Assembly: GCF_054482595.1 (NCBI RefSeq)
Contig: NZ_JBTHVH010000001.1
Length of the DNA stretch: 64,000 nt
Direction: 5' to 3' (one strand)
DNA from: a plasmid
In this document: one piece after another, positions 1 to 64,000 of the stretch
How the letters are laid out: each line of letters starts with the position of its first letter
Position numbering within the stretch: the stretch's first letter is position 1
The notes under the pieces: model-generated
Told to the model about the DNA's origin: nothing
Database searches by the model: none
The model's input: the letters and a program-made list of their open reading frames with translations, nothing else
Program-made: the position numbers and the translations under genes

Positions 1-538
<538 letters not shown>

Positions 539-577
539 TTGTCATTTGTGACAGTATGCTCGCAATCGTAGTGATTA

Positions 578-1117
578 CTACCACCAACTGCTAGCTTTCT
601 TCTCTCTAGCTTTTCCTTCGCTTTGCAGTAAATCTTTACTTCCTGTAGAAATATTTCTATTTGCATCAGCCTCAGACTGAATTACATCTGTCTTAGCTGC
701 TCTCTCCTTCAACTCCTGCTCTATAAAATCGTTTTCTCGCTGGACACGAGCCGCTTTTGCTTGCAGTTCGAGTTTCATGCTTTCGAGTTGCAGCTTGCGA
801 AGCTCATCCTCATAAGCTTGATCTCGCTTCTTGTCATTTGCTAGCTCGGCTTCTCGTTTCGCTCTACGTTCATTTTCTGCAGCAACACGCTGTTTTTCGC
901 GTGCAGCAGCGGCAGATGCTGCTTTTTCTCTTCTAATACGTTCAGCTTGTGCTTGTTGGCGAATAAGTTCTTTTCTGGCATCCTCAGCTTGCTGCTCTTT
1001 AGCTCGCCCTTCATTTTCCGCTTGAGCAATAGCAGCAATTTGACTTTGCAACGAGTTAGCCAAGGCAGTGCCTACACTAAACGTAGAAAAGATTAGAAAT
1101 AAAATAATTTTATTCAT
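578..1117 (-). CDS. secreted or membrane-anchored coiled-coil protein (A/E/R/K/Q-rich), unknown function
   Basis: N-terminal hydrophobic signal MNKIILFLIFSTFSVGTALA, then a long charged heptad-like region. 4 nt downstream of the lipoprotein gene. AT-rich locus. Confidence 0.7.
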   Translation of the reverse strand: MNKIILFLIFSTFSVGTALANSLQSQIAAIAQAENEGRAKEQQAEDARKELIRQQAQAERIRREKAASAAAAREKQRVAAENERRAKREAELANDKKRDQAYEDELRKLQLESMKLELQAKAARVQRENDFIEQELKERAAKTDVIQSEADANRNISTGSKDLLQSEGKAREKKASSWW

Positions 1118-1120
1118 AAA

Positions 1121-1642
1121 TTATTTCTTTTCTGGACAAGTAGCATTTGGCTGAATTCGAGTTTCATTATCTTTAGTTGAAATAAGCACAGCAAGCCCCG
1201 TTGTAAACTGGCATGCTTTACCAACTTGAGTTGAAGTGAACACCTTAGTTCCTTCTTTATAAGTCAGTGAAACACCTTCAACAATTGTTTTATCACTAAC
1301 CAAAGAACCAGCCGCTGCACCAAGAGCCGCACCACCAGTACCGCCAGCTACAGCACCCAGTGTCGATGTGCCTTTAACATTATAACCGGCAACGCCCCCA
1401 GCAACAGCTCCCAGTACCGCACCAAATGTCTGTGCCGCTTCTTTATTAGCTTTATTATCAACTTTCACTTTAGCTGGAAGCACAGAGATAATATTGACTG
1501 TCTTTGTTTCCTGCTTCGAATTCAATTGAGCGGTATCATAAACATCGGCAGCATAATCAGCACCGCTAGATTGACACCCAGAAAGAAGAATTGCAGATAC
1601 AACAAGAGCGCATAAAGTATACTTTTTAGACATAAGAATCAT
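1121..1642 (-). CDS. lipoprotein with glycine-zipper segment
   Basis: Lipobox LLSGC after a hydrophobic leader. G/A-rich zipper AVLGAVAGGVAGY...AVAGGTGGAALGAAAGS. Alternative ATG at 1633. Confidence 0.75.
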   Translation of the reverse strand: MILMSKKYTLCALVVSAILLSGCQSSGADYAADVYDTAQLNSKQETKTVNIISVLPAKVKVDNKANKEAAQTFGAVLGAVAGGVAGYNVKGTSTLGAVAGGTGGAALGAAAGSLVSDKTIVEGVSLTYKEGTKVFTSTQVGKACQFTTGLAVLISTKDNETRIQPNATCPEKK

Positions 1643-1923
1643 CCCAGAAAAACAAAAACCGGCGAGAAGTTACCACGAGAACGGAAAGTAAACAAGAATA
1701 CTCCCATTGACTTATATCAATTAATCAACTTTTTATAAGCTATCCCTAACTTATTGTGTATAGCTGAAAAGTCAGAGACAAGTTCACCATCTGCATTATT
1801 TCTTAAGTTAATAGTTTATTGCTAACTTAATTTATGTATCGACTATTGATATCCATCTTAAAGTTACAATATCCCTCTGCATTATTTTTCATCACAAATA
1901 ATATATCTATTGCACGACACTAA

Positions 1924-1940
1924 TCTGCTCTAATAAATTT
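1924..1940 (+). promoter_or_regulatory. C1 operator (Op51-like) in front of immI module 1
   Basis: TCTGCTCTAATAAATTT, 15/17 to the remembered consensus ATTGCTCTAATAAATTT. Confidence 0.8.
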
Positions 1941-2127
1941 GTATTTTTAAGTCGCGAATGCTATCTTTTTGCATCATATTGACCTTTTAATCGTTCAGGC
2001 TTATAGTTTCGCCGTCGTAGCAAATTCTGCGACCGGGTTTAGCAGCCTGAATGATTGTGCGGACAGCCGCAGATATCCGATATTGCGGTATTTTTGTGTC
2101 CGTAAAACTGCGTTACGCCCAAATTAT

Positions 2128-2204
2128 GGTGGGGCGTGATGGGGAGGCTTCGGCCTGCTGGTTTCACAATCGCCAGTCTGCTAACCCCGTCACGTCCTGC
2201 CACC
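2128..2204 (+). ncRNA. c4: c4 antisense RNA of immI module 1 (77 nt)
   Basis: GGTGG...CCACC terminal stem, internal CTTCGG hairpin. Boxes a' CACAAT (2165-2170) and b' CTGCTAA (2178-2184) are complementary to ATTGTG at 2054 and 2238 and TTAGCAG at 2039 and 2208. The 77-nt span matches the published c4 size. Confidence 0.8.
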
Positions 2205-2254
2205 TGTTTAGCAGCGGGTAGCAGGTTGTTAAACCTGATTGTGAGGCCGTAACT

Positions 2255-2476
2255 ATGGTTAATGCCAATCCTTGCGCACGCCAAGAATTCATCTGGCGTT
2301 TCTATTCCTGCAAAAAACACCACTATCACTTCGTCATCGCAGCAACAGAAGACGAAGCACGCTCTCAATTGCCTGATGGCCCCTGCATTTTTACTGCCCG
2401 TTTTTCAACTAACTCGCGCAATTCACTTAGTTACTGGAACCTCCCCTTCTCTTCCGACGTTCAGGGGGTTTTATGA
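2255..2476 (+). CDS. icd: Icd (cell-division inhibitor, leader ORF of ant)
   Basis: 73 aa. RBS GAGG is immediately preceded by the c4 target ATTGTG. ATGA overlap with ant. Confidence 0.85.
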   Translation: MVNANPCARQEFIWRFYSCKKHHYHFVIAATEDEARSQLPDGPCIFTARFSTNSRNSLSYWNLPFSSDVQGVL

Positions 2477-3516
2477 AAAAACCTCTCGTCACCCGTAATG
2501 ACATAGCCGAAGCGATCGCACTGCATACTGCCTGTATGCCGACACGGGAGATCCCCGGCGCAATTGCCAACTATTTCATGATAACCAGACGTTTTTATAC
2601 CCGAACAGATAAGGCTGTGATCAACAGGCTACTGATAGCCGAGATCAGGGATTATTTGATTGAACAAGGACGTCTACGTTACGCAACGGTGGCAGCAGAA
2701 ATGAGAAAGGAGGCACATAGAATGACCAGTAATAATTTGAATGTTAAAAAACCAGCATCTGTTGCTTCAGCTACGCCATCACCAGCTGTGAATGTTATCT
2801 CCAACACTGGAGACACAATCGACAGCCAGACGCTGTTAAAGATGGTCAATGAAGCGCGTAAGTTATGTGGGGAACCAGAGGTTCGGAACAACAAATTCAT
2901 CAAAAAAATACTCGACGAATTAGAAGGTGAGGACGGTTACACAAAAAGTGCAACCGTGCCGCCAGGTGGCGGTACGCCTATGGTTGTCATAACCATGACC
3001 TACAAACAAGCCCTGCGAGTCGCCGCGCGCGAGTCAAAAGCAGTCCGCCGTTCGCTGATCGACAAACTGGAAGAATTGCAGCAGGCAAACTCCCCTGCCC
3101 CATCGATCCCCCAAACATTACCAGACGCTCTACGCCTGGCTGCCGAGTTGGCAGAACAGAAAATGCAGTTGGAACAACAGCTGGTGGCCGCAGCCCCTAA
3201 AGTCGATTTTGCCGACCGGGTATCAGCGGCTAATGGAATCCTGATCGGGAACTTTGCAAAGGTCGTTGGACTTAAGCAAAACGCCCTTTTCTCATGGTTG
3301 CGCCAGAACGGCATTCTCATGGCTTTTGGTGCGCGCAAAAACGTACCGCGCCAGCAGTACATTAACGCCGGGTATTTCACGGTGAAAGAAGTGGTGCTGG
3401 ATGATGAAAATGGCTACCAGATACGGCTGACGCCCCAATTAACGGGTAAAGGCCAGCAGTGGTTAACTCGCAAGCTACTTGATGCTGGTTTGTTAAAACC
3501 AGTAGCAATAGGTTAA
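2473..3516 (+). CDS. ant1: antirepressor Ant, module 1
   Basis: 347 aa. Central Rha-like segment and C-terminal KilAC-type domain (LPDALRLAAELAEQK...APKVDFADRV...GNFAKV) shared with KilA and the other two Ant copies. Confidence 0.85.
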   Translation: MKKPLVTRNDIAEAIALHTACMPTREIPGAIANYFMITRRFYTRTDKAVINRLLIAEIRDYLIEQGRLRYATVAAEMRKEAHRMTSNNLNVKKPASVASATPSPAVNVISNTGDTIDSQTLLKMVNEARKLCGEPEVRNNKFIKKILDELEGEDGYTKSATVPPGGGTPMVVITMTYKQALRVAARESKAVRRSLIDKLEELQQANSPAPSIPQTLPDALRLAAELAEQKMQLEQQLVAAAPKVDFADRVSAANGILIGNFAKVVGLKQNALFSWLRQNGILMAFGARKNVPRQQYINAGYFTVKEVVLDDENGYQIRLTPQLTGKGQQWLTRKLLDAGLLKPVAIG

Positions 3517-3593
3517 CAAAAGAAAAAACCTGCCAGCAAACTGGCAGGTTTCTGAGCAGATCGACCAACCCGATCTGGATCGAGTCAGAAAAA

Positions 3594-3610
3594 TTTGCTC
3601 TAATAAATTT
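3594..3610 (+). promoter_or_regulatory. C1 operator (Op53-like) controlling kilA-repL
   Basis: TTTGCTCTAATAAATTT, 16/17. Confidence 0.8.
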
Positions 3611-3679
3611 CGTTTTCTAAGTGCAAAGAATCACCATTTCGAGCTGGTGATTGAAGGTTGATGCAAATTTGGAGAAAAA

Positions 3680-4480
3680 ATGCAACAAACATTCAATGCG
3701 GATATGAATATATCAAACCTTCATCAAAATGTCGATCCTTCAACCACTCTGCCCGTTATTTGTGGTGTTGAAATTACGACCGACCGCGCTGGCCGTTACA
3801 ACCTTAATGCTCTACACAGAGCGAGCGGACTCGGTGCCCATAAAGCGCCAGCTCAATGGCTAAGAACGCTGTCAGCTAAACAGCTCATCGAAGAGCTTGA
3901 AAAAGAAACTATGCAGAATTGCATAGTTTCGTTCGAAGGCCGTGGCGGCGGCACTTTTGCCCATGAATTGCTCGCAGTGGAGTACGCTGGTTGGATTTCT
4001 CCCGCGTTTCGGCTGAAGGTAAACCAGACATTTATCGACTATCGAGCCGGAAGATTACAACCTGCTATTCCGCAGAGTCTCCCTGAAGCTCTCCGTTTGG
4101 CTGCCGACCTGGCAGAGCAAAAGCAACGGCTGGAACAAAAAATGCTTATGGATGCACCTAAAGTCGAATTCGCCGAACGCGTTGCTACCGCCAGCGGGGT
4201 TCTAATCGGCAACTATGCCAAAGTGCTCGGTCTGGGCCAAAACTATCTCTTCACCTGGTTGCGTGATAACGGAATTCTGATCGCAACCGGTGAACGCAGG
4301 AACGTCCCCAAACAAGAATACATATCCCGTGGGTATTTCACCCTTAAAGAAACCGTGATCGATACAAGCAATGGAAGCAGGATTTCTTTCACGACTCGTA
4401 TAACCGGCAAAGGTCAGCAGTGGCTGATGAAGCGATTGCTTGATACTGGTGTGCTGGTACCTGTCGCGGCAACGCGCTAA
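3680..4480 (+). CDS. kilA: KilA
   Basis: 266 aa. KilA-N-like N-terminus plus KilAC C-terminus. P1 synteny. Confidence 0.85.
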   Translation: MQQTFNADMNISNLHQNVDPSTTLPVICGVEITTDRAGRYNLNALHRASGLGAHKAPAQWLRTLSAKQLIEELEKETMQNCIVSFEGRGGGTFAHELLAVEYAGWISPAFRLKVNQTFIDYRAGRLQPAIPQSLPEALRLAADLAEQKQRLEQKMLMDAPKVEFAERVATASGVLIGNYAKVLGLGQNYLFTWLRDNGILIATGERRNVPKQEYISRGYFTLKETVIDTSNGSRISFTTRITGKGQQWLMKRLLDTGVLVPVAATR

Positions 4481-4509
4481 CAGACGTAGTAAGAACCACC
4501 AGCATTGTA

Positions 4510-5355
4510 ATGCTGGCTAAAGTCACTTTCCTGAGCTGTATAACGATGAGCGATTTTACTTTTTCTGGCTATGAATTGGCCTGCTTTGTAACACACTCCG
4601 GTCTATCCCGTAGCGCCGGGCATATCCTGTCGCAATGTGCAAATCTAGCGGCAACAACCAGTGAATACTTCATTCACAAGCCTCACCGCCTGATCGCGGC
4701 AGAAACTGGTTATAGCCAATCAACCGTCGTTCGTGCATTCCGTGAAGCTGTAAACAAAGGAATTCTGTCTGTAGAGATTGTTATCGGCGATCACCGTGAA
4801 CGTCGCGCTAACCTGTACCGGTTTACACCATCCTTTTTGGCCTTCGCACAACAAGCCAAAAATGCGCTGATTGAAAGCAAATTAAAGATCTCTTCAGCGG
4901 CAACCAAGGTTAAAGCTGTTCTCGCTAAGACATTGGCTTTATTTAATTTTTTATCCACACCCCCATGTCAAAATGATACCCCCTCCCCCTGTCAGGATGA
5001 CGTGGCAATAAAGAATAAGAAGTCACAAGTTAAAAAAACAAAAAGATCAGTTTCCGGCGGTGCCGGAACGACCAGACTCAAAAAATTGACTTCATGGATC
5101 GCTGAGGCAAAAGCAAAGGCTGACAATCTGCGGTTATCCAAAAAACGCGCTCAAAAACATGAGTTCAAGCAGAAAGTAGAGGCGGCAGCGCGGAAATATG
5201 CTTACCTGAAGAACAAGCGTTCTCCTGATATTGACGGGGTATCAAACTTCGATAATTTGCCGCATTGCATGACGGTAAACGAAGCTCTTAATGCGGTTTT
5301 AGCCAAAAATAAAGATAACGAACAATGGGGTATACCGGCAGGATTCAGAGGGTAA
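4510..5355 (+). CDS. repL: RepL lytic replication initiator (oriL lies inside the gene in P1)
   Basis: 281 aa, same length and sequence as I recall for P1 RepL. Confidence 0.85.
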   Translation: MLAKVTFLSCITMSDFTFSGYELACFVTHSGLSRSAGHILSQCANLAATTSEYFIHKPHRLIAAETGYSQSTVVRAFREAVNKGILSVEIVIGDHRERRANLYRFTPSFLAFAQQAKNALIESKLKISSAATKVKAVLAKTLALFNFLSTPPCQNDTPSPCQDDVAIKNKKSQVKKTKRSVSGGAGTTRLKKLTSWIAEAKAKADNLRLSKKRAQKHEFKQKVEAAARKYAYLKNKRSPDIDGVSNFDNLPHCMTVNEALNAVLAKNKDNEQWGIPAGFRG

Positions 5356-5523
5356 TGAATTGTTCTAATTATAACCATGCATACTTTCAACGCCTCTAGT
5401 TTGCCATGAGGCAAACTCATAGGCGTCCTGGTAAGAGGGCACTGTTGCCAAAACTGGACGTCCCATTATTGCAATTAATAAACAACTAACGGACAATTCT
5501 ACCTAACAATAAGTGGAGTTAAC

Positions 5524-6228
5524 ATGTTGAACCGAAGAACATTTAATGTATTCTGCGATGAATCCTGTCACCTACTAAATGATCATAATAAAGTCATGGT
5601 ATTGGGTGCGCTTTGGTGCCCTGGCACTATCACAAAAAAAATTGCTAGAGACATCAAGGAATTAAAATTAAAACACAATCTAAAACCTGATTTCGAAATC
5701 AAGTGGACTAAAGTATCTGCGTCCAAGGTTGAATTTTACTTAGATGTCGTAGATTACTTCTTCAGCAACCCAGCATTGCGCTTTAGAGGTGTTGTTGTTC
5801 CTGATAAAGAGCAACTGGACCATGCTCGATTCCATCAAGATCATAATACTTTCTATTATAAGATGTTTTTTTATGTCTTAAAAAACATAATAGAAAGTAA
5901 CAACACATACAATATCTACCTAGATATAAAAGATACTTTAGGTATTGAAAAAATTGAGAAATTAAGAGGAGTTCTTCACAATGATCGCTATGATTACAAT
6001 CATGAGTCGATAAACAGAATTCAACATATACGATCTCATGAAGTGCAACAATTGCAGCTAACGGATCTTTTCATTGGTGCGTTAGGCTACGTTCATCGAG
6101 GAATGAATAGCAACGCGGGAAAAATCCAAGTCATAAACAGGATAAAATCACATACAAACAGGGATTTACTAAAAAGCACTCTTCCAACAGAAAGTAAATT
6201 TAATATTTTCGTGTGGGAGGCTCGCTGA
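5524..6228 (+). CDS. DUF3800-like protein (positional equivalent of P1 rlfA)
   Basis: N-terminal FCDESCH, mid IKWTKV, C-terminal LQLTDLFIGALGY; this resembles the DUF3800 pattern from memory. Roughly 35% GC by eye. Confidence 0.6.
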   Translation: MLNRRTFNVFCDESCHLLNDHNKVMVLGALWCPGTITKKIARDIKELKLKHNLKPDFEIKWTKVSASKVEFYLDVVDYFFSNPALRFRGVVVPDKEQLDHARFHQDHNTFYYKMFFYVLKNIIESNNTYNIYLDIKDTLGIEKIEKLRGVLHNDRYDYNHESINRIQHIRSHEVQQLQLTDLFIGALGYVHRGMNSNAGKIQVINRIKSHTNRDLLKSTLPTESKFNIFVWEAR

Positions 6229-6692
6229 TGCTTCAAATGCCAGATTTATTGTACTTCAATGGAAGTTGGCAAGAGTATATAGACGATGTATATTATGTTG
6301 TCAGAGAAGACATTTTAATCTCTAATATAACGTTTAAGGGTCTCCCTGTTCGGTTACGTTATTCACCGGAATATGATGGGAAAGAGTTCGGATTTTGGCA
6401 TTTAGTATCAGAGGGAAAAATAGAAGAAGAACGAATACCTGATCTTGAACGGTGTAAGCGGATCCGCTGGATCGCGCATATGATAAGGAATTATAACCAT
6501 TCCGATATATCATGTTGGTCTGAAAGACGAGGACCAACTGAAGAATGGGTAATCTGGAACGAGTGTGAAAACTACGTTGTTGTGCTATCCGCACGTAGAG
6601 ACTATTGGCTTCTTAAAACAGCCTATGTTGTAACCTATAACAGTAAAATCAGAACACTCAAACAAAGCAGAAAAAGAGCGCTTGGGACATAA
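6228..6692 (+). CDS. hypothetical protein translationally coupled to the DUF3800-like gene (positional equivalent of rlfB)
   Basis: TGATG stop/start overlap at 6226-6230 with GGGAGG 8 nt upstream. 154 aa, no recognisable motif. Confidence 0.6.
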   Translation: MLQMPDLLYFNGSWQEYIDDVYYVVREDILISNITFKGLPVRLRYSPEYDGKEFGFWHLVSEGKIEEERIPDLERCKRIRWIAHMIRNYNHSDISCWSERRGPTEEWVIWNECENYVVVLSARRDYWLLKTAYVVTYNSKIRTLKQSRKRALGT

Positions 6693-6699
6693 AAAAGCT

Positions 6700-6731
6700 G
6701 AACCCGACACATATTGCTATGTATCGGGTTC
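6700..6731. terminator. 13-bp stem hairpin between convergent genes
   Basis: GAACCCGACACAT/ATGTATCGGGTTC with one mismatch, flanked by an A-run (5') and a T-poor tail. Confidence 0.5.
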
Positions 6732-6858
6732 GATCGCTCTTTCTACACATGGTAGATGAGTAAGGCAAATCTAACCGATCTACTTTAGCTTTTCAATAGC
6801 TAGCTATAACTTTCCGCACATATTCTTCTGATAATTCCAGTATGGCTGTTGGGTTTTC

Positions 6859-7155
6859 TTATGCTTTTCTGCGCAGAGGTGCACATTTATTCAGCAACAA
6901 TAAATGTAATTCTTTGTTATTCCTAAGTATTTCGACACACCAATATCGTAACGTGTTCACTTCAAGTGTAGCCAGCACCTTATGTCGAAGTCCTCCCTCC
7001 CCTGCACATAACGATGACTGACATTCTGCTAAGGCACATAACCATGTATTGGCATCATAGAGAATCCAATAATGCTCCTCTGAAATAGTTTTGCATCCAA
7101 TTATTTCGAATCTTCGTTCTATCGTTTCAGGAGAGTATGAAAAATCAATTTCCAT
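6859..7155 (-). CDS. hypothetical 98-aa protein, AT-rich (positional equivalent of pmgF)
   Basis: ORF only. Separated from the structural operon by the terminator at 7206-7230. Confidence 0.45.
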   Translation of the reverse strand: MEIDFSYSPETIERRFEIIGCKTISEEHYWILYDANTWLCALAECQSSLCAGEGGLRHKVLATLEVNTLRYWCVEILRNNKELHLLLLNKCAPLRRKA

Positions 7156-7205
7156 AATATGCTCAAAATTTCGCTATACCAGCATAATTTAAGCACAAAA
7201 AAAGC

Positions 7206-7230
7206 TCCCGCAGGAGCTTTAAAATACAAG
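7206..7230 (-). terminator. rho-independent terminator ending the 23-22-21 structural operon
   Basis: AAAGCTCC-CGCA-GGAGCTTT, followed on the minus strand by T7. Confidence 0.75.
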
Positions 7231-7239
7231 GGATGACTC

Positions 7240-7749
7240 TTAATCCCACTCAATCCAGTTGTAAACGATACGAAGTGACGGGCGCACAGCGGCAGTCACA
7301 TCTTCGGTACTAAAGTCGATTGCATCACTGTAGATTTTGCAGTCCAACATTTCAATTGTTGTAGCAGCTTTTGTCACAGCGTTAACCCCGGAAGATTTGG
7401 ATTCAGGGGTCGCAGCCATCGTGATATCAACATAGTCCTTCGCCGCAATGCGATCCTTGATGAACTGAAGAATATCGCCTTCGATAGTCTCCACGCACTG
7501 GACCTGGATTTCCCCAGAGTTTCGAATTGGTCCGTGCTGGTTGAACTTCACACCATTCGGACCATAGTCCTCCACATCCTCGCGGGTCATTTCAGGAATT
7601 TGCGACGTGCGAACCAGTACGCTGATATCTTCATGGCCTGCAAAAGTGAGCTGGAATTCAGAAGATACCAGTCGTTCGCCTTTGGCCGCGTTGGCAGTAT
7701 AGCGGCCCTTAATAAATTTACGGTTTCCCTTAGTGTTATTGTGCCCCAT
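7240..7749 (-). CDS. tail tube/baseplate-type structural protein
   Basis: 169 aa. The C-terminal ...IVYNWIEWD resembles the T4 gp19-type tube ending (from memory). P1 synteny suggests bplB. Confidence 0.6.
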   Translation of the reverse strand: MGHNNTKGNRKFIKGRYTANAAKGERLVSSEFQLTFAGHEDISVLVRTSQIPEMTREDVEDYGPNGVKFNQHGPIRNSGEIQVQCVETIEGDILQFIKDRIAAKDYVDITMAATPESKSSGVNAVTKAATTIEMLDCKIYSDAIDFSTEDVTAAVRPSLRIVYNWIEWD

Positions 7750-7760
7750 ATAAAATCCTT

Positions 7761-8342
7761 TTACTGGAACGCCCGAACAATATCGGAGCTGTTATATATC
7801 GAAGAACCGGTCAACTGGAGGTTGACGGTGTTTTTCAGGAAATGCCCATTGCTGTCCCTGGGCGCATCGAGATCGAAACTTATGTCCTGGATAGCGACAT
7901 CAATGATGTTGATCCGGCGACCAATGTTTAGCGTCACACGCTCCGGGATTCGACCACCAATACTGGCATCTTTAAGTTCCGGGCTAATCATCGCTGACAA
8001 TGCGGCGATAGCTCCTGAAACCTCCGTGAATGGGTCAAACAAAGCGATGAAAGTTACTGGCAGCGTGAAAGTCGGCGGTGTTCCCCCTTCCCAAACCATT
8101 AAGCTGTTCCAACGGGCAACCGACGTTGTTTCAGTACCAACCTGCGCAAAACCACTGAAGGCACCAGCAACAGATCCCATGGACATACCGGTAAACGGCG
8201 CTTCCCAATTCTGGGCCATGTTCATTGCCGCTCCCTGGCTGATATATCCGGTAACCTGGTACTGAGAGTTCGTTAAAGTAACTTTCAGATATGGCGATAC
8301 ACCGTCAGCCTGGCTGTAAACCCCATAAGGTATAGGTGCCAT
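7761..8342 (-). CDS. structural protein (P1 pmgG position)
   Basis: 193-aa ORF in the late operon. Confidence 0.6.
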   Translation of the reverse strand: MAPIPYGVYSQADGVSPYLKVTLTNSQYQVTGYISQGAAMNMAQNWEAPFTGMSMGSVAGAFSGFAQVGTETTSVARWNSLMVWEGGTPPTFTLPVTFIALFDPFTEVSGAIAALSAMISPELKDASIGGRIPERVTLNIGRRINIIDVAIQDISFDLDAPRDSNGHFLKNTVNLQLTGSSIYNSSDIVRAFQ

Positions 8343-8377
8343 TCAAGTTAAAGGCCGGAGTTCTCCGGCCTCCTCCT

Positions 8378-9193
8378 TTAGCCAAGGCGCTTACGGCGCA
8401 GTTTCATTGACTTTTTGCGGGCAAGTTTTGCCGCGCCGGTCTGGGCTTTTCGACGCGCTTTTTTCAGCGCCGATTTTTGAGCCGCAGTCAGACGTTTTTT
8501 ACGCAGGCGTTTACGGATGAGTTTGATCTCACCGTTACGAACAACCTTCTTAAATGCTTCAGTCAGCATTTCATCAGAAGTGCCAGCAACAACAAACGCC
8601 GCTTCCAGTTCGTCGCGGTCGTCGCTATCTAAACCAGCGATAGAGGCACCAACATCAGCAGCAGCGTCGTCGTCTTCATCGTCAGCCAGTGCTTCGATCA
8701 GGTCATCATCTACACCGCATGCTGCGAGGAAGTCAGCAACATTTGCCCATGCTTCGTTATAGGCATCGTCCTGTTCTTCTGTAACTTCGGAGTCGTCGTC
8801 ATCAGAGATACCAGCGATAGCCTGAACGAAACCATCAAGGGAGTCGAAAGTCAGATCACCGCTATCAGCCCAGGCGAAAACGGCGTCGGCCGCATCACTC
8901 AACGCATTCTGCATAGCACTTCGATTTGCAGCTTCCAGAATCATCTGGTGCGCCTGTTCGACGGTCCATTCTTTACCGTCTTTCCCTTCCAGGATTTGCT
9001 CAGGAGCCGGGGCAGATGGAACGTTATCGTTAGTCTGTGCCGCCGGTTCCGGATTATTATTAATAACCGGATCTGTTGGCGGTTCGGCGCTTGCTCGGGC
9101 AGACTCCATCAGCTGCACAGGATCAGAGTTCAAAGCGAAACGGGACAGTCCATTCCCCAAAAATGCCCCGGATTGAAAAAAGTTTTTGCTCAT
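8378..9193 (-). CDS. structural-operon protein with very acidic body and basic tail (P1 gene 21 position)
   Basis: 271 aa. D/E-rich centre and a K/R-rich last ~50 aa. Confidence 0.6.
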   Translation of the reverse strand: MSKNFFQSGAFLGNGLSRFALNSDPVQLMESARASAEPPTDPVINNNPEPAAQTNDNVPSAPAPEQILEGKDGKEWTVEQAHQMILEAANRSAMQNALSDAADAVFAWADSGDLTFDSLDGFVQAIAGISDDDDSEVTEEQDDAYNEAWANVADFLAACGVDDDLIEALADDEDDDAAADVGASIAGLDSDDRDELEAAFVVAGTSDEMLTEAFKKVVRNGEIKLIRKRLRKKRLTAAQKSALKKARRKAQTGAAKLARKKSMKLRRKRLG

Positions 9194-9202
9194 TGTATTC
9201 CC

Positions 9203-10792
9203 TTACTTAATAAGCAGCGGTACGCCCTGGATACGACGGGCTACGCCAGTCGGGCAGCAGGCCCAGACTACTTCCCATTTATCGAATTCCGCCTGCGTAA
9301 CTTTCAGCACATACGGTTCTGTACCGTCAGCATCAGGATCACGAGGAGCCACCAGAGCGCCGGAGGCGACAAAGCGATCCAAAAGTTTGGTCATCCCTTT
9401 AGTCAGACCAGCGGCAGTAATACCGTCAGGGCTATGCTTCATCTGGCGGGCTAACTGGACAAAGAAACGGCTGATTGCATTCATCAGGGATGGGACGTGC
9501 TGGAAGTGCAGATAGTTATCCTGCGTGCAGCAAGTTAAAGCATCGTCGATGATCATCTGGCCAGAGGTGCCAACAGATACTTTATTGAGGCGGCCCTTAA
9601 CCATTGCTTCTTCGTCCGGGGTATCTTCCGGATACAGCGGTTGAATTGACGCACGAGCAATGACGGCACGTTCTTCACCAGCCGGTGAGTAATGCCAACC
9701 GCCGACATCAGAGTTTTTCTTGACGCCACGAGCTTTCGCCGCATACGCCGCGCCAGACAGACCGAAGACCACACGGGATTGGGTCCATTTGTCTTTGCAG
9801 GAGAACGGGAAGTGATAGACAGAACAGCTTACATAATCGGTACCAAGTAAACCGGTGCCCTCAACAGCTGTTAGTGCTTCTGCGTACCTTAATGTCGGTT
9901 TGACATCAAAGAAGCCATCAATCAGGCGATCAGAACAGATATTACCTAACGCAGTGATCGCCGCATTGTCATAGCACCCCAGGCCGAGAACAGCGGTGTA
10001 CATGTACGGCGCATTGTTCAGCACTTTCACCGCACGCAGGTACGCAGCGGTTGAGATTTTCGACTGATCGCCGTTGGTACCGCCAGTGAACGCCAACGAT
10101 TTTTTGTTTGTTACTTTCGCTGTCGAAATCAGCTCTTCATTAACAACCGCGCGCAGATATTTAGAACGGGCTTCCAGAGCCGTAGGCAGATAACACAAGC
10201 GGCCCATGTCATCTTTCGCTTCTTCCGCCAAAGACACAGTGTGTGTCTCCAGGGTCGTTACCACGCCGAGCGAAGTCGTCTGGGTCAGTTTTAAGAGGAA
10301 GCGTTCATTACCCGCGCTGTCCGCTGTTGCCGTTTCGATGGTTAACTCACGGGTAGGTGAAATACACGGATCACCATCATCAACGTAGATAGCAAAGGCT
10401 TCGCCACTATCAAGTTCAATTTCAGAACCGTATGGCAACGCACTGTAAGCCGGTTCGCCTGATTCATCGAACATAATAATCGGGAACTTCGCATCATCCG
10501 GAACAGCGCGAACAACATAACCAGACGTTTGCTGAATAGCTTCGTATACATGGCGAATTGGTTCGAACTGTGAGCCGGAAGACGGCTTCAGCGGTTCGCC
10601 GAGAACATCTTCGTAATTGGACTCAGTAACCGCAAGAACAGTAAACGGCTTGCCACGCGCAAATACGCCAATACCAGCCCACAAGCTGCTATTTAATGCA
10701 ACACCGGTAGATAACGTCGCATCGGCATTGATCGGGCTAACAGCGACGCCGGATGCATTACCTAATGACTGTTGAATTGAATATTGAGACAT
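9203..10792 (-). CDS. 22: contractile tail sheath protein
   Basis: 529 aa. P1 synteny, downstream of the capsid gene. Confidence 0.8.
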   Translation of the reverse strand: MSQYSIQQSLGNASGVAVSPINADATLSTGVALNSSLWAGIGVFARGKPFTVLAVTESNYEDVLGEPLKPSSGSQFEPIRHVYEAIQQTSGYVVRAVPDDAKFPIIMFDESGEPAYSALPYGSEIELDSGEAFAIYVDDGDPCISPTRELTIETATADSAGNERFLLKLTQTTSLGVVTTLETHTVSLAEEAKDDMGRLCYLPTALEARSKYLRAVVNEELISTAKVTNKKSLAFTGGTNGDQSKISTAAYLRAVKVLNNAPYMYTAVLGLGCYDNAAITALGNICSDRLIDGFFDVKPTLRYAEALTAVEGTGLLGTDYVSCSVYHFPFSCKDKWTQSRVVFGLSGAAYAAKARGVKKNSDVGGWHYSPAGEERAVIARASIQPLYPEDTPDEEAMVKGRLNKVSVGTSGQMIIDDALTCCTQDNYLHFQHVPSLMNAISRFFVQLARQMKHSPDGITAAGLTKGMTKLLDRFVASGALVAPRDPDADGTEPYVLKVTQAEFDKWEVVWACCPTGVARRIQGVPLLIK

Positions 10793-10852
10793 AACTTTCC
10801 CTGTTATGCGCCCCGCACGGGGGCGCTATGTTAAACGGAGAACTTCCCCTGA

Positions 10853-12580
10853 TTACTCAGAGTCACCGGCATCAATCGTGTCGCCGCTTATGAAGTTAAG
10901 CCCGCCTTTTTTGGCCATTGTCAGCGTTACACGAGTGAAGTAATCAGCGCCGTTGCGTGGGTGCATATCATTGATAGCCGAACCCCACAGCGTGGTACGA
11001 TTGACCAGCGCCGGAGTGGTCGGATGCTGGAACGGGATGGCCGGGACAGCATCACCAGTCACGAAGCCTGCTTTACCCGGATTTTCATCACGGACGTAGC
11101 ACAGCACATCCATCGAGCTGAACTGAATGTTCTCTGTCGTTAAGTTCTTACAAATACCAGCAGGTACTTCGTACACTTTCACGTTACCGAACAGGGTACC
11201 GATGTAGTGAACATACGGAGTCTGGATATAGTCTTCGGCTGGCTGGAAGAAATCCTTCGGCAACTGTTTGAAGAAAGATGCTGCATCAGCACCAGCAAAC
11301 ATCCCCATCGCACCAGAAGATTTAACGCGCTCAATAATGTCGCGATATACAGTCTGGAATTTGCCACGAATGATGGTTGCCCATACATCAAAGGACTGGT
11401 TAACCGGCAGAGCGATGTCAAAGGTGTCGGTCGCAAGAGTGCGCCAGATCATGATGCGAAGACGCAGCATATCCTGTTCATGAGACAGGTATTCCTTCAG
11501 GGTGCGGAACTGTAGGGAACCCAGGTCCAGACCAAATTCACGCTGTGCTTCATACGCCGCCTGTACCGTGTGCTCAGCCGCGATAACGAACTGACTTGGG
11601 AACAGGGTGTATTTCTTCATTTCGTGGTTGATCAGCGGGATCAGCTCAGGAGCGGCTTCAATATTGATTTCCGTCTCAATTGCGATCTCAGTGCCTTTAT
11701 CCGGCGCTTTGGAGAACGACAGGGCAATCTGACCAATGTTGTAGTTCAGAGAGCAGGTAACAGTGATTTGCTCACCAGCAGCATTAGTAAACGAGTGAAG
11801 TAGGCTGCCGGAACCGTTATCAACAACAGACTTAATACGGTTAACGTAGATGTTAGTGCGACCTTTTCGGATTGGTACATTCCGGCCTTCGAAGTCTTCC
11901 ATCTTGAAGGTTGCGGTTTTGCTGGTGCCATCGGAGCTTGCCACCAGCACATAGCGGCGGCGTAACTGGCTGTACACACCGACGGATTGCATGTCCAGAA
12001 CATCACCAGCAGCATAAGAACCAAAAGAGGAACCTGCCACGTTAAAGACTTCATAGATGTCGGACTGGTCACGCGTAACCGGAATGAAGGTACACGCATC
12101 AGCGGTAGCTGCCCCCAACTGAACAGGCAGGATCATCGCGAGGAATAAAGGCAGACGCATAACACCGTCAGAAACGCTCATCATCTCTGCTGCGACGGAT
12201 TCCAGCATCGCTTTATTAGTGGCATCCATGCTGTTGCGGGTGGACTCAATCAGGCAGTTTTCCAGCGTCTGGTGGCAGGAGGCCAGAATTTCCGGACGCG
12301 GCATAGATTTATGTGCTGCGGCGTAGTCAGCCAGTGCACTTGCCCACGCTGTAGCGATTTGAGCGGTGGCATTATCAGAGATACCCGCAAAAATTGGGTC
12401 TTTACGTGCAGCTTCAAGGATAGATGCGGCACGCGCGGCATCATCTTTAATGAATTGGTTATCAGTACCGAACTGCGCAGTGCTTGCCCAGCCAAGCACA
12501 GCTTTAGAGCGTTTTGCGATATCTGCAATACGATTCTGGTATTCGCGTAAGTTACTCAATTTACTCTTCCTTAAACACAA
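10853..12580 (-). CDS. 23: major head protein
   Basis: Large late ORF. The likely real start is TTG at 12559, 7 nt after AGGAAG (568 aa). Confidence 0.8.
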   Translation of the reverse strand: MCLRKSKLSNLREYQNRIADIAKRSKAVLGWASTAQFGTDNQFIKDDAARAASILEAARKDPIFAGISDNATAQIATAWASALADYAAAHKSMPRPEILASCHQTLENCLIESTRNSMDATNKAMLESVAAEMMSVSDGVMRLPLFLAMILPVQLGAATADACTFIPVTRDQSDIYEVFNVAGSSFGSYAAGDVLDMQSVGVYSQLRRRYVLVASSDGTSKTATFKMEDFEGRNVPIRKGRTNIYVNRIKSVVDNGSGSLLHSFTNAAGEQITVTCSLNYNIGQIALSFSKAPDKGTEIAIETEINIEAAPELIPLINHEMKKYTLFPSQFVIAAEHTVQAAYEAQREFGLDLGSLQFRTLKEYLSHEQDMLRLRIMIWRTLATDTFDIALPVNQSFDVWATIIRGKFQTVYRDIIERVKSSGAMGMFAGADAASFFKQLPKDFFQPAEDYIQTPYVHYIGTLFGNVKVYEVPAGICKNLTTENIQFSSMDVLCYVRDENPGKAGFVTGDAVPAIPFQHPTTPALVNRTTLWGSAINDMHPRNGADYFTRVTLTMAKKGGLNFISGDTIDAGDSE

Positions 12581-12610
12581 GGCACTTGTGTGAATCCCTT
12601 TTCGGAAGAG

Positions 12611-12627
12611 ATTTTATTGAAAGTCAC
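12611..12627 (-). promoter_or_regulatory. late-promoter-like motif GTGACTT-N4-TAAAAT upstream of gene 23
   Basis: Minus strand reads AAGTCAACAAGTGACTTTCAATAAAAT. Inverted half-sites AAGTCA/TGACTT. Confidence 0.5.
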
Positions 12628-12697
12628 TTGTTGACTTTCTCGTGACAAGCAATTTTTTTATTTTTTTCGGGAGTAGGGGAGGAAGGTAAAATCCAAG

Positions 12698-12780
12698 GTG
12701 AAATCGTGGCGATTTCACCTTGAAATTTTAGAGGGATTTACTTTAAAAACAGTAGGTTAATAGTGAAATTTAAATGGCGA
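12698..12780. other. parS: parS partition site
   Basis: Box A heptamers ATTTCAC/GTGAAAT at 12698, 12712 and 12763. Box B TGGCGA at 12707 and 12775. AT-rich IHF-type spacer. Confidence 0.85.
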
Positions 12781-12784
12781 AAGT

Positions 12785-13786
12785 TTAAGGCTTCGGCTTT
12801 TTATCGAGGCTCTTTCTAAGGATATGCCCAATCATCCTGTCGAGTTCTTCCTGTAGCTCTTTTGAAAGTCGATTAAACTCATAAGAAAATGCACGGCCTT
12901 TCACGCGCTTCCTTGCAAAGCGATCCTTGTCCTCAAATTTCCATAATTCAGTAACTACGGACTTATCTTTAGAACCTTTATCCGTGAGTAGTGAGGCTTC
13001 CTTTGTTATCAAGCGCAGGATTTTATTTTTAACTTCATCTTCGGCCATTTCTTCAATGGATAAGATGTCGTTTATTTCCGGGGATATGTTTTGAATAAGC
13101 TGATCAAACTCTAAATTCTTGTTCCCCATTTCGTCGCCAACAGCACAAAGCGTTTTGTAGTCCGAAAAGGTTAATTCCGACTGCACAGGGAAAAGGGCGA
13201 CTAATTCTTCCGGAGCACTCGCTGCCTGGAGAGCACGCGTGACCTTCGCCTGAGACAGCCCTTCTTTGGCTGCAATATCCTTCTGACTCATCCCATCATT
13301 TTTCATTCGCATCAAACGCAGACCTATTTCTCGAATGCTGTGCTGCAATGCTGTCTGAACGTCTTTCGCTAAATTTTGCGCTTCCTGAACGCTGATCTCC
13401 TGGTCCGTGACTAAAACCCGCAACCCTACGTTCTCTAAGATGGCAGAAGCTCGACGCCGGGAACCATCCAAAATTTCAATTTTCCCTGTAGCCCGTCTGA
13501 CACCTATTGCAGGGTAAAATTGCTGATGCTTAATAGTGCTTCGGATACTTTTTAATGATTTTGGCGTAAGAGATGCCTGGTCACGCCCGTTGTTATGCTG
13601 ATCAACAAAGGTATCGCTTTCTACCTGGTTCGGAGGTATTACCTCTTCAATAAATGTGGCCTGGCGACCAGTTGATAACTTGAATACCTGCTCGACTCGA
13701 TCGCCAGAGGCTGAAGAACTATCAAATCCGCTTAATATTGAAGGATTAAGGGTTCGCCCAATTGTTGGTCTGTTTTTCTTTGACAT
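12785..13786 (-). CDS. parB: ParB
   Basis: 333 aa, P1 length and synteny. Confidence 0.9.
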   Translation of the reverse strand: MSKKNRPTIGRTLNPSILSGFDSSSASGDRVEQVFKLSTGRQATFIEEVIPPNQVESDTFVDQHNNGRDQASLTPKSLKSIRSTIKHQQFYPAIGVRRATGKIEILDGSRRRASAILENVGLRVLVTDQEISVQEAQNLAKDVQTALQHSIREIGLRLMRMKNDGMSQKDIAAKEGLSQAKVTRALQAASAPEELVALFPVQSELTFSDYKTLCAVGDEMGNKNLEFDQLIQNISPEINDILSIEEMAEDEVKNKILRLITKEASLLTDKGSKDKSVVTELWKFEDKDRFARKRVKGRAFSYEFNRLSKELQEELDRMIGHILRKSLDKKPKP

Positions 13787-13802
13787 GGGGGTTTCTTACT
13801 CC

Positions 13803-14999
13803 TCAGTTAGATCTGATAAATTCAATACGGTCAAAAACTGCTTTAGCAAAATCTTCCGCAGCAATTCGCGCGTTCTTCAATGCATCAGCACTACCAACAT
13901 ACGTTGCCGGGTTAGCTGAAATAACAGTGTCAAAAGACTCGCCGCAGCGTTCAAAACCGTCAAGGCGAGGGAGGACAACATCAAGCATATCCCCACCGAA
14001 CACTTCTTTAGCCAGGCTATGGCAATACTTATGGTCTGCCTTGTTACTCAACTTGGACATAAAACCAATGTTAGTTGCAAGCTGACACTCGCAGCCTTCA
14101 TCCGAAATGAGTTTCACCAACTCAGGAAGGCGGGCAACGTATTTAAGCGATGAGTGGAAATCAACCGTTGCAGGCGGCAGAGGTGTAAACAGTATATTGG
14201 CCGAGGCCAAAGCATTTTTCAGGAAGGCGTCAAGGTGAGGACCACTATCAACGAGGATAAAGTCATAATCGCTCTTCAGCTTATCAATCACATTCTCTTT
14301 CAGGACAGCATGGATGTTCTGACCCGGTAGATGCTCATTGCACAGCTCTCTCCAATCGGATGCAATAAAGGCATCGTCAATCGACGCAGGCATAACGTCA
14401 ACCCCAGGTACAACAGAAGGAACAATAAACTCCTCTAACAGCTCTTCACGGCTTACATTCTGCAACATAGCCTGTGCAGATGTTGCGTTTACGATACCAA
14501 TAGAGTGTTTATGGCTTAAAAACATCGTTGCTGAAGATTGCGGATCAAGGTCAATAACCAGAATCCTTAAATCTTCCATCAGAAGATGAGGGTGGGCACG
14601 CATTGCATGCGCCAGAGAAACCGTCGATACAGTTTTTGACACACCGCCTTTAAGATTGGAGATGAAAATCACATACGCTTCGCTGTAGCGATCCCGGTAT
14701 TTTGGCACTCCGCGATGTTCATATATGTCAATGATGTTCTGAATTGACATCGCATATTTCATTGAAGAGCCAGCAGGGCGTTTATCGAAAACATAACCCT
14801 TTTCTTCCATTTCACTTACGGCATAGTCAACGTTCGCACGAGTCAGTAGAGGCAATTTTGCCAGTGCCGCTTTCGCATAGACCTGGTAAAACTCGTTCGC
14901 GTGTAGCTCATCCTTTTGCAACTGTACTTGTTCAGTCAGAACATTGAGCATTCTATTTGCTCTTTGAGCAACCTTGTGAAGCTGGCTGGAATCACTCAT
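13803..14999 (-). CDS. parA: ParA partition ATPase
   Basis: 398 aa. Deviant Walker A KGGVSKT. Confidence 0.9.
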   Translation of the reverse strand: MSDSSQLHKVAQRANRMLNVLTEQVQLQKDELHANEFYQVYAKAALAKLPLLTRANVDYAVSEMEEKGYVFDKRPAGSSMKYAMSIQNIIDIYEHRGVPKYRDRYSEAYVIFISNLKGGVSKTVSTVSLAHAMRAHPHLLMEDLRILVIDLDPQSSATMFLSHKHSIGIVNATSAQAMLQNVSREELLEEFIVPSVVPGVDVMPASIDDAFIASDWRELCNEHLPGQNIHAVLKENVIDKLKSDYDFILVDSGPHLDAFLKNALASANILFTPLPPATVDFHSSLKYVARLPELVKLISDEGCECQLATNIGFMSKLSNKADHKYCHSLAKEVFGGDMLDVVLPRLDGFERCGESFDTVISANPATYVGSADALKNARIAAEDFAKAVFDRIEFIRSN

Positions 15000-15138
15000 C
15001 GAAAGTCATCCTTTATGCTGTATTTTTGAATTTAATTAAAAATGCTGCATAAAATAATAATGTATGCGTAGATGCTTGTACATAGCATTCTCTGCATGTT
15101 TGGTTCATTTTGCACGATTGAGAGTTACAAGGAGGGCA

Positions 15139-15160
15139 CAAAAAAGCCCCGTTCAGGGGC
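15139..15160 (-). terminator. terminator after the inserted 134-aa gene, just upstream of the par promoter region
   Basis: GCCCC-GTTCA-GGGGC, with a T-run on the minus strand. Confidence 0.65.
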
Positions 15161-15167
15161 ATCAGTG

Positions 15168-15572
15168 TTATTTGCTAAGAGCAGCGAATAATCGTTCGAA
15201 ATCGATAGTATCTATAGCACGCGTAAGCGCCGGAAGTTCAGCCTCAAAGTACCCGTGTCGATCGTAAAAGAAGGGACCGAAGAGCGAGGCATGTTGGATT
15301 CTACTTCGCCCCAGCCCGGACACACAGTTAAGCCCATTACCGGCTAAAAGGCTAAAAAACTTCTCTGGATTATCGTGGTAAAGCTGGGAATCAATGGTGG
15401 CGGTTAACTCTTCCATAGGGAAGCACACCCGCCCTGTATCCCAGGGATATTTAGTCCGAAGCATAAACATTGCTTTCAGCAATTCACATTGAGCGCGGAT
15501 CGCGTCCGGTTCATAGCCAGATATGGAGACATAAGCCACGTCCCTCATTCCTGCGTCATCTTTGAAAGTCAC
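15168..15572 (-). CDS. hypothetical protein, GTG start
   Basis: 134 aa. The frame stays open about 95 nt further upstream without an ATG, so it is possibly truncated. Confidence 0.45.
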   Translation of the reverse strand: MTFKDDAGMRDVAYVSISGYEPDAIRAQCELLKAMFMLRTKYPWDTGRVCFPMEELTATIDSQLYHDNPEKFFSLLAGNGLNCVSGLGRSRIQHASLFGPFFYDRHGYFEAELPALTRAIDTIDFERLFAALSK

Positions 15573-15698
15573 GATAGAAGTAACATCCAGCTCTTTTTCG
15601 AAAGAGCAAGCAGCATCTACTGGACGCTGAAGTAAATCATTCGACTTAATGCGCTCGAGAATCCCTCCCTACATATCATTTAGATATTCGATATGAGC

Positions 15699-15977
15699 CT
15701 AAACCTTATCAAGACACTCTCGTGTAAACCATTCAGTATGCCCGCCACCGGCGCTTTTCTCCCACGGCGCATTCCAGGGGAAAAAGGTTGCGTGTAAAGC
15801 CCGCTCAAGATTAACTATTGCCAAACGCGTACCACGATAGACCCGTGAAAGCGCAAAATCGGGACTCACTTGTAGCCCTTTAAACCGTGCCAATGGACCA
15901 CATGAAATGCCGATTTTAAAAGTATCTCCATTCTCCGGCACCAGAACGTAGAGGTAGTGTTGTTTCTCTTCTTGCAT
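15699..15977 (-). CDS. small T5orf172/MUG113 (GIY-YIG-like) domain protein
   Basis: YLYVLV...KIGIS...ERALHATF...HTEWF pattern. Confidence 0.5.
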   Translation of the reverse strand: MQEEKQHYLYVLVPENGDTFKIGISCGPLARFKGLQVSPDFALSRVYRGTRLAIVNLERALHATFFPWNAPWEKSAGGGHTEWFTRECLDKV

Positions 15978-16009
15978 ATCAATACCACTGCTTGATGAGA
16001 ACCGCGCAA

Positions 16010-16240
16010 ATGTTGACTATGCGCGATGTGACTACAGTCAAAAGTTGACTGTAGTCGATTTAACTCCACCAAAGATCGACTATGTAAGATATTGTCGGGA
16101 GAAACGTTGACTATACGCGATGAAATGCCCCTAAAAGCCATCTCAATAGCGACTTGCAGAATATTGACGCCAGCAAAAATCCACCAGCGTCAACGAATGT
16201 CGCCTATAGTCAACTTCTCGCTATCGCATATAGTCAATAT
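16010..16240. repeat. incA: incA-type iteron array (at least 9 copies, both orientations, core AGTCAA/TTGACT)
   Basis: Cores at 16013, 16036, 16045, 16107, 16207 and 16231, plus degenerate copies. Confidence 0.75.
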
Positions 16241-17124
16241 TATGGATTGCGCTTATGGATCTGGAAGCCGATTTTCCTGCCGTTTTTTATCTCTGAAAAT
16301 TTAAGATATTCAATAGCTTCCAAATCTTTCATGGCTTTTCTGATAACGCTATTTTGCACGCTAACGGATGATTTGAGATTAAGCCTCGCTCTAAGGCGCT
16401 CAATGCTGACAGGTGCCGGGTTGGCGGGTAGAGCCTCAAAGAATGTATACAGTACCTTGGCCGTCTCTTTGCGCCCTAGTTTATCCAGCATCTTCAGCTT
16501 CAGGATTCGCTTATAGTCAACATAGTAAAGTTCAGATAGCTGTTTCTGCGGCTGGATCTCGATAACATCAAGCTCGGTATTCAGGCTGCTATATGCCAAC
16601 AAGTTGACGTTAATGTTATTGAGATGACCTTTTGCCGCCGGGAAGCGGAATTTGACAACTGTCTGCTGAATGCGTGTCAGAGAGTCATCAATACTTTTAC
16701 GGAACGCCTTTGAAAGGCGCTTACGTGGATAGCCGCATCGATCGGCAAACTCGGAGAATGGCAGGGTGATTATGCCGTCATCATCAGGTGCGTAGTCAAA
16801 CAACGCGGAGGTTATGCCCACCCACACCTTAAAATCAGTATCCATATCCAGGCGTGGACCATGAATTTCAATTCCCTCATAGCCTTCCTGCTCAACAATT
16901 TTGAGGCTTGATAGTTCTTCAGTTGCGTTCGTTGTGTTTGTTGTAACTGACGATCCGCGACGTAGCGCCACATTGGTAGATTTTAAGGTTGGCACAAACA
17001 CACCTAAGCGCAACAAAGCGATGGGTTGTATAGTGCTGTTGTTATTGGGCTTCAGGCTGTGGATTTCTCCTGTATTTCCTGCAACTTCTTCAACGCTAAG
17101 GAAGCCTTTACTTTCTTCCGGCAT
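16240..17124 (-). CDS. repA: RepA plasmid replication initiator (diverged from what I recall of P1 RepA)
   Basis: Shares GPRLDMDTDFK and other blocks with remembered P1 RepA. ATG at 17124 with GGAGAA. 294 aa. Confidence 0.8.
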   Translation of the reverse strand: MPEESKGFLSVEEVAGNTGEIHSLKPNNNSTIQPIALLRLGVFVPTLKSTNVALRRGSSVTTNTTNATEELSSLKIVEQEGYEGIEIHGPRLDMDTDFKVWVGITSALFDYAPDDDGIITLPFSEFADRCGYPRKRLSKAFRKSIDDSLTRIQQTVVKFRFPAAKGHLNNINVNLLAYSSLNTELDVIEIQPQKQLSELYYVDYKRILKLKMLDKLGRKETAKVLYTFFEALPANPAPVSIERLRARLNLKSSVSVQNSVIRKAMKDLEAIEYLKFSEIKNGRKIGFQIHKRNP

Positions 17125-17204
17125 CACGGTTTCTCCATGTGTGGCGCGGCCTGACGTCAATTTGGATGGCTGTTATCAACAGCTGTGAATATTCAGACTC
17201 TAAA

Positions 17205-17310
17205 ATCGCTTACAGTCAATGTTTCTGTCGCGTATAGTCAACAATAAATCGCGTGCAGTCAACAATAAATCGTGCACAGTCAACATAAAATCGCGTATAG
17301 TCAATGTTGA
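17205..17310. repeat. five direct origin iterons (incC) with 21-22-bp spacing
   Basis: AGTCAA cores at 17214, 17236, 17257, 17278 and 17299, in CGCGTATAGTCAAC-like units. Confidence 0.8.
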
Positions 17311-17420
17311 TCCCATTTCAGGCCAGTAATGACGCGGCTTACAGCGATCCGGGATCTTCTTTGGATCTTCCTAGGTTCTCTTTAGGATCTGTTTATTGGA
17401 TCTATGCTGTGGATAAGTTG
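17311..17420. other. oriR: oriR-type region: GATC cluster plus DnaA box
   Basis: Six GATC sites between 17313 and 17400. TGTGGATAA at 17408-17416. Confidence 0.7.
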
Positions 17421-17459
17421 AATAAACCGGCCAACAAAGCCGGTTGGAAGGAAGTCATA

Positions 17460-17852
17460 TTATTCTACGCTTTCGATAAGAAGACCATGTTCATAACATT
17501 TAAGCTCATCGCCTTCGTACAGGAATTGGTATCCAATACCACCATTTTCATGGACATTAGGGAATAACTCATAACTCACTGAAGAGCAAATCACACCAAT
17601 GCAACGATCAACGCCTTCTCGTTCTTCAGTGCTGAAAAAATCCTCTTCGGTAAGAACATGAGTACATTGCTCATCAGCATAGGTCGGAAATACATGCTCG
17701 ATGCAATCCGGGTGTTTTAAACCAAGCTGATCGGCAAGCTCGAAAGCATGACGGTATTGTTCAGATCCTGGCTTGCCAACAGTGATGTGCTCAATTTTGT
17801 AGATTGAAGTCGCTTTGTTGATAGTTTGCTTTACTGTTACTTTATCAGACAT
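17460..17852 (-). CDS. hypothetical protein (P1 upfA position)
   Basis: 130-aa ORF. Confidence 0.6.
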   Translation of the reverse strand: MSDKVTVKQTINKATSIYKIEHITVGKPGSEQYRHAFELADQLGLKHPDCIEHVFPTYADEQCTHVLTEEDFFSTEEREGVDRCIGVICSSVSYELFPNVHENGGIGYQFLYEGDELKCYEHGLLIESVE

Positions 17853-17863
17853 AAAAATCCCTT

Positions 17864-18196
17864 TTAGTTACCGCTGATAGCGCGGTTGTAATCATTAACG
17901 TTGCGATTCTTCCTGTTAATCCCCATCAGCATCGTTTCTGTATCGAGGATATACGCTGGCAGATCATCAAAATATTCACTGCTAAACTCTGGCATCCTGC
18001 ACATAAATGCACTTTTTGGGGCAGGGTGGTTAACCTTTGTCGGCGTCGGCGTTAAATTCGCTGATCGACTCCCGGAGCAACCGCTGAGTGTCAGCAGGAA
18101 TACGCTGGCGAACATTACCCGCCGCAACCAGTTGTTTCTGAACTTCAGCTTTTCGTTCCATTTGCCTGTCAGCATATTTGGCTTGTTCTGATTCAT
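17864..18196 (-). CDS. mlp: small lipoprotein
   Basis: Lipobox LTLSGC. Start uncertain (ATG options at 18196, 18175 or 18115). Confidence 0.55.
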   Translation of the reverse strand: MNQNKPNMLTGKWNEKLKFRNNWLRRVMFASVFLLTLSGCSGSRSANLTPTPTKVNHPAPKSAFMCRMPEFSSEYFDDLPAYILDTETMLMGINRKNRNVNDYNRAISGN

Positions 18197-18452
18197 TTTT
18201 CACTTCCTGGCTGTGAAAATGTTGCTCTGCTTTGTTCATCGTCTCAATGGTCTGGTTAAGATCCATTATTGACTTATCACGTTCCTTAACAGCCTGATCA
18301 AGACTGCCAATTTTCTCGATGGCTTGCTTTAGCTGATGACGTTCCCATGCAAACCCAGCACCAACAAGTGCGCAAATCAGAACAAGAACACCAGTAGCAG
18401 CAAGTTTCTCCTTCAAAGACAAAGCTGTTTTTAACGTAGAAAAGAATGACAT
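18030..18452 (-). CDS. membrane-anchored coiled-coil protein (P1 ppfA position)
   Basis: ATG at 18452 after AGGAGG. N-terminal TM helix. Overlaps mlp in another frame. Confidence 0.6.
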   Translation of the reverse strand: MSFFSTLKTALSLKEKLAATGVLVLICALVGAGFAWERHQLKQAIEKIGSLDQAVKERDKSIMDLNQTIETMNKAEQHFHSQEVKNESEQAKYADRQMERKAEVQKQLVAAGNVRQRIPADTQRLLRESISEFNADADKG

Positions 18453-18491
18453 GTCTTCCTCCTGAAGAAAAATTATCAATGAAGTCCTTTG

Positions 18492-19280
18492 TTACTGTGC
18501 CGCTTTGTTTAATTCATCAAGAACAGAATCAGGAACCAAAGCAGCAACTGCGCTGGCTGTGCTGGCCTTATTTGCTGATGCTTCCGCAAGCGCAGTACCG
18601 ATAGCATGGTTATAAGCAGTTATGGCTACATTGGCGCTTTCATTCGCTCGTTCATACTGCTGTTGTAACGCAGTTGTGGGTGCTGTTGTCTGGTTGAAAA
18701 CAACCCCAAACTGTTCAGTTGCTACTTTCAGAGATTCAATTTGCTCTTCTGTTAGTGCTGGTGGGGGAGTGGCAGTGCCGCCGCCTGAACCAGAGCCTGA
18801 CGAGCTTCCTGAGCCAGTGTTAAGGGTCTGGTTAATCTCCCCCATAGCAGCGACTAAACTTGATGTATTAAGCGCGTTTACAGCGTCCTCAAGCGATTTA
18901 GTAATAGTCACATCACCAATGGCAATAGAGATCGGCAGTTCTGAAACTTCTCGCTCATTAGCACGACAGTAAACATCCCAACCAATATCGAGTTGAAGGA
19001 GCATTGACAGATCAGCATAACCAGCCAACAGGTCCGCGTGCTTAGTTGCCAGTTCTCCAATGTTCGTTAAGCCGGTTGTGGTTGTTCTGATCGTTGAAAC
19101 ATAGCTGGTAATAGTGTCGGGATAGACAATTGTATCCAGAATTAATCCGGTCAATTCTTCTGCAAGCAGTTTTGCTGTGTTAGCACTGTTTCGTGCCGAT
19201 GTTATGGCACCAGGTGTTTTCATCCCACCGGCGGCGGCCAATTTTTTATATGCGGATAACTGGTAGTCTTTTTCCAGCAT
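18492..19280 (-). CDS. hypothetical protein with internal S/G-rich linker (P1 upfB position)
   Basis: ATG at 19280 after AGGAG. 262 aa. Confidence 0.6.
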   Translation of the reverse strand: MLEKDYQLSAYKKLAAAGGMKTPGAITSARNSANTAKLLAEELTGLILDTIVYPDTITSYVSTIRTTTTGLTNIGELATKHADLLAGYADLSMLLQLDIGWDVYCRANEREVSELPISIAIGDVTITKSLEDAVNALNTSSLVAAMGEINQTLNTGSGSSSGSGSGGGTATPPPALTEEQIESLKVATEQFGVVFNQTTAPTTALQQQYERANESANVAITAYNHAIGTALAEASANKASTASAVAALVPDSVLDELNKAAQ

Positions 19281-19288
19281 GATATCTC

Positions 19289-19573
19289 CTAACTTACCTG
19301 AACCAGGCCGTCTCCGGACGCTACGGTAGATCCGCATGAAACAGGGTCACCAACGCATACGATCCCTTTACCATTGACGGTAAACCATGCCCTGGTTGAT
19401 ATAGCTTGCCCACCGTGCGTACTGTTTCCATCGGTATGCTGTGCATATTGCTTACCATCAACTAACACTTCGACTCCGTTGACTTTAAGTAGTGCTTCAC
19501 TCTCTACAGGAGGCCTGGATGGGAATCCTCCGTGCCCCGAACAAATGCTGTCTTTTGTTGCAATACTTGCCAC
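19289..19573 (-). CDS. PAAR-like small protein (P1 upfC position)
   Basis: 94 aa. The G/C/H-rich pattern CSGHGG...HGG...GDPVSCGSTVASG resembles PAAR spike-tip proteins. Confidence 0.45.
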   Translation of the reverse strand: MASIATKDSICSGHGGFPSRPPVESEALLKVNGVEVLVDGKQYAQHTDGNSTHGGQAISTRAWFTVNGKGIVCVGDPVSCGSTVASGDGLVQVS

Positions 19574-19654
19574 GTTATCACCAATTATTTGCTCTGATTT
19601 TCGTTATTTTAACTCAGGTTGTTTGTGGTCTACATGGAGTTCAACTATTGCAAA

Positions 19655-19671
19655 ATTGCTCTAATAAATAT
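19655..19671 (+). promoter_or_regulatory. C1 operator upstream of uhr-hrdC-dmt
   Basis: ATTGCTCTAATAAATAT, 16/17. Confidence 0.8.
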
Positions 19672-20027
19672 TGTTTTTTATGTCGTATTTTCGGTACCAT
19701 TCAGCCATCGCCCTTCAATGGGCATTTGTTTGGAGTCGTCAGATGCAGATGGAGCTAATAAGCCGCAAAGAGTTCGATAGCCGTGTAACCAGCGGTGAAC
19801 TCGACAACTTGCAGGCTATCAAGGTGAAAGAAGGCTTTTGCCTCATTGGGAATCAGAGCGGAACAAATCGCGTTTTTATGCTTCGCCGTACGGATTTGAA
19901 GCCATTTGTCTGGAAGAACGAAATTGGTCCCAGCTCATACGCTCAAACGAGGGGGTGCCACAACCTGGCCTTTTTCTACAAAGACGAGCTTTCTGTGGTT
20001 GATATTCAAGGGTTACAACATGTTTAA
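19671..20027 (+). CDS. uhr: hypothetical protein upstream of hrdC
   Basis: ORF. The more likely start is ATG 19743 (GGAG upstream). Confidence 0.55.
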
Positions 20028-20925
20028 GCACTGGAAAAACATTACTATTTATAAACTTTCTCGTGAGGCGGATCTGACCGACTTAGAAGATAAAAAGAAA
20101 ATGATCCTTTTCACACCATGCGGTAGTCAGGATATGGCCAAGTTCGGTTTTGTATCTCCATTTGGTGATAATTCCGAAGTTATCGCTATGCATGGAAATG
20201 GTTTTATCCTTGTTGAAGCAAAGCGCGAAACAAAAATTCTTCCCCCGCCGGTTATCCAGCGAGCTATTCAAGAAAAAATTGAAAAACTTGAGCAAGAACA
20301 AGCGCGTAAACTGAAGAAAACAGAGAAGGACTCCCTGAAAGACGAAGTTCTGCATTCTCTTCTGCCACGGGCTTTTTCAAAGTTTTCTGTTATCCAGGCG
20401 ATCTACGACGGTTCAACTAAACGTATCTATATCAATGCCAGCGCGCGGCAGGCAGAGGATATGCTCGCGCTTATGCGTAAGTCTCTGGGTTCTCTTCCTG
20501 TTGTTCCCCTGAGTGTTGAAAATCCCATTGAATTAACGCTGACCGACTGGGTACGTGATGGTAGTGCTCCACAGGGATTTCAAATGGGGGATGCGGCAGA
20601 ACTTAAGGCAGTGCTTGAGGATGGCGGTATTGCCCGAGTGAAAAAGCAGGATTTGGGAAGCGATGAAATTTCCACACACCTGGAAGCTGGCAAGCTCGTT
20701 ACTAAGTTGGCACTCGACTGGCAGAACCGCATTAAATTTACACTGGACCATAACTTCAGCCTTACCAGCGTCAAATTTGCGGATGAATTGCTTGAGCAGA
20801 ACTCTGATATTGATAGTGAAGATGTTGCGCAGCGACTGGACGCAGATTTCTTCCTGTTGACCAGTGAAATTTCGTGCCTGGTTGATGCTCTGGTAAATGC
20901 CCTTGGTGGAGAGGCTAAGCAGTGA
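20020..20925 (+). CDS. hrdC: RdgC homologue
   Basis: [16 protein letters not shown]...[14 protein letters not shown] matches the RdgC N-terminus from memory. Confidence 0.85.
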
Positions 20926-23186
20926 AAGAGCTGTGCTATGGATCTGTTTGCAGTGGAATTGAAGCCGCGAGTATTGCCTGGGAACCGTTGGGTATGCGTC
21001 CGGCGTGGTTTGCTGAAATCGAGCCTTTTCCATCTGCCGTTCTTGCGCACCGCTGGCCCCATGTCGCCAACCTTGGCGACATGACAAAACTTGCCAAAAA
21101 AGTCCTGGCTGAGGAAATCGAATCCCCTGATGTGCTCGTCGGGGGTACGCCTTGTCAGGCATTCAGTATCGCGGGCTTACGTGGTGGGCTTGATGATGAA
21201 CGCGGCGCGCTAACTTTGAAGTATGTGGAGCTTGCAAATGCAATTGACGACAAACGGTCTGAGTCCTTCCTCAAACCGACAGTTATCGTCTGGGAAAATG
21301 TCCCAGGAGTCCTGTCATCGGCAGATAACGCCTTCGGATGTTTCCTTGCCGGATTGGCTGGAGAAGATGCGCCATTCGAACCAGGTGATCGACCTGAATC
21401 AGGAAAAAGTAACTCGTTCTGGCGGTGGGATGTCAAAACCGGTTGCCATGCTCCAAAGTGGCCGCAGTGTGGTTGTATTTATGGACCGCAGCGAAAGGTG
21501 GCCTGGAGAATCCTTGATGCCCAATACTTCGGAGTGGCACAACGACGCCGACGCGTGTTTGTTGTCGCAAGTGCTCGAACAGACCTCGATCCCGCAACGG
21601 TACTTTTTGAGTTCGAAGGCGTGCGCCGGAATATTGCGCCGAGCCGAAAAAAGAAGGAAATCGCTTCCGCCATTATTGCAAATGGCGCTGCAATCAGTGG
21701 CGAAAGCCTAAATCCATGCCTACACGCTGACATGCCACCCGGTATGAAATCGACGAAAGCCGTAAACGCTTTCAGGATGGCAGCATTTGGGGAATATATT
21801 GACGATGAAACCGCATCGACAGTAAAGGCAAGAGATTTTAAAGATGCCACTGACCTTGCCGTTTTTAGCAGCACAGGAGCAGGTTTTTGGTCAGAAGGGC
21901 ATGGTACATTGCGGGCACGTGAGCAAGAAAGCCATGAGCATCTTGTTACATTGGCTTTTCCTGAGCGTATGAGCGGTACACAACATGCTGCAACTAAGAA
22001 TACTTCACCATCTCTAATGGCTAAAAATCCAACAGCTGTTTGCTATGAAGTAAGAAACGCAGAAGTAGCTGTCCGCCGTCTTACCCCTGTCGAATGTGAA
22101 AGGCTGCAAGGTTTTCCTGATGGGCATACGTTGATCCCGACGGAAAAGCGTAAAAAAGTTAATTCAGATGAACTGGCATATCTTCGCAATCACTATCCAG
22201 ATTTAAGCGAAGAAGAGGCCGCGATGCTTGCAGCTGACGGACCGCGTTACAAAGCGATCGGCAATAGTATGGCAATACCAGTAATGCGCTGGATTGGCGA
22301 TCGGATTACTAAGGCCGTATGTCGGCAGAAAGAAGGAAGTGAAACAAAAGAGCGAAAAGTTAAACCAGCGGCAGAATTCGAACGGTCCATATTCAAATGG
22401 GCTGGTGGAAAATTTGGTGTTCTGGAACAAATCTTTCGCTATTTGCCAGAAGGGAAGCGCCTGATTGAACCTTTCGTTGGTGGCGGAGCTGTCTTCATGA
22501 ATGCCGGATACCAGGAAAATCTGCTAAATGATGTGAATGCTGACCTGATTAACTTTTACAAGACTCTGCAACGCGAGGCGAATTCACTTATCACTCTGGC
22601 ACATCGTTTCTTCCAGGACTACAACACACAGGAAGGATACCTGGCAGTACGGAATGCGTTTAACAAACAAGTCTATGATGATTTACATCGCGCAGCGGCG
22701 TTTTTGTTCCTGAACCGACATTGTTTTAACGGATTGACGCGTTACAACCAGGCCGGTGAGTTCAATGTCGGTTATGGGAAGTATAAAACTCCGTATTTCC
22801 CATTACAGGAGATGGAAGCCTTCCTCGGTGCGGAAGGGCGGTCTGAGTTTGTATGCGGTGATTTTGCAGCGGTGATTGAAGCTGCCGGAGAAGGAGATGT
22901 TATCTTTTGCGATCCGCCGTATGAACCGCTTCCAAATACAGAGGGATTCACGAACTATTCCGGTCATGACTTTAAGTTTGAAGAGCAAAAACGCCTGGTG
23001 TCTCTGTTGACGGATGCTCATCGTCGAGGTGCAAAGGTTCTCATTACTAACAGTGGCGCGCCAAACATCAGAGAGCTTTATCATGACAGTGGCTTCAGAG
23101 TGGAACCTCTTTTTGCCAGACGTTCTGTGTCTTGTAAGGGGGACACTCGAGGTGTAGCTCATGACGTTTTGGGCATATTGCTCTAA
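20922..23186 (+). CDS. dmt: bifunctional DNA methyltransferase (C5-cytosine-type N-half, Dam-type N6-adenine C-half)
   Basis: 754 aa. GGTPCQAFS and ENV motifs in the N-half; FCDPPY in the C-half. Confidence 0.9.
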
Positions 23187-23204
23187 TAAATTTATTAGTG
23201 TAAT
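23177..23204. promoter_or_regulatory. overlapping inverted pair of C1 operators
   Basis: ATTGCTCTAATAAATTT (17/17) overlapping the reverse ATTACACTAATAAATTT. TAATAT -10-like hexamer at 23201. Confidence 0.8.
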
Positions 23205-23209
23205 ATCGC

Positions 23210-23392
23210 CCCAATGAATCGTGATTTATAGAGCGATTTAGCTGTTAGCCGCGACAGGCGCGGCGGTAAGCATGGCTGGGCCTAGTCCTCCCAGACAAAC
23301 CACCGAGTTGCCAGGTTGACCATGCGCCTAAGTGGCAACGCCGAAGTGCGTTACGAGCTTCCAGTTTGCCCATCTTCGGGTGGGCGTTTTTT
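23210..23392 (+). ncRNA. candidate C1-controlled structured RNA ending in a strong terminator
   Basis: Hairpins GCCGCG/CGCGGC (23249-23265), CTGGG/CCCAG (23274-23294), GTTGCCA/TGGCAAC (23308-23338). Terminator GCCCATC-TTCG-GGTGGGC plus T6 at 23368-23392. No credible ORF. Confidence 0.45.
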
Positions 23393-23573
23393 CAGGGTTT
23401 TCGTCATGGTTAGCGACTTTGCGGCGGTTTAGAAACTGACCATTAAAGTAAATGCAAACGATGATCTGATGATGGTAGCGGCCTAAGAAACCAGATGCCA
23501 CGGGGTATGAGTCGTCCCCCGTCAAAAAAATCGACCGCAGAGTGTCCCCGTCTGTGTATTAGGGAACGGGGAG

Positions 23574-23656
23574 GCACAACAGGTAAGGGCGCTGGTGTGA
23601 TTAACCAGATGAACGAGAAGGGGCCATCTGTTGGTCAGCGTCCTTTCCTGTTGCGT
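23574..23656 (+). ncRNA. structured hairpin unit A of a four-member family
   Basis: Arms 23578-23594 and 23636-23652 pair over 17 bp (one mismatch, one G-T). Shares the base ACAGGTAAG/CTTTCC-GTT with units B and D. Confidence 0.45.
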
Positions 23657-23858
23657 TTTCTTTTCAGCGTAACAGCGGTGCTTAACAGCACTTTGGGTAC
23701 AGTTCCACGAATTTACGGGTATATCCCGTCATGCTGAAGGCGCTAATCACGCTGGAAGCCAGGGTTGTGCATCCCCTGTTACCGAATTGCAGCCAGGGCG
23801 CGGTGCGCCGAAAAGCATACGGAGGTGGAAGCCCTCGCCGGAGACGTACCCGGCAAGT

Positions 23859-23934
23859 GATGGTGTAGCTCAGCGGTTAGAGCGGTTGACTGTTAATCAA
23901 CGGGTCGATGGTTCAAATCCATCCACCATCGCCA
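23859..23934 (+). tRNA. trnA: tRNA-Asn (GTT)
   Basis: Manual cloverleaf: acceptor GATGGTG/CACCATC, anticodon loop CTGTTAA, T-loop GGTTCAAATCC, encoded CCA. Confidence 0.9.
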
Positions 23935-23936
23935 AT

Positions 23937-24012
23937 GCCGGTTTAGCTCAGTTGGTAGAGCGCCTGCCTTGTAAGCAGGATGTCAGCGGTTCGAGTCCGT
24001 TAATCGGCACCA
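23937..24012 (+). tRNA. trnT: tRNA-Thr (TGT)
   Basis: Acceptor GCCGGTT/AATCGGC (one G-T), anticodon loop CTTGTAA, T-loop GGTTCGAGTCC, encoded CCA. Confidence 0.9.
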
Positions 24013-24110
24013 GCACAACAGGTAAGGGTATTTTGCGACGTCGGAGATCGCCGAGCTTGGCAGAGGGTTCGAATCCCTACGAAGTACCCTTACCGTTGTG
24101 ATGAAGTGCA
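24013..24110 (+). ncRNA. hairpin unit B with tRNA-like interior, beginning at the base after the tRNA-Thr CCA (stem starts at 24016)
   Basis: 14-bp stem 24016-24030/24085-24098 with a bulged A. Interior has GCGA-N9-TCGC and a canonical T-arm AGGGTTCGAATCCCT. No D-arm. Confidence 0.5.
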
Positions 24111-24235
24111 GCTCTTTGAAGCAACCAGAAGATAAGCATCTGGCTTCACAACATAAACCGCAGGAACGACCAATAAACGGTAGTCCGTATGGAGAACACC
24201 CCGTTGAGGAAGAGGCCTGGCCGGAACCGTAACCG

Positions 24236-24345
24236 GCACTACAACGTTGAGAACACTGGCGTAACGGGGTCATATCCCAATCTACGAATAAATGTTGCGT
24301 TGCAGCGTGACAACCAGTGTTCTCAACATTGTGGTGAATGCACAG
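24236..24345 (+). ncRNA. hairpin unit C
   Basis: 19-bp stem 24241-24259/24314-24332. Interior motif GTAACGGGGTCATATCCCAATCTAC. 3' tail GGTGAATGC. Confidence 0.45.
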
Positions 24346-24510
24346 GCTGATGTGCCGCAACTACAGTAGTGCGCGCTTTGCGGGGCTTGCTACAACCCTG
24401 TGTCGGAGTTCAGCACCGACCATCACAGTTTGATTCTCTGGCATGAGCATAACGCTGAAATAAGTCCAGCCTGGTGCGGCCCGATCACCCGCCGTTAGCT
24501 CCACGAAACG

Positions 24511-24605
24511 GAGCACGTAACAGGTAAGAGCATTCTCCTGTAACGGGTTCATATCCCAATCTACAGGTCCACCAAGAATGCTCTTTCCGTTGCGGTGAAT
24601 GCGGC
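24511..24605 (+). ncRNA. hairpin unit D
   Basis: Stem 24518-24536/24575-24592. The interior GTAACGGGTTCATATCCCAATCTAC is near-identical to unit C. 3' tail GGTGAATGC. Confidence 0.45.
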
Positions 24606-24744
24606 TAAGCACACGCGGGGAAATGGTTATATCAGTCCATTCATTTCTCCTTGTTTCCCCGTCCACGGTGGATAACCAGCCAAAGGACACCGGGAGGCAC
24701 CCGGCACCGCAGCTTTTTTATTCGTTAAATAATGGAGTGAGAGG

Positions 24745-24981
24745 ATGCAGAACAATCCGAACAAATGTCGAACGCTATGGGTGCGGTTATATATTTATGC
24801 CGTCCTCTGTTTGATTGTGTCACTGGTTCTGTATGTTTGGCTTTTGCCAAATATGATCTCATCTAACAGCACAATACTTGTATTGTTGGGAGTCCTTCTC
24901 GCGCTCATTTACCCGGCTTTCGCAGTAGTCTTTTTTCGTGAAAAAACCAGGAAATTAATTAATGAAAAAAACGTTGATTAG
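24745..24981 (+). CDS. small two-TM membrane protein
   Basis: 78 aa with two hydrophobic helices. Overlaps the next gene by 20 nt. Confidence 0.6.
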   Translation: MQNNPNKCRTLWVRLYIYAVLCLIVSLVLYVWLLPNMISSNSTILVLLGVLLALIYPAFAVVFFREKTRKLINEKNVD

Positions 24982-25789
24982 TGCAGCGATTATTTTGGGT
25001 TCTTTATGTCTGACCGGATGCGATCGGGTAGAGCCAGGTAACGTAGGGATCAAAGTAAATAAGCTGGGGGATGATAAAGGTATCGGTGAAGTAGTTGGCG
25101 TTGGTCGCTACTGGACAGGCTTGAATACTGAAGTTTATATCTTCCCGACCTTTAAGCAAATGAAGACATACGATGAGCCGTTCAGCTTCCAGATGAGCGA
25201 CGGAACAACCATTGGTTACCACATCGGCGTAGCCTACAAGGTTGATCCAGCAAAAGTCACAACGGTATTTCAGACCTATCGCAAAGGTGTAGATGATATT
25301 ACTGATACCGATCTACGCCAGAAGGTTGCAGATGCTCTGAACCGGTTAGCCAGCAAAATGACCACCGACAAATTTATCGACGGTGGCAAATCTGAATTGC
25401 TTGATGCAGCCCTTAAAGACATTCAGGAAGAAATGACGCCAATCGGCATTCAGGTGATGAGCCTCTCTTATGTAGGTAAGCCAGAATACCCGCCAACAGT
25501 TATTGACAGTATTAACGCCAAAGTCACGGCAAACCAAAAAACCCTGCAACGCGAGCAAGAGGTCAAACAACGTGAAGCAGAGGCCAACATGCTGCGCGCG
25601 GAAGCTGCCGGACAGGCTGATGCTATTCGCACAAAAGCCCAGGCCGAAGCTGATGCCATTCGTTTACGTGGTGAAGCTCTGCGCCAGAACCCCGGTGTTA
25701 TGGAGTTGGAAGCGATCAACAAATGGAACGGTACATTACCGCAGTATATGACCAGTAATACCGCTGTTCCGTTTGTTCCGGTGAAATAA
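24962..25789 (+). CDS. SPFH/band-7 family lipoprotein
   Basis: Lipobox CLTGC. SPFH-like core. C-terminal A/E/Q/R coiled coil. Confidence 0.75.
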   Translation: MKKTLISAAIILGSLCLTGCDRVEPGNVGIKVNKLGDDKGIGEVVGVGRYWTGLNTEVYIFPTFKQMKTYDEPFSFQMSDGTTIGYHIGVAYKVDPAKVTTVFQTYRKGVDDITDTDLRQKVADALNRLASKMTTDKFIDGGKSELLDAALKDIQEEMTPIGIQVMSLSYVGKPEYPPTVIDSINAKVTANQKTLQREQEVKQREAEANMLRAEAAGQADAIRTKAQAEADAIRLRGEALRQNPGVMELEAINKWNGTLPQYMTSNTAVPFVPVK

Positions 25790-25816
25790 AAGCGTAAGCA
25801 AAATTGGCAGTAATCC

Positions 25817-25892
25817 GGCCCTTTAGCTCAGTGGTTAGAGCTGGCGACTCATAATCGCACGGTCACCGGTTCAAGTCCGGTAGGGGCCACCA
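25817..25892 (+). tRNA. tRNA with CAT anticodon (Met or lysidine-type Ile; the P1 counterpart is annotated trnI)
   Basis: Acceptor GGCCCTT/AGGGGCC, anticodon loop CTCATAA, T-loop GGTTCAAGTCC, CCA. Confidence 0.85.
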
Positions 25893-26178
25893 TATTTGGT
25901 TGTAACACGGCGTCTGGCACATGCGTCGTTAGCGGTCTGGTGACGTTAAAAGGGGGGAACCTTGCCCCTAGCTCAGGCAACGAACCAGGTAGCCGGAATG
26001 TGCAAGCCACCGTTTGTTGTTTCTCGGGTAAAGGGATTCACCATCCTGGCGATTCGGTGTGACAGCCGGGAAAAGTCCGGCGCATTAATCCTGATTTTCT
26101 GGTGATGACTCATATCGTTAGGAGTGATTTGAGTATGCCGATTATATCTGACATTCAGCACGCCTGGGTGGAGTGCTA

Positions 26179-27543
26179 ATGTCTGCATCCCCTCTTGAAT
26201 CCATGCCAAATTCCCTTAGTGCAGAACAAGCTGTACTTGGTGGCTTAATGCTTGATAACTGCCGCTGGGATGAAGTTGCAGATCGTATAGTTGCTGATGA
26301 TTTTTATACCAGTGCTCATCGTGAAATTTTCAGTGAGATGGAGAGGTTATTAAGTCATGGCAAACCGATTGATTTGATAACACTTGCTGAAGCACTTGAA
26401 CAGAACGGTAAATTAGAACGCGCCGGTGGTTTTGCGTACCTTGCGGAGATGTCAAAGAACACGCCCAGCGCGGCAAATATTTGTGCTTATGCGGATATCG
26501 TTCGTGAACGCGCGGTTGTTCGTGAAATGATTTCCGTCGCAAATGAAATAGCCGAAGCTGGATATGCGCAGGATGGCAGGGGCAGCAATGAATTGCTGGA
26601 TATGGCCGAGCGTCGCGTTTTTGAAATAGCTGAAAAACGACAAAAGAGCGGTAGTGGTCCAAAAGATATCGCCAGCATTCTCGATGCGACGGTATCTCGC
26701 ATAGAAGAGTTGTTTCAGCGACCACATGATGGTGTAACGGGGCTTGATACGGGATTTACCGATCTCAATAAGAAGACGGCAGGGCTTCAGCCGTCCGATC
26801 TCATCATTGTCGCCGCCCGCCCATCTATGGGGAAGACCACGTTTGCGATGAATCTCGTCGAAAATGCCGCAGTTCGTAACGATAAGCCCGTATTGGTTTT
26901 TAGCCTTGAGATGCCGAGCCACCAGCTGATGATGCGCTCACTGGCTTCTCTTGCACGCGTTGATCAGACTCGTATTCGGACAGGGCAACTTAACGACGAG
27001 GATTGGGCGCGGGTTTCTGGCGCAATGGGTATTCTGTTGGACAAGCAGAATATTTTTATTGATGACTCAAGCGCCCTGACGCCGACAGAGCTACGTTCCC
27101 GCGCTCGTCGTGTTTATAAAGAAAATGGTGGTTTGAGCATGATTATGATCGACTACCTGCAACTTATGCGCGTCCCCGAGCTGCAAGATAACCGAACGCT
27201 GGAAATTGCCGAGATTTCTCGCTCACTGAAGGCGTTGGCGAAGGAATTACAAGTACCGGTGGTGGCATTGTCACAACTTAATCGATCGCTTGAACAGCGT
27301 GCGGACAAACGACCGGTAAATTCAGATTTACGTGAATCAGGAGCAATTGAGCAGGACGCAGACCTGATTATGTTTCTGTATCGCGACGAAGTTTATCACC
27401 CGGATAGCGAAATGAAGGGCATTGCCGAGGTAATTATCGGAAAGCAACGAAATGGCCCAATTGGCACGGTGAGATTGGCTTTTAACGGCCAATACTCACG
27501 GTTTGATAACTATGCCGGTGCTGACTGGCAAGAGGATTATTAA
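26179..27543 (+). CDS. ban: DnaB-family replicative helicase Ban
   Basis: Walker A ARPSMGKTT and DnaB motifs. ATG 26179 after GGTGGAG. Confidence 0.9.
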   Translation: MSASPLESMPNSLSAEQAVLGGLMLDNCRWDEVADRIVADDFYTSAHREIFSEMERLLSHGKPIDLITLAEALEQNGKLERAGGFAYLAEMSKNTPSAANICAYADIVRERAVVREMISVANEIAEAGYAQDGRGSNELLDMAERRVFEIAEKRQKSGSGPKDIASILDATVSRIEELFQRPHDGVTGLDTGFTDLNKKTAGLQPSDLIIVAARPSMGKTTFAMNLVENAAVRNDKPVLVFSLEMPSHQLMMRSLASLARVDQTRIRTGQLNDEDWARVSGAMGILLDKQNIFIDDSSALTPTELRSRARRVYKENGGLSMIMIDYLQLMRVPELQDNRTLEIAEISRSLKALAKELQVPVVALSQLNRSLEQRADKRPVNSDLRESGAIEQDADLIMFLYRDEVYHPDSEMKGIAEVIIGKQRNGPIGTVRLAFNGQYSRFDNYAGADWQEDY

Positions 27544-40103: not shown

Positions 40104-40982
40104 GTGAGTATGCATCAAGTCGTCAGCTTTTCAGGTGGACGAACATCGGCTTATCTCGTTCATCTGATGGAAGCACAGCGAAAAGCTGGCGCTAGCGTCC
40201 ATTTCATTTTTATGGATACCGGCTGTGAACATCCTCTGACGTATCGCTTTATTCGTGAGGTTGTGAAGTTCTGGAACGTACCGCTAACGGTGTTGCAGGT
40301 CGATATAAATCCAGAACTTGGGCAGCCAAATGGTTATACGGAATGGGAACCAAAGGATATTCAGACGCGAATGCCGGTGCTTAAACCGTTTATGGACATG
40401 GTTAAAAAGTACGGTACGCCATACATCGGCGGCGCGTTCTGTACCGACAGGCTAAAACTCACCCCTTTCACGAAATATTGCGATGACCATTTTGGGCGAG
40501 GGAATTACATCACATGGCTCGGTATTCGTGCGGACGAACCCCGTAGGCTGAAACCGAAACCGGGCGTCCGGTATCTTGCCGAACTGTCAGATTTTGATAA
40601 GTCGGATGTTATCCGGTGGTGGCGAAAACAACCTTTTGATTTGCAAATCCCGGAGCACCTCGGGAACTGTGTTTTTTGCATCAAAAAGTCAACGCAAAAG
40701 CTGGGGCTTGCATGTAAAGACGAACCAGGTCTGATGCGGGTTTTTAATGAACTGGTTACAGGCAAACACGTCAGGGATGGTCATCGCAGAACAGGTAAAG
40801 ACGTTATGTACCGTGGCCACCTGACGCTTGACGGGATTGCCAGAATGTATGCCGACAGTGACTACAGAAATTTGTATCAGGCGATGGTGCTGGCCAAGCG
40901 GTTTGATACTGGTTCGTGTTCCGAATCATGTGAAATCTGGGGTGACCAATTGGAGTTGAAATTCGAAGAGGTAGTGGAATGA
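40104..40982 (+). CDS. PAPS-reductase/PP-loop ATPase family protein
   Basis: SFSGGRTS PP-loop. Cys-rich C-terminus. Confidence 0.65.
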   Translation: MSMHQVVSFSGGRTSAYLVHLMEAQRKAGASVHFIFMDTGCEHPLTYRFIREVVKFWNVPLTVLQVDINPELGQPNGYTEWEPKDIQTRMPVLKPFMDMVKKYGTPYIGGAFCTDRLKLTPFTKYCDDHFGRGNYITWLGIRADEPRRLKPKPGVRYLAELSDFDKSDVIRWWRKQPFDLQIPEHLGNCVFCIKKSTQKLGLACKDEPGLMRVFNELVTGKHVRDGHRRTGKDVMYRGHLTLDGIARMYADSDYRNLYQAMVLAKRFDTGSCSESCEIWGDQLELKFEEVVE

Positions 40983-41182
40983 CAATCGTAAAAACCCATA
41001 CCGGTACCGTGATCACCAAAGATGGCCCGAAGGTAAAAAAACTGCACCAAACAGAGCGGATGTGGGTCGTTGGCAAAAACGAGTTTTACCACAAAGAAAC
41101 TGGACGCCGCCACTTTGCAGAAAATACGCGCCGTCGACTGCTGTTAGACACCATCAAGCCTATCGAGGTGAAGCATGTTTAA
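40979..41182 (+). CDS. hypothetical small protein
   Basis: ORF with ATGA coupling. Confidence 0.5.
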   Translation: MTIVKTHTGTVITKDGPKVKKLHQTERMWVVGKNEFYHKETGRRHFAENTRRRLLLDTIKPIEVKHV

Positions 41183-41414
41183 ACAGAACGAAAAGGCTAT
41201 CGCTCAAATTGCTGATTATATCCCGCGTGCGTGCCGGGGTATGCAGTTGCAGGAAGCCAAAGCGCGCCTGGAGAAAAAAATTGCGCTCTATATTGATGAC
41301 GGCTGTGATGCTGCTGTTCTTAACGCAGCGTTCGCGCCAGCTCTTAACAGTCATACGCGGGAGTCTTTTTTTTCGCGCATCGCAGCGCAGATCCGTAAAG
41401 GAGGCAACCAGTGA
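41175..41414 (+). CDS. hypothetical small protein
   Basis: ORF, overlapping coupling. Confidence 0.5.
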   Translation: MFKQNEKAIAQIADYIPRACRGMQLQEAKARLEKKIALYIDDGCDAAVLNAAFAPALNSHTRESFFSRIAAQIRKGGNQ

Positions 41415-42058
41415 GCAAGATTGATTATCAAAAGCTTCGTGAAATCGCTGAAAAAACAAAAATTGCTGGTGAAGCACCTGTAATGCCTTTCGATCAGCGA
41501 ATTAATGCGCTTAACGATTTTATGAAGCACTTTTCGCCAGATATCGCGCTGGCATTGTTGGATGAACGGGAAAGAAACCAGCAATACATCAAACGCCGCG
41601 ACCAGGAGAACGAGGAAATTGCGCTAACGGTAGGGAAGCTGCGTGTTGAGCTGGAAGGCAAAGACAGCAAAATAGCCAATCTTACCGCCGAACGCGATGC
41701 TCTTCGTGAAGGTGAGATGGGCGACGCTAGGCATAGCAACACACGGGCCGCAGCTGATATCTACTTCCAACTGGTCGAGGAGTGCGAAATTCCTGCTGGC
41801 GGATCTCTGGTCGAGTACGTTGACGATATGCGCGAGAAGCTGGAAGCCGCAGAGAAGCGCATTGCAGAGTTAGAAAGTGGTTCTCAGGCACAAAAGTTAG
41901 TTGAAGCAATCATTGTTGCGATAGAAAACGAACAGGAAAGGCTTTTTGATGAAGATTACCTAATGGATTCGAAAGAATGCATTGACGTAATTCGTGAAGA
42001 AGTAAAGCGATGGAATGATTCCCGTGCCGCTGGCATTCGCATCAACGGAGGTGAGTAG
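41411..42058 (+). CDS. Ea22-like coiled-coil protein
   Basis: The N-terminal IDYQKLREIAEKT...ALALLDE pattern is typical of lambdoid ead/Ea22-like proteins (memory). Confidence 0.55.
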   Translation: MSKIDYQKLREIAEKTKIAGEAPVMPFDQRINALNDFMKHFSPDIALALLDERERNQQYIKRRDQENEEIALTVGKLRVELEGKDSKIANLTAERDALREGEMGDARHSNTRAAADIYFQLVEECEIPAGGSLVEYVDDMREKLEAAEKRIAELESGSQAQKLVEAIIVAIENEQERLFDEDYLMDSKECIDVIREEVKRWNDSRAAGIRINGGE

Positions 42059-42234
42059 TGCGTGTGGCATGTATCGGCTTGTTACCGTACCCGACTCGTT
42101 TTTGGGCTTCTGCGCTAATTGCAAAGCCACATGTCCTGATGGCTGACAACATCATCCCGGCACCAAAGCGCCGCCATACCGGTATTGCAGCGGCACGACG
42201 AGCAGCAAAGAGACGCAGGAGAGCAAAGCGATGA
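42058..42234 (+). CDS. 58-aa basic-tailed ORF, GTG start
   Basis: TAGTG overlap upstream and ATGA overlap downstream. Below the track cutoff. Confidence 0.35.
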   Translation: MRVACIGLLPYPTRFWASALIAKPHVLMADNIIPAPKRRHTGIAAARRAAKRRRRAKR

Positions 42235-42419
42235 AAAACCGTAAAGCAAAGATTCTGTTAGTTCGTAGAAACGCTCCTGGCGTCTGGCAGTGGGTGAGAC
42301 TCAGCAACCGACGGATGGGGTTAATGAAACATTACGGGATGATGGATTGTGGTTTTTGCAAAAAGCCCAGCGCGGCGCAAAACCGCTGGAAAAACCACTT
42401 GCGCACTAAAGGAGAGTGA
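42231..42419 (+). CDS. hypothetical small basic protein
   Basis: 62-aa ORF. Confidence 0.45.
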   Translation: MKNRKAKILLVRRNAPGVWQWVRLSNRRMGLMKHYGMMDCGFCKKPSAAQNRWKNHLRTKGE

Positions 42420-42420
42420 T

Positions 42421-42936
42421 ATGGCGTTAACACACCGCGAACTCTGTCAGATTGCGTACAAGTTCCTTAAGCGCAACGGGTTCAAGGTTTGTTTTCATGA
42501 CCGCTTTATAGCTGTAACCAGTACCGGAGAACAGCCAGATGCTATGGGATTCAGAAATTCAGCATCATGCCTGATAGAGGCGAAATGTTCTCGTGCTGAC
42601 TTGTTGGCAGATAGAAAAAAGCGTTTTCGTAAAAATCCGTCTCTTGGAATGGGCGACTGGCGATTCTTTATTAGTGAGCCGGGAATTATTTCAATTGAGG
42701 ATTTACCACCTGGCTGGGGATTACTTCACGTTGTTAACGGAAGAGTACGGAAAGTACATGGGTGGCCCAAGGGTAATTGCTGTTGGGGTAATCCTGACGA
42801 TAAGCCATTTACTGGAAATAAGCAGGTTGAATGCGATTACATGTTATCTGCATTAAGGCGCATGGAGTTAAGAGGGCACCTTAATGAAATATATGACGGT
42901 GTAATTGTTAATAAGAAAGAAGGAAACGCGGCATGA
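42421..42936 (+). CDS. MmcB-like PD-(D/E)XK nuclease-fold protein
   Basis: ATG 42421 after AAGGAGAG. ...PDAMGF...LIEAKCSRADL motif. Confidence 0.55.
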   Translation: MALTHRELCQIAYKFLKRNGFKVCFHDRFIAVTSTGEQPDAMGFRNSASCLIEAKCSRADLLADRKKRFRKNPSLGMGDWRFFISEPGIISIEDLPPGWGLLHVVNGRVRKVHGWPKGNCCWGNPDDKPFTGNKQVECDYMLSALRRMELRGHLNEIYDGVIVNKKEGNAA

Positions 42937-43841
42937 TCACTATTACCAAAGAGCGACTACTGACAATCAAGCAGTGGCGCGAAACATACGGACCTGGTAG
43001 CAACGTTGTACTGCCAGCAGAAGAAGCGGAAGAACTGGCACGAATTGCTCTGGCATCGCTGGAGCAGAATGTACTATCGGGCAACTCTCCGCTTATTCCT
43101 GGTGAAGTGTTGTCCGCAATCCGGGAGGTTGCCAGGATTCGTGCCGATTTCGATGATTTTGACGGTGACAGGCGAGGTATCGGTGATTGTCTGGATGAGG
43201 CCGAGCAAGAGCTTATCGTTACCATTAACAAATATGCCAGTCAGTTGGCAGCAGAACCGATAGCGACTAATGACGTTCGAGAGCAAACAGCCGTTCCGCC
43301 AATACAGGCTGATGTCGCGCAAGCAATTGAAAATCTCAAGCAGAAGTTAGTGGAATGCAATCGCTATAACTACTGCGCAGATGCAGTGAAGAACGTAGAG
43401 GATGCCTGCCGTGCTGTTAGCTATAGCCAAGCCGACAATCAGCCAGCATCTGGCAACCAGGCTGCCGAATCCAATCGCGGTAATGAGTGGACTGGCAATC
43501 CTGATATTGATAACGCCATCATCATGCTCGACCGCATAGATACGCTGGAAAATTGCGATGATGACCGTATTGAGGCTGTTAAGGCTGTTTTGCGTAGACT
43601 GGCTGGCAACTCTCCGGTAACTCCGGATGGTTGGATAAGCTGTAGTGAGCGAATGCCGGATACCAAAACAGCCGTTCTTGTTGCCAGGGAGTTTGACAGG
43701 AAAGGTGACTGGCGAATGAAATGGGCGACTTACATCCCGGGGCATCCTGACGCTAATGATGGGTGGGTAATACCTGGTGCGTCGTGGATTCCATCACACT
43801 GGATGCCGCTACCAGAACCGCCGCAGGAGGTGAATCAATGA
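42933..43841 (+). CDS. Ea22-like N-terminus fused to DUF551-like C-terminus
   Basis: The C-terminal GWISCSERMPD...WMPLPEPP pattern is typical of DUF551. Confidence 0.6.
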   Translation: MITITKERLLTIKQWRETYGPGSNVVLPAEEAEELARIALASLEQNVLSGNSPLIPGEVLSAIREVARIRADFDDFDGDRRGIGDCLDEAEQELIVTINKYASQLAAEPIATNDVREQTAVPPIQADVAQAIENLKQKLVECNRYNYCADAVKNVEDACRAVSYSQADNQPASGNQAAESNRGNEWTGNPDIDNAIIMLDRIDTLENCDDDRIEAVKAVLRRLAGNSPVTPDGWISCSERMPDTKTAVLVAREFDRKGDWRMKWATYIPGHPDANDGWVIPGASWIPSHWMPLPEPPQEVNQ

Positions 43842-43921
43842 GCTGGCCTGAAGCATTCACCACGGTAGGAATTGTGATGGCGGCAGCACTGGGTTTGTAT
43901 TCAATTTGTCGCTGGTGGTAA
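43838..43921 (+). CDS. 27-aa hydrophobic peptide
   Basis: ATGA overlap with the upstream stop. MSWPEAFTTVGIVMAAALGLYSICRWW. Confidence 0.35.
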   Translation: MSWPEAFTTVGIVMAAALGLYSICRWW

Positions 43922-43923
43922 CG

Positions 43924-44157
43924 ATGGGAAAAATAACTTTTGTAGTCGAATTTGAGGATGGCAAAGAGCCACCTGTTAGCGCCAATCTTGATGTTGCTGG
44001 TGGCAGGCTTGTTTCGGTTCTATTTGGTGACTACCGAGATGACTTCTTCCAACCAGAAGAAGTTGATGTAGTGCGAGAGGCATTAAACGAGTTAAGTGTT
44101 GATAACGATGATGCTCATGCGGAAATCATCCAAAAAATGGAACTGCTAACTCACTAA
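43924..44157 (+). CDS. hypothetical small acidic protein
   Basis: ATG 43924 in frame with track ORF 43906..44157. Confidence 0.5.
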   Translation: MGKITFVVEFEDGKEPPVSANLDVAGGRLVSVLFGDYRDDFFQPEEVDVVREALNELSVDNDDAHAEIIQKMELLTH

Positions 44158-44205
44158 ATTATCAATTATGGTGCTATCACCTACGACACCGAGAGAAAAT
44201 TTATA

Positions 44206-44328
44206 ATGTCAAAAGTAAATGTTTTGATTTTTTCAGCAATTGTTGGCTTTGGTTTTACTGCCGGAGTGCAGATTTATATTACGTGGGAAAAAATCATCAA
44301 CTACGCATGGAGTTGTTTTATTAAGTGA
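44206..44328 (+). CDS. 40-aa hydrophobic peptide
   Basis: MSKVNVLIFSAIVGFGFTAGVQIYITW... Below the track cutoff. Confidence 0.35.
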   Translation: MSKVNVLIFSAIVGFGFTAGVQIYITWEKIINYAWSCFIK

Positions 44329-44335
44329 GGTAAGT

Positions 44336-44629
44336 ATGTGGAGAGGTAATAGTCATGGCAAAAGCCAGATGATACTTACCGAATATCAGTTTGACCATAA
44401 AACCAATAAATCACGTTCAGTATATTTGCTTCGGCACAATAGCCGCGTAAGGAATACCGTGCTGGAGCAAAATCTGACTGTTGAAATAGATAGTTACGGG
44501 GGCTTCAAGCCAACAATTTCGCTTGATGATTTTCCTCGTGGTTTAAGCGAAAGAGAAGCAATGCTGAAATTAGCAGAATGGCTACAAAGATTAAGCATTG
44601 CTATTGAAGATAACTGGTCTGAACCTTAA
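44336..44629 (+). CDS. hypothetical protein
   Basis: ATG 44336, in frame with the track ORF. Confidence 0.5.
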   Translation: MWRGNSHGKSQMILTEYQFDHKTNKSRSVYLLRHNSRVRNTVLEQNLTVEIDSYGGFKPTISLDDFPRGLSEREAMLKLAEWLQRLSIAIEDNWSEP

Positions 44630-44635
44630 ATTTAT

Positions 44636-45010
44636 ATGATGACACTAAAACATTTTCTTGACCGCCCATTATGGGCGGCAGCCGCAGGCTATGACTTTAA
44701 TTATATGGATTGCATGTCTTATACCGCCAATGCATACGACTATTCCTTCAGTCTGCTGCTTAATTCTTTAAGAATATTGCCGCAAACAGAAGTTGGAGAG
44801 CTTCATTTATGGCTATTGGGCTTTATCGCGGCTGTCGTTGGTATTGCTGTATGGCCTTTTATTTTCTGGCTGGTGGCTGTTGTAGTGTGGTTTAAGTGCA
44901 AGACATACCGGAAAAAGTATTTCTTAGGTGATGGAATGACTGATATTGCCAAAATGAACATTGAAGAATGGACTAAGGAATGTGAAAAGAAATGGCGCAA
45001 AAAGAAATGA
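44636..45010 (+). CDS. membrane protein
   Basis: 124 aa with central TM helices. Confidence 0.55.
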   Translation: MMTLKHFLDRPLWAAAAGYDFNYMDCMSYTANAYDYSFSLLLNSLRILPQTEVGELHLWLLGFIAAVVGIAVWPFIFWLVAVVVWFKCKTYRKKYFLGDGMTDIAKMNIEEWTKECEKKWRKKK

Positions 45011-45849
45011 CCAGAATAACTGAAGAGCGCATATCAGAGATTATTTCCCGTATCGAAATGTATGGTCACGGTGCTGGATATACGGCAGATGAAGGATTGG
45101 AAATAGCCCAGCAGATGCTGGCCTTGAGACAAAAAGAGCAACATGAAAGTAATACGTGTAGATTGAATTTTGAGCATTGGCTGGAACAGCAACGCGGAAA
45201 AATCGATGTGGACTGTGGTTGTGTGTCCACTGAAACATTCATGCACTGGCTGTGGGTAGCTTACGAGGCTGGCAACTATCCGGATATTCCGGATAGTTCG
45301 GTGCCAGCGCCAGGAAAGGGCGTCACCGGTGAACGTATCCGCATTAAGCCGCATGTTTATCGCGAACTGGTTAACCGTCTCCACGATACAGCGATCAAGT
45401 GTGCTGGCACCCAGCAATTACGAGAAAGAATTAGCCGTGTTTTGGGCGACGTTATTACACCAGATCATCATAAACAAGCCGAGAAAAGTGACCTGGAAAG
45501 GTGTCACCTTGAGGCGGCATTAAACATTAAGCCGGGGCATACGCTTGGCATTATTGATGCACTATTGGTTCATAAGATGGCCAGGGCTTTATTGCCGCTG
45601 GTGGCTGAAAAAGAGAACGCGAGCCTCAAAAAAATGCTGTCGCGGGCGGAAAGGGAATTATCAGGCAAATTATTGCCAGAAGAACTGCCACCAGCAGATA
45701 TACCAGATCGAGTGTCCCAGTGGATGAAGTCTTTTGGTTTGCCGTGGGAGGCTTTTTGGTGCTACGACCATCGCAGATGGTGTGATGAACTTGATAGCAA
45801 TTTTCCCTACTTTGCGGAAGGGAACACCTGCCCTCAATGCAGGGGATAG
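44992..45849 (+). CDS. Ea22-like-N-terminus protein, Cys pair at C-terminus
   Basis: 285 aa. ITEERISEIISRIE... Ends in CPQCRG. Confidence 0.55.
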   Translation: MAQKEMTRITEERISEIISRIEMYGHGAGYTADEGLEIAQQMLALRQKEQHESNTCRLNFEHWLEQQRGKIDVDCGCVSTETFMHWLWVAYEAGNYPDIPDSSVPAPGKGVTGERIRIKPHVYRELVNRLHDTAIKCAGTQQLRERISRVLGDVITPDHHKQAEKSDLERCHLEAALNIKPGHTLGIIDALLVHKMARALLPLVAEKENASLKKMLSRAERELSGKLLPEELPPADIPDRVSQWMKSFGLPWEAFWCYDHRRWCDELDSNFPYFAEGNTCPQCRG

Positions 45850-46184
45850 CATTTGACGAAATCGATCACCCTATCCTGAACTTCAGAAAGAAGGTCTTTT
45901 TCACGCGCCAGGACGTCAGGATATTGACGTTCTGGCCTTACCAGATGCCGGAGCTTCCCATTAAGCAGAATGGCCTCAGAAAACACTTTTACGCTGTGCT
46001 TTATCCCCTCTGTTTCACTTTTCAGCGTCAAAATAAAGCGCAATTGCTTATTAGCCTGATTCGGATTCAATACACGAATTTGCAGTTCGTCTATGCTGTT
46101 TCGCAATGGGATTGATGCCACCACACTGGTGCAGTCTCTGATTGTCTGAATTGAACGGCTAACATTGAGAACGTTATTGTGCAT
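45834..46184 (-). CDS. lxr: hypothetical protein (P1 lxr position)
   Basis: 116-aa ORF, divergent from hot. Symbol assigned by synteny only. Confidence 0.5.
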   Translation of the reverse strand: MHNNVLNVSRSIQTIRDCTSVVASIPLRNSIDELQIRVLNPNQANKQLRFILTLKSETEGIKHSVKVFSEAILLNGKLRHLVRPERQYPDVLAREKDLLSEVQDRVIDFVKCYPLH

Positions 46185-46216
46185 GTGCCTGATCCACTAA
46201 CTCCTGGAGGTTTCTT

Positions 46217-46468
46217 GTGTCAGATCGAAATATAGCAGCTAAAAGCCAGGAAGAGCGAGACAAGGTGAACGTAGACCTTGCCGCCAGCGGCGTTGCTTAC
46301 AAAGAACGGCTGAATATACCTGTGATTGCAGAGCAGGTGGCCCGTGAGCAACCGGAAAACCTGCGCGCCTATTTCATGGAACGGCTACGGCACTACCGGC
46401 AGTTAAGCCTCCAGTTGCCAAAAGGGAGCGATCCGGTGTATCAGAACGAGGATGCACCAAAAAAATAA
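46217..46468 (+). CDS. hot: homologue of DNA pol III theta subunit
   Basis: [33 protein letters not shown] matches the HolE pattern. Confidence 0.85.
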
Positions 46469-46553
46469 CGGCAAGATGGGGGAGAAATGTGATTAGCCCC
46501 CAGCGTGGCGCGCCTACAAACCCCGCTTTCACAAACTATGCCTTTTCAATGTA

Positions 46554-46573
46554 TACTGTATGAATAAACAGTA
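46554..46573. promoter_or_regulatory. LexA box upstream of humD
   Basis: TACTGTATGAATAAACAGTA (CTGT-N8-ACAG). Confidence 0.85.
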
Positions 46574-46591
46574 TCATTGAGGTAAAACGCT

Positions 46592-46981
46592 ATGGGCTTC
46601 CCTTCTCCTGCGGCGGATTATGTTGAAAGCCGAATTTCTCTTGATCAGCAGATAATTAGACATCCTTCAGCGACCTACTTCATGCGGGCAGCTGATAGCC
46701 ATCACCGTGAGGGAATATTGCAGGGTGCTTTGCTGGTGGTTGATTCCTCGCTTACTCCGGTTGATGGTTCTCTGCTTGTGTGCGCTATGGAGGGTGAATA
46801 TCGCATAAAGAGATACAGGAAGTATCCGCGCCAGCACCTGGAGGACTTAAGCACCGGGAAGAAAGAGGCGTTACCAGTAGATGACGATGGATACACGGGC
46901 AGTAATGCTGTTTTTGGTGTGATCACTCATGTCATCAATGATGCCCGAAGTGGGGAATTTGATGATTGTCCGGTTATTTAA
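46592..46981 (+). CDS. humD: UmuD'-like protein
   Basis: 129 aa. S24 peptidase-like C-terminal core. Confidence 0.8.
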   Translation: MGFPSPAADYVESRISLDQQIIRHPSATYFMRAADSHHREGILQGALLVVDSSLTPVDGSLLVCAMEGEYRIKRYRKYPRQHLEDLSTGKKEALPVDDDGYTGSNAVFGVITHVINDARSGEFDDCPVI

Positions 46982-47053
46982 GCTGCAAAGTGCTGGTGCT
47001 TTATGCCTGTGAAGTTTATAATTGTGTACACATAACGAGTACACGAGGTGTTT

Positions 47054-47275
47054 ATGCAATCCATTAACTTCCGTACCGCGCGTGGCAACCTTTCTGAAGT
47101 GCTCAACAATGTTGAAGCCGGGGAAGAGGTTGAAATCACCCGCAGAGGCCGTGAGCCAGCAGTAATTGTCAGCAAGGCTACTTTCGAAGCCTACAAAAAA
47201 GCGGCGCTGGATGCTGAATTTGCATCCCTGTTTGACACCCTGGACTCCACCAACAAGGAACTGGTTAACCGATAA
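47054..47275 (+). CDS. phd: Phd antitoxin
   Basis: [32 protein letters not shown]..., 73 aa. Palindrome TGTGTACACA upstream. Confidence 0.9.
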
Positions 47276-47655
47276 TGAGGCATATATCACCGGAAGAACT
47301 TATTGCGCTTCATGATGCGAATATAAACCGCTACGGCGGCCTGCCGGGAATGTCAGATCCGGGTAGGGCAGAGGCCATTATCGGGAGAGTTCAGGCCAGA
47401 GTTGCCTACGAAGAGATCACCGACCTTTTCGAAGTCTCCGCCACCTACCTGGTGGCTACAGCGAGAGGGCATATATTCAATGATGCCAATAAGCGTACCG
47501 CGCTAAACAGCGCGCTGCTATTTCTACGCCGTAACGGGGTGCAGGTATTTGATTCACCTGAACTGGCAGACCTTACTGTAGGCGCTGCGACTGGCGAGAT
47601 ATCTGTATCTTCTGTCGCCGACACGTTACGTAGATTGTATGGTTCTGCGGAGTAG
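47275..47655 (+). CDS. doc: Doc toxin (Fic-fold kinase)
   Basis: 126 aa. [10 protein letters not shown] Fic-like motif. Confidence 0.9.
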
Positions 47656-47659
47656 ATTA

Positions 47660-47839
47660 ATGGCACGCAAATACAACAAATTGTCCCGTGAAGCGTTAAA
47701 GATGCTTCTTGATGGCGTGAGTCGCCGCAAGGTAAAGCAATACCTGGTTGGTAAGCAAATTGGAGTCAGGACCGCTATTGCTGTGTTATGCCGTCAGGAA
47801 ATGGTTGTGCTTAAACAGAGAATGCCGGGCAGCAGATAA
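47660..47839 (+). CDS. pdcA: small protein downstream of doc
   Basis: ATG 47660. Symbol assigned by synteny. Confidence 0.5.
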   Translation: MARKYNKLSREALKMLLDGVSRRKVKQYLVGKQIGVRTAIAVLCRQEMVVLKQRMPGSR

Positions 47840-47866
47840 AGCCCAATCAGTGATTAAAGGTGTGAT

Positions 47867-48910
47867 GTGAAAGCCGTAATTACTCCCTTTGTACAGAAAG
47901 AGCTTGGCCTCGCCACGTTCAAAGTGGATCAGGAGGTCAGAAAGCTGGTGGAGGCTGGCCGTAAATTTATTATGGAGCCGGTGCCGCGTGAGTTAATCGA
48001 GCACATGGAAGACGGCCTCGTTGTTACCGAGCAAACCATGGCAACAAATGAGGCGTTGCAGCCGTTTTTTAACAGCGATGAACTGTTTCGCCGTATTGGT
48101 GGAATTGACGCGCTGGTGGCGTGGTTGCGTAGGAAAGAGAGTCAATGCCAGGCCGCAGATCGTAGTTGGTGTGACAACCATATTGTCCACGCTGAACGAG
48201 ACAATAGCGCGGTGTTGTTGTGCTGGCATCACGATAACCATTACCGGATGCGTGGTTTTAATGAGCTGAAAGAAACGCTGCACAATAATCGCGTTAACTG
48301 GATACTGGATGTCGCCCGTCAGGAAATGGGCCTTTCAAATAGCCATGATTTAAGTATTCAGGAGTTGTGCTGGTGGGCTTTCATGCGCAACATGATGCAC
48401 CTGATGCCGGAAGAAGTCTGCCGCATATCAATAAATAAGATGAAGGCTACTCCGCAGGATAGCGGACCTCTGAAAGAGGCGGATATTCGCCCGTATGACG
48501 ATCGCGCTACAGCATATGTTCAGATGATGGAAGAACGCGCCGCGCCGATGCGTGCAAAAGTATGCCCTGTGGATGTTGACTCCGACCCTGGCATGGCGCA
48601 TTTCAAAATACCAAAACTGCAATCGCTAAAATTACCTGAGTACATGGACTTTGTTGCTTCCCGTCCATGCTGTGGGTGTGGAGCGGCGGGAGCTGGCGCT
48701 CACATTACGCCTTATATCGTTCGTCATAGTCGATTATGCGCGCATGACATTTACGCAATTCCTCTGTGCCAGTCATGCCAGCGTGATATTGAGCGTGACC
48801 GCGATAATTGGGAGAAGACGCACGGTAGGCTGGCGATGCATCAACGATTGTTCTTTGATTACGCGCTTGGAGTCGGCGCTATCACAAGTTACTCGTCGAG
48901 TGTTAGATAA
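47867..48910 (+). CDS. pdcB: protein downstream of doc, Cys-rich C-terminus
   Basis: 347 aa, GTG start. CCGCG...CQSCQ. Confidence 0.6.
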
Positions 48911-48911
48911 A

Positions 48912-48928
48912 ATTACTCTAATATATTG
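48912..48928 (+). promoter_or_regulatory. C1 operator-like site upstream of lpa
   Basis: ATTACTCTAATATATTG, 14/17. Confidence 0.55.
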
Positions 48929-48998
48929 CTATTTCTTTAATCGATGGTATTATATTCCACGTTGATTAGTTGACATGAGCTAATCAGTAGGTGACAGG

Positions 48999-49451
48999 AT
49001 GTTACTTAACTGGCAGGGACGCCACTTCATGGAAATAAATCACTCACGAATAACATCGTACGAGATTGCGGATTACATGATCCGCACTAAATCTCTTCTA
49101 TCAGCGAAAGAACTCGCAGCAATTCTTGAAAAGGAATACCCGCATCTGGATGTCGATAAGCGCGATGTTTATCTGCGCTTAAAGGCTATCGCTGTGTCTA
49201 AGTATTCGTCTGTTTTGATTGATGACAGTACACGCCCACGTAGATTTCAGATCCACTCTCTGAATCCTGAATTCTTTCGCCGTAGCCGCGCTCCGCGCCG
49301 GTTTGATGAAAAACTCCAGAACGAACTCTATATGACGCAGGACGAAAAGGAACGCCGGGAGCACCAGCCTTGGGTAATGGCGCGTCAACTTTTCAATAAG
49401 GTGGCCCGTCAGCACCGTCATTACGGTAATGCCACATCCGCACGTATCTGA
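48999..49451 (+). CDS. lpa: late promoter activator
   Basis: 150 aa. P1 synteny directly upstream of pacA. Confidence 0.75.
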   Translation: MLLNWQGRHFMEINHSRITSYEIADYMIRTKSLLSAKELAAILEKEYPHLDVDKRDVYLRLKAIAVSKYSSVLIDDSTRPRRFQIHSLNPEFFRRSRAPRRFDEKLQNELYMTQDEKERREHQPWVMARQLFNKVARQHRHYGNATSARI

Positions 49452-49477
49452 TTGATTGCTTGCCCGTTCCGGGCCTT

Positions 49478-49501
49478 TTGACATGTGACTTTCGTTACCC
49501 T
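49478..49501 (+). promoter_or_regulatory. late-promoter-like TTGACA + GTGACTT-N4-TACCCT upstream of pacA
   Basis: Read directly. Same heptamer spacing as at gene 23 and the mat-like gene. Confidence 0.5.
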
Positions 49502-49536
49502 CGCGTCAAAAAGAGTTTTTACGAAAGGAAGCATAA

Positions 49537-50730
49537 GTGACCTGGGACGATCACAAGAAGAATTTTGCTCGCCTGGCGCGAGATGGTGGTTACACCATCG
49601 CACAGTATGCCGCCGAGTTTAATCTTAACCCTAATACTGCACGTCGTTATCTCCGTGCCTTCAAAGAAGACACCAGGACAGCGGACAGCCGCAAGCCAAA
49701 TAAGCCAGTCAGGAAGCCACTAAAAAGCATGATCATTGATCACTCTAATGATCAACATGCAGGTGATCACATTGCGGCTGAAATAGCGGAAAAACAAAGG
49801 GTTAATGCCGTTGTCAGTGCCGCAGTCGAGAATGCGAAGCGCCAAAATAAGCGCATAAATGATCGTTCTGATGATCATGACGTGATCACCCGCGCCCACC
49901 GGACCTTACGTGATCGCCTGGAACGCGACACCCTGGATGATGATGGTGAACGCTTTGAATTCGAAGCTGGCGATTACCTGATAGATAACGTTGAAGCGCG
50001 GAAGGCCGCTCGCGCTATGTTGCGTCGGTCCGGGGCCGATGTTCTGGAAACCACTCTTCTGGAAAAGTCTCTTTCTCATCTCCTTATGCTGGAGAACGCC
50101 AGGGATACGTGTATTCGTCTGGTGCAGGAAATGCGCGATCAGCAAAAAGACGATGATGAAGGGACTCCGCCTGAATATCGTATCGCGAGCATGCTAAACA
50201 GCTGTTCCGCGCAGATAAGCAGCCTGATCAACACCATTTACAGCATCCGGAATAACTATCGAAAAGAAAGCCGGGAGGCGGAAAAGCACGCTTTATCTAT
50301 GGGGCAAGCTGGCATTGTTAAGCTGGCATACGAACGAAAGCGTGAAAATAACTGGTCAGTGCTGGAAGCAGCTGAATTCATCGAGGCGCATGGCGGAAAA
50401 GTGCCGCCCCTGATGCTGGAGCAAATCAAAGCCGATCTGCGTGCTCCTAAGACCAATACCGATGATGAGGAAAGGCAAACAGCCGTCGGTGGCCCTTCTC
50501 TTGAAGATCTGGACAAAGTTGCGCGAGAACGGGCCGCCAACCGCCGCGCCGATGCCGCATTGTGGATTGAGCAGCGTAGGGAAGAAATCGCCGATATCGT
50601 TGATACAGGCGGTTATGGAGATGTTGATACTGAAGGTGCATCAAACGACCCATGGCTGGAACAAGACCTGGACGAAGACGAGGAGGAAGACGAAGAAGTT
50701 ACCCGCAAGCTATACGGGGATGATGATTAA
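49537..50730 (+). CDS. pacA: terminase (pacase) small subunit
   Basis: 397 aa, GTG start. Contains the pac site. Confidence 0.9.
49730..49888. other. pac: pac packaging site: 4 + 3 TGATCA/G hexamers
   Basis: Hexamers at 49730, 49737, 49749, 49764 and at 49860, 49872, 49883. Confidence 0.9.
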
Positions 50731-52214
50731 TGGCCAGAAGTTGCGTAACGGATCCACGTTGGCGCGAGCTGGTGGCGCTATATCGTTATGACTGGATTGC
50801 TGCCGCTGATGTTTTGTTCGGCAAAACACCTACCTGGCAGCAGGATCTGATTATTGAGTCTGTGCAGGAACAGGGTAGCAAGACATCTGTTTCGTCTGGT
50901 CACGGTACCGGGAAATCAGACATGACTTCTATCATGATCATGTTGTTCATAATCATGTATCCCGGTGCCCGCGCCATTATCGTTGCGAACAAAATTCAGC
51001 AGGTAATGACCGGTATATTCAAGTACATCAAGATAAACTGGGCTACTGCCACCAGCCGTTTTCCATGGCTTGCTGATTATTTTGTTCTGACAGAAACCGC
51101 TTTCTATGAGGTTACTGGTAAAGGTGTATGGACTGTAGTACCGAAGGGCTTTCGTCTGGGAAGTGAAGAAGCTCTCGCCGGTGAACACGCAGATCATCTT
51201 CTGTATATTATCGATGAAGCCTCCGGTGTCAGTGATAGAGCTTTCGGTATCATCACCGGTGCTCTTACCGGACAGGATAACCGCATCTTATTACTGTCAC
51301 AGCCTACACGCCCAAGCGGCTATTTCTACGATACTCATCATAAACTGGCCAAGCGTCCTGGTAACCCTGATGGCGTTTATACGGCGATCACGCTTAACAG
51401 TGAGGAATCACCGCTGGTAACGCCAGCATTTATCAAAATGAAGCTGGCGGAGTACGGCGGGCGCGATAACCCTATGTACATGATTAAGGTACGCGGCCTA
51501 TTCCCTAAATCACAGGATGGCTTCCTTCTTGGACGTGATGAGGTTGAACGTGCAACGCGGCGGAAAGTCAAGATTGCCAAAGGATGGGGCTGGCTTGCAT
51601 GTGTGGACGTTGCTGGTGGTACGGGAAGGGATAAGTCCGTTATCAATATCATGATGGTGTCCGGCCAGAGAAATAAACGCCGTGTAATCAACTATCGAAT
51701 GCTGGAATACACAGACGTTACAGAAACGCAGCTTGCCGCCAAAATTTTCGCAGAATGTAATCCTGAGCGATTCCCAAATATCACCATAGCGATAGACGGC
51801 GATGGGCTGGGTAAAGCAACAGCGGATCTGATGTACGAGTATTATGGTATTACCGTACAGCGTATACGCTGGGGTAAAAAGATGCATAGCCGTGAAGATA
51901 AGAGCCTGTACTTTGATAAACGTGCTTATGCCAACGTTCAAGCCGCAGAGGCCGTAAAATCTGGTCGTATGAGACTGGATAAGGGTAATGAAACTATTGA
52001 GGAAGCGTCGAAAATCCCTGTAGGGATTAACTCCGCAGGTCAATGGAAGGTGATGAGTAAGGAGGATATGAAGAAAAAACTCAACCTGCACTCACCAGAC
52101 CATTGGGATACATATTGTTTCGCTATGCTGGCGGATTATGTTCCCCAGGACGAAGTGCTTAGCGTCGAAGACGAAGCGCAGGTTGATGAAGCTCTGGCAT
52201 GGCTTAATGAATGA
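50730..52214 (+). CDS. pacB: terminase (pacase) large subunit
   Basis: 494 aa, ATG overlapping the pacA stop. Confidence 0.9.
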
Positions 52215-52217
52215 ACA

Positions 52218-52234
52218 TTTGCTCTAATAAATTG
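52218..52234 (+). promoter_or_regulatory. C1 operator in front of immI-like module 2
   Basis: TTTGCTCTAATAAATTG, 15/17, 4 nt after the pacB stop. Confidence 0.75.
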
Positions 52235-52417
52235 TGTTTTTTAACTACCGATGTTACATTGAACCTGACCTCTTGCGCCTTGAGGCATTTTCGGTTTATG
52301 CTTATCAGGCACCTCAGTAAAACGGGTGCCGGGATTGGCCTCCCGCTTAAGTCTAAGGCGATACAGACGCCGCTCGCGTCTTTTTTTTGTATCGGCGTAC
52401 ACGCACACCTCTACAAT

Positions 52418-52493
52418 GGTGGGCTGTATGGGGCTACCTTCGGGTAGGCTGGTTACCTTGGACGCCAGTAAGGCCAACTCCGTACAGTCCACC
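52418..52493 (+). ncRNA. c4-like antisense RNA, module 2 (76 nt, different recognition boxes)
   Basis: Same architecture as c4 (GGTGG...CCACC ends, CTTCGG hairpin). a' CCTTGGAC (52456) pairs with GTCTAAGG at 52351 and 52535. b' AGGCCAA (52471) pairs with TTGGCCT (52335) and TTGGTCT (52504). Confidence 0.65.
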
Positions 52494-52553
52494 GCCAGCA
52501 AGATTGGTCTCTTCTGCGGTGGTTACATACCAACGTCTAAGGAGGCTGCCAAT

Positions 52554-52775
52554 ATGGCTACTATCCCTACCCCAACTCATCCTGAATTTATCTGGCGCTT
52601 TTACTCCTGCCAAAAACGTCACTATCACTTCGTTATTGCACCGACAGAAGATGAGGCACGTTCTCAGCTTCCTGACGCCCCATGTATTTTCTCTGCCCGT
52701 TTTTCCACTGATTCACGCAATTCTCTCAGTTACTGGTGCCTCCCTGTTAACGCTTCTGCTCAGGAGGGACTATGA
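52554..52775 (+). CDS. Icd-like leader protein, module 2
   Basis: ATG 52554, 9 nt after AAGGAGG, which overlaps the a2 target. 73 aa, homologous to Icd from residue ~10. Confidence 0.75.
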   Translation: MATIPTPTHPEFIWRFYSCQKRHYHFVIAPTEDEARSQLPDAPCIFSARFSTDSRNSLSYWCLPVNASAQEGL

Positions 52776-53890
52776 GAACATCGTTAGTTACCCGTGAAGA
52801 GATGATCGAGGCAATTGAACAGCACACTGCCTGTATCAGTACCAGGGATATACCAGGCGTTATTGCCAACTACTTCATGATCACCAAACAACTTTACCGG
52901 AGAAAGGACAAGAACGCGGTTCACCGTATCCTGTTGTCTGATATCCGCGAATACCTGCTCGAACAGGGTCATCTGAATTACGCAACCGTCGCAGCCGAAT
53001 CACGCAAGGAGGCACACAGAATGAAAGCAACTAACGTTAAATCAGAAAAAATTCATGCACCTTCAGTTCAGGAATCGGAGCTGGTGGTTGTTCAGAATCA
53101 GTCTGATGAAATTCCCGTTCTGGAATGGCAGGGAGTGCGTGTAGTGACAACCGAGACTCTTGCTAGAGGGTATGGGACAGAAACAATCCGTATTCGCCAA
53201 AATCATCATGAGAACAAAGTACGCTTTGTTGAAGGGAAGCACTTTTTCAAAGTTGAAGGAGAATCATTGCGCGAGTTGAAGCACAGAGTAGCTTTAAACT
53301 ACTCTGTAAAAATTGCTCGCAATGTTCGCTCACTCACCCTCTGGACAGAACGCGGCGCAGCCCGCCACGCTAAAATGCTCGAAACCGATCAGGCATGGGC
53401 ATTCTTTGAAAAACTGGAAGACAGCTACTTCCGACAAAAAGAACAGCAACCGATCGCAATCCCCCAAACATTACCAGAAGCCCTACGCCTGGCTGCCGAA
53501 CTGGCTGAACAAAAGCAGCTTCTGGAACAGAAAGCCCACCAGCTAAATCAGCAGCTGGTGGCCGCCGCTCCTAAGGTCGATTTTGCCGACCGGGTATCAG
53601 TAGCTAAAGGGATCCTGATTGGGAATTTTGCAAAGGTTGTTGGACTTAAGCAAAACGCGCTGTTTGTCTGGTTACGGGAGAACGGCATCCTGATAGCGTC
53701 CGGTGGACGTAAAAATGTGCCGTTCCAGCAGTACATCAACGCGGGGTATTTCACGGTGAAAGAAGTGGTGCTGGATGATGAAGATGGCTACCAGATACGG
53801 TTGACGCCTCAATTAACGGGTAAAGGCCAGCAGTGGTTGACGCGTAAACTGCTCGATGCTGGCTTGTTAAAACCGGTGGCGGCTGAATAA
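52772..53890 (+). CDS. antirepressor Ant-like, module 2 (ORF6N/KilA-N-type central domain)
   Basis: 372 aa. N-terminal 85 aa and C-terminal KilAC region match module 3. The centre differs (VLEWQGVRVVTTETLARGYG...). Confidence 0.8.
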   Translation: MRTSLVTREEMIEAIEQHTACISTRDIPGVIANYFMITKQLYRRKDKNAVHRILLSDIREYLLEQGHLNYATVAAESRKEAHRMKATNVKSEKIHAPSVQESELVVVQNQSDEIPVLEWQGVRVVTTETLARGYGTETIRIRQNHHENKVRFVEGKHFFKVEGESLRELKHRVALNYSVKIARNVRSLTLWTERGAARHAKMLETDQAWAFFEKLEDSYFRQKEQQPIAIPQTLPEALRLAAELAEQKQLLEQKAHQLNQQLVAAAPKVDFADRVSVAKGILIGNFAKVVGLKQNALFVWLRENGILIASGGRKNVPFQQYINAGYFTVKEVVLDDEDGYQIRLTPQLTGKGQQWLTRKLLDAGLLKPVAAE

Positions 53891-53897
53891 TGGAAGA

Positions 53898-53926
53898 ATG
53901 CCCGGTTGATGCCGGGCATAATTTAT
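53898..53926. terminator. hairpin between convergent ant-like and c1 genes
   Basis: ATGCCCGG-TTGATG-CCGGGCAT. Confidence 0.6.
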
Positions 53927-54774
53927 TGCGCGCTTTCGGGGTTGTCGTTTACTGGCTGCCCCTTCTTGGTTTTACGGCTGCGCGTAACTGATGCGGCTGA
54001 CTTAACCTTTTTCTCTTCGCGAGTGATGGCAATTTGTTTTTTTACATTTTCAATATCTGCCAGGCGATATATTTTTGCTTGCGGCCAGCGGTCGCAGATG
54101 ATCGGTTCTATGGAGTCATAAAGGCTAAATTTTGCTTTTTCGAATTCACCGTTGATGATAATTCCATCACGGAGAGTTTCATCGCAGATAAACACGCCAC
54201 ACAGTGGCACATGGTAACTAACTGATTTACCATCATTGTAGTTAGGGCTACTGGAAATGTAGTGGACGCGCAGCATTGTTTCGCTAAAGCCGTGTACGCG
54301 CATACGGAATTTTTCATCCTCCGGGTACTGCCTCATTAGCTCTTTTGTTGCTTCCAGGTTCTCTATGTATTTCGCACTGTGCTCATTGATCCCCGCGCTT
54401 TTTTGGATGCGAATGTCCTTATCAATCAGATGAATAATGCGGCCAGCGGTCATGTTGACGCTGTTCACAGCTTCTGTCTGATAAGTTGTAACCTTGCGCA
54501 CACCGCGAAGGATGTTAGGCACTGGATATAAAATAGTCTTTGGGATATTGAGGTCTGGGTACTGTTCCAGTTCCCGCGCCATTAAAGTCCATTTATCAAT
54601 TTCAGCCTGAATGCTGTCTGTTTCTTTGAACGGTAGAACGACAACCGGGCGTACAGGACGACCGTCGCTGGCGGCATCAACGTGTTGGGCGCGTGCAACA
54701 GCTTTTTTTAGAAAGAGATCCCTGAAGCTGACGAACTCCTGGTACAGTTGTTCGCCGTAGACATAATTTATCAT
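53923..54774 (-). CDS. c1: C1 master repressor
   Basis: 283 aa. MINYVYGEQLYQEFVSFRDLFLKK... as I recall for P1 C1. Confidence 0.9.
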   Translation of the reverse strand: MINYVYGEQLYQEFVSFRDLFLKKAVARAQHVDAASDGRPVRPVVVLPFKETDSIQAEIDKWTLMARELEQYPDLNIPKTILYPVPNILRGVRKVTTYQTEAVNSVNMTAGRIIHLIDKDIRIQKSAGINEHSAKYIENLEATKELMRQYPEDEKFRMRVHGFSETMLRVHYISSSPNYNDGKSVSYHVPLCGVFICDETLRDGIIINGEFEKAKFSLYDSIEPIICDRWPQAKIYRLADIENVKKQIAITREEKKVKSAASVTRSRKTKKGQPVNDNPESAQ

Positions 54775-54868
54775 TGATCCTCCTCCAGAATTGACATGGT
54801 CAATAACGCCCGGCTGAGAAAACCGGTCATTACTGACCTATATTATAGAGGGATCAAACAAAAATAAT

Positions 54869-54885
54869 AGATTTATTAGTGCATT
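54869..54885 (-). promoter_or_regulatory. C1 operator (Op99a-like) upstream of c1
   Basis: Reverse strand AATGCACTAATAAATCT, 14/17. Confidence 0.65.
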
Positions 54886-55094
54886 TATTGTGAGTCTAAC
54901 TGGTTAGTTGTCATGAGATATTCGATTGTGTCAGTGAGGTCATCCAGGTCGTCTTGGGTGATGCGGTACTCCTGATTGGATATCTTTGAGTAGTGTTCAG
55001 CAATGGCGCGGGCAGCGTCGGTTTCGGCAGGGTCTACAGATAAAGCGTTAGAGCAATGTCTAACGTCGTCGATGGTTGGTTGAATGAAAGCCAT
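54885..55094 (-). CDS. coi: C1 inactivator
   Basis: 69 aa. P1 synteny. Confidence 0.8.
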   Translation of the reverse strand: MAFIQPTIDDVRHCSNALSVDPAETDAARAIAEHYSKISNQEYRITQDDLDDLTDTIEYLMTTNQLDSQ

Positions 55095-55331
55095 AATTAT
55101 GCCTCACTGTATTGACAACACAGAGCCCGAAGCTCTGACCTACTGTTTCACCCATGATCCATGCTGGGGTAATCTAACAACATTGCGCTGTGTGTAAGAT
55201 GAGCAATGCATAGCTGTAATGCCGTTGTATAAGGTTTCCCTGTTTGCTCATTTCCTTCTGAGCCGCTCTACAACGCTGAAGACACATTAAATAGTGAATC
55301 CAAAGTCGTATTACGTAACGGCGGCAAAACT

Positions 55332-55348
55332 ATAATTTATTAGAGCAA
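55332..55348 (-). promoter_or_regulatory. C1 operator (Op99 cluster)
   Basis: Reverse strand ATTGCTCTAATAAATTA, 16/17. Confidence 0.8.
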
Positions 55349-55415
55349 TTGTCAAACAACTATGAAAAACAATCCAGTTTTTAGCTGGTGGAGTGGGATT
55401 TTTCTCTCAAAATTT

Positions 55416-55432
55416 ATTGCTCTAATAATTCT
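55416..55432 (+). promoter_or_regulatory. C1 operator (Op99 cluster)
   Basis: ATTGCTCTAATAATTCT, 15/17. Confidence 0.7.
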
Positions 55433-55475
55433 TGATTTTTATGCGCAGCTGGACGTAAACTCCTCTTCGGATCTA

Positions 55476-55509
55476 ATAACTTCGTATAGCATACATTATA
55501 CGAAGTTAT
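55476..55509 (+). other. loxP: loxP recombination site
   Basis: Exact ATAACTTCGTATA-GCATACAT-TATACGAAGTTAT. Confidence 0.98.
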
Positions 55510-55698
55510 ATTAAGGGTTATTGAATATGATCAATTTACCTGTAAATCCATACAGTTCAATACTGTAGCAGGTCAAATAGTGACCACTTGATCATTTGAT
55601 CAAGGTTGCGCTACGTAAAATCTGTGAAAAATTGGCGGTGTTAGTCCTACAGATTTCGCGTAGCGCACTTAGCACCACCAATCAATCAGAGGTGAAAA

Positions 55699-55920
55699 AT
55701 GGGATATTCAACTGCTAAAGTGTCCACTCATCTTGAGCTTGAGAAAAACCGTGGTTACTGGCGGGCAAAAGGGTTTGATCGTGATAGTTGCCAACTGTCA
55801 TTATCGCGCGGTGAAGAGAAAATAGAACGCACGCGCGGTCGCTGGCGTTTCTATGACGAGAACCATAAACAGGTAAAGGCAGAGCCGATCCTGTACACTT
55901 TACTTAAAACCATTATCTGA
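55699..55920 (+). CDS. cra: small protein upstream of cre
   Basis: 73-aa ORF. P1 synteny. Confidence 0.7.
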   Translation: MGYSTAKVSTHLELEKNRGYWRAKGFDRDSCQLSLSRGEEKIERTRGRWRFYDENHKQVKAEPILYTLLKTII

Positions 55921-55927
55921 GTGTTAA

Positions 55928-56959
55928 ATGTCCAATTTACTGACCGTACACCAAAATTTGCCTGCATTACCGGTCGATGCAACGAGTGATGAGGTTCGCA
56001 AGAACCTGATGGACATGTTCAGGGATCGCCAGGCGTTTTCTGAGCATACCTGGAAAATGCTTCTGTCCGTTTGCCGGTCGTGGGCGGCATGGTGCAAGTT
56101 GAATAACCGGAAATGGTTTCCCGCAGAACCTGAAGATGTTCGCGATTATCTTCTATATCTTCAGGCGCGCGGTCTGGCAGTAAAAACTATCCAGCAACAT
56201 TTGGGCCAGCTAAACATGCTTCATCGTCGGTCCGGGCTGCCACGACCAAGTGACAGCAATGCTGTTTCACTGGTTATGCGGCGGATCCGAAAAGAAAACG
56301 TTGATGCCGGTGAACGTGCAAAACAGGCTCTAGCGTTCGAACGCACTGATTTCGACCAGGTTCGTTCACTCATGGAAAATAGCGATCGCTGCCAGGATAT
56401 ACGTAATCTGGCATTTCTGGGGATTGCTTATAACACCCTGTTACGTATAGCCGAAATTGCCAGGATCAGGGTTAAAGATATCTCACGTACTGACGGTGGG
56501 AGAATGTTAATCCATATTGGCAGAACGAAAACGCTGGTTAGCACCGCAGGTGTAGAGAAGGCACTTAGCCTGGGGGTAACTAAACTAGTCGAGCGATGGA
56601 TTTCTGTCTCTGGTGTGGCTGATGATCCGAATAACTACTTGTTTTGCCGTGTCAGAAAAAATGGCGTAGCTGCGCCATCTGCCACCAGCCAGCTATCAAC
56701 TCGCGCCCTGGAAGGGATTTTTGAAGCAACTCATCGATTGATTTACGGCGCTAAGGATGACTCTGGTCAGAGATACCTGGCCTGGTCTGGACACAGTGCC
56801 CGTGTCGGAGCCGCGCGAGATATGGCCCGCGCCGGAGTTTCAATACCGGAGATCATGCAAGCTGGTGGCTGGACCAACGTAAATATTGTCATGAACTATA
56901 TCCGTAACCTGGATAGTGAAACAGGGGCAATGGTGCGCCTGCTGGAAGATGGCGATTAG
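55928..56959 (+). CDS. cre: Cre tyrosine recombinase
   Basis: 343 aa. MSNLLTVHQNLPALPVDATSDEVRKNLMDMFRDRQAFSEHTWKMLLSVCRSWAAWCKLNN... Confidence 0.98.
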   Translation: MSNLLTVHQNLPALPVDATSDEVRKNLMDMFRDRQAFSEHTWKMLLSVCRSWAAWCKLNNRKWFPAEPEDVRDYLLYLQARGLAVKTIQQHLGQLNMLHRRSGLPRPSDSNAVSLVMRRIRKENVDAGERAKQALAFERTDFDQVRSLMENSDRCQDIRNLAFLGIAYNTLLRIAEIARIRVKDISRTDGGRMLIHIGRTKTLVSTAGVEKALSLGVTKLVERWISVSGVADDPNNYLFCRVRKNGVAAPSATSQLSTRALEGIFEATHRLIYGAKDDSGQRYLAWSGHSARVGAARDMARAGVSIPEIMQAGGWTNVNIVMNYIRNLDSETGAMVRLLEDGD

Positions 56960-56976
56960 CCATTAACGCGTAAATG

Positions 56977-56993
56977 ATTGCTCTAATTCTTTG
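56977..56993 (+). promoter_or_regulatory. weak C1 operator-like site (Op2 position)
   Basis: ATTGCTCTAATTCTTTG, 13/17. Confidence 0.45.
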
Positions 56994-57009
56994 ATATTTA
57001 TGGCGACAT

Positions 57010-57321
57010 ATGAGAAAGAATTTCAACATCGACGGAAAATATGTAGTGCTGTCAGTGAGCACTAATATTCAGTCGCCAGCCGTCATTGTCACTGTAAAGC
57101 TGAGCGATAGAATGCCTGATATTGACTCAATATCCGTTGCGTTCCCTGTCAGAAGTATGCGTAGTGCTGAACATTTCGTGATGAATGCCACCGAGGAAGA
57201 AGCACGGCGCGGTTTTGCTAAAGTGATGTCTGAGTTTGGCGAATTTTTGGGGCACGTTGACAAAGCCCTCTCAATCAGTTCAGCAAGATCCAAAGCATTA
57301 ACAGCTTCCATGATGAAATAA
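57010..57321 (+). CDS. hypothetical protein downstream of cre (c8 position)
   Basis: 103-aa ORF. Identity with P1 c8 not verified. Confidence 0.5.
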   Translation: MRKNFNIDGKYVVLSVSTNIQSPAVIVTVKLSDRMPDIDSISVAFPVRSMRSAEHFVMNATEEEARRGFAKVMSEFGEFLGHVDKALSISSARSKALTASMMK

Positions 57322-57326
57322 AAAAA

Positions 57327-57345
57327 GCCTGGCAAGGAGCCAGGC
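57327..57345 (-). terminator. minus-strand terminator (end of the module-3 transcript)
   Basis: GCCTGGC-AAGGA-GCCAGGC, with T7 on the minus strand. Confidence 0.65.
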
Positions 57346-57523
57346 TGCACAAAAGAGCGGGTTTGTATTCCGCATCCAATCAATCAAGAAGGAGTATAGC
57401 ACACAGGTACTGACGTGAAAAAATATGATTCGCGATAAACAAAATACCTATCATTGCTCTAATTGAGCCGCAGTTTTTGTCAACTACGAAGACGTGGCCA
57501 TTACCTACTCCTTTGAAATCATT

Positions 57524-57547
57524 GGCGACCATTAGGCCGCCTTTTTT
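57524..57547 (+). terminator. plus-strand terminator
   Basis: GGCGACC-ATTA-GGCCGCC (one mismatch) plus T6. Confidence 0.5.
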
Positions 57548-57549
57548 AA

Positions 57550-58602
57550 TCATTCAGCCGCCACCGGTTTTAACAAGCCAGCATCAAGTAGCTTGCGAGT
57601 CAACCACTGCTGGCCTTTACCCGTTAATTGGGGCGTCAGCCGTATCTGGTAGCCATTTTCATCATCCAGCACCACTTCTTTCACCGTGAAATACCCGGCG
57701 TTGATGTACTGTTGGCGCGGTACGTTTTTGCGCGCACCAAAAGCCATGAGAATGCCGTTCTGGCGCAACCATGAGAAAAGGGCGTTTTGCTTCAGTCCAA
57801 CGACCTTTGCAAAGTTCCCGATCAGGATTCCATTAGCCACTGATACCCGAACGGCAAAATCGACTTTAGGGGCTGCGGCCACCAGCTGCTGATTTAGCTG
57901 GTGGGCTTTCTGTTCCAGAAGTTGCTTTTGTTCAGCCAGCTCGGCAGCCAGGCGCAGAGCTTCGGGGAGTGTTTGGGGGAGCACTGGAGAAGCAGTGTTA
58001 GCCTGCTGCAATTCCTCCAGTTTGTCGATCAGCGAACGGCGGACCGCTTTTGACTCGCGCGCGGCAACTCGCAGGGCTTGTTTGTAGGTCATGGAGATAG
58101 TTTCAGATGTTGTGTTGTTTAATTTTTGCACTACGAAAATTTCGTAGTACTCACCATCCAGTTCATCCTTAACTCTGGCAATAAAATCATTATTGCGAAC
58201 TGGTTTTTCGCTGCATAATTTCCGCGCTTCATTGACCATCTTCAACAATGTTTGGCTGTCTATTGTGTCGCCGCTGTTGGGGATAACATTCACGGCTGGT
58301 GCAGTTGTTCCCAAAGACTTCGTAACTACAGCGTCTGGTTTGCTTGCTTTCATTCTGTGTGCCTCCTTGCGTGTTTCGGCTGCGACGGTTGCGTAATTCA
58401 GATGCCCCTGTTCGAGCAGGTATTCACGGATATCGGTTAGCAGAATGCGGTGAACCGCGTGTTTGTCCTTTCTCCGGTAAAGTTGTTTGGTGATCATGAA
58501 GTAGTTGGCAATAACGCCTGGTATATCCCTGGTACTGATACAGGCAGTGTGCTGTTCAATTGCCTCGATCATCTCTTCACGGGTGACTAATGACGTTCTC
58601 AT
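57550..58602 (-). CDS. antirepressor Ant-like, module 3
   Basis: 350 aa. Centre and C-terminus resemble module 1; the N-terminus resembles module 2. Confidence 0.8.
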   Translation of the reverse strand: MRTSLVTREEMIEAIEQHTACISTRDIPGVIANYFMITKQLYRRKDKHAVHRILLTDIREYLLEQGHLNYATVAAETRKEAHRMKASKPDAVVTKSLGTTAPAVNVIPNSGDTIDSQTLLKMVNEARKLCSEKPVRNNDFIARVKDELDGEYYEIFVVQKLNNTTSETISMTYKQALRVAARESKAVRRSLIDKLEELQQANTASPVLPQTLPEALRLAAELAEQKQLLEQKAHQLNQQLVAAAPKVDFAVRVSVANGILIGNFAKVVGLKQNALFSWLRQNGILMAFGARKNVPRQQYINAGYFTVKEVVLDDENGYQIRLTPQLTGKGQQWLTRKLLDAGLLKPVAAE

Positions 58603-58820
58603 AGTCCCTCCTGAGCAGAAGCGTTAACAGGGAGGCACCAGTAACTGAGAGAATTGCGCAAATCGGTAGAAAAGCGGGCAGAGAAAATACAGGGAGCATC
58701 CGGAAGCTGAGAACGTGCCTCATCTTCTGTTGGTGCGATAACGAAGTGATAGTGACGTTTCTGGCAGGAGTAAAAGCGCCAGATAAATTCAGGGCGTGCG
58801 CAAGGATTGGCATTAACCAT
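58599..58820 (-). CDS. Icd-like leader protein, module 3
   Basis: 73 aa. MVNANPCARPEFIWRFYSC... Confidence 0.8.
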   Translation of the reverse strand: MVNANPCARPEFIWRFYSCQKRHYHFVIAPTEDEARSQLPDAPCIFSARFSTDLRNSLSYWCLPVNASAQEGL

Positions 58821-58870
58821 AGTTACGGCCTCATGTACAGGTTTAACAACCTGCTATCCGCTGCTAAACG

Positions 58871-58947
58871 GGTGGCAGGACGTGACGGGGTTAGCAGACT
58901 GGCGTACATGAAACCAGCAGGCCGAAGCCTCCCCATCACGCCCCACC
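58871..58947 (-). ncRNA. c4-like antisense RNA, module 3 (77 nt; a' box CATGTA instead of CACAAT)
   Basis: Near-identical to c4 of module 1 except the a' hexamer. Both targets are changed to TACATG (forward-strand coordinates 59016-59021 and 58832-58837). Confidence 0.75.
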
Positions 58948-59121
58948 ATAATTCGGGCGTAACGTGGTTTTACGGACACAAAAATACCGCAATATCGGAT
59001 ATCTGCGGTTGTCCGCATGTACATTCAGGCTGCTAAACCCGGTCGCAGAATTTGCTACGACGGCGGAACTATAAGCCTGAATGACAGGAAGATCAATAGT
59101 CTGGCGTTCAATGGTAGTATT

Positions 59122-59154
59122 TTTGCTCCAATAAATCAAATCTATTAGAGCAAT
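59122..59154 (-). promoter_or_regulatory. bipartite C1 operator between module 3 and the MBL-fold gene
   Basis: Reverse strand ATTGCTCTAATAGATTT (16/17) at 59138-59154, plus weak TTTGCTCCAATAAATCA at 59122-59138. Confidence 0.7.
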
Positions 59155-59296
59155 AAATTATTATCCCAAGCTTTACAGTGCGCTGTAAAATTCAAACCTT
59201 CGGGTCAGTGGCGGAATCGTATTTCACTCACGGAATGAGTATTATTAGTTTTGTCATACATAGCTAGGTAATGAATCACTTGAAGGAACTACGAAC

Positions 59297-60097
59297 ATGT
59301 CCGTGACCATTAGCGTCCTGCTGGAAAACAGACTTAAGCTTGGAGTTAAAAACTCGCTGCGTGCTAAAGCAGGACTTAGTCTGTTGATACAGGATGAAAA
59401 CGATTCAATCCTGTTTGATACTGGGCCTGATGATAGCTTCATGTATAACGCAGGTTTAATGGGGGTCGATTTGACAAAACTGACCGCAGTTGTACTTTCC
59501 CATGGTCACTATGACCACTGCGGAGGTGTTCCGTGGATACCAGACACATGCAGGATAATATGCCATCCTATGGTGTCGGATGAGCGCTATTCGGCAATCA
59601 GGTTTTTAGGCTATACCGCCAGAATAAAAAAATTATCATTACATAATGATTTTTCACGTTTCCGCATGGAATACAGCAACACACCATTGCATATCAGTGA
59701 GCGTTTTATGTGGTCAGGAGAGATCCCTGTTGCCAGGCCACGCGCTTACGGTGTTATCGGGTGTAAGAATACGAAAGAAGATTACGTAAAAGATGAGGGG
59801 GTTTTAATTTATAAATCAGACTATGGGTTGATCATTTTTATCGGTTGTGGTCATTGCGGGGTAATTGATATTGTGCGCCACTGCCAAAATATAACCGGGA
59901 TAAATCATATTCATGCAATTTTTGGTGGTCTTCATCTGCGCTGTGCGTCCCCTCTTATGCTCTGGAAGGTGAGACAGTTCTTACGCCTTCATAAACCAGA
60001 TAAGATAATGGGGTGTCATTGTACTGGCAAATGGGGACGCTTGTGGTTACCGGAATCAACCTCTCCGGCAACAGGTGATGTTTATGTTCTTGGATAG
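59297..60097 (+). CDS. metallo-beta-lactamase-fold hydrolase
   Basis: HGHYDHCGG (HxHxDH) motif, with downstream His/Cys/Asp ligand candidates. 266 aa. Confidence 0.75.
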   Translation: MSVTISVLLENRLKLGVKNSLRAKAGLSLLIQDENDSILFDTGPDDSFMYNAGLMGVDLTKLTAVVLSHGHYDHCGGVPWIPDTCRIICHPMVSDERYSAIRFLGYTARIKKLSLHNDFSRFRMEYSNTPLHISERFMWSGEIPVARPRAYGVIGCKNTKEDYVKDEGVLIYKSDYGLIIFIGCGHCGVIDIVRHCQNITGINHIHAIFGGLHLRCASPLMLWKVRQFLRLHKPDKIMGCHCTGKWGRLWLPESTSPATGDVYVLG

Positions 60098-60211
60098 ACA
60101 TGGTGCTGTTTCTGTTCATGTCGATTGTGTGGTTGGGGGCAAGAAAGAATTCACCTTGCTGAATAAGTCAGAGATGGAGTTGCTGGCTGACGCCTATGAG
60201 ATGGCAAACGT

Positions 60212-60282
60212 CATGCACTAATAAATATATTATTTTTAATGATAAATGATTGACAACTGACAAGTGACTTCAGCCAGAATCA
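60212..60282 (+). promoter_or_regulatory. composite control region: C1 operator-like site, TTGACA, GTGACTT-N4-CAGAAT
   Basis: CATGCACTAATAAATAT (13/17) at 60212. TTGACA at 60250. GTGACTT at 60264. This matches the published description of dual C1/late control of P1 mat. Confidence 0.5.
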
Positions 60283-60414
60283 TCACACGCCCGGTACGGA
60301 TGGATCCCTTTTCAAATATTCCATGGACGGCACAGTCTGAGTACCGGGCGCTACCTTCAGTTGTATGTATTGCTAAGCCGCCGCTGGTGGCTTTTCTTTT
60401 TTGTAGGGGGCGCT

Positions 60415-61056
60415 ATGGATAAGAAAATATGCGTTGTTTCGATGAGCGTCGGCAAACCGGCGTCAATGACTGCTGCATGGATCAATAACGAGCTGATAAT
60501 GGCTGAGCGGACCAGCTACCCTGAACGCCGCCGCGATATGGAACTCCAGCTGCTGCGCGAATTGCGAGAAAAAGAGGAAAAGGGGTTTATCGTGCTGGTG
60601 GAAGAGGAAAACAGCTTTATTACTGGTCGAGTTGGCCAGCGTGTAAGGTTGCGCGATCCCTTCATGAACGGCAGGCCGGTACTAATTGAGGCAATGCAGA
60701 TTTATAAGGAGTTGGAACGCCAGAAAGCAATCAAGTTACCGCGCAAGGAATCCGGCAAATACATCCTCCACCAAAGCATCTTCGATTCCGAACACGATAA
60801 AAAAGGCGATGAATTTTTCAACATCAACTGGAGCGAAATAACGACAGAGCATGTTCTGACGTTACTATGTTGCTTTGCGACGGAATACAACAACGTTGCC
60901 AGCGCCGACTACATCAGGGCAATGGCTGGAGAAGTTGAGGCACGCCAGGAACCATCGTTACTAAGCCCTCTGATTAACATAATTCGCAGAACCCAAACAC
61001 TGGCGCAAAAACAAGTACCACAAGGGGAATTGACGGGTAAAGGTAATTATCTCTGA
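60415..61056 (+). CDS. mat: hypothetical protein, possibly the particle maturation function
   Basis: ATG 60415 after AGGGGG. 213 aa. Symbol inferred only from position and promoter architecture. Confidence 0.45.
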   Translation: MDKKICVVSMSVGKPASMTAAWINNELIMAERTSYPERRRDMELQLLRELREKEEKGFIVLVEEENSFITGRVGQRVRLRDPFMNGRPVLIEAMQIYKELERQKAIKLPRKESGKYILHQSIFDSEHDKKGDEFFNINWSEITTEHVLTLLCCFATEYNNVASADYIRAMAGEVEARQEPSLLSPLINIIRRTQTLAQKQVPQGELTGKGNYL

Positions 61057-61095
61057 AAGATGCCCGGCGATAGACCGGGCAAAAGGGCGGAAAGT

Positions 61096-61344
61096 TTAAT
61101 CAGCATTCAGGAGCAATGCGTTATCTATGATGATCTGCTCCCATTCTTCGAATGCCCGATCGCGGACGCCCTGGGGAACACTGTTAGTTTTGAAATCGAC
61201 GACCGTACGCCATTTCCCGTCCGGACGGTACATGCGCAGAGCTTTACTTCCCCCTTCCCTGCGCACCTCAACGTTATGCTTGTCAGCAAACTCTTGTAAT
61301 GCTCGTAACGTCCCATGCTTTACTGTGTAGTATCGCTTTTTCAA
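61096..61344 (-). CDS. lxc: 82-aa protein, probable Lxc (Bof) C1 co-repressor
   Basis: Length and position (upstream of ulx/darB) match P1. Sequence not verified. Confidence 0.55.
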   Translation of the reverse strand: MKKRYYTVKHGTLRALQEFADKHNVEVRREGGSKALRMYRPDGKWRTVVDFKTNSVPQGVRDRAFEEWEQIIIDNALLLNAD

Positions 61345-61781
61345 GTTTTCTCTCCAGCCTGTGCCAAGGCTTCAACTTCCAAATCATAAGACTCAAACTC
61401 ATAGTCCTGGTCGTCAACTTCTTCAGGCACTGGCAGTAAATGCCAGGCTGAGTATATCTGACCATTATCAAAACGCTCCTGGCTGTAGAGCGTAGCGGCT
61501 ATGAGTGTTAGCGCCGGGCGGTCATAACGGTAAATTTTGCGAACGTCACGGTCAACGAGACGACCGAAATTACCATAACCGCGCTCCAGTAATAATTTTT
61601 TAATTTCCGGCCAGTATGGACCATAGCTGCGGTACAGGCGGGGATTTTTCAGTAATCGCCCGCGTAGCCCTGACAGGAAGAAATCAACGTATTCGTCTTC
61701 TGTCTTTCCTAACAACGCCGTACGCAGTACCGCCTCAAGATATGTTTTATTCGGTTTTATTGTATCAGATAGTGTGGCCAT
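61341..61781 (-). CDS. ulx: protein upstream of lxc
   Basis: 146-aa ORF, ATGA-type overlap with lxc. Confidence 0.55.
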   Translation of the reverse strand: MATLSDTIKPNKTYLEAVLRTALLGKTEDEYVDFFLSGLRGRLLKNPRLYRSYGPYWPEIKKLLLERGYGNFGRLVDRDVRKIYRYDRPALTLIAATLYSQERFDNGQIYSAWHLLPVPEEVDDQDYEFESYDLEVEALAQAGEKT

Positions 61782-61814
61782 ATTATGCGACGCCCGGCGA
61801 ACCGGGCGCTCCTG

Positions 61815-64000
61815 TTATGCGTATTGTTGGATGACGGCCAGAACGTCCGCCACGTTGTGTTTTGTCTCGATAATCCACCAGTTACCCGGGAAATCGCTGT
61901 TCTTTGCCTTCGCTGGCAGCCAGCGAGCGCCGAATTTCGCCTTGATTGCGTCTTTCGCACGGAAAAGAATGCCTTTCATGCCGGACGCCTCCTGAAGCCC
62001 AAATACCTCGCCAGCGGCGAATTTTGGTGCGTACATCATCTTCAGGTCGGCGGTGGATACGCGATAATTCAGACCAAGAGACTGAGCTATGCTGGTGGCA
62101 TCACCCTGTATTGATGATAACTCTTCTTGTTTCTCGTTTCTGGCGGCAATTTCTTCCTCCGTGATGTTGCCAAGGGCCAGGTTTATCCGATCAGCGTCGG
62201 CCTGTTTCTCTTCATCGGTGCGCCCGGCAAGAACCGTGTTAATTCTCTGCAATATCTCCACATGATTCTTGCGCATGCTGAGCAATTCCGGCGTAACCTC
62301 GTTAAGATCCACCAGCCCAAGGATGGCAAGGTCGGAAAACATTGATACCAGGTTGTAGGTCATGCGATAGCTGAGTTGGCCATAGGCTGATGGCAACTGC
62401 ACCGCATCCATTTTATAGGCATCCATAAATTTAGAGCCGTCGTTTACGACATCCGCAATTGCCGGTGTGATTTTCCCTGTGGTGGCGGCCTCCCTGATTG
62501 CTGTTACCCACGATTGAGTCAGTGCGGCGACTGCATGATTCAGATTGGCTTCCCGTTCTGCTGCGATGCGCGCGCTTGCTGCGTCCATTGCCTGCTTGAT
62601 CTCGGCTTTATTGCTGTAAATGCCAATGGTGCCAAACTGTGCTGTGGTGATCTCATAATCTGACGCCCGGAACTCATGGGTACCGAAAATGGCATTGGTG
62701 ACCTCAAGTTCAGAATCCCCGTTACGAGTAGCCCCCTGGCTTGTTTTCTCCGGCATTCTGGCGATCGCATCCGCTATTTTCTCCTGAATTGCTTCAGGGG
62801 ATAGCGTATCTCCATATGACGCGATTACATCGCCATAATTGGAGCCAAACAGTTCAGTCAGGAATACTTCTGCCAAACGGACCTGGCGGTTATTCCCTTC
62901 AGACATCATACCAAGCACCCATTTTGCAATTGACGACTTCAGCGCGCCGTCACGGCGATCCGGGTAAACCGCATGCTTCAGTGGGTCCGTATAGGTACCA
63001 ACAAAATCAATGCTATAGCCTGACTCTGTAGTCTGAACGCCGTATGAGTCAGTGATTTTGATCATGCCGCGCTGCTGGAAACGGTAGAAATCGTCACAGG
63101 AAATGATGTCGTTAATCCCGGCGATGGAGACGCCACCACTGATTTTCTGCATAACAGCATCTTCATCGGGAGTTACATCCACCTGTTTATCCAGCGTCTT
63201 CACATCCCAGTTACCCGATTTGGTGCCTCTTAAGGTAAAGATGATCTCCACGTCTGCGCGCTGGCTGTCGAAGTCCAGCGACTTAATGCGAACGATATCA
63301 CCGGCACAATCGTAGTATTGGCCTACACGCCATGAGCGATCGCCGATAACAAGGAACTCATTCGCATGGTTAACCAGATCAGGATCAACATCCAGAATGC
63401 CTTTATTTATTGCATCCTCCACCAGCGGGCGCAGGCGTTTGATATCCGTCGCGGCCTTCTGAGTACGGTTCAATAATTTCTCATAGCGGGAGATGGCCTG
63501 AGAGATATTAGCCTTGCGCTGAATGGCGCTTTTCAACGACGCGCGATACTGTGCTAACAACATACGGTCTGTGTGATGGACACTCCCCCAGCGGGCCTTC
63601 CAGTCTGCGTTATCCGCTGCCTTGGCCATTGCCGCCTGTTTGAATTTAGCTACCTCGGCGGTGGTCTTTTCAAGTTCCGCTTTGCTTCGCTCTAATTCAG
63701 CGGTAAGTACCTCCACATCCTCGCCAGCTGCGTGCTGCGCCTTGATGTAGTTCTGAAGGTCGATAGTAGCCTGTTCTTTCTGGCGAGCGCGTTTCGCAGC
63801 TTTCGCCTTATCCATTTGAACCTGCATCATTGCCAGACGTTCGCCGTCATCCTTCGCGGTATACATCTGCATTTCGATCATGTCATTGGCGTCGGCGTTC
63901 TCCATTTCTGACTTATCTGAACGGAGGATATCGGAGATCCAGCCTGCTTTACGCTTCAGCGTCTTCAGTCGGTATTCATCGAAAGACCCCTTGCCGCAGT
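61815..64000 (-). CDS. 3' part of a very large ORF (DarB-like position); open to the right edge
   Basis: The track starts it at M 63905, but the frame has no stop up to 64000 (...CGKGSFDEYRLKTLKRKAGWISDILRSDKSEMEN...). Confidence 0.6.
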   Translation of the reverse strand, partial: CGKGSFDEYRLKTLKRKAGWISDILRSDKSEMENADANDMIEMQMYTAKDDGERLAMMQVQMDKAKAAKRARQKEQATIDLQNYIKAQHAAGEDVEVLTAELERSKAELEKTTAEVAKFKQAAMAKAADNADWKARWGSVHHTDRMLLAQYRASLKSAIQRKANISQAISRYEKLLNRTQKAATDIKRLRPLVEDAINKGILDVDPDLVNHANEFLVIGDRSWRVGQYYDCAGDIVRIKSLDFDSQRADVEIIFTLRGTKSGNWDVKTLDKQVDVTPDEDAVMQKISGGVSIAGINDIISCDDFYRFQQRGMIKITDSYGVQTTESGYSIDFVGTYTDPLKHAVYPDRRDGALKSSIAKWVLGMMSEGNNRQVRLAEVFLTELFGSNYGDVIASYGDTLSPEAIQEKIADAIARMPEKTSQGATRNGDSELEVTNAIFGTHEFRASDYEITTAQFGTIGIYSNKAEIKQAMDAASARIAAEREANLNHAVAALTQSWVTAIREAATTGKITPAIADVVNDGSKFMDAYKMDAVQLPSAYGQLSYRMTYNLVSMFSDLAILGLVDLNEVTPELLSMRKNHVEILQRINTVLAGRTDEEKQADADRINLALGNITEEEIAARNEKQEELSSIQGDATSIAQSLGLNYRVSTADLKMMYAPKFAAGEVFGLQEASGMKGILFRAKDAIKAKFGARWLPAKAKNSDFPGNWWIIETKHNVADVLAVIQQYA

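Follow-up and report, generated by a model that had tools for sequence, protein, structure and literature searches.

The textbook example of immunity specificity set by an antisense RNA is the heteroimmunity between phages P1 and P7, which has been treated as a matter of one locus with two alleles. In both phages, the locus, immI, is a single cassette composed of a C1 operator, the a1/b1 sites, a processed C4 RNA with a' and b' loops, a2/b2 sites lying over the icd ribosome-binding site (RBS), and icd coupled to ant, which gives rise to nested Ant1 and Ant2 proteins with a KilAC C-terminus. P1-like plasmids, which often bear resistance genes, are common in E. coli, E. albertii, and Salmonella. 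Extra ORFs have been reported in three of them, RCS47, pTZ20_1P, and pSvP1 (Venturini et al. 2019, PMC6906374): the accessible portion of that paper places 'two short orfs and an antirepressor' in the pacB-c1 interval and P1 icd-ant1/2 homologs close to c8-mat, all as inserted ORFs only, without mention of C4 genes, operators, specificities, an inverted-repeat relation, or a recombination boundary. In APSE phages, isrK is followed directly by C4 upstream of an antirepressor-type gene (PMC7313666), and IsrK of Gifsy-1 is reported to lie upstream of an antirepressor-like gene (PMC4825925).

The 64,000-nt stretch of plasmid DNA analyzed here (the window) is from a P1-like phage-plasmid with three complete immI-type operons (Table 1), compared with one cassette in P1 or P7. 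Module 1 is the canonical immI operon, 94-97% identical to that of P1/P7, with loops of the P7 type. Modules 2 and 3 occupy sites that are new relative to P1/P7 immI, pacB|c1 and c8|mat, without kilA-repL downstream; these are the same two sites as those of the insertions reported by Venturini et al. (PMC6906374). The two modules are transcribed toward each other and converge on immC/lox-cre. We propose, with a probability of about 0.7, that the inverted repeats found in this region are the conserved effector portions (icd and, in Ant, the Ant1-specific N-terminus and KilAC C-terminus) of two supernumerary immI-type operons that flank immC/lox-cre, each cassette having its own C4 specificity. 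The initial annotation had recognized the arms and a potential for Ant reshuffling, both of which hold, but had overlooked the whole operons and the boundary of the homology, and its inferred segment inversion is not borne out.

Table 1. Features of the three immI-type operons, the inverted-repeat arms, and the intervening block (positions in the window).
Feature	Position	Strand	Remarks
Module 1, canonical immI operon	1924-3516	+	
C1 operator	1924-1940	+	
c4-a1b1 leader	2001-2053	+	a1 2039-2045; b1 2053-2059
C4 RNA	2122-2207	+	RF01695, 69.6 bits; loops b' CACAATC, a' CTGCTAA (P7 type)
Targets a2; b2	2208-2214; 2237-2243	+	
icd	2255-2476	+	
ant1/ant2	2473-3516	+	
kilA; repL	3680-4480; 4510-5355		downstream of module 1
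Module 2, C1 operator	52218-52234	+	TTTGCTCTAATAAATTG; 2 mismatches to consensus; relative position as P1 Oc4/Op51
Leader, isrK-type	52309-52386	+	RF01394, 60 bits
Leader targets a1; b1	52335-52341; 52351-52358	+	TTGGCCT; GTCTAAGG
Hairpin and T-run ending leader	52365-52381	+	
C4 antisense RNA gene	52412-52499	+	RF01695, 75.9 bits
C4 loops b'; a'	52456-52463; 52471-52477	+	CCTTGGAC; AGGCCAA
a2/b2 region	52504-52553	+	a2 TTGGTCT 52504-52510; b2 GTCTAAGG 52535-52542
icd	52554-52775	+	73 aa; NF033153 Icd-like; stop overlaps ant start (ATGA)
ant	52772-53890	+	372 aa
I1 left arm	52581-53030		icd codon 10 to end and Ant codons 1-86; ends at Ant2 start
I2 left arm	53460-53901		Ant C-terminal 143 codons and 11 nt
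Terminator-like hairpin	53898-53919	+	between ant(2) stop and c1 stop
c1 repressor gene	53923-54774	-	NF041318 equivalog, 611 bits
coi (C1 inactivator) ORF	54885-55094	-	
C1 operator cluster	54869-54885; 55333-55349; 55416-55432		upstream of c1/coi; motif search
loxP	55476-55509	+	exact 34-bp match; sole copy in window
cra; cre; c8	55699-55920; 55928-56959; 57010-57321	+	
Terminator-like hairpin and T-run	57326-57346	-	downstream of ant(3), facing c8
I2 right arm	57539-57980		repeat search
I1 right arm	58344-58793		repeat search
Module 3, ant	57550-58602	-	350 aa; KilAC 238-339; Ant2 start conserved
icd	58599-58820	-	73 aa
Targets b2; a2	58832-58838; 58861-58867	-	GTACATG; TTAGCAG; region 58832-58867
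C4 antisense RNA gene	58868-58953	-	RF01695, 71.7 bits; loops b' CATGTAC, a' CTGCTAA
c4-a1b1 leader	59016-59074	-	RF03163, 55.5 bits over 59022-59074
Leader targets b1; a1	59016-59022; 59030-59036	-	
Promoter-like TTGATC-17-TATAGT	59096-59068	-	counterpart of P1 P51b
C1 operator	59138-59154	-	1 mismatch to consensus

Alignment to P1 and P7 immI reveals an identical layout of parts, that is, C1 operator, a1/b1 leader, C4 antisense RNA, a2/b2 with the RBS, icd, and nested ant1/ant2. All three matches to C4 exceed the gathering score of RF01695 (45) over the full model length, each paired with a leader match (RF03163 c4-a1b1 in modules 1 and 3, RF01394 isrK in module 2). Matches to the C1 operator number 15 against 0.28 expected, and those upstream of the three leaders carry one or two mismatches, occupy the same relative position in every module, and align with P1 Oc4 and P7 Op(c4). 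Within each module, all four target sites complement the a' and b' loops of C4, exactly or with G-U pairs tolerated, and b2 is located at the icd RBS, which it overlaps in module 2. The 73-aa ORFs are Icd-like (the NF033153 profile was run on module 2), the ATGA overlap of icd and ant is present, and the internal AAGGAGG with Met84, the Ant2 start, is kept in all three Ant proteins, module 2 included, as is the KilAC domain. Each operon has its own copy of all the parts listed above, together with a promoter. Departures from the P1/P7 scheme are also evident. The b' loop of module 3 is unlike those of both P1 and P7, and module 2 differs in its isrK-type leader, its C4 sequence, and its Ant, which has an Ant1-specific N-terminus, an ORF6N central domain (residues 116-202), and a C-terminal KilAC domain (260-361). 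Its succession of RF01394 and, directly, RF01695 upstream of an antirepressor-type gene resembles the isrK/C4 modules of APSE and Gifsy-1, but unlike such lambdoid/P22-like modules, it has a P1 C1 operator and feeds icd-ant1/ant2 with P1-like ends.

A repeat search finds two pairs of arms in opposite orientation, I1 (450 nt, 94% complementary, ungapped) and I2 (442 nt, 87% identity). This confirms the resemblance of icd with the ant 5' part, and of the ant 3' part, that had been noticed by eye, at coordinates within a few bases of those given at the time. Repeats this long and this similar cannot have arisen by chance. The inner arms are 3637 nt apart, in agreement with a segment estimated at ~3.7 kb, and the contents ascribed to it (c1, coi, the Op99 cluster, loxP, cra, and cre) were all recovered by profile, ORF, and motif matches, along with c8, which the arm pairs surround as well. 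The central parts of ant (53031-53459 and 57981-58343) have no similarity to each other. Perfect identity extends at most over runs of 122 and 64 bp in I1 and 47 bp in I2; 26 and 56 positions, respectively, are not identical between the copies, whose leaders and central domains differ as well, and the arm differences are mainly synonymous (10 synonymous/1 nonsynonymous, 9/3, and 36/9).

Module 3 combines module-1-like with module-2-like segments in a mosaic. Residues 1-9 of its Icd are identical to those of module 1 and the remainder is module-2-like, with the breakpoint at codon 9/10, while its Ant is module-2-like at the N-terminus and module-1-like through its center and most of its C-terminus (79-96% at the nucleotide level). 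In 13 of 13 plasmids, the homology between modules 2 and 3 begins ~27 nt into icd (module position 375-382), directly after C4 and the target specificity elements; in three plasmids, it is continuous over 1.3 kb. Across the 13 plasmids, module-2 and module-3 arms show no fixed difference in I1 and one in I2, and haplotype blocks are common to both arm classes, which indicates recurrent exchange between the paralog classes. Because arm identity within a plasmid is no higher than that between plasmids (0.948 in both cases), the exchange may occur mostly from plasmid to plasmid and less between the two arms of one molecule. Together with the variable Ant central domains (350-465 aa), these data substantiate the suggestion that Ant domains are reshuffled, over evolutionary time. 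The repeat probably starts at this point because everything upstream is a diversifying specificity region: across a sharp boundary, sequence up to nucleotide ~27 of icd would act as an 'address', and the downstream icd/ant as a common 'payload' pool, repeatedly exchanged with paralogs and co-circulating plasmids by homologous recombination or gene conversion.

The three sets of C4 loops and targets are mutually distinct, and each loop set matches the targets of its own module. Cognate duplexes have energies of -20 to -22.5 kcal/mol and non-cognate ones of -7 to -16, a gap that equals that of the heteroimmune pair P1/P7. Since the loops differ and each is matched by its own targets, the prediction from base-pairing, with the P1/P7 pair as the yardstick, is that each C4 silences its own cassette and no other. 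Modules 1 and 3 have the a'/a element in common and differ only in b'/b, at 4 of 7 positions, and so partial cross-repression between them is possible. Among 12 related plasmids, there are at least five loop types at the module-3 site and at least three at the module-2 site, and in each of these variants a change of the C4 loop is accompanied by changes of a1/b1 and a2/b2. A further 123 C4 genes comprise seven b' types and two a' types in 12 loop combinations, and at least 97% of them have exact loop complements at b1, b2, a1, and a2. No specificity is shared within any of 16 within-contig pairs, although with 2.0 identical pairs expected, this is not significant (P = 0.12). These observations indicate that natural P1-like plasmids stack several C4 cassettes and that many specificities covary with their targets.

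Modules 2 and 3 could instead be redundant, either duplicates that raise gene dosage or decaying immI copies from other prophages, with no specificity of their own. P1 and P7 themselves have neither module, lambdoid Stx phages share Ant central segments, and the isrK-C4 leader type is found in unrelated phages such as APSE. Yet every ORF is intact, the C1 operator, leader, C4, targets, RBS, and internal Ant2 start are all preserved, and loops and targets covary precisely over hundreds of copies, as selection on RNA-RNA specificity predicts, which, with the largely synonymous arm differences, makes redundancy improbable. Another explanation, implied by the earlier claim that recombination between the arms would invert the segment, is that the arms are homologous-recombination substrates that flip the c1-lox-cre segment (3.6-5.3 kb) often enough to matter biologically, giving two isomers with C4 leaders re-paired to Ant bodies. 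The longest identity runs in the arms do exceed the minimal processing segment for homologous recombination and are long enough for the RecA type, the repeat grows to 1.3 kb at 92-94% identity in some relatives, an in-frame crossover would keep all genes intact, and natural hybrids of leader and Ant body exist. However, of the 784 PLSDB plasmids and 913 complete E. coli genomes that match a synthetic query for the inverted junction, not one does so with at least 80% cover, whereas the native order is present in 44 plasmids and 30 complete genomes carrying both modules; such assemblies show the majority orientation only, and a minority inverted subpopulation would escape. In IMG/VR, the signature of mat upstream, then c1 before cre, occurs in none of the loci with readable context. 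A crossover that flips the segment is possible and mechanistically feasible, unseen as a fixed or majority form in public assemblies, and frequent inversion is unlikely. A site-specific invertible segment was considered and rejected. As in the C segment/Cin and G segment/Gin of P1 and Mu, inverted repeats bracket a DNA segment in a P1-type genome, but those systems have a serine invertase, short cix/gix sites, and both orientations, whereas the repeats here are paralogous coding sequences found in a single orientation among isolates, and the window has neither a Cin/Gin/Hin-type invertase nor paired crossover sites, Cre being the only recombinase and loxP single.

The initial annotation also warned of a risk of assembly artefacts; an artefact here would be an ant region duplicated or collapsed and then mis-joined. 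Two IMG/VR contigs derived from draft genomes (L123 and L124) do switch partner exactly at the arms, at junctions missing from ~820 complete plasmids, and therefore such repeats can mislead assemblers or mark rare recombinants. The order of the window itself is not an artefact, because it is reproduced in many independent complete assemblies: the exact order and orientation recur at 93-99.6% identity in the same 44 plasmid records and 30 complete genomes, spanning different hosts, countries, and sequencing projects, and the copies carry the sequence differences described above. The chance that the inverted repeat is spurious is accordingly negligible. The arms are nevertheless spots where draft assemblies or real recombinants switch partner, and structural claims here require long reads.

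On the reading of the two additional operons as immI-type cassettes with specificities of their own, and by analogy with P1/P7 heteroimmunity, a prophage with several C4 specificities would keep the antirepressors of various types of incoming relatives in check, and an incoming phage with several antirepressor operons would have to be silenced at every one of them by an immune resident. A broader and more tentative proposal, which we rate somewhat below even odds, is that P1-like genomes carry a combinatorial RNA 'immunity barcode' of two to five immI cassettes, whose C4 loops come from a repertoire of at least seven b' by two a' types on the P1/P7 scaffold, plus isrK-type variants, and always differ within a genome, with icd/ant kept interchangeable by recombination that stops ~27 nt into icd. 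If so, a resident's cassettes would determine the relatives that it can exclude, those of an incoming phage would determine the residents that it can overcome, and an arms race over superinfection immunity would be run through a few RNA nucleotides, which appears undescribed in the literature searched. Should the cassettes work in this manner, they would offer a sequence-readable predictor of the coexistence, exclusion, and induction of phage-plasmids.

The window holds three complete immI-type operons, since a C4 gene, a leader, a C1 operator and an icd-ant pair recur in the same layout in each of modules 1, 2 and 3. All three C4 genes scored above the gathering score when the whole window was scanned against Rfam, and the C1 operator consensus gave 15 matches against 0.28 expected, one of them at an equal position 5′ of each leader. 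Upon alignment, the immI layout of P1 (NC_005856) and P7 (AF503408) proved common to all three modules, running from the operator and promoter hexamers through a1/b1, a hairpin with a T-run, C4, a2, and b2 with the ribosome-binding site (RBS) to icd. In each module icd encodes 73 aa and overlaps the ant start in an ATGA, and the Icd of module 2 matches the Icd-like family. All three Ant proteins keep the internal AAGGAGG and Met84, the Ant2 start in P1, and each terminates in a KilAC domain. The cassettes thereby have all those defining features of a P1 immI operon that can be tested by sequence. The C4 and c4-a1b1 motifs were described previously (Weinberg et al. 2010, PMC2864571), and the pairing of isrK with C4 is already known in APSE phages (PMC7313666). 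Over the module-2 C4 gene, RefSeq annotates in relatives a 120-nt 'ash family protein' CDS (1237-1356 in both L008 and L015, two loci fetched for comparison; about 52412-52530 in the window), an annotation that probably mistakes an RNA gene for a coding sequence.

Coordinates of features in the window
Feature	Position	Strand	Basis or remark
Module 1	1924-3516		canonical; kilA, repL downstream
C1 operator, module 1	1924-1940		operator consensus
C4 gene, module 1	2122-2207	+	Rfam; c4-a1b1 leader upstream, 2001-2053
tRNA genes (three)	23859-23931, 23937-24009, 25817-25889	+	Rfam tRNA, 65-75 bits
Module 2	52218-53890		
C1 operator, module 2	52218-52234		operator consensus
C4 gene, module 2	52412-52499	+	Rfam; isrK leader upstream, 52309-52386
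Arm pair I1	52581-53030, 58344-58793		repeat finder
Arm pair I2	53460-53901, 57539-57980		repeat finder
Terminator-like hairpin, module 2	53898-53919		3′ of converging ant stop
c1	53923-54774	-	NF041318 equivalog, 611 bits
C1-operator matches (three)	between 54869 and 55432		operator consensus search
coi	54885-55094	-	
loxP	55476-55509		one exact copy
Terminator-like hairpin, module 3	57346-57326		3′ of converging ant stop
Module 3	59154-57550		
C4 gene, module 3	58953-58868	-	Rfam; c4-a1b1 leader upstream, 59074-59022
C1 operator, module 3	59138-59154		operator consensus
MBL-fold metallo-hydrolase ORF	59297-60097	+	Lactamase_B, 57 bits; PADLOC scan without match
ORF	60361-61056		Pfam and PADLOC scans without match
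ORF, 146 aa	61341-61781	-	Pfam and PADLOC scans without match
ORF, 696 aa	61815-63905	-	Pfam and PADLOC scans without match

Each cassette carries distinct RNA specificity elements, the a′ and b′ loops of its C4 RNA being complementary to its own targets, a1/b1 in the leader and a2/b2, with b2 lying over the icd RBS.

C4 loops and their targets in the three modules
Module	b′	b1/b2	a′	a1/a2	Type
1	CACAATC	GATTGTG	CTGCTAA	TTAGCAG	P7 type
2	CCTTGGAC	GTCTAAGG	AGGCCAA	TTGGCCT / TTGGTCT	distinct scaffold
3	CATGTAC	GTACATG	CTGCTAA	TTAGCAG	new b′, P7 a′

The computed energies of the loop-target duplexes range from −20 to −22.5 kcal/mol for cognate and from −7 to −16 kcal/mol for non-cognate combinations, a gap equal to that computed for P1 and P7, whose heteroimmunity has been established experimentally (also PMC6906374). 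Among 12 relatives, at least five loop combinations occur at the module-3 site and at least three at the module-2 site, and whenever the C4 loop changes, a1/b1 and a2/b2 change with it. When IMG/VR and GTDB genomes were scanned with a pattern that fixed the P1/P7 C4 scaffold but left its loops free, 123 instances were recovered, built from seven b′ types and two a′ types in 12 observed combinations; at least 97% of them carry exact complements at b2, b1, a2 and a1. In AP026456 (AP026456.1, locus L013), a fourth cassette consisting of operator, a1b1, C4, icd and ant (9899-11483) stands beside module 3 and differs from it solely in the a′ element; the same locus has a RelE-like toxin and a regulator in the usual place of cra (4545-5210). 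Four P1/P7-scaffold C4 genes, with loop combinations that are all different, are found in the 97-kb IMGVR_UViG_2703718869_000013 (L033, L068, L116, L138). In the 16 within-contig pairs provided by seven multi-copy IMG/VR contigs, of which one holds four copies, together with the window and AP026456, no pair shares an identical specificity, against 2.0 expected under random pairing (P = 0.12, not significant), which is only suggestive of specificities being mutually exclusive within one genome.

Parts of modules 2 and 3 form two pairs of ungapped inverted-repeat arms: I1 (450 nt, 94% complementary), spanning icd codon 10 to Ant codon 86, where Ant2 starts, and I2 (442 nt, 87% complementary), spanning the C-terminal 143 codons of Ant. 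The initial annotation had placed these arms correctly within a few bases, and the genes and sites it named between them (c1, coi, the operators, loxP, cra and cre) are all present, as is c8; the inner arms lie 3637 nt apart. Tracts of perfect identity reach 122 and 64 bp within I1 and 47 bp within I2, and the spacers between I1 and I2 are dissimilar on the two sides (429 vs 363 nt). I2 reaches only 87% because the 3′ end of ant3 in the window resembles module 1 (96% identity). Within both ant 3′ arms lies a perfect palindrome with a 10-bp stem, CCACCAGCTGCTGATTTAGCTGGTGG (53536-53561 and 57879-57904), in or beside LLEQKAH, a seven-residue stretch of the module-2 and module-3 Ant that is lacking in module 1, P1 and P7.

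The payload of the cassettes, icd and ant, is recombinationally shared, and the boundary of sharing is sharp. In all 13 plasmids compared, homology between modules 2 and 3 sets in at module position 375-382, 24-31 nt past the icd ATG, and 5′ of this onset the two modules differ in leader type. The Icd of module 3 is composite, with residues 1-9 as in module 1 and the rest as in module 2, and thus marks a clean breakpoint. The centre of Ant contains an ORF6N domain in module 2 and a different one common to modules 1 and 3 (79-85% at the nucleotide level). Differences between the arms comprise 10 synonymous and one non-synonymous in icd codons 10-73, nine and three in Ant codons 1-86, and 36 and nine in the C-terminal 143 codons of Ant; the coding parts are uninterrupted and evolve under purifying selection. 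Across the 13 plasmids, I1 has 80 polymorphic columns, none of which is fixed for different states in the module-2 and module-3 classes; mean identity is 0.958 among module-2 copies, 0.959 among module-3 copies and 0.948 between them, and haplotype blocks are common to both classes. I2 has one fixed difference between the classes and obvious mosaics, the module-2/3 homology is unbroken over 1.3 kb at 92-94% in NZ_CP027590, NZ_AP027182 and NZ_CP069714, and Ant length at the module-3 site varies from 350 to 465 aa among relatives. Such an arm pattern is the hallmark of recurrent recombination or gene conversion between paralogous copies. Concerted evolution within one molecule was considered as its source and rejected: arm identity within a plasmid (0.948) is not above that between plasmids (0.948), and the exchange is therefore ascribed to the whole population and not specifically to the two arms of one molecule. 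About 264 nt of the ant3 centre (58003-58266) share ~90% identity with the antirepressor genes of many Stx2a-converting lambdoid phages; of the 85 phage records that the 8.5-kb query matched, 48 are Stx2a-converting. This similarity suggests that P1-like plasmids and lambdoid prophages have exchanged the central domains of Ant.

The initial annotation had further proposed that recombination between the arms would invert the c1-lox-cre segment. The inverted form was represented by a synthetic junction of 3947 nt (pacB 3′ end, leader 2, I1, ant3 body, and c8 and cre reversed), which also detects a crossover in I2. At a cover of at least 80%, this junction occurs in none of the 784 matching PLSDB plasmid records and none of the 913 matching complete E. 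coli genomes, a result that goes against the flip-switch reading; the best covers, 73%, correspond to the native right-hand side. A native query of equal length was found in 269 of 816 PLSDB records, and the native two-module 8.5-kb block in 44 PLSDB records and 30 complete E. coli genomes. Wherever the flanks of an IMG/VR locus are readable, mat lies upstream at the module-3 site and c8/cre come before c1; none has the reverse order. No invertase was found, and loxP is single. Inversion is possible in principle, yet the assemblies searched, which record the majority orientation and not minority isomers in culture, nowhere show it as the fixed or predominant form.

Two contigs from draft genomes switch partners exactly at the icd/ant repeats. 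In L123 (9038-12199), an intact module 1 is joined directly to c1, equivalent to the loss of window 3506-53459 (~50 kb), a deletion that agrees with its length of 45.5 kb; L124 (4967-8657) passes from a module-3-type leader through arm I1 and the ant2 body to c1. Both junctions are missing from about 820 complete plasmids, and the two contigs are either rare true recombinants or draft-assembly mis-joins; neither was counted as evidence of inversion. The earlier warning that such repeats put assemblies at risk is supported by L123 and L124 but does not apply to the window, the order of which is reproduced many times.

Over 8.5 kb, the region shares 99.6% identity with the E. coli plasmid pYZMc17-1_100k (NZ_CP123256.1), and its matches include hundreds of P1-like phage-plasmids found in Escherichia, Salmonella and Shigella. 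Its gene order, namely pacB, icd-ant (rightward), c1-coi (leftward), lox-cra-cre-c8 (rightward), ant-icd (leftward) and (MBL) mat, recurs in the 12 further plasmids fetched, whose hosts are E. coli, E. albertii and E. fergusonii; L011 (NZ_CP027443.1) has an additional 131-aa ORF between cra and cre (4738-5133). The MBL-fold ORF that separates module 3 from mat is shared with the closest plasmid but lacking in the 11 other relatives fetched, where module 3 is succeeded by mat either immediately or with a different ORF or cassette in between. Because a SIR2-family gene lies after mat in the closest plasmid, at the place corresponding to the 696-aa and 146-aa ORFs, this region is read as a variable cargo or defence-type slot. 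The three tRNA genes are expected in a P1-type genome.

Additional ant or icd-ant genes at exactly the sites of modules 2 and 3 have been reported in RCS47, pTZ20_1P and pSvP1, where they were listed as inserted ORFs (Venturini et al. 2019, PMC6906374), and the modules are not mentioned by Wang 2022 or Pfeifer 2022. The literature searched contains no description of stacked cassettes, of distinct covarying specificities, or of the inverted-repeat relationship or its boundary, although one may exist elsewhere. The region is read as evidence for a multi-specificity immunity architecture; a flip-switch is unsupported. By analogy with the immI operons of P1 and P7, C1 would bind the operator of each cassette, each C4 would block translation of its own icd and, by coupling, of ant, and Ant1/Ant2 would inactivate C1. 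A resident with several C4 types would then silence the antirepressors brought in by several kinds of relatives, and an incoming multi-cassette genome would escape unless all of its cassettes were matched. Diversifying selection would act on the loops and targets, and the payload would stay similar and exchangeable because it must keep recognizing the same C1.

What the first reader, a model, noticed from the sequence alone, without database searches (positions are those of the whole stretch)
57550..59154. Third c4-icd-ant module differs from module 1 by a coordinated 6-nt swap in the antisense RNA and both targets
**Observation.** Read on the minus strand, 59060-58801 is almost base-for-base the same as 2021-2280. 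The exception is one hexamer that changes at all three interacting positions together.
- Module 1 has ATTGTG (2054), CACAAT inside c4 (2165) and ATTGTG (2238, abutting the icd RBS).
- Module 3 has TACATG (forward coordinates 59016-59021), CATGTA inside the c4-like RNA (58905-58910) and TACATG (58832-58837).
- The b boxes (TTAGCAG/CTGCTAA) are unchanged.

**Interpretation.** This is textbook compensatory covariation. It means one genome carries two c4 RNAs that should not cross-silence each other's ant mRNA through box a. P1 and P7 heteroimmunity is known to rest on c4 specificity differences. Having two such specificities in one replicon suggests either broadened superimmunity or an anti-immunity arsenal against related prophages.
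Basis: partly seen in the sequence, partly recalled or inferred. Interest (0 to 1): 0.85.

Follow-up and report, generated by a model that had tools for sequence, protein, structure and literature searches.

The report
Extra P1-type antirepressor switch, new key
This P1-like phage-plasmid carries an extra, intact copy of the classic c4 antisense-RNA/antirepressor immunity switch whose RNA "key" and both "locks" differ by the same four bases, and a survey shows this is one allele of a natural set of at least 12 matched key/lock types that phage-plasmids stack without repeats.

Summary
Module 3 (minus strand, about 59189-57326) is a complete P1/P7-type immI operon: C1 operator, promoter, a1/b1 leader, 77-nt c4 RNA, a2/b2 targets, icd and ant. 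Its c4 differs from the module 1 c4 only at 4 loop bases. Module 1's c4 is 77/77 identical to phage P7's. Both target boxes carry the exact complementary change.

Three corrections:
- Four bases differ, not six.

In 141 related modules from IMG/VR I found 2 a-alleles and 6 b-alleles, with 11 of 12 combinations present. In 35 distinct sequences, 100% of cells pair, with no one-sided changes.

The module 3 allele (GTACATG) is common: about 14% of P1-like replicons in complete E. coli genomes carry it. It was never seen at the canonical immI site. It always comes with an intact, purifying-selected ant. Co-resident modules (up to four per contig) never share a type.

Non-cross-silencing is predicted from duplex energies, not shown. 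The mechanism is known; the allelic series and the stacking appear undescribed in the literature I could read.

The parts
59160..59189 (-). Promoter-like site (TTTACA-18-GATAAT with TG) just upstream of the C1 operator. Candidate C1-controlled promoter of module 3, analogous in role to P2c4 of P1.
   Evidence: Consensus scan, 10 of 12 matches. Function not tested.
59138..59154 (-). C1 repressor operator (ATTGCTCTAATAGATTT), 1 mismatch to the consensus.
   Evidence: 11 operator-like sites in the window against 0.02 expected. One precedes each of the three modules (1924-1940, 52218-52234, 59138-59154).
59068..59096 (-). Promoter homologous to P1c4 (former P51b) of P1: TTGATC-17-TATAGT.
   Evidence: Aligns with the annotated P1 promoter. 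Consensus scan gives 9 of 12 matches.
59022..59074 (-). c4-a1b1 leader motif (Rfam RF03163).
   Evidence: 55.5 bits against a gathering score of 46.7.
59030..59036 (-). Box a1, TTAGCAG (P7 allele).
   Evidence: Alignment with the annotated P1 record.
59015..59022 (-). Box b1, GTACATGC (allele b3; P7 has GATTGTGC).
58871..58947 (-). 77-nt c4 antisense RNA, with boundaries taken by homology to the annotated P1 c4. It differs from the P7 and module 1 c4 only at 4 loop bases.
   Evidence: Rfam C4 RF01695, 71.7 bits against 45. The minimum-free-energy fold is identical to that of P7 c4.
58904..58910 (-). Box b', CATGTAC, in the 9-nt hairpin loop of c4.
   Evidence: fold; alignment.
58891..58897 (-). 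Box a', CTGCTAA, in the single-stranded junction of c4.
58861..58867 (-). Target box a2, TTAGCAG.
58829..58838 (-). Target box b2, GTACATGA (58838-58831), overlapping the icd Shine-Dalgarno GAGG (58832-58829).
   Evidence: Sequence; homology to the annotated b2 of P1.
58599..58820 (-). icd-like ORF (73 aa), whose stop overlaps the ant start.
   Evidence: ORF list. RefSeq names the identical gene in pYZMc17-1_100k 'host cell division inhibitor Icd-like protein'.
57550..58602 (-). ant (350 aa), an antirepressor with a C-terminal KilAC domain. An in-frame Ant2-like internal start (Met84) lies at 58353, preceded by AAGGAGG.
   Evidence: Pfam PF03374, E = 3.4e-28. It is 76% identical to the module 1 Ant, and Met84 is invariant. 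dN/dS is 0.05-0.35 among homologues in b3 modules.
57326..57346 (-). Terminator-like hairpin followed by a T run, downstream of ant; probable 3' end of module 3.
   Evidence: consensus scan only.
1924..3516 (+). Module 1, the canonical immI at the sim/kilA-repL site. Parts: operator 1924-1940, a1 2039-2045, b1 2053-2060, c4 2128-2204 (b' 2165-2171, a' 2178-2184), a2 2208-2214, b2 2237-2244, icd 2255-2476, ant 2473-3516. Both boxes are the P7 allele.
52218..53890 (+). Module 2, between pacB and c1. Parts: operator 52218-52234, leader matching Rfam isrK 52309-52386, C4-family RNA 52412-52499, icd-like 52554-52775, ant 52772-53890 (ORF6N + KilAC). Its boxes are unrelated: a = TTGGCCT/TTGGTCT, b = GTCTAAGG.

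Best explanation
Module 3 is a working paralogue of the P1/P7 immI operon with its own antisense specificity: the a-box of P7 combined with a b-box allele, GTACATG, found in neither P1 nor P7.

Proposed mechanism, by homology with P1/P7:
1. A constitutive promoter transcribes leader, c4, icd and ant as one RNA.
2. The 77-nt c4 is cut out of that transcript.
3. Its hairpin loop (b') and single-stranded junction (a') pair with b2 and a2 in front of icd.
4. This covers the icd ribosome-binding site and shuts off the translationally coupled ant.
5. A C1 operator adds transcriptional control.

The b-loop of module 1's c4 cannot pair with module 3's b2, and the reverse is also true. Each module is therefore controlled mainly by its own c4.

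At the population level the boxes form a lock-and-key code of 2 a-alleles and at least 6 b-alleles. A phage-plasmid that stacks several different modules gains in two ways. As a prophage it can silence the antirepressors of more kinds of incoming relatives. As an invader it has a better chance that at least one Ant escapes the resident's c4 set and inactivates C1.

Shown here: the anatomy, the complementarity, the covariation, the fold, intact and constrained genes, and non-redundant stacking. Inferred: RNA processing, repression, orthogonality, and the ecological pay-off.
For: - All parts of a P1-type immI operon are present, in order. Rfam C4 and c4-a1b1 score above gathering. An operator is present, a promoter homologue, and icd and ant with a KilAC domain.
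- The c4 fold is unchanged, with b' in the loop and a' unpaired.
- The three boxes change together, with chance expectation 0.
- In 35 distinct natural modules, 490 of 490 cells pair in both the leader/c4 and c4/target helices, and no pair changes on one side only.
- Variation concentrates in the boxes: 21 of 42 box columns are polymorphic against 10 of 193 elsewhere.
- Cognate b duplexes are -11.1 to -11.9 kcal/mol. The module 1 x module 3 crosses are -1.6 and -3.2. Summed a+b cross energy (-10.6 and -12.2) is close to that of the P1 x P7 crosses (-8.7 and -10.5), a pair reported to be heteroimmune.
- All 14 b3 modules with enough downstream DNA keep icd and ant intact, and dN/dS of ant is 0.05-0.35.
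- Fourteen genomes with 2-4 P1-type modules never repeat an (a,b) type. A random draw gives this with P about 0.014.
- The single module whose own c4 mismatches its b2 (L038) sits in a genome with another module that matches it.
Against: - No expression or repression data exist for this module.
- Modules 1 and 3 share the a box (predicted -9 kcal/mol), so partial cross-repression is possible. I could not re-read the primary papers to learn whether a'/a2 alone represses.
- Non-repetition of types is confounded by descent. The b3 allele is tied to one genomic site and to particular Ant types, so different sites may simply hold old paralogous lineages.
- Duplex energies ignore loop geometry and any protein cofactors.
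Confidence: 0.6

Rival explanations
1. Redundant duplicate with cross-talk. The shared a'/a2 pairing (plus C1 control) is enough for either c4 to hold both ant genes down. On this view the b-box difference has little functional consequence in this genome, and the modules are not separate immunity specificities.
For: The a boxes are identical in modules 1 and 3, with a predicted a'/a2 duplex of -9.0 kcal/mol. Both modules have C1 operators. Contigs exist whose modules differ in one box only.
Against: The b box shows perfect three-site covariation over six alleles, with no intermediates, which implies strong selection on b pairing itself. b2 overlaps the icd Shine-Dalgarno, whereas a2 lies about 30 nt upstream. 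All b alleles differ from one another by at least 2 of 7 bases.
Confidence: 0.2
2. Different weapon rather than different key. The main point of module 3 is its diverged Ant protein, which would target a different repressor, such as C1 variants of other P1-like or unrelated prophages. The distinct c4 allele would merely travel with that lineage.
For: b3 modules never carry the canonical Ant1-type protein. They carry two other Ant clusters. Ant3 is only 76% identical to the module 1 Ant, with the differences in the first about 230 residues. The module 2 Ant has a different middle domain, ORF6N.
Against: The C-terminal KilAC half is nearly identical in all three Ants and in P1 Ant1. This reading does not explain why the b box covaries at three sites or why types are not repeated. 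The two ideas are not mutually exclusive.
Confidence: 0.15
3. Decaying or silent relic of a recombination event, with no present function.
For: It lies in a known variable hot spot (c8-mat), where P1 has ref (PMC6906374 describes insertions there).
Against: All ORFs are intact in 14 of 14 homologous modules. dN/dS is 0.05-0.35. The regulatory RNA region is 97.6% conserved outside the boxes, while synonymous sites of ant diverge up to 0.36. The module is found in about 77 of 541 P1-like replicons of complete E. coli genomes.
Confidence: 0.05

Closest known systems
immI operon of phage P7 (c4-icd-ant1/2)
   Same: Same order of parts, same promoter and operator layout, and the same c4 fold. The a boxes are identical. 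The c4 is 73/77 identical.
   Different: The b box is GTACATG instead of GATTGTG at b1, b' and b2. The module lies between c8 and mat on the opposite strand, not next to kilA-repL. Ant is about 76% identical. It is present in addition to a true P7-type immI.
immI operon of phage P1
   Same: Same architecture and presumed mechanism. The P1 GenBank record annotates a1, b1, c4, a2, b2, Oc4 and two promoters, and all have counterparts here.
   Different: P1 differs in both boxes: a is TTGACAG and b is GTTAGTG.
Extra ant modules already noted in P1-like plasmids (RCS47, pTZ20_1P, pSvP1)
   Same: An additional antirepressor gene inserted between pacB and c1, and icd-ant1/2 homologues elsewhere, are reported in PMC6906374. 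RCS47 carries the module 2 counterpart.
   Different: Those reports describe the genes only. I found no analysis of the c4 boxes or of specificity.
Other antisense-controlled antirepressors: P22 sar/ant, N15 CB RNA/antA, Gifsy-1 IsrK/AntQ
   Same: A small RNA holds down an antirepressor or anti-immunity gene (reviewed in PMC12197685; N15 reference seen).
   Different: The RNA families and geometries differ. sar is a true cis-antisense RNA. None is described with a two-box combinatorial allele series (statement from the review and my own knowledge).
Antisense-RNA incompatibility determinants of plasmids (for example ColE1 RNA I, R1 CopA)
   Same: A few loop bases of a kissing antisense RNA set the specificity, and new specificities arise by matched changes in RNA and target (my own knowledge, not checked here).
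   Different: There RNA and target are transcribed from the same DNA on opposite strands, so one mutation changes both. Here three separate DNA sites must change together.

Membership tests
P1/P7-type immI operon (c4-icd-ant) | c4 RNA matches the Rfam C4 model (RF01695) above its gathering score | tested here: met
   71.7 bits against 45, at 58868-58953 on the minus strand
P1/P7-type immI operon (c4-icd-ant) | Upstream a1/b1 leader (Rfam c4-a1b1, RF03163) in the same transcript | tested here: met
   55.5 bits against 46.7, at 59022-59074 on the minus strand
P1/P7-type immI operon (c4-icd-ant) | c4 fold presents b' in a hairpin loop and a' in an unpaired junction | tested here: met
   The minimum-free-energy structure is identical to that of P1 and P7 c4. 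This is a prediction only.
P1/P7-type immI operon (c4-icd-ant) | Downstream targets a2 and b2 are complementary to a' and b', with b2 at the icd ribosome-binding site | tested here: met
   7/7 Watson-Crick pairs in each box; b2 overlaps GAGG
P1/P7-type immI operon (c4-icd-ant) | icd ORF overlapping an ant ORF with a KilAC domain and an internal Ant2 start | tested here: met
   icd 58820-58599; ant 58602-57550; PF03374 at E = 3.4e-28; Met84 conserved and preceded by AAGGAGG
P1/P7-type immI operon (c4-icd-ant) | C1 operator upstream | tested here: met
   ATTGCTCTAATAGATTT at 59154-59138, 1 mismatch
P1/P7-type immI operon (c4-icd-ant) | c4 is processed to about 77 nt (RNase P) and represses icd/ant translation in trans | not testable with these tools
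   Needs Northern or RNA-seq data and reporter assays
P7 immunity specificity (homoimmune with P7) | Both a and b boxes identical to P7 | tested here: not met
   The a box is identical, but the b box differs at 4 of 7 bases at all three sites. Module 1, by contrast, meets this test, with c4 77/77 identical to P7.
P1 immunity specificity | Both a and b boxes identical to P1 | tested here: not met
   The a box differs at 2 bases and the b box at 3

The most novel reading that the evidence does not exclude
P1-like phage-plasmids run a combinatorial antisense lock-and-key immunity code, with 2 a-box and at least 6 b-box alleles each kept in perfect register at three separate DNA sites. They stack up to four or more mutually different c4-icd-ant modules per genome as the outcome of an immunity versus anti-immunity arms race. 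The interleaved order of the boxes (a1-b1...b'-a'-a2...b2) together with free assortment (11 of 12 combinations) would then call for an unusual way of switching three sites at once. Candidates are short-patch conversion between co-resident modules or template-switch (quasi-palindrome) mutagenesis. The set would also be a ready-made library of orthogonal natural RNA regulators.
Probability: 0.35. Interest if true: 0.7.

Novelty: new member of a known kind. Interest (0 to 1): 0.55.

Why it matters
The P1/P7 c4 system is the textbook case of immunity specificity set by a trans-acting antisense RNA, but it has been discussed as a two-allele story.

Module 3 shows a third specificity in a natural genome. 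Following it up reveals an allelic series (2 x 6) with flawless three-site covariation, and genomes that collect different alleles. If the alleles are orthogonal in vivo, three things follow:
- Superinfection immunity and mutual induction among the P1-like phage-plasmids found in about 10% of complete E. coli genomes become predictable from sequence. Some of these plasmids are reported to carry resistance genes.
- The selective pressure behind extra antirepressor modules is identified.
- A natural set of orthogonal kissing-loop regulators becomes available.

RefSeq and GenBank records annotate none of these c4 RNAs outside P1, P7 and RCS47, so the layer is invisible in current annotation.

Tried and rejected
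- A first collection scan with a run of N in the pattern returned nothing. The same core without N returned 113 loci, so I treated the zero as a tool limitation, not absence.
This was a 6-nt register error, fixed.
- The first anchor ended in ...TTTCA and so hid alleles whose b' does not start with CA. A shorter anchor revealed allele b6.
- Key papers could not be read: Gilcrease & Casjens 2018 (PMC5800970), Lobocka 2004 (PMC523184), Citron & Schuster 1992 (PMC312442) and Heinrich 1994 (PMC196329). Prior description of c4 allele diversity, especially in the D6 paper, therefore cannot be excluded. Seven completed full-text searches found no such analysis.
- Chance, assembly artefact and pseudogene readings were rejected. 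The same module occurs at 99-100% identity in many complete plasmids, and its genes are intact and constrained.
- I did not use the large protein searches or structure prediction, because the proteins are plainly Icd and Ant homologues.
Full report
**Observation**

The two regions align as described.
- Module 1 carries ATTGTG at 2054 and 2238 and CACAAT at 2165.
- Module 3, read on the minus strand, carries TACATG at 59021-59016 and 58837-58832 and CATGTA at 58910-58905.
- A gapped search for TTAGCAG...GTACATG finds exactly three sites: two on the sense strand of the module and the c4 site as its complement. The same holds for TTAGCAG...GATTGTG in module 1. Shuffles give 0.00-0.01 matches.

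Three details need correcting.
- Only four contiguous bases differ (ATTG to TACA).
With the true map x <-> 61075-x, 260 nt show 18 mismatches. Twelve are the three box changes, leaving 242/248 identity elsewhere.
- In the annotated P1 record the TTGACAG-type box is 'a' and the GTTAGTG-type box is 'b'. The changed box is therefore b, the one that overlaps the icd Shine-Dalgarno sequence.

**What the window is**

The window is a P1-like phage-plasmid of E. coli. Region 51500-61500 is 99.2% identical to plasmid pYZMc17-1_100k.

Rfam finds three C4 RNAs: 2122-2207 (+), 52412-52499 (+) and 58868-58953 (-). It finds c4-a1b1 leaders in front of the first and third, and an isrK-type leader in front of the second. 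Each module is preceded by a C1 operator.
- Module 1 sits at the canonical immI site, before kilA-repL.
- Module 2 lies between pacB and c1, as in phage RCS47 (PMC6906374).
- Module 3 lies between c8 and mat on the opposite strand. Together with an MBL-fold hydrolase gene it replaces the P1 ref gene.

**Anatomy of module 3 (minus strand)**

| Part | Coordinates | Basis |
|---|---|---|
| Promoter-like site | 59189-59160 | |
| C1 operator | 59154-59138 | |
| Homologue of the P1c4 promoter | 59096-59068 | |
| a1 | 59036-59030 | |
| b1 | 59022-59015 | |
| c4 | 58947-58871 | |
| b' within c4 | 58910-58904 | |
| a' within c4 | 58897-58891 | |
| a2 | 58867-58861 | |
| b2 | 58838-58831 | |
| Shine-Dalgarno GAGG | 58832-58829 | |
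| icd | 58820-58599 | |
| ant | 58602-57550 | |
| Ant2-like in-frame start | 58353 | |
| Terminator-like hairpin | 57346-57326 | |

The predicted c4 fold is the same as for P1 and P7. b' lies in the 9-nt hairpin loop and a' in the unpaired junction.

**Comparison with P1 and P7**

P1 and P7 differ by two bases in each box, and they do so at all three copies. Module 1 is P7-type in both boxes, and its c4 is 77/77 identical to P7 c4. Module 3 keeps the P7 a box but has a b box seen in neither phage. Module 2 has the same logic with unrelated boxes: a is TTGGCCT, b is GTCTAAGG, and some pairs are G-U wobbles. The window therefore carries three different box sets.

**Population survey**

I scanned IMG/VR for the c4 core and tabulated the six boxes.
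- I found 141 modules on 129 contigs.
- There are two a alleles: TTGACAG and TTAGCAG.
- There are six b alleles: GTTAGTG, GATTGTG, GTACATG, ACGAATG, ACTTGTG and ACTTACG.
- Eleven of the twelve combinations occur.
- In the 132 modules with full flanks, every a1 equals a2 and is the reverse complement of a'. The same holds for b.

On 35 distinct sequences, 490 of 490 cells pair in both the leader/c4 and c4/target helices. Seven of 14 pairs show double changes, none changes on one side only, and none uses a wobble. Slid controls pair at 25-52%. Polymorphism is concentrated in the boxes: 21 of 42 box columns against 10 of 193 others.

The only mismatch seen is L038. Its b4-type c4 faces a bP1-type b2, and the same isolate carries an aP7-bP1 module on another contig that would match that target.

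**Where the module 3 allele lives**

The b3 allele (GTACATG) was never seen at the canonical immI site in this sample. It sits between mat and cre/c8, as here, or at a second site matching window positions of about 27800-29400.

It always comes with non-canonical Ant types. In all 14 cases with enough sequence, icd and ant are intact. dN/dS of ant among these modules is 0.05-0.35, with dS up to 0.36, whereas the RNA region is almost invariant outside the boxes.

Prevalence:
- 28 of 568 PLSDB plasmids with a P1-type c4 match the module 3 c4-to-b2 segment at 99% or more, and 25 more at 95-99%, the range expected for aP1-b3.
- Among complete E. coli genomes, 529 of 5426 carry a P1-type c4. Of 541 matching records, 44 match at 99% or more and 33 at 95-99%, with up to 4 places per genome.
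- Only one deposited phage, vB_EcoM-Ro157c2YLVW, has it, and it is unannotated there.

**Stacking**

Eight contigs, counting the window, carry 2-4 P1-type modules. By isolate the count is 14 genomes.
- One 97-kb contig has aP1-b3, aP1-bP1, aP1-b5 and aP7-b3.
- Another has aP7-b3, aP7-b6 and aP7-bP7, that is one a box with three b boxes.

No genome repeats an (a,b) type. Random draws from the observed frequencies give this outcome with P of about 0.014. This test ignores the linkage between allele and site, so it is suggestive only.

**Energetics**

| Interaction | kcal/mol |
|---|---|
| Cognate b-loop/b2 | -11.1 to -11.9 |
| Module 1 c4 on module 3 target (b only) | -1.6 |
| Module 3 c4 on module 1 target (b only) | -3.2 |
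| Shared a'/a2 duplex | -9.0 |
| Module 1 x module 3 crosses, a + b summed | -10.6 and -12.2 |
| P1 x P7 crosses, a + b summed | -8.7 and -10.5 |
| Cognate, a + b summed | about -21 |

The P1 x P7 pair is reported to be heteroimmune (PMC6906374, PMC12197685; Citron & Schuster 1990 from my own knowledge, not re-read). Orthogonality of modules 1 and 3 is thus plausible but borderline, and it was not measured.

**Mechanism and rivals**

The best reading is a functional, largely autonomous immI paralogue that adds a third c4 specificity. The pay-off would be broader immunity from extra c4 RNAs and a better chance of breaking a resident's immunity from extra ant genes under different locks. Retention and constraint of ant argue that defence alone is not the whole story.

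Rivals:
- Cross-talk through the shared a box, which would make the modules redundant.
- A diverged Ant aimed at other repressors, with the c4 allele merely linked to it.
- A relic, which is disfavoured.

None of the functional steps (processing, repression, heteroimmunity) can be tested with these tools.

**Known versus new**

Already known:
- The mechanism, the a/b boxes and the P1/P7 difference.
- Both RNA motifs, which are in Rfam (PMC2864571).
- Extra ant or icd-ant genes in P1-like plasmids (PMC6906374), and a second c4-icd region in a D6-like plasmid (PMC6799933).

I found no description of further c4 box alleles, of their combinatorial assortment, or of non-redundant stacking. The most likely place for one, Gilcrease & Casjens 2018, was not available.

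I therefore file module 3 as a new member (a new specificity allele) of a known kind. The population-level code is the more novel reading and remains open.

**Unexplained**

The boxes are interleaved on the DNA (a1-b1...b'-a'-a2...b2), yet a and b assort almost freely and no intermediates are seen. How three sites switch together is not explained. Short-patch conversion between co-resident modules and template-switch mutagenesis at the inverted repeats are ideas only (note 6).

Noticed in passing
L038 (IMGVR_UViG_2565956613_000015), with L062 from the same isolate: This is the only module of about 141 whose own c4 (b' CATTCGT) does not match its b2 (GTTAGTGA, the P1 allele). The same isolate has an aP7-bP1 module on another contig whose c4 would match that target in both boxes. 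It looks like recombination between co-resident modules, with the target covered in trans.
   Followed up: partly
window 52218-53890: Module 2 is a C4-family RNA with an isrK-type leader, an icd-like ORF and an ORF6N+KilAC antirepressor, lying between pacB and c1. Its a/b boxes are unrelated and use G-U wobbles. The 3' half of its icd and the first about 85 codons of its ant are nearly identical to those of module 3, which suggests exchange between modules.
   Followed up: partly
window 59297-60097: An MBL-fold metallo-hydrolase ORF (266 aa), divergent from module 3. Together they replace the ref gene of P1 between c8 and mat.
   Followed up: no
IMGVR_UViG_2703718869_000013 (L100, L083, L045, L017) and IMGVR_UViG_651053023_000001 (L014, L132, L086): Single contigs of about 100 kb carry four and three P1-type c4 modules respectively, all of different types. 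In the second contig the b3 and b6 modules are divergent neighbours in the c8-mat region.
   Followed up: partly
window about 27800-29400 (homologous site in L048, L063, L100): In other phage-plasmids a further aP1-b3 module is inserted next to sequence matching this part of the window. The window itself has no c4 there.
   Followed up: no
window 23859-23931, 23937-24009, 25817-25889: Three tRNA genes (Rfam tRNA hits), in the region where the P1 family is expected to carry its tRNA cluster (location from my own knowledge).
   Followed up: no
window, 11 sites (for example 3594, 19655, 23177, 33412, 39177, 55333, 55416): C1 operator-like sites are dispersed over the window, 11 against 0.02 expected, consistent with the many C1 operators described for P1.
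   Followed up: no
Public records (PLSDB, RefSeq E. coli, GenBank phages): The c4 RNA region is listed with no annotated feature in the plasmid and chromosome records shown, and in most P1-like phage records other than P1, P7 and RCS47.
   Followed up: no
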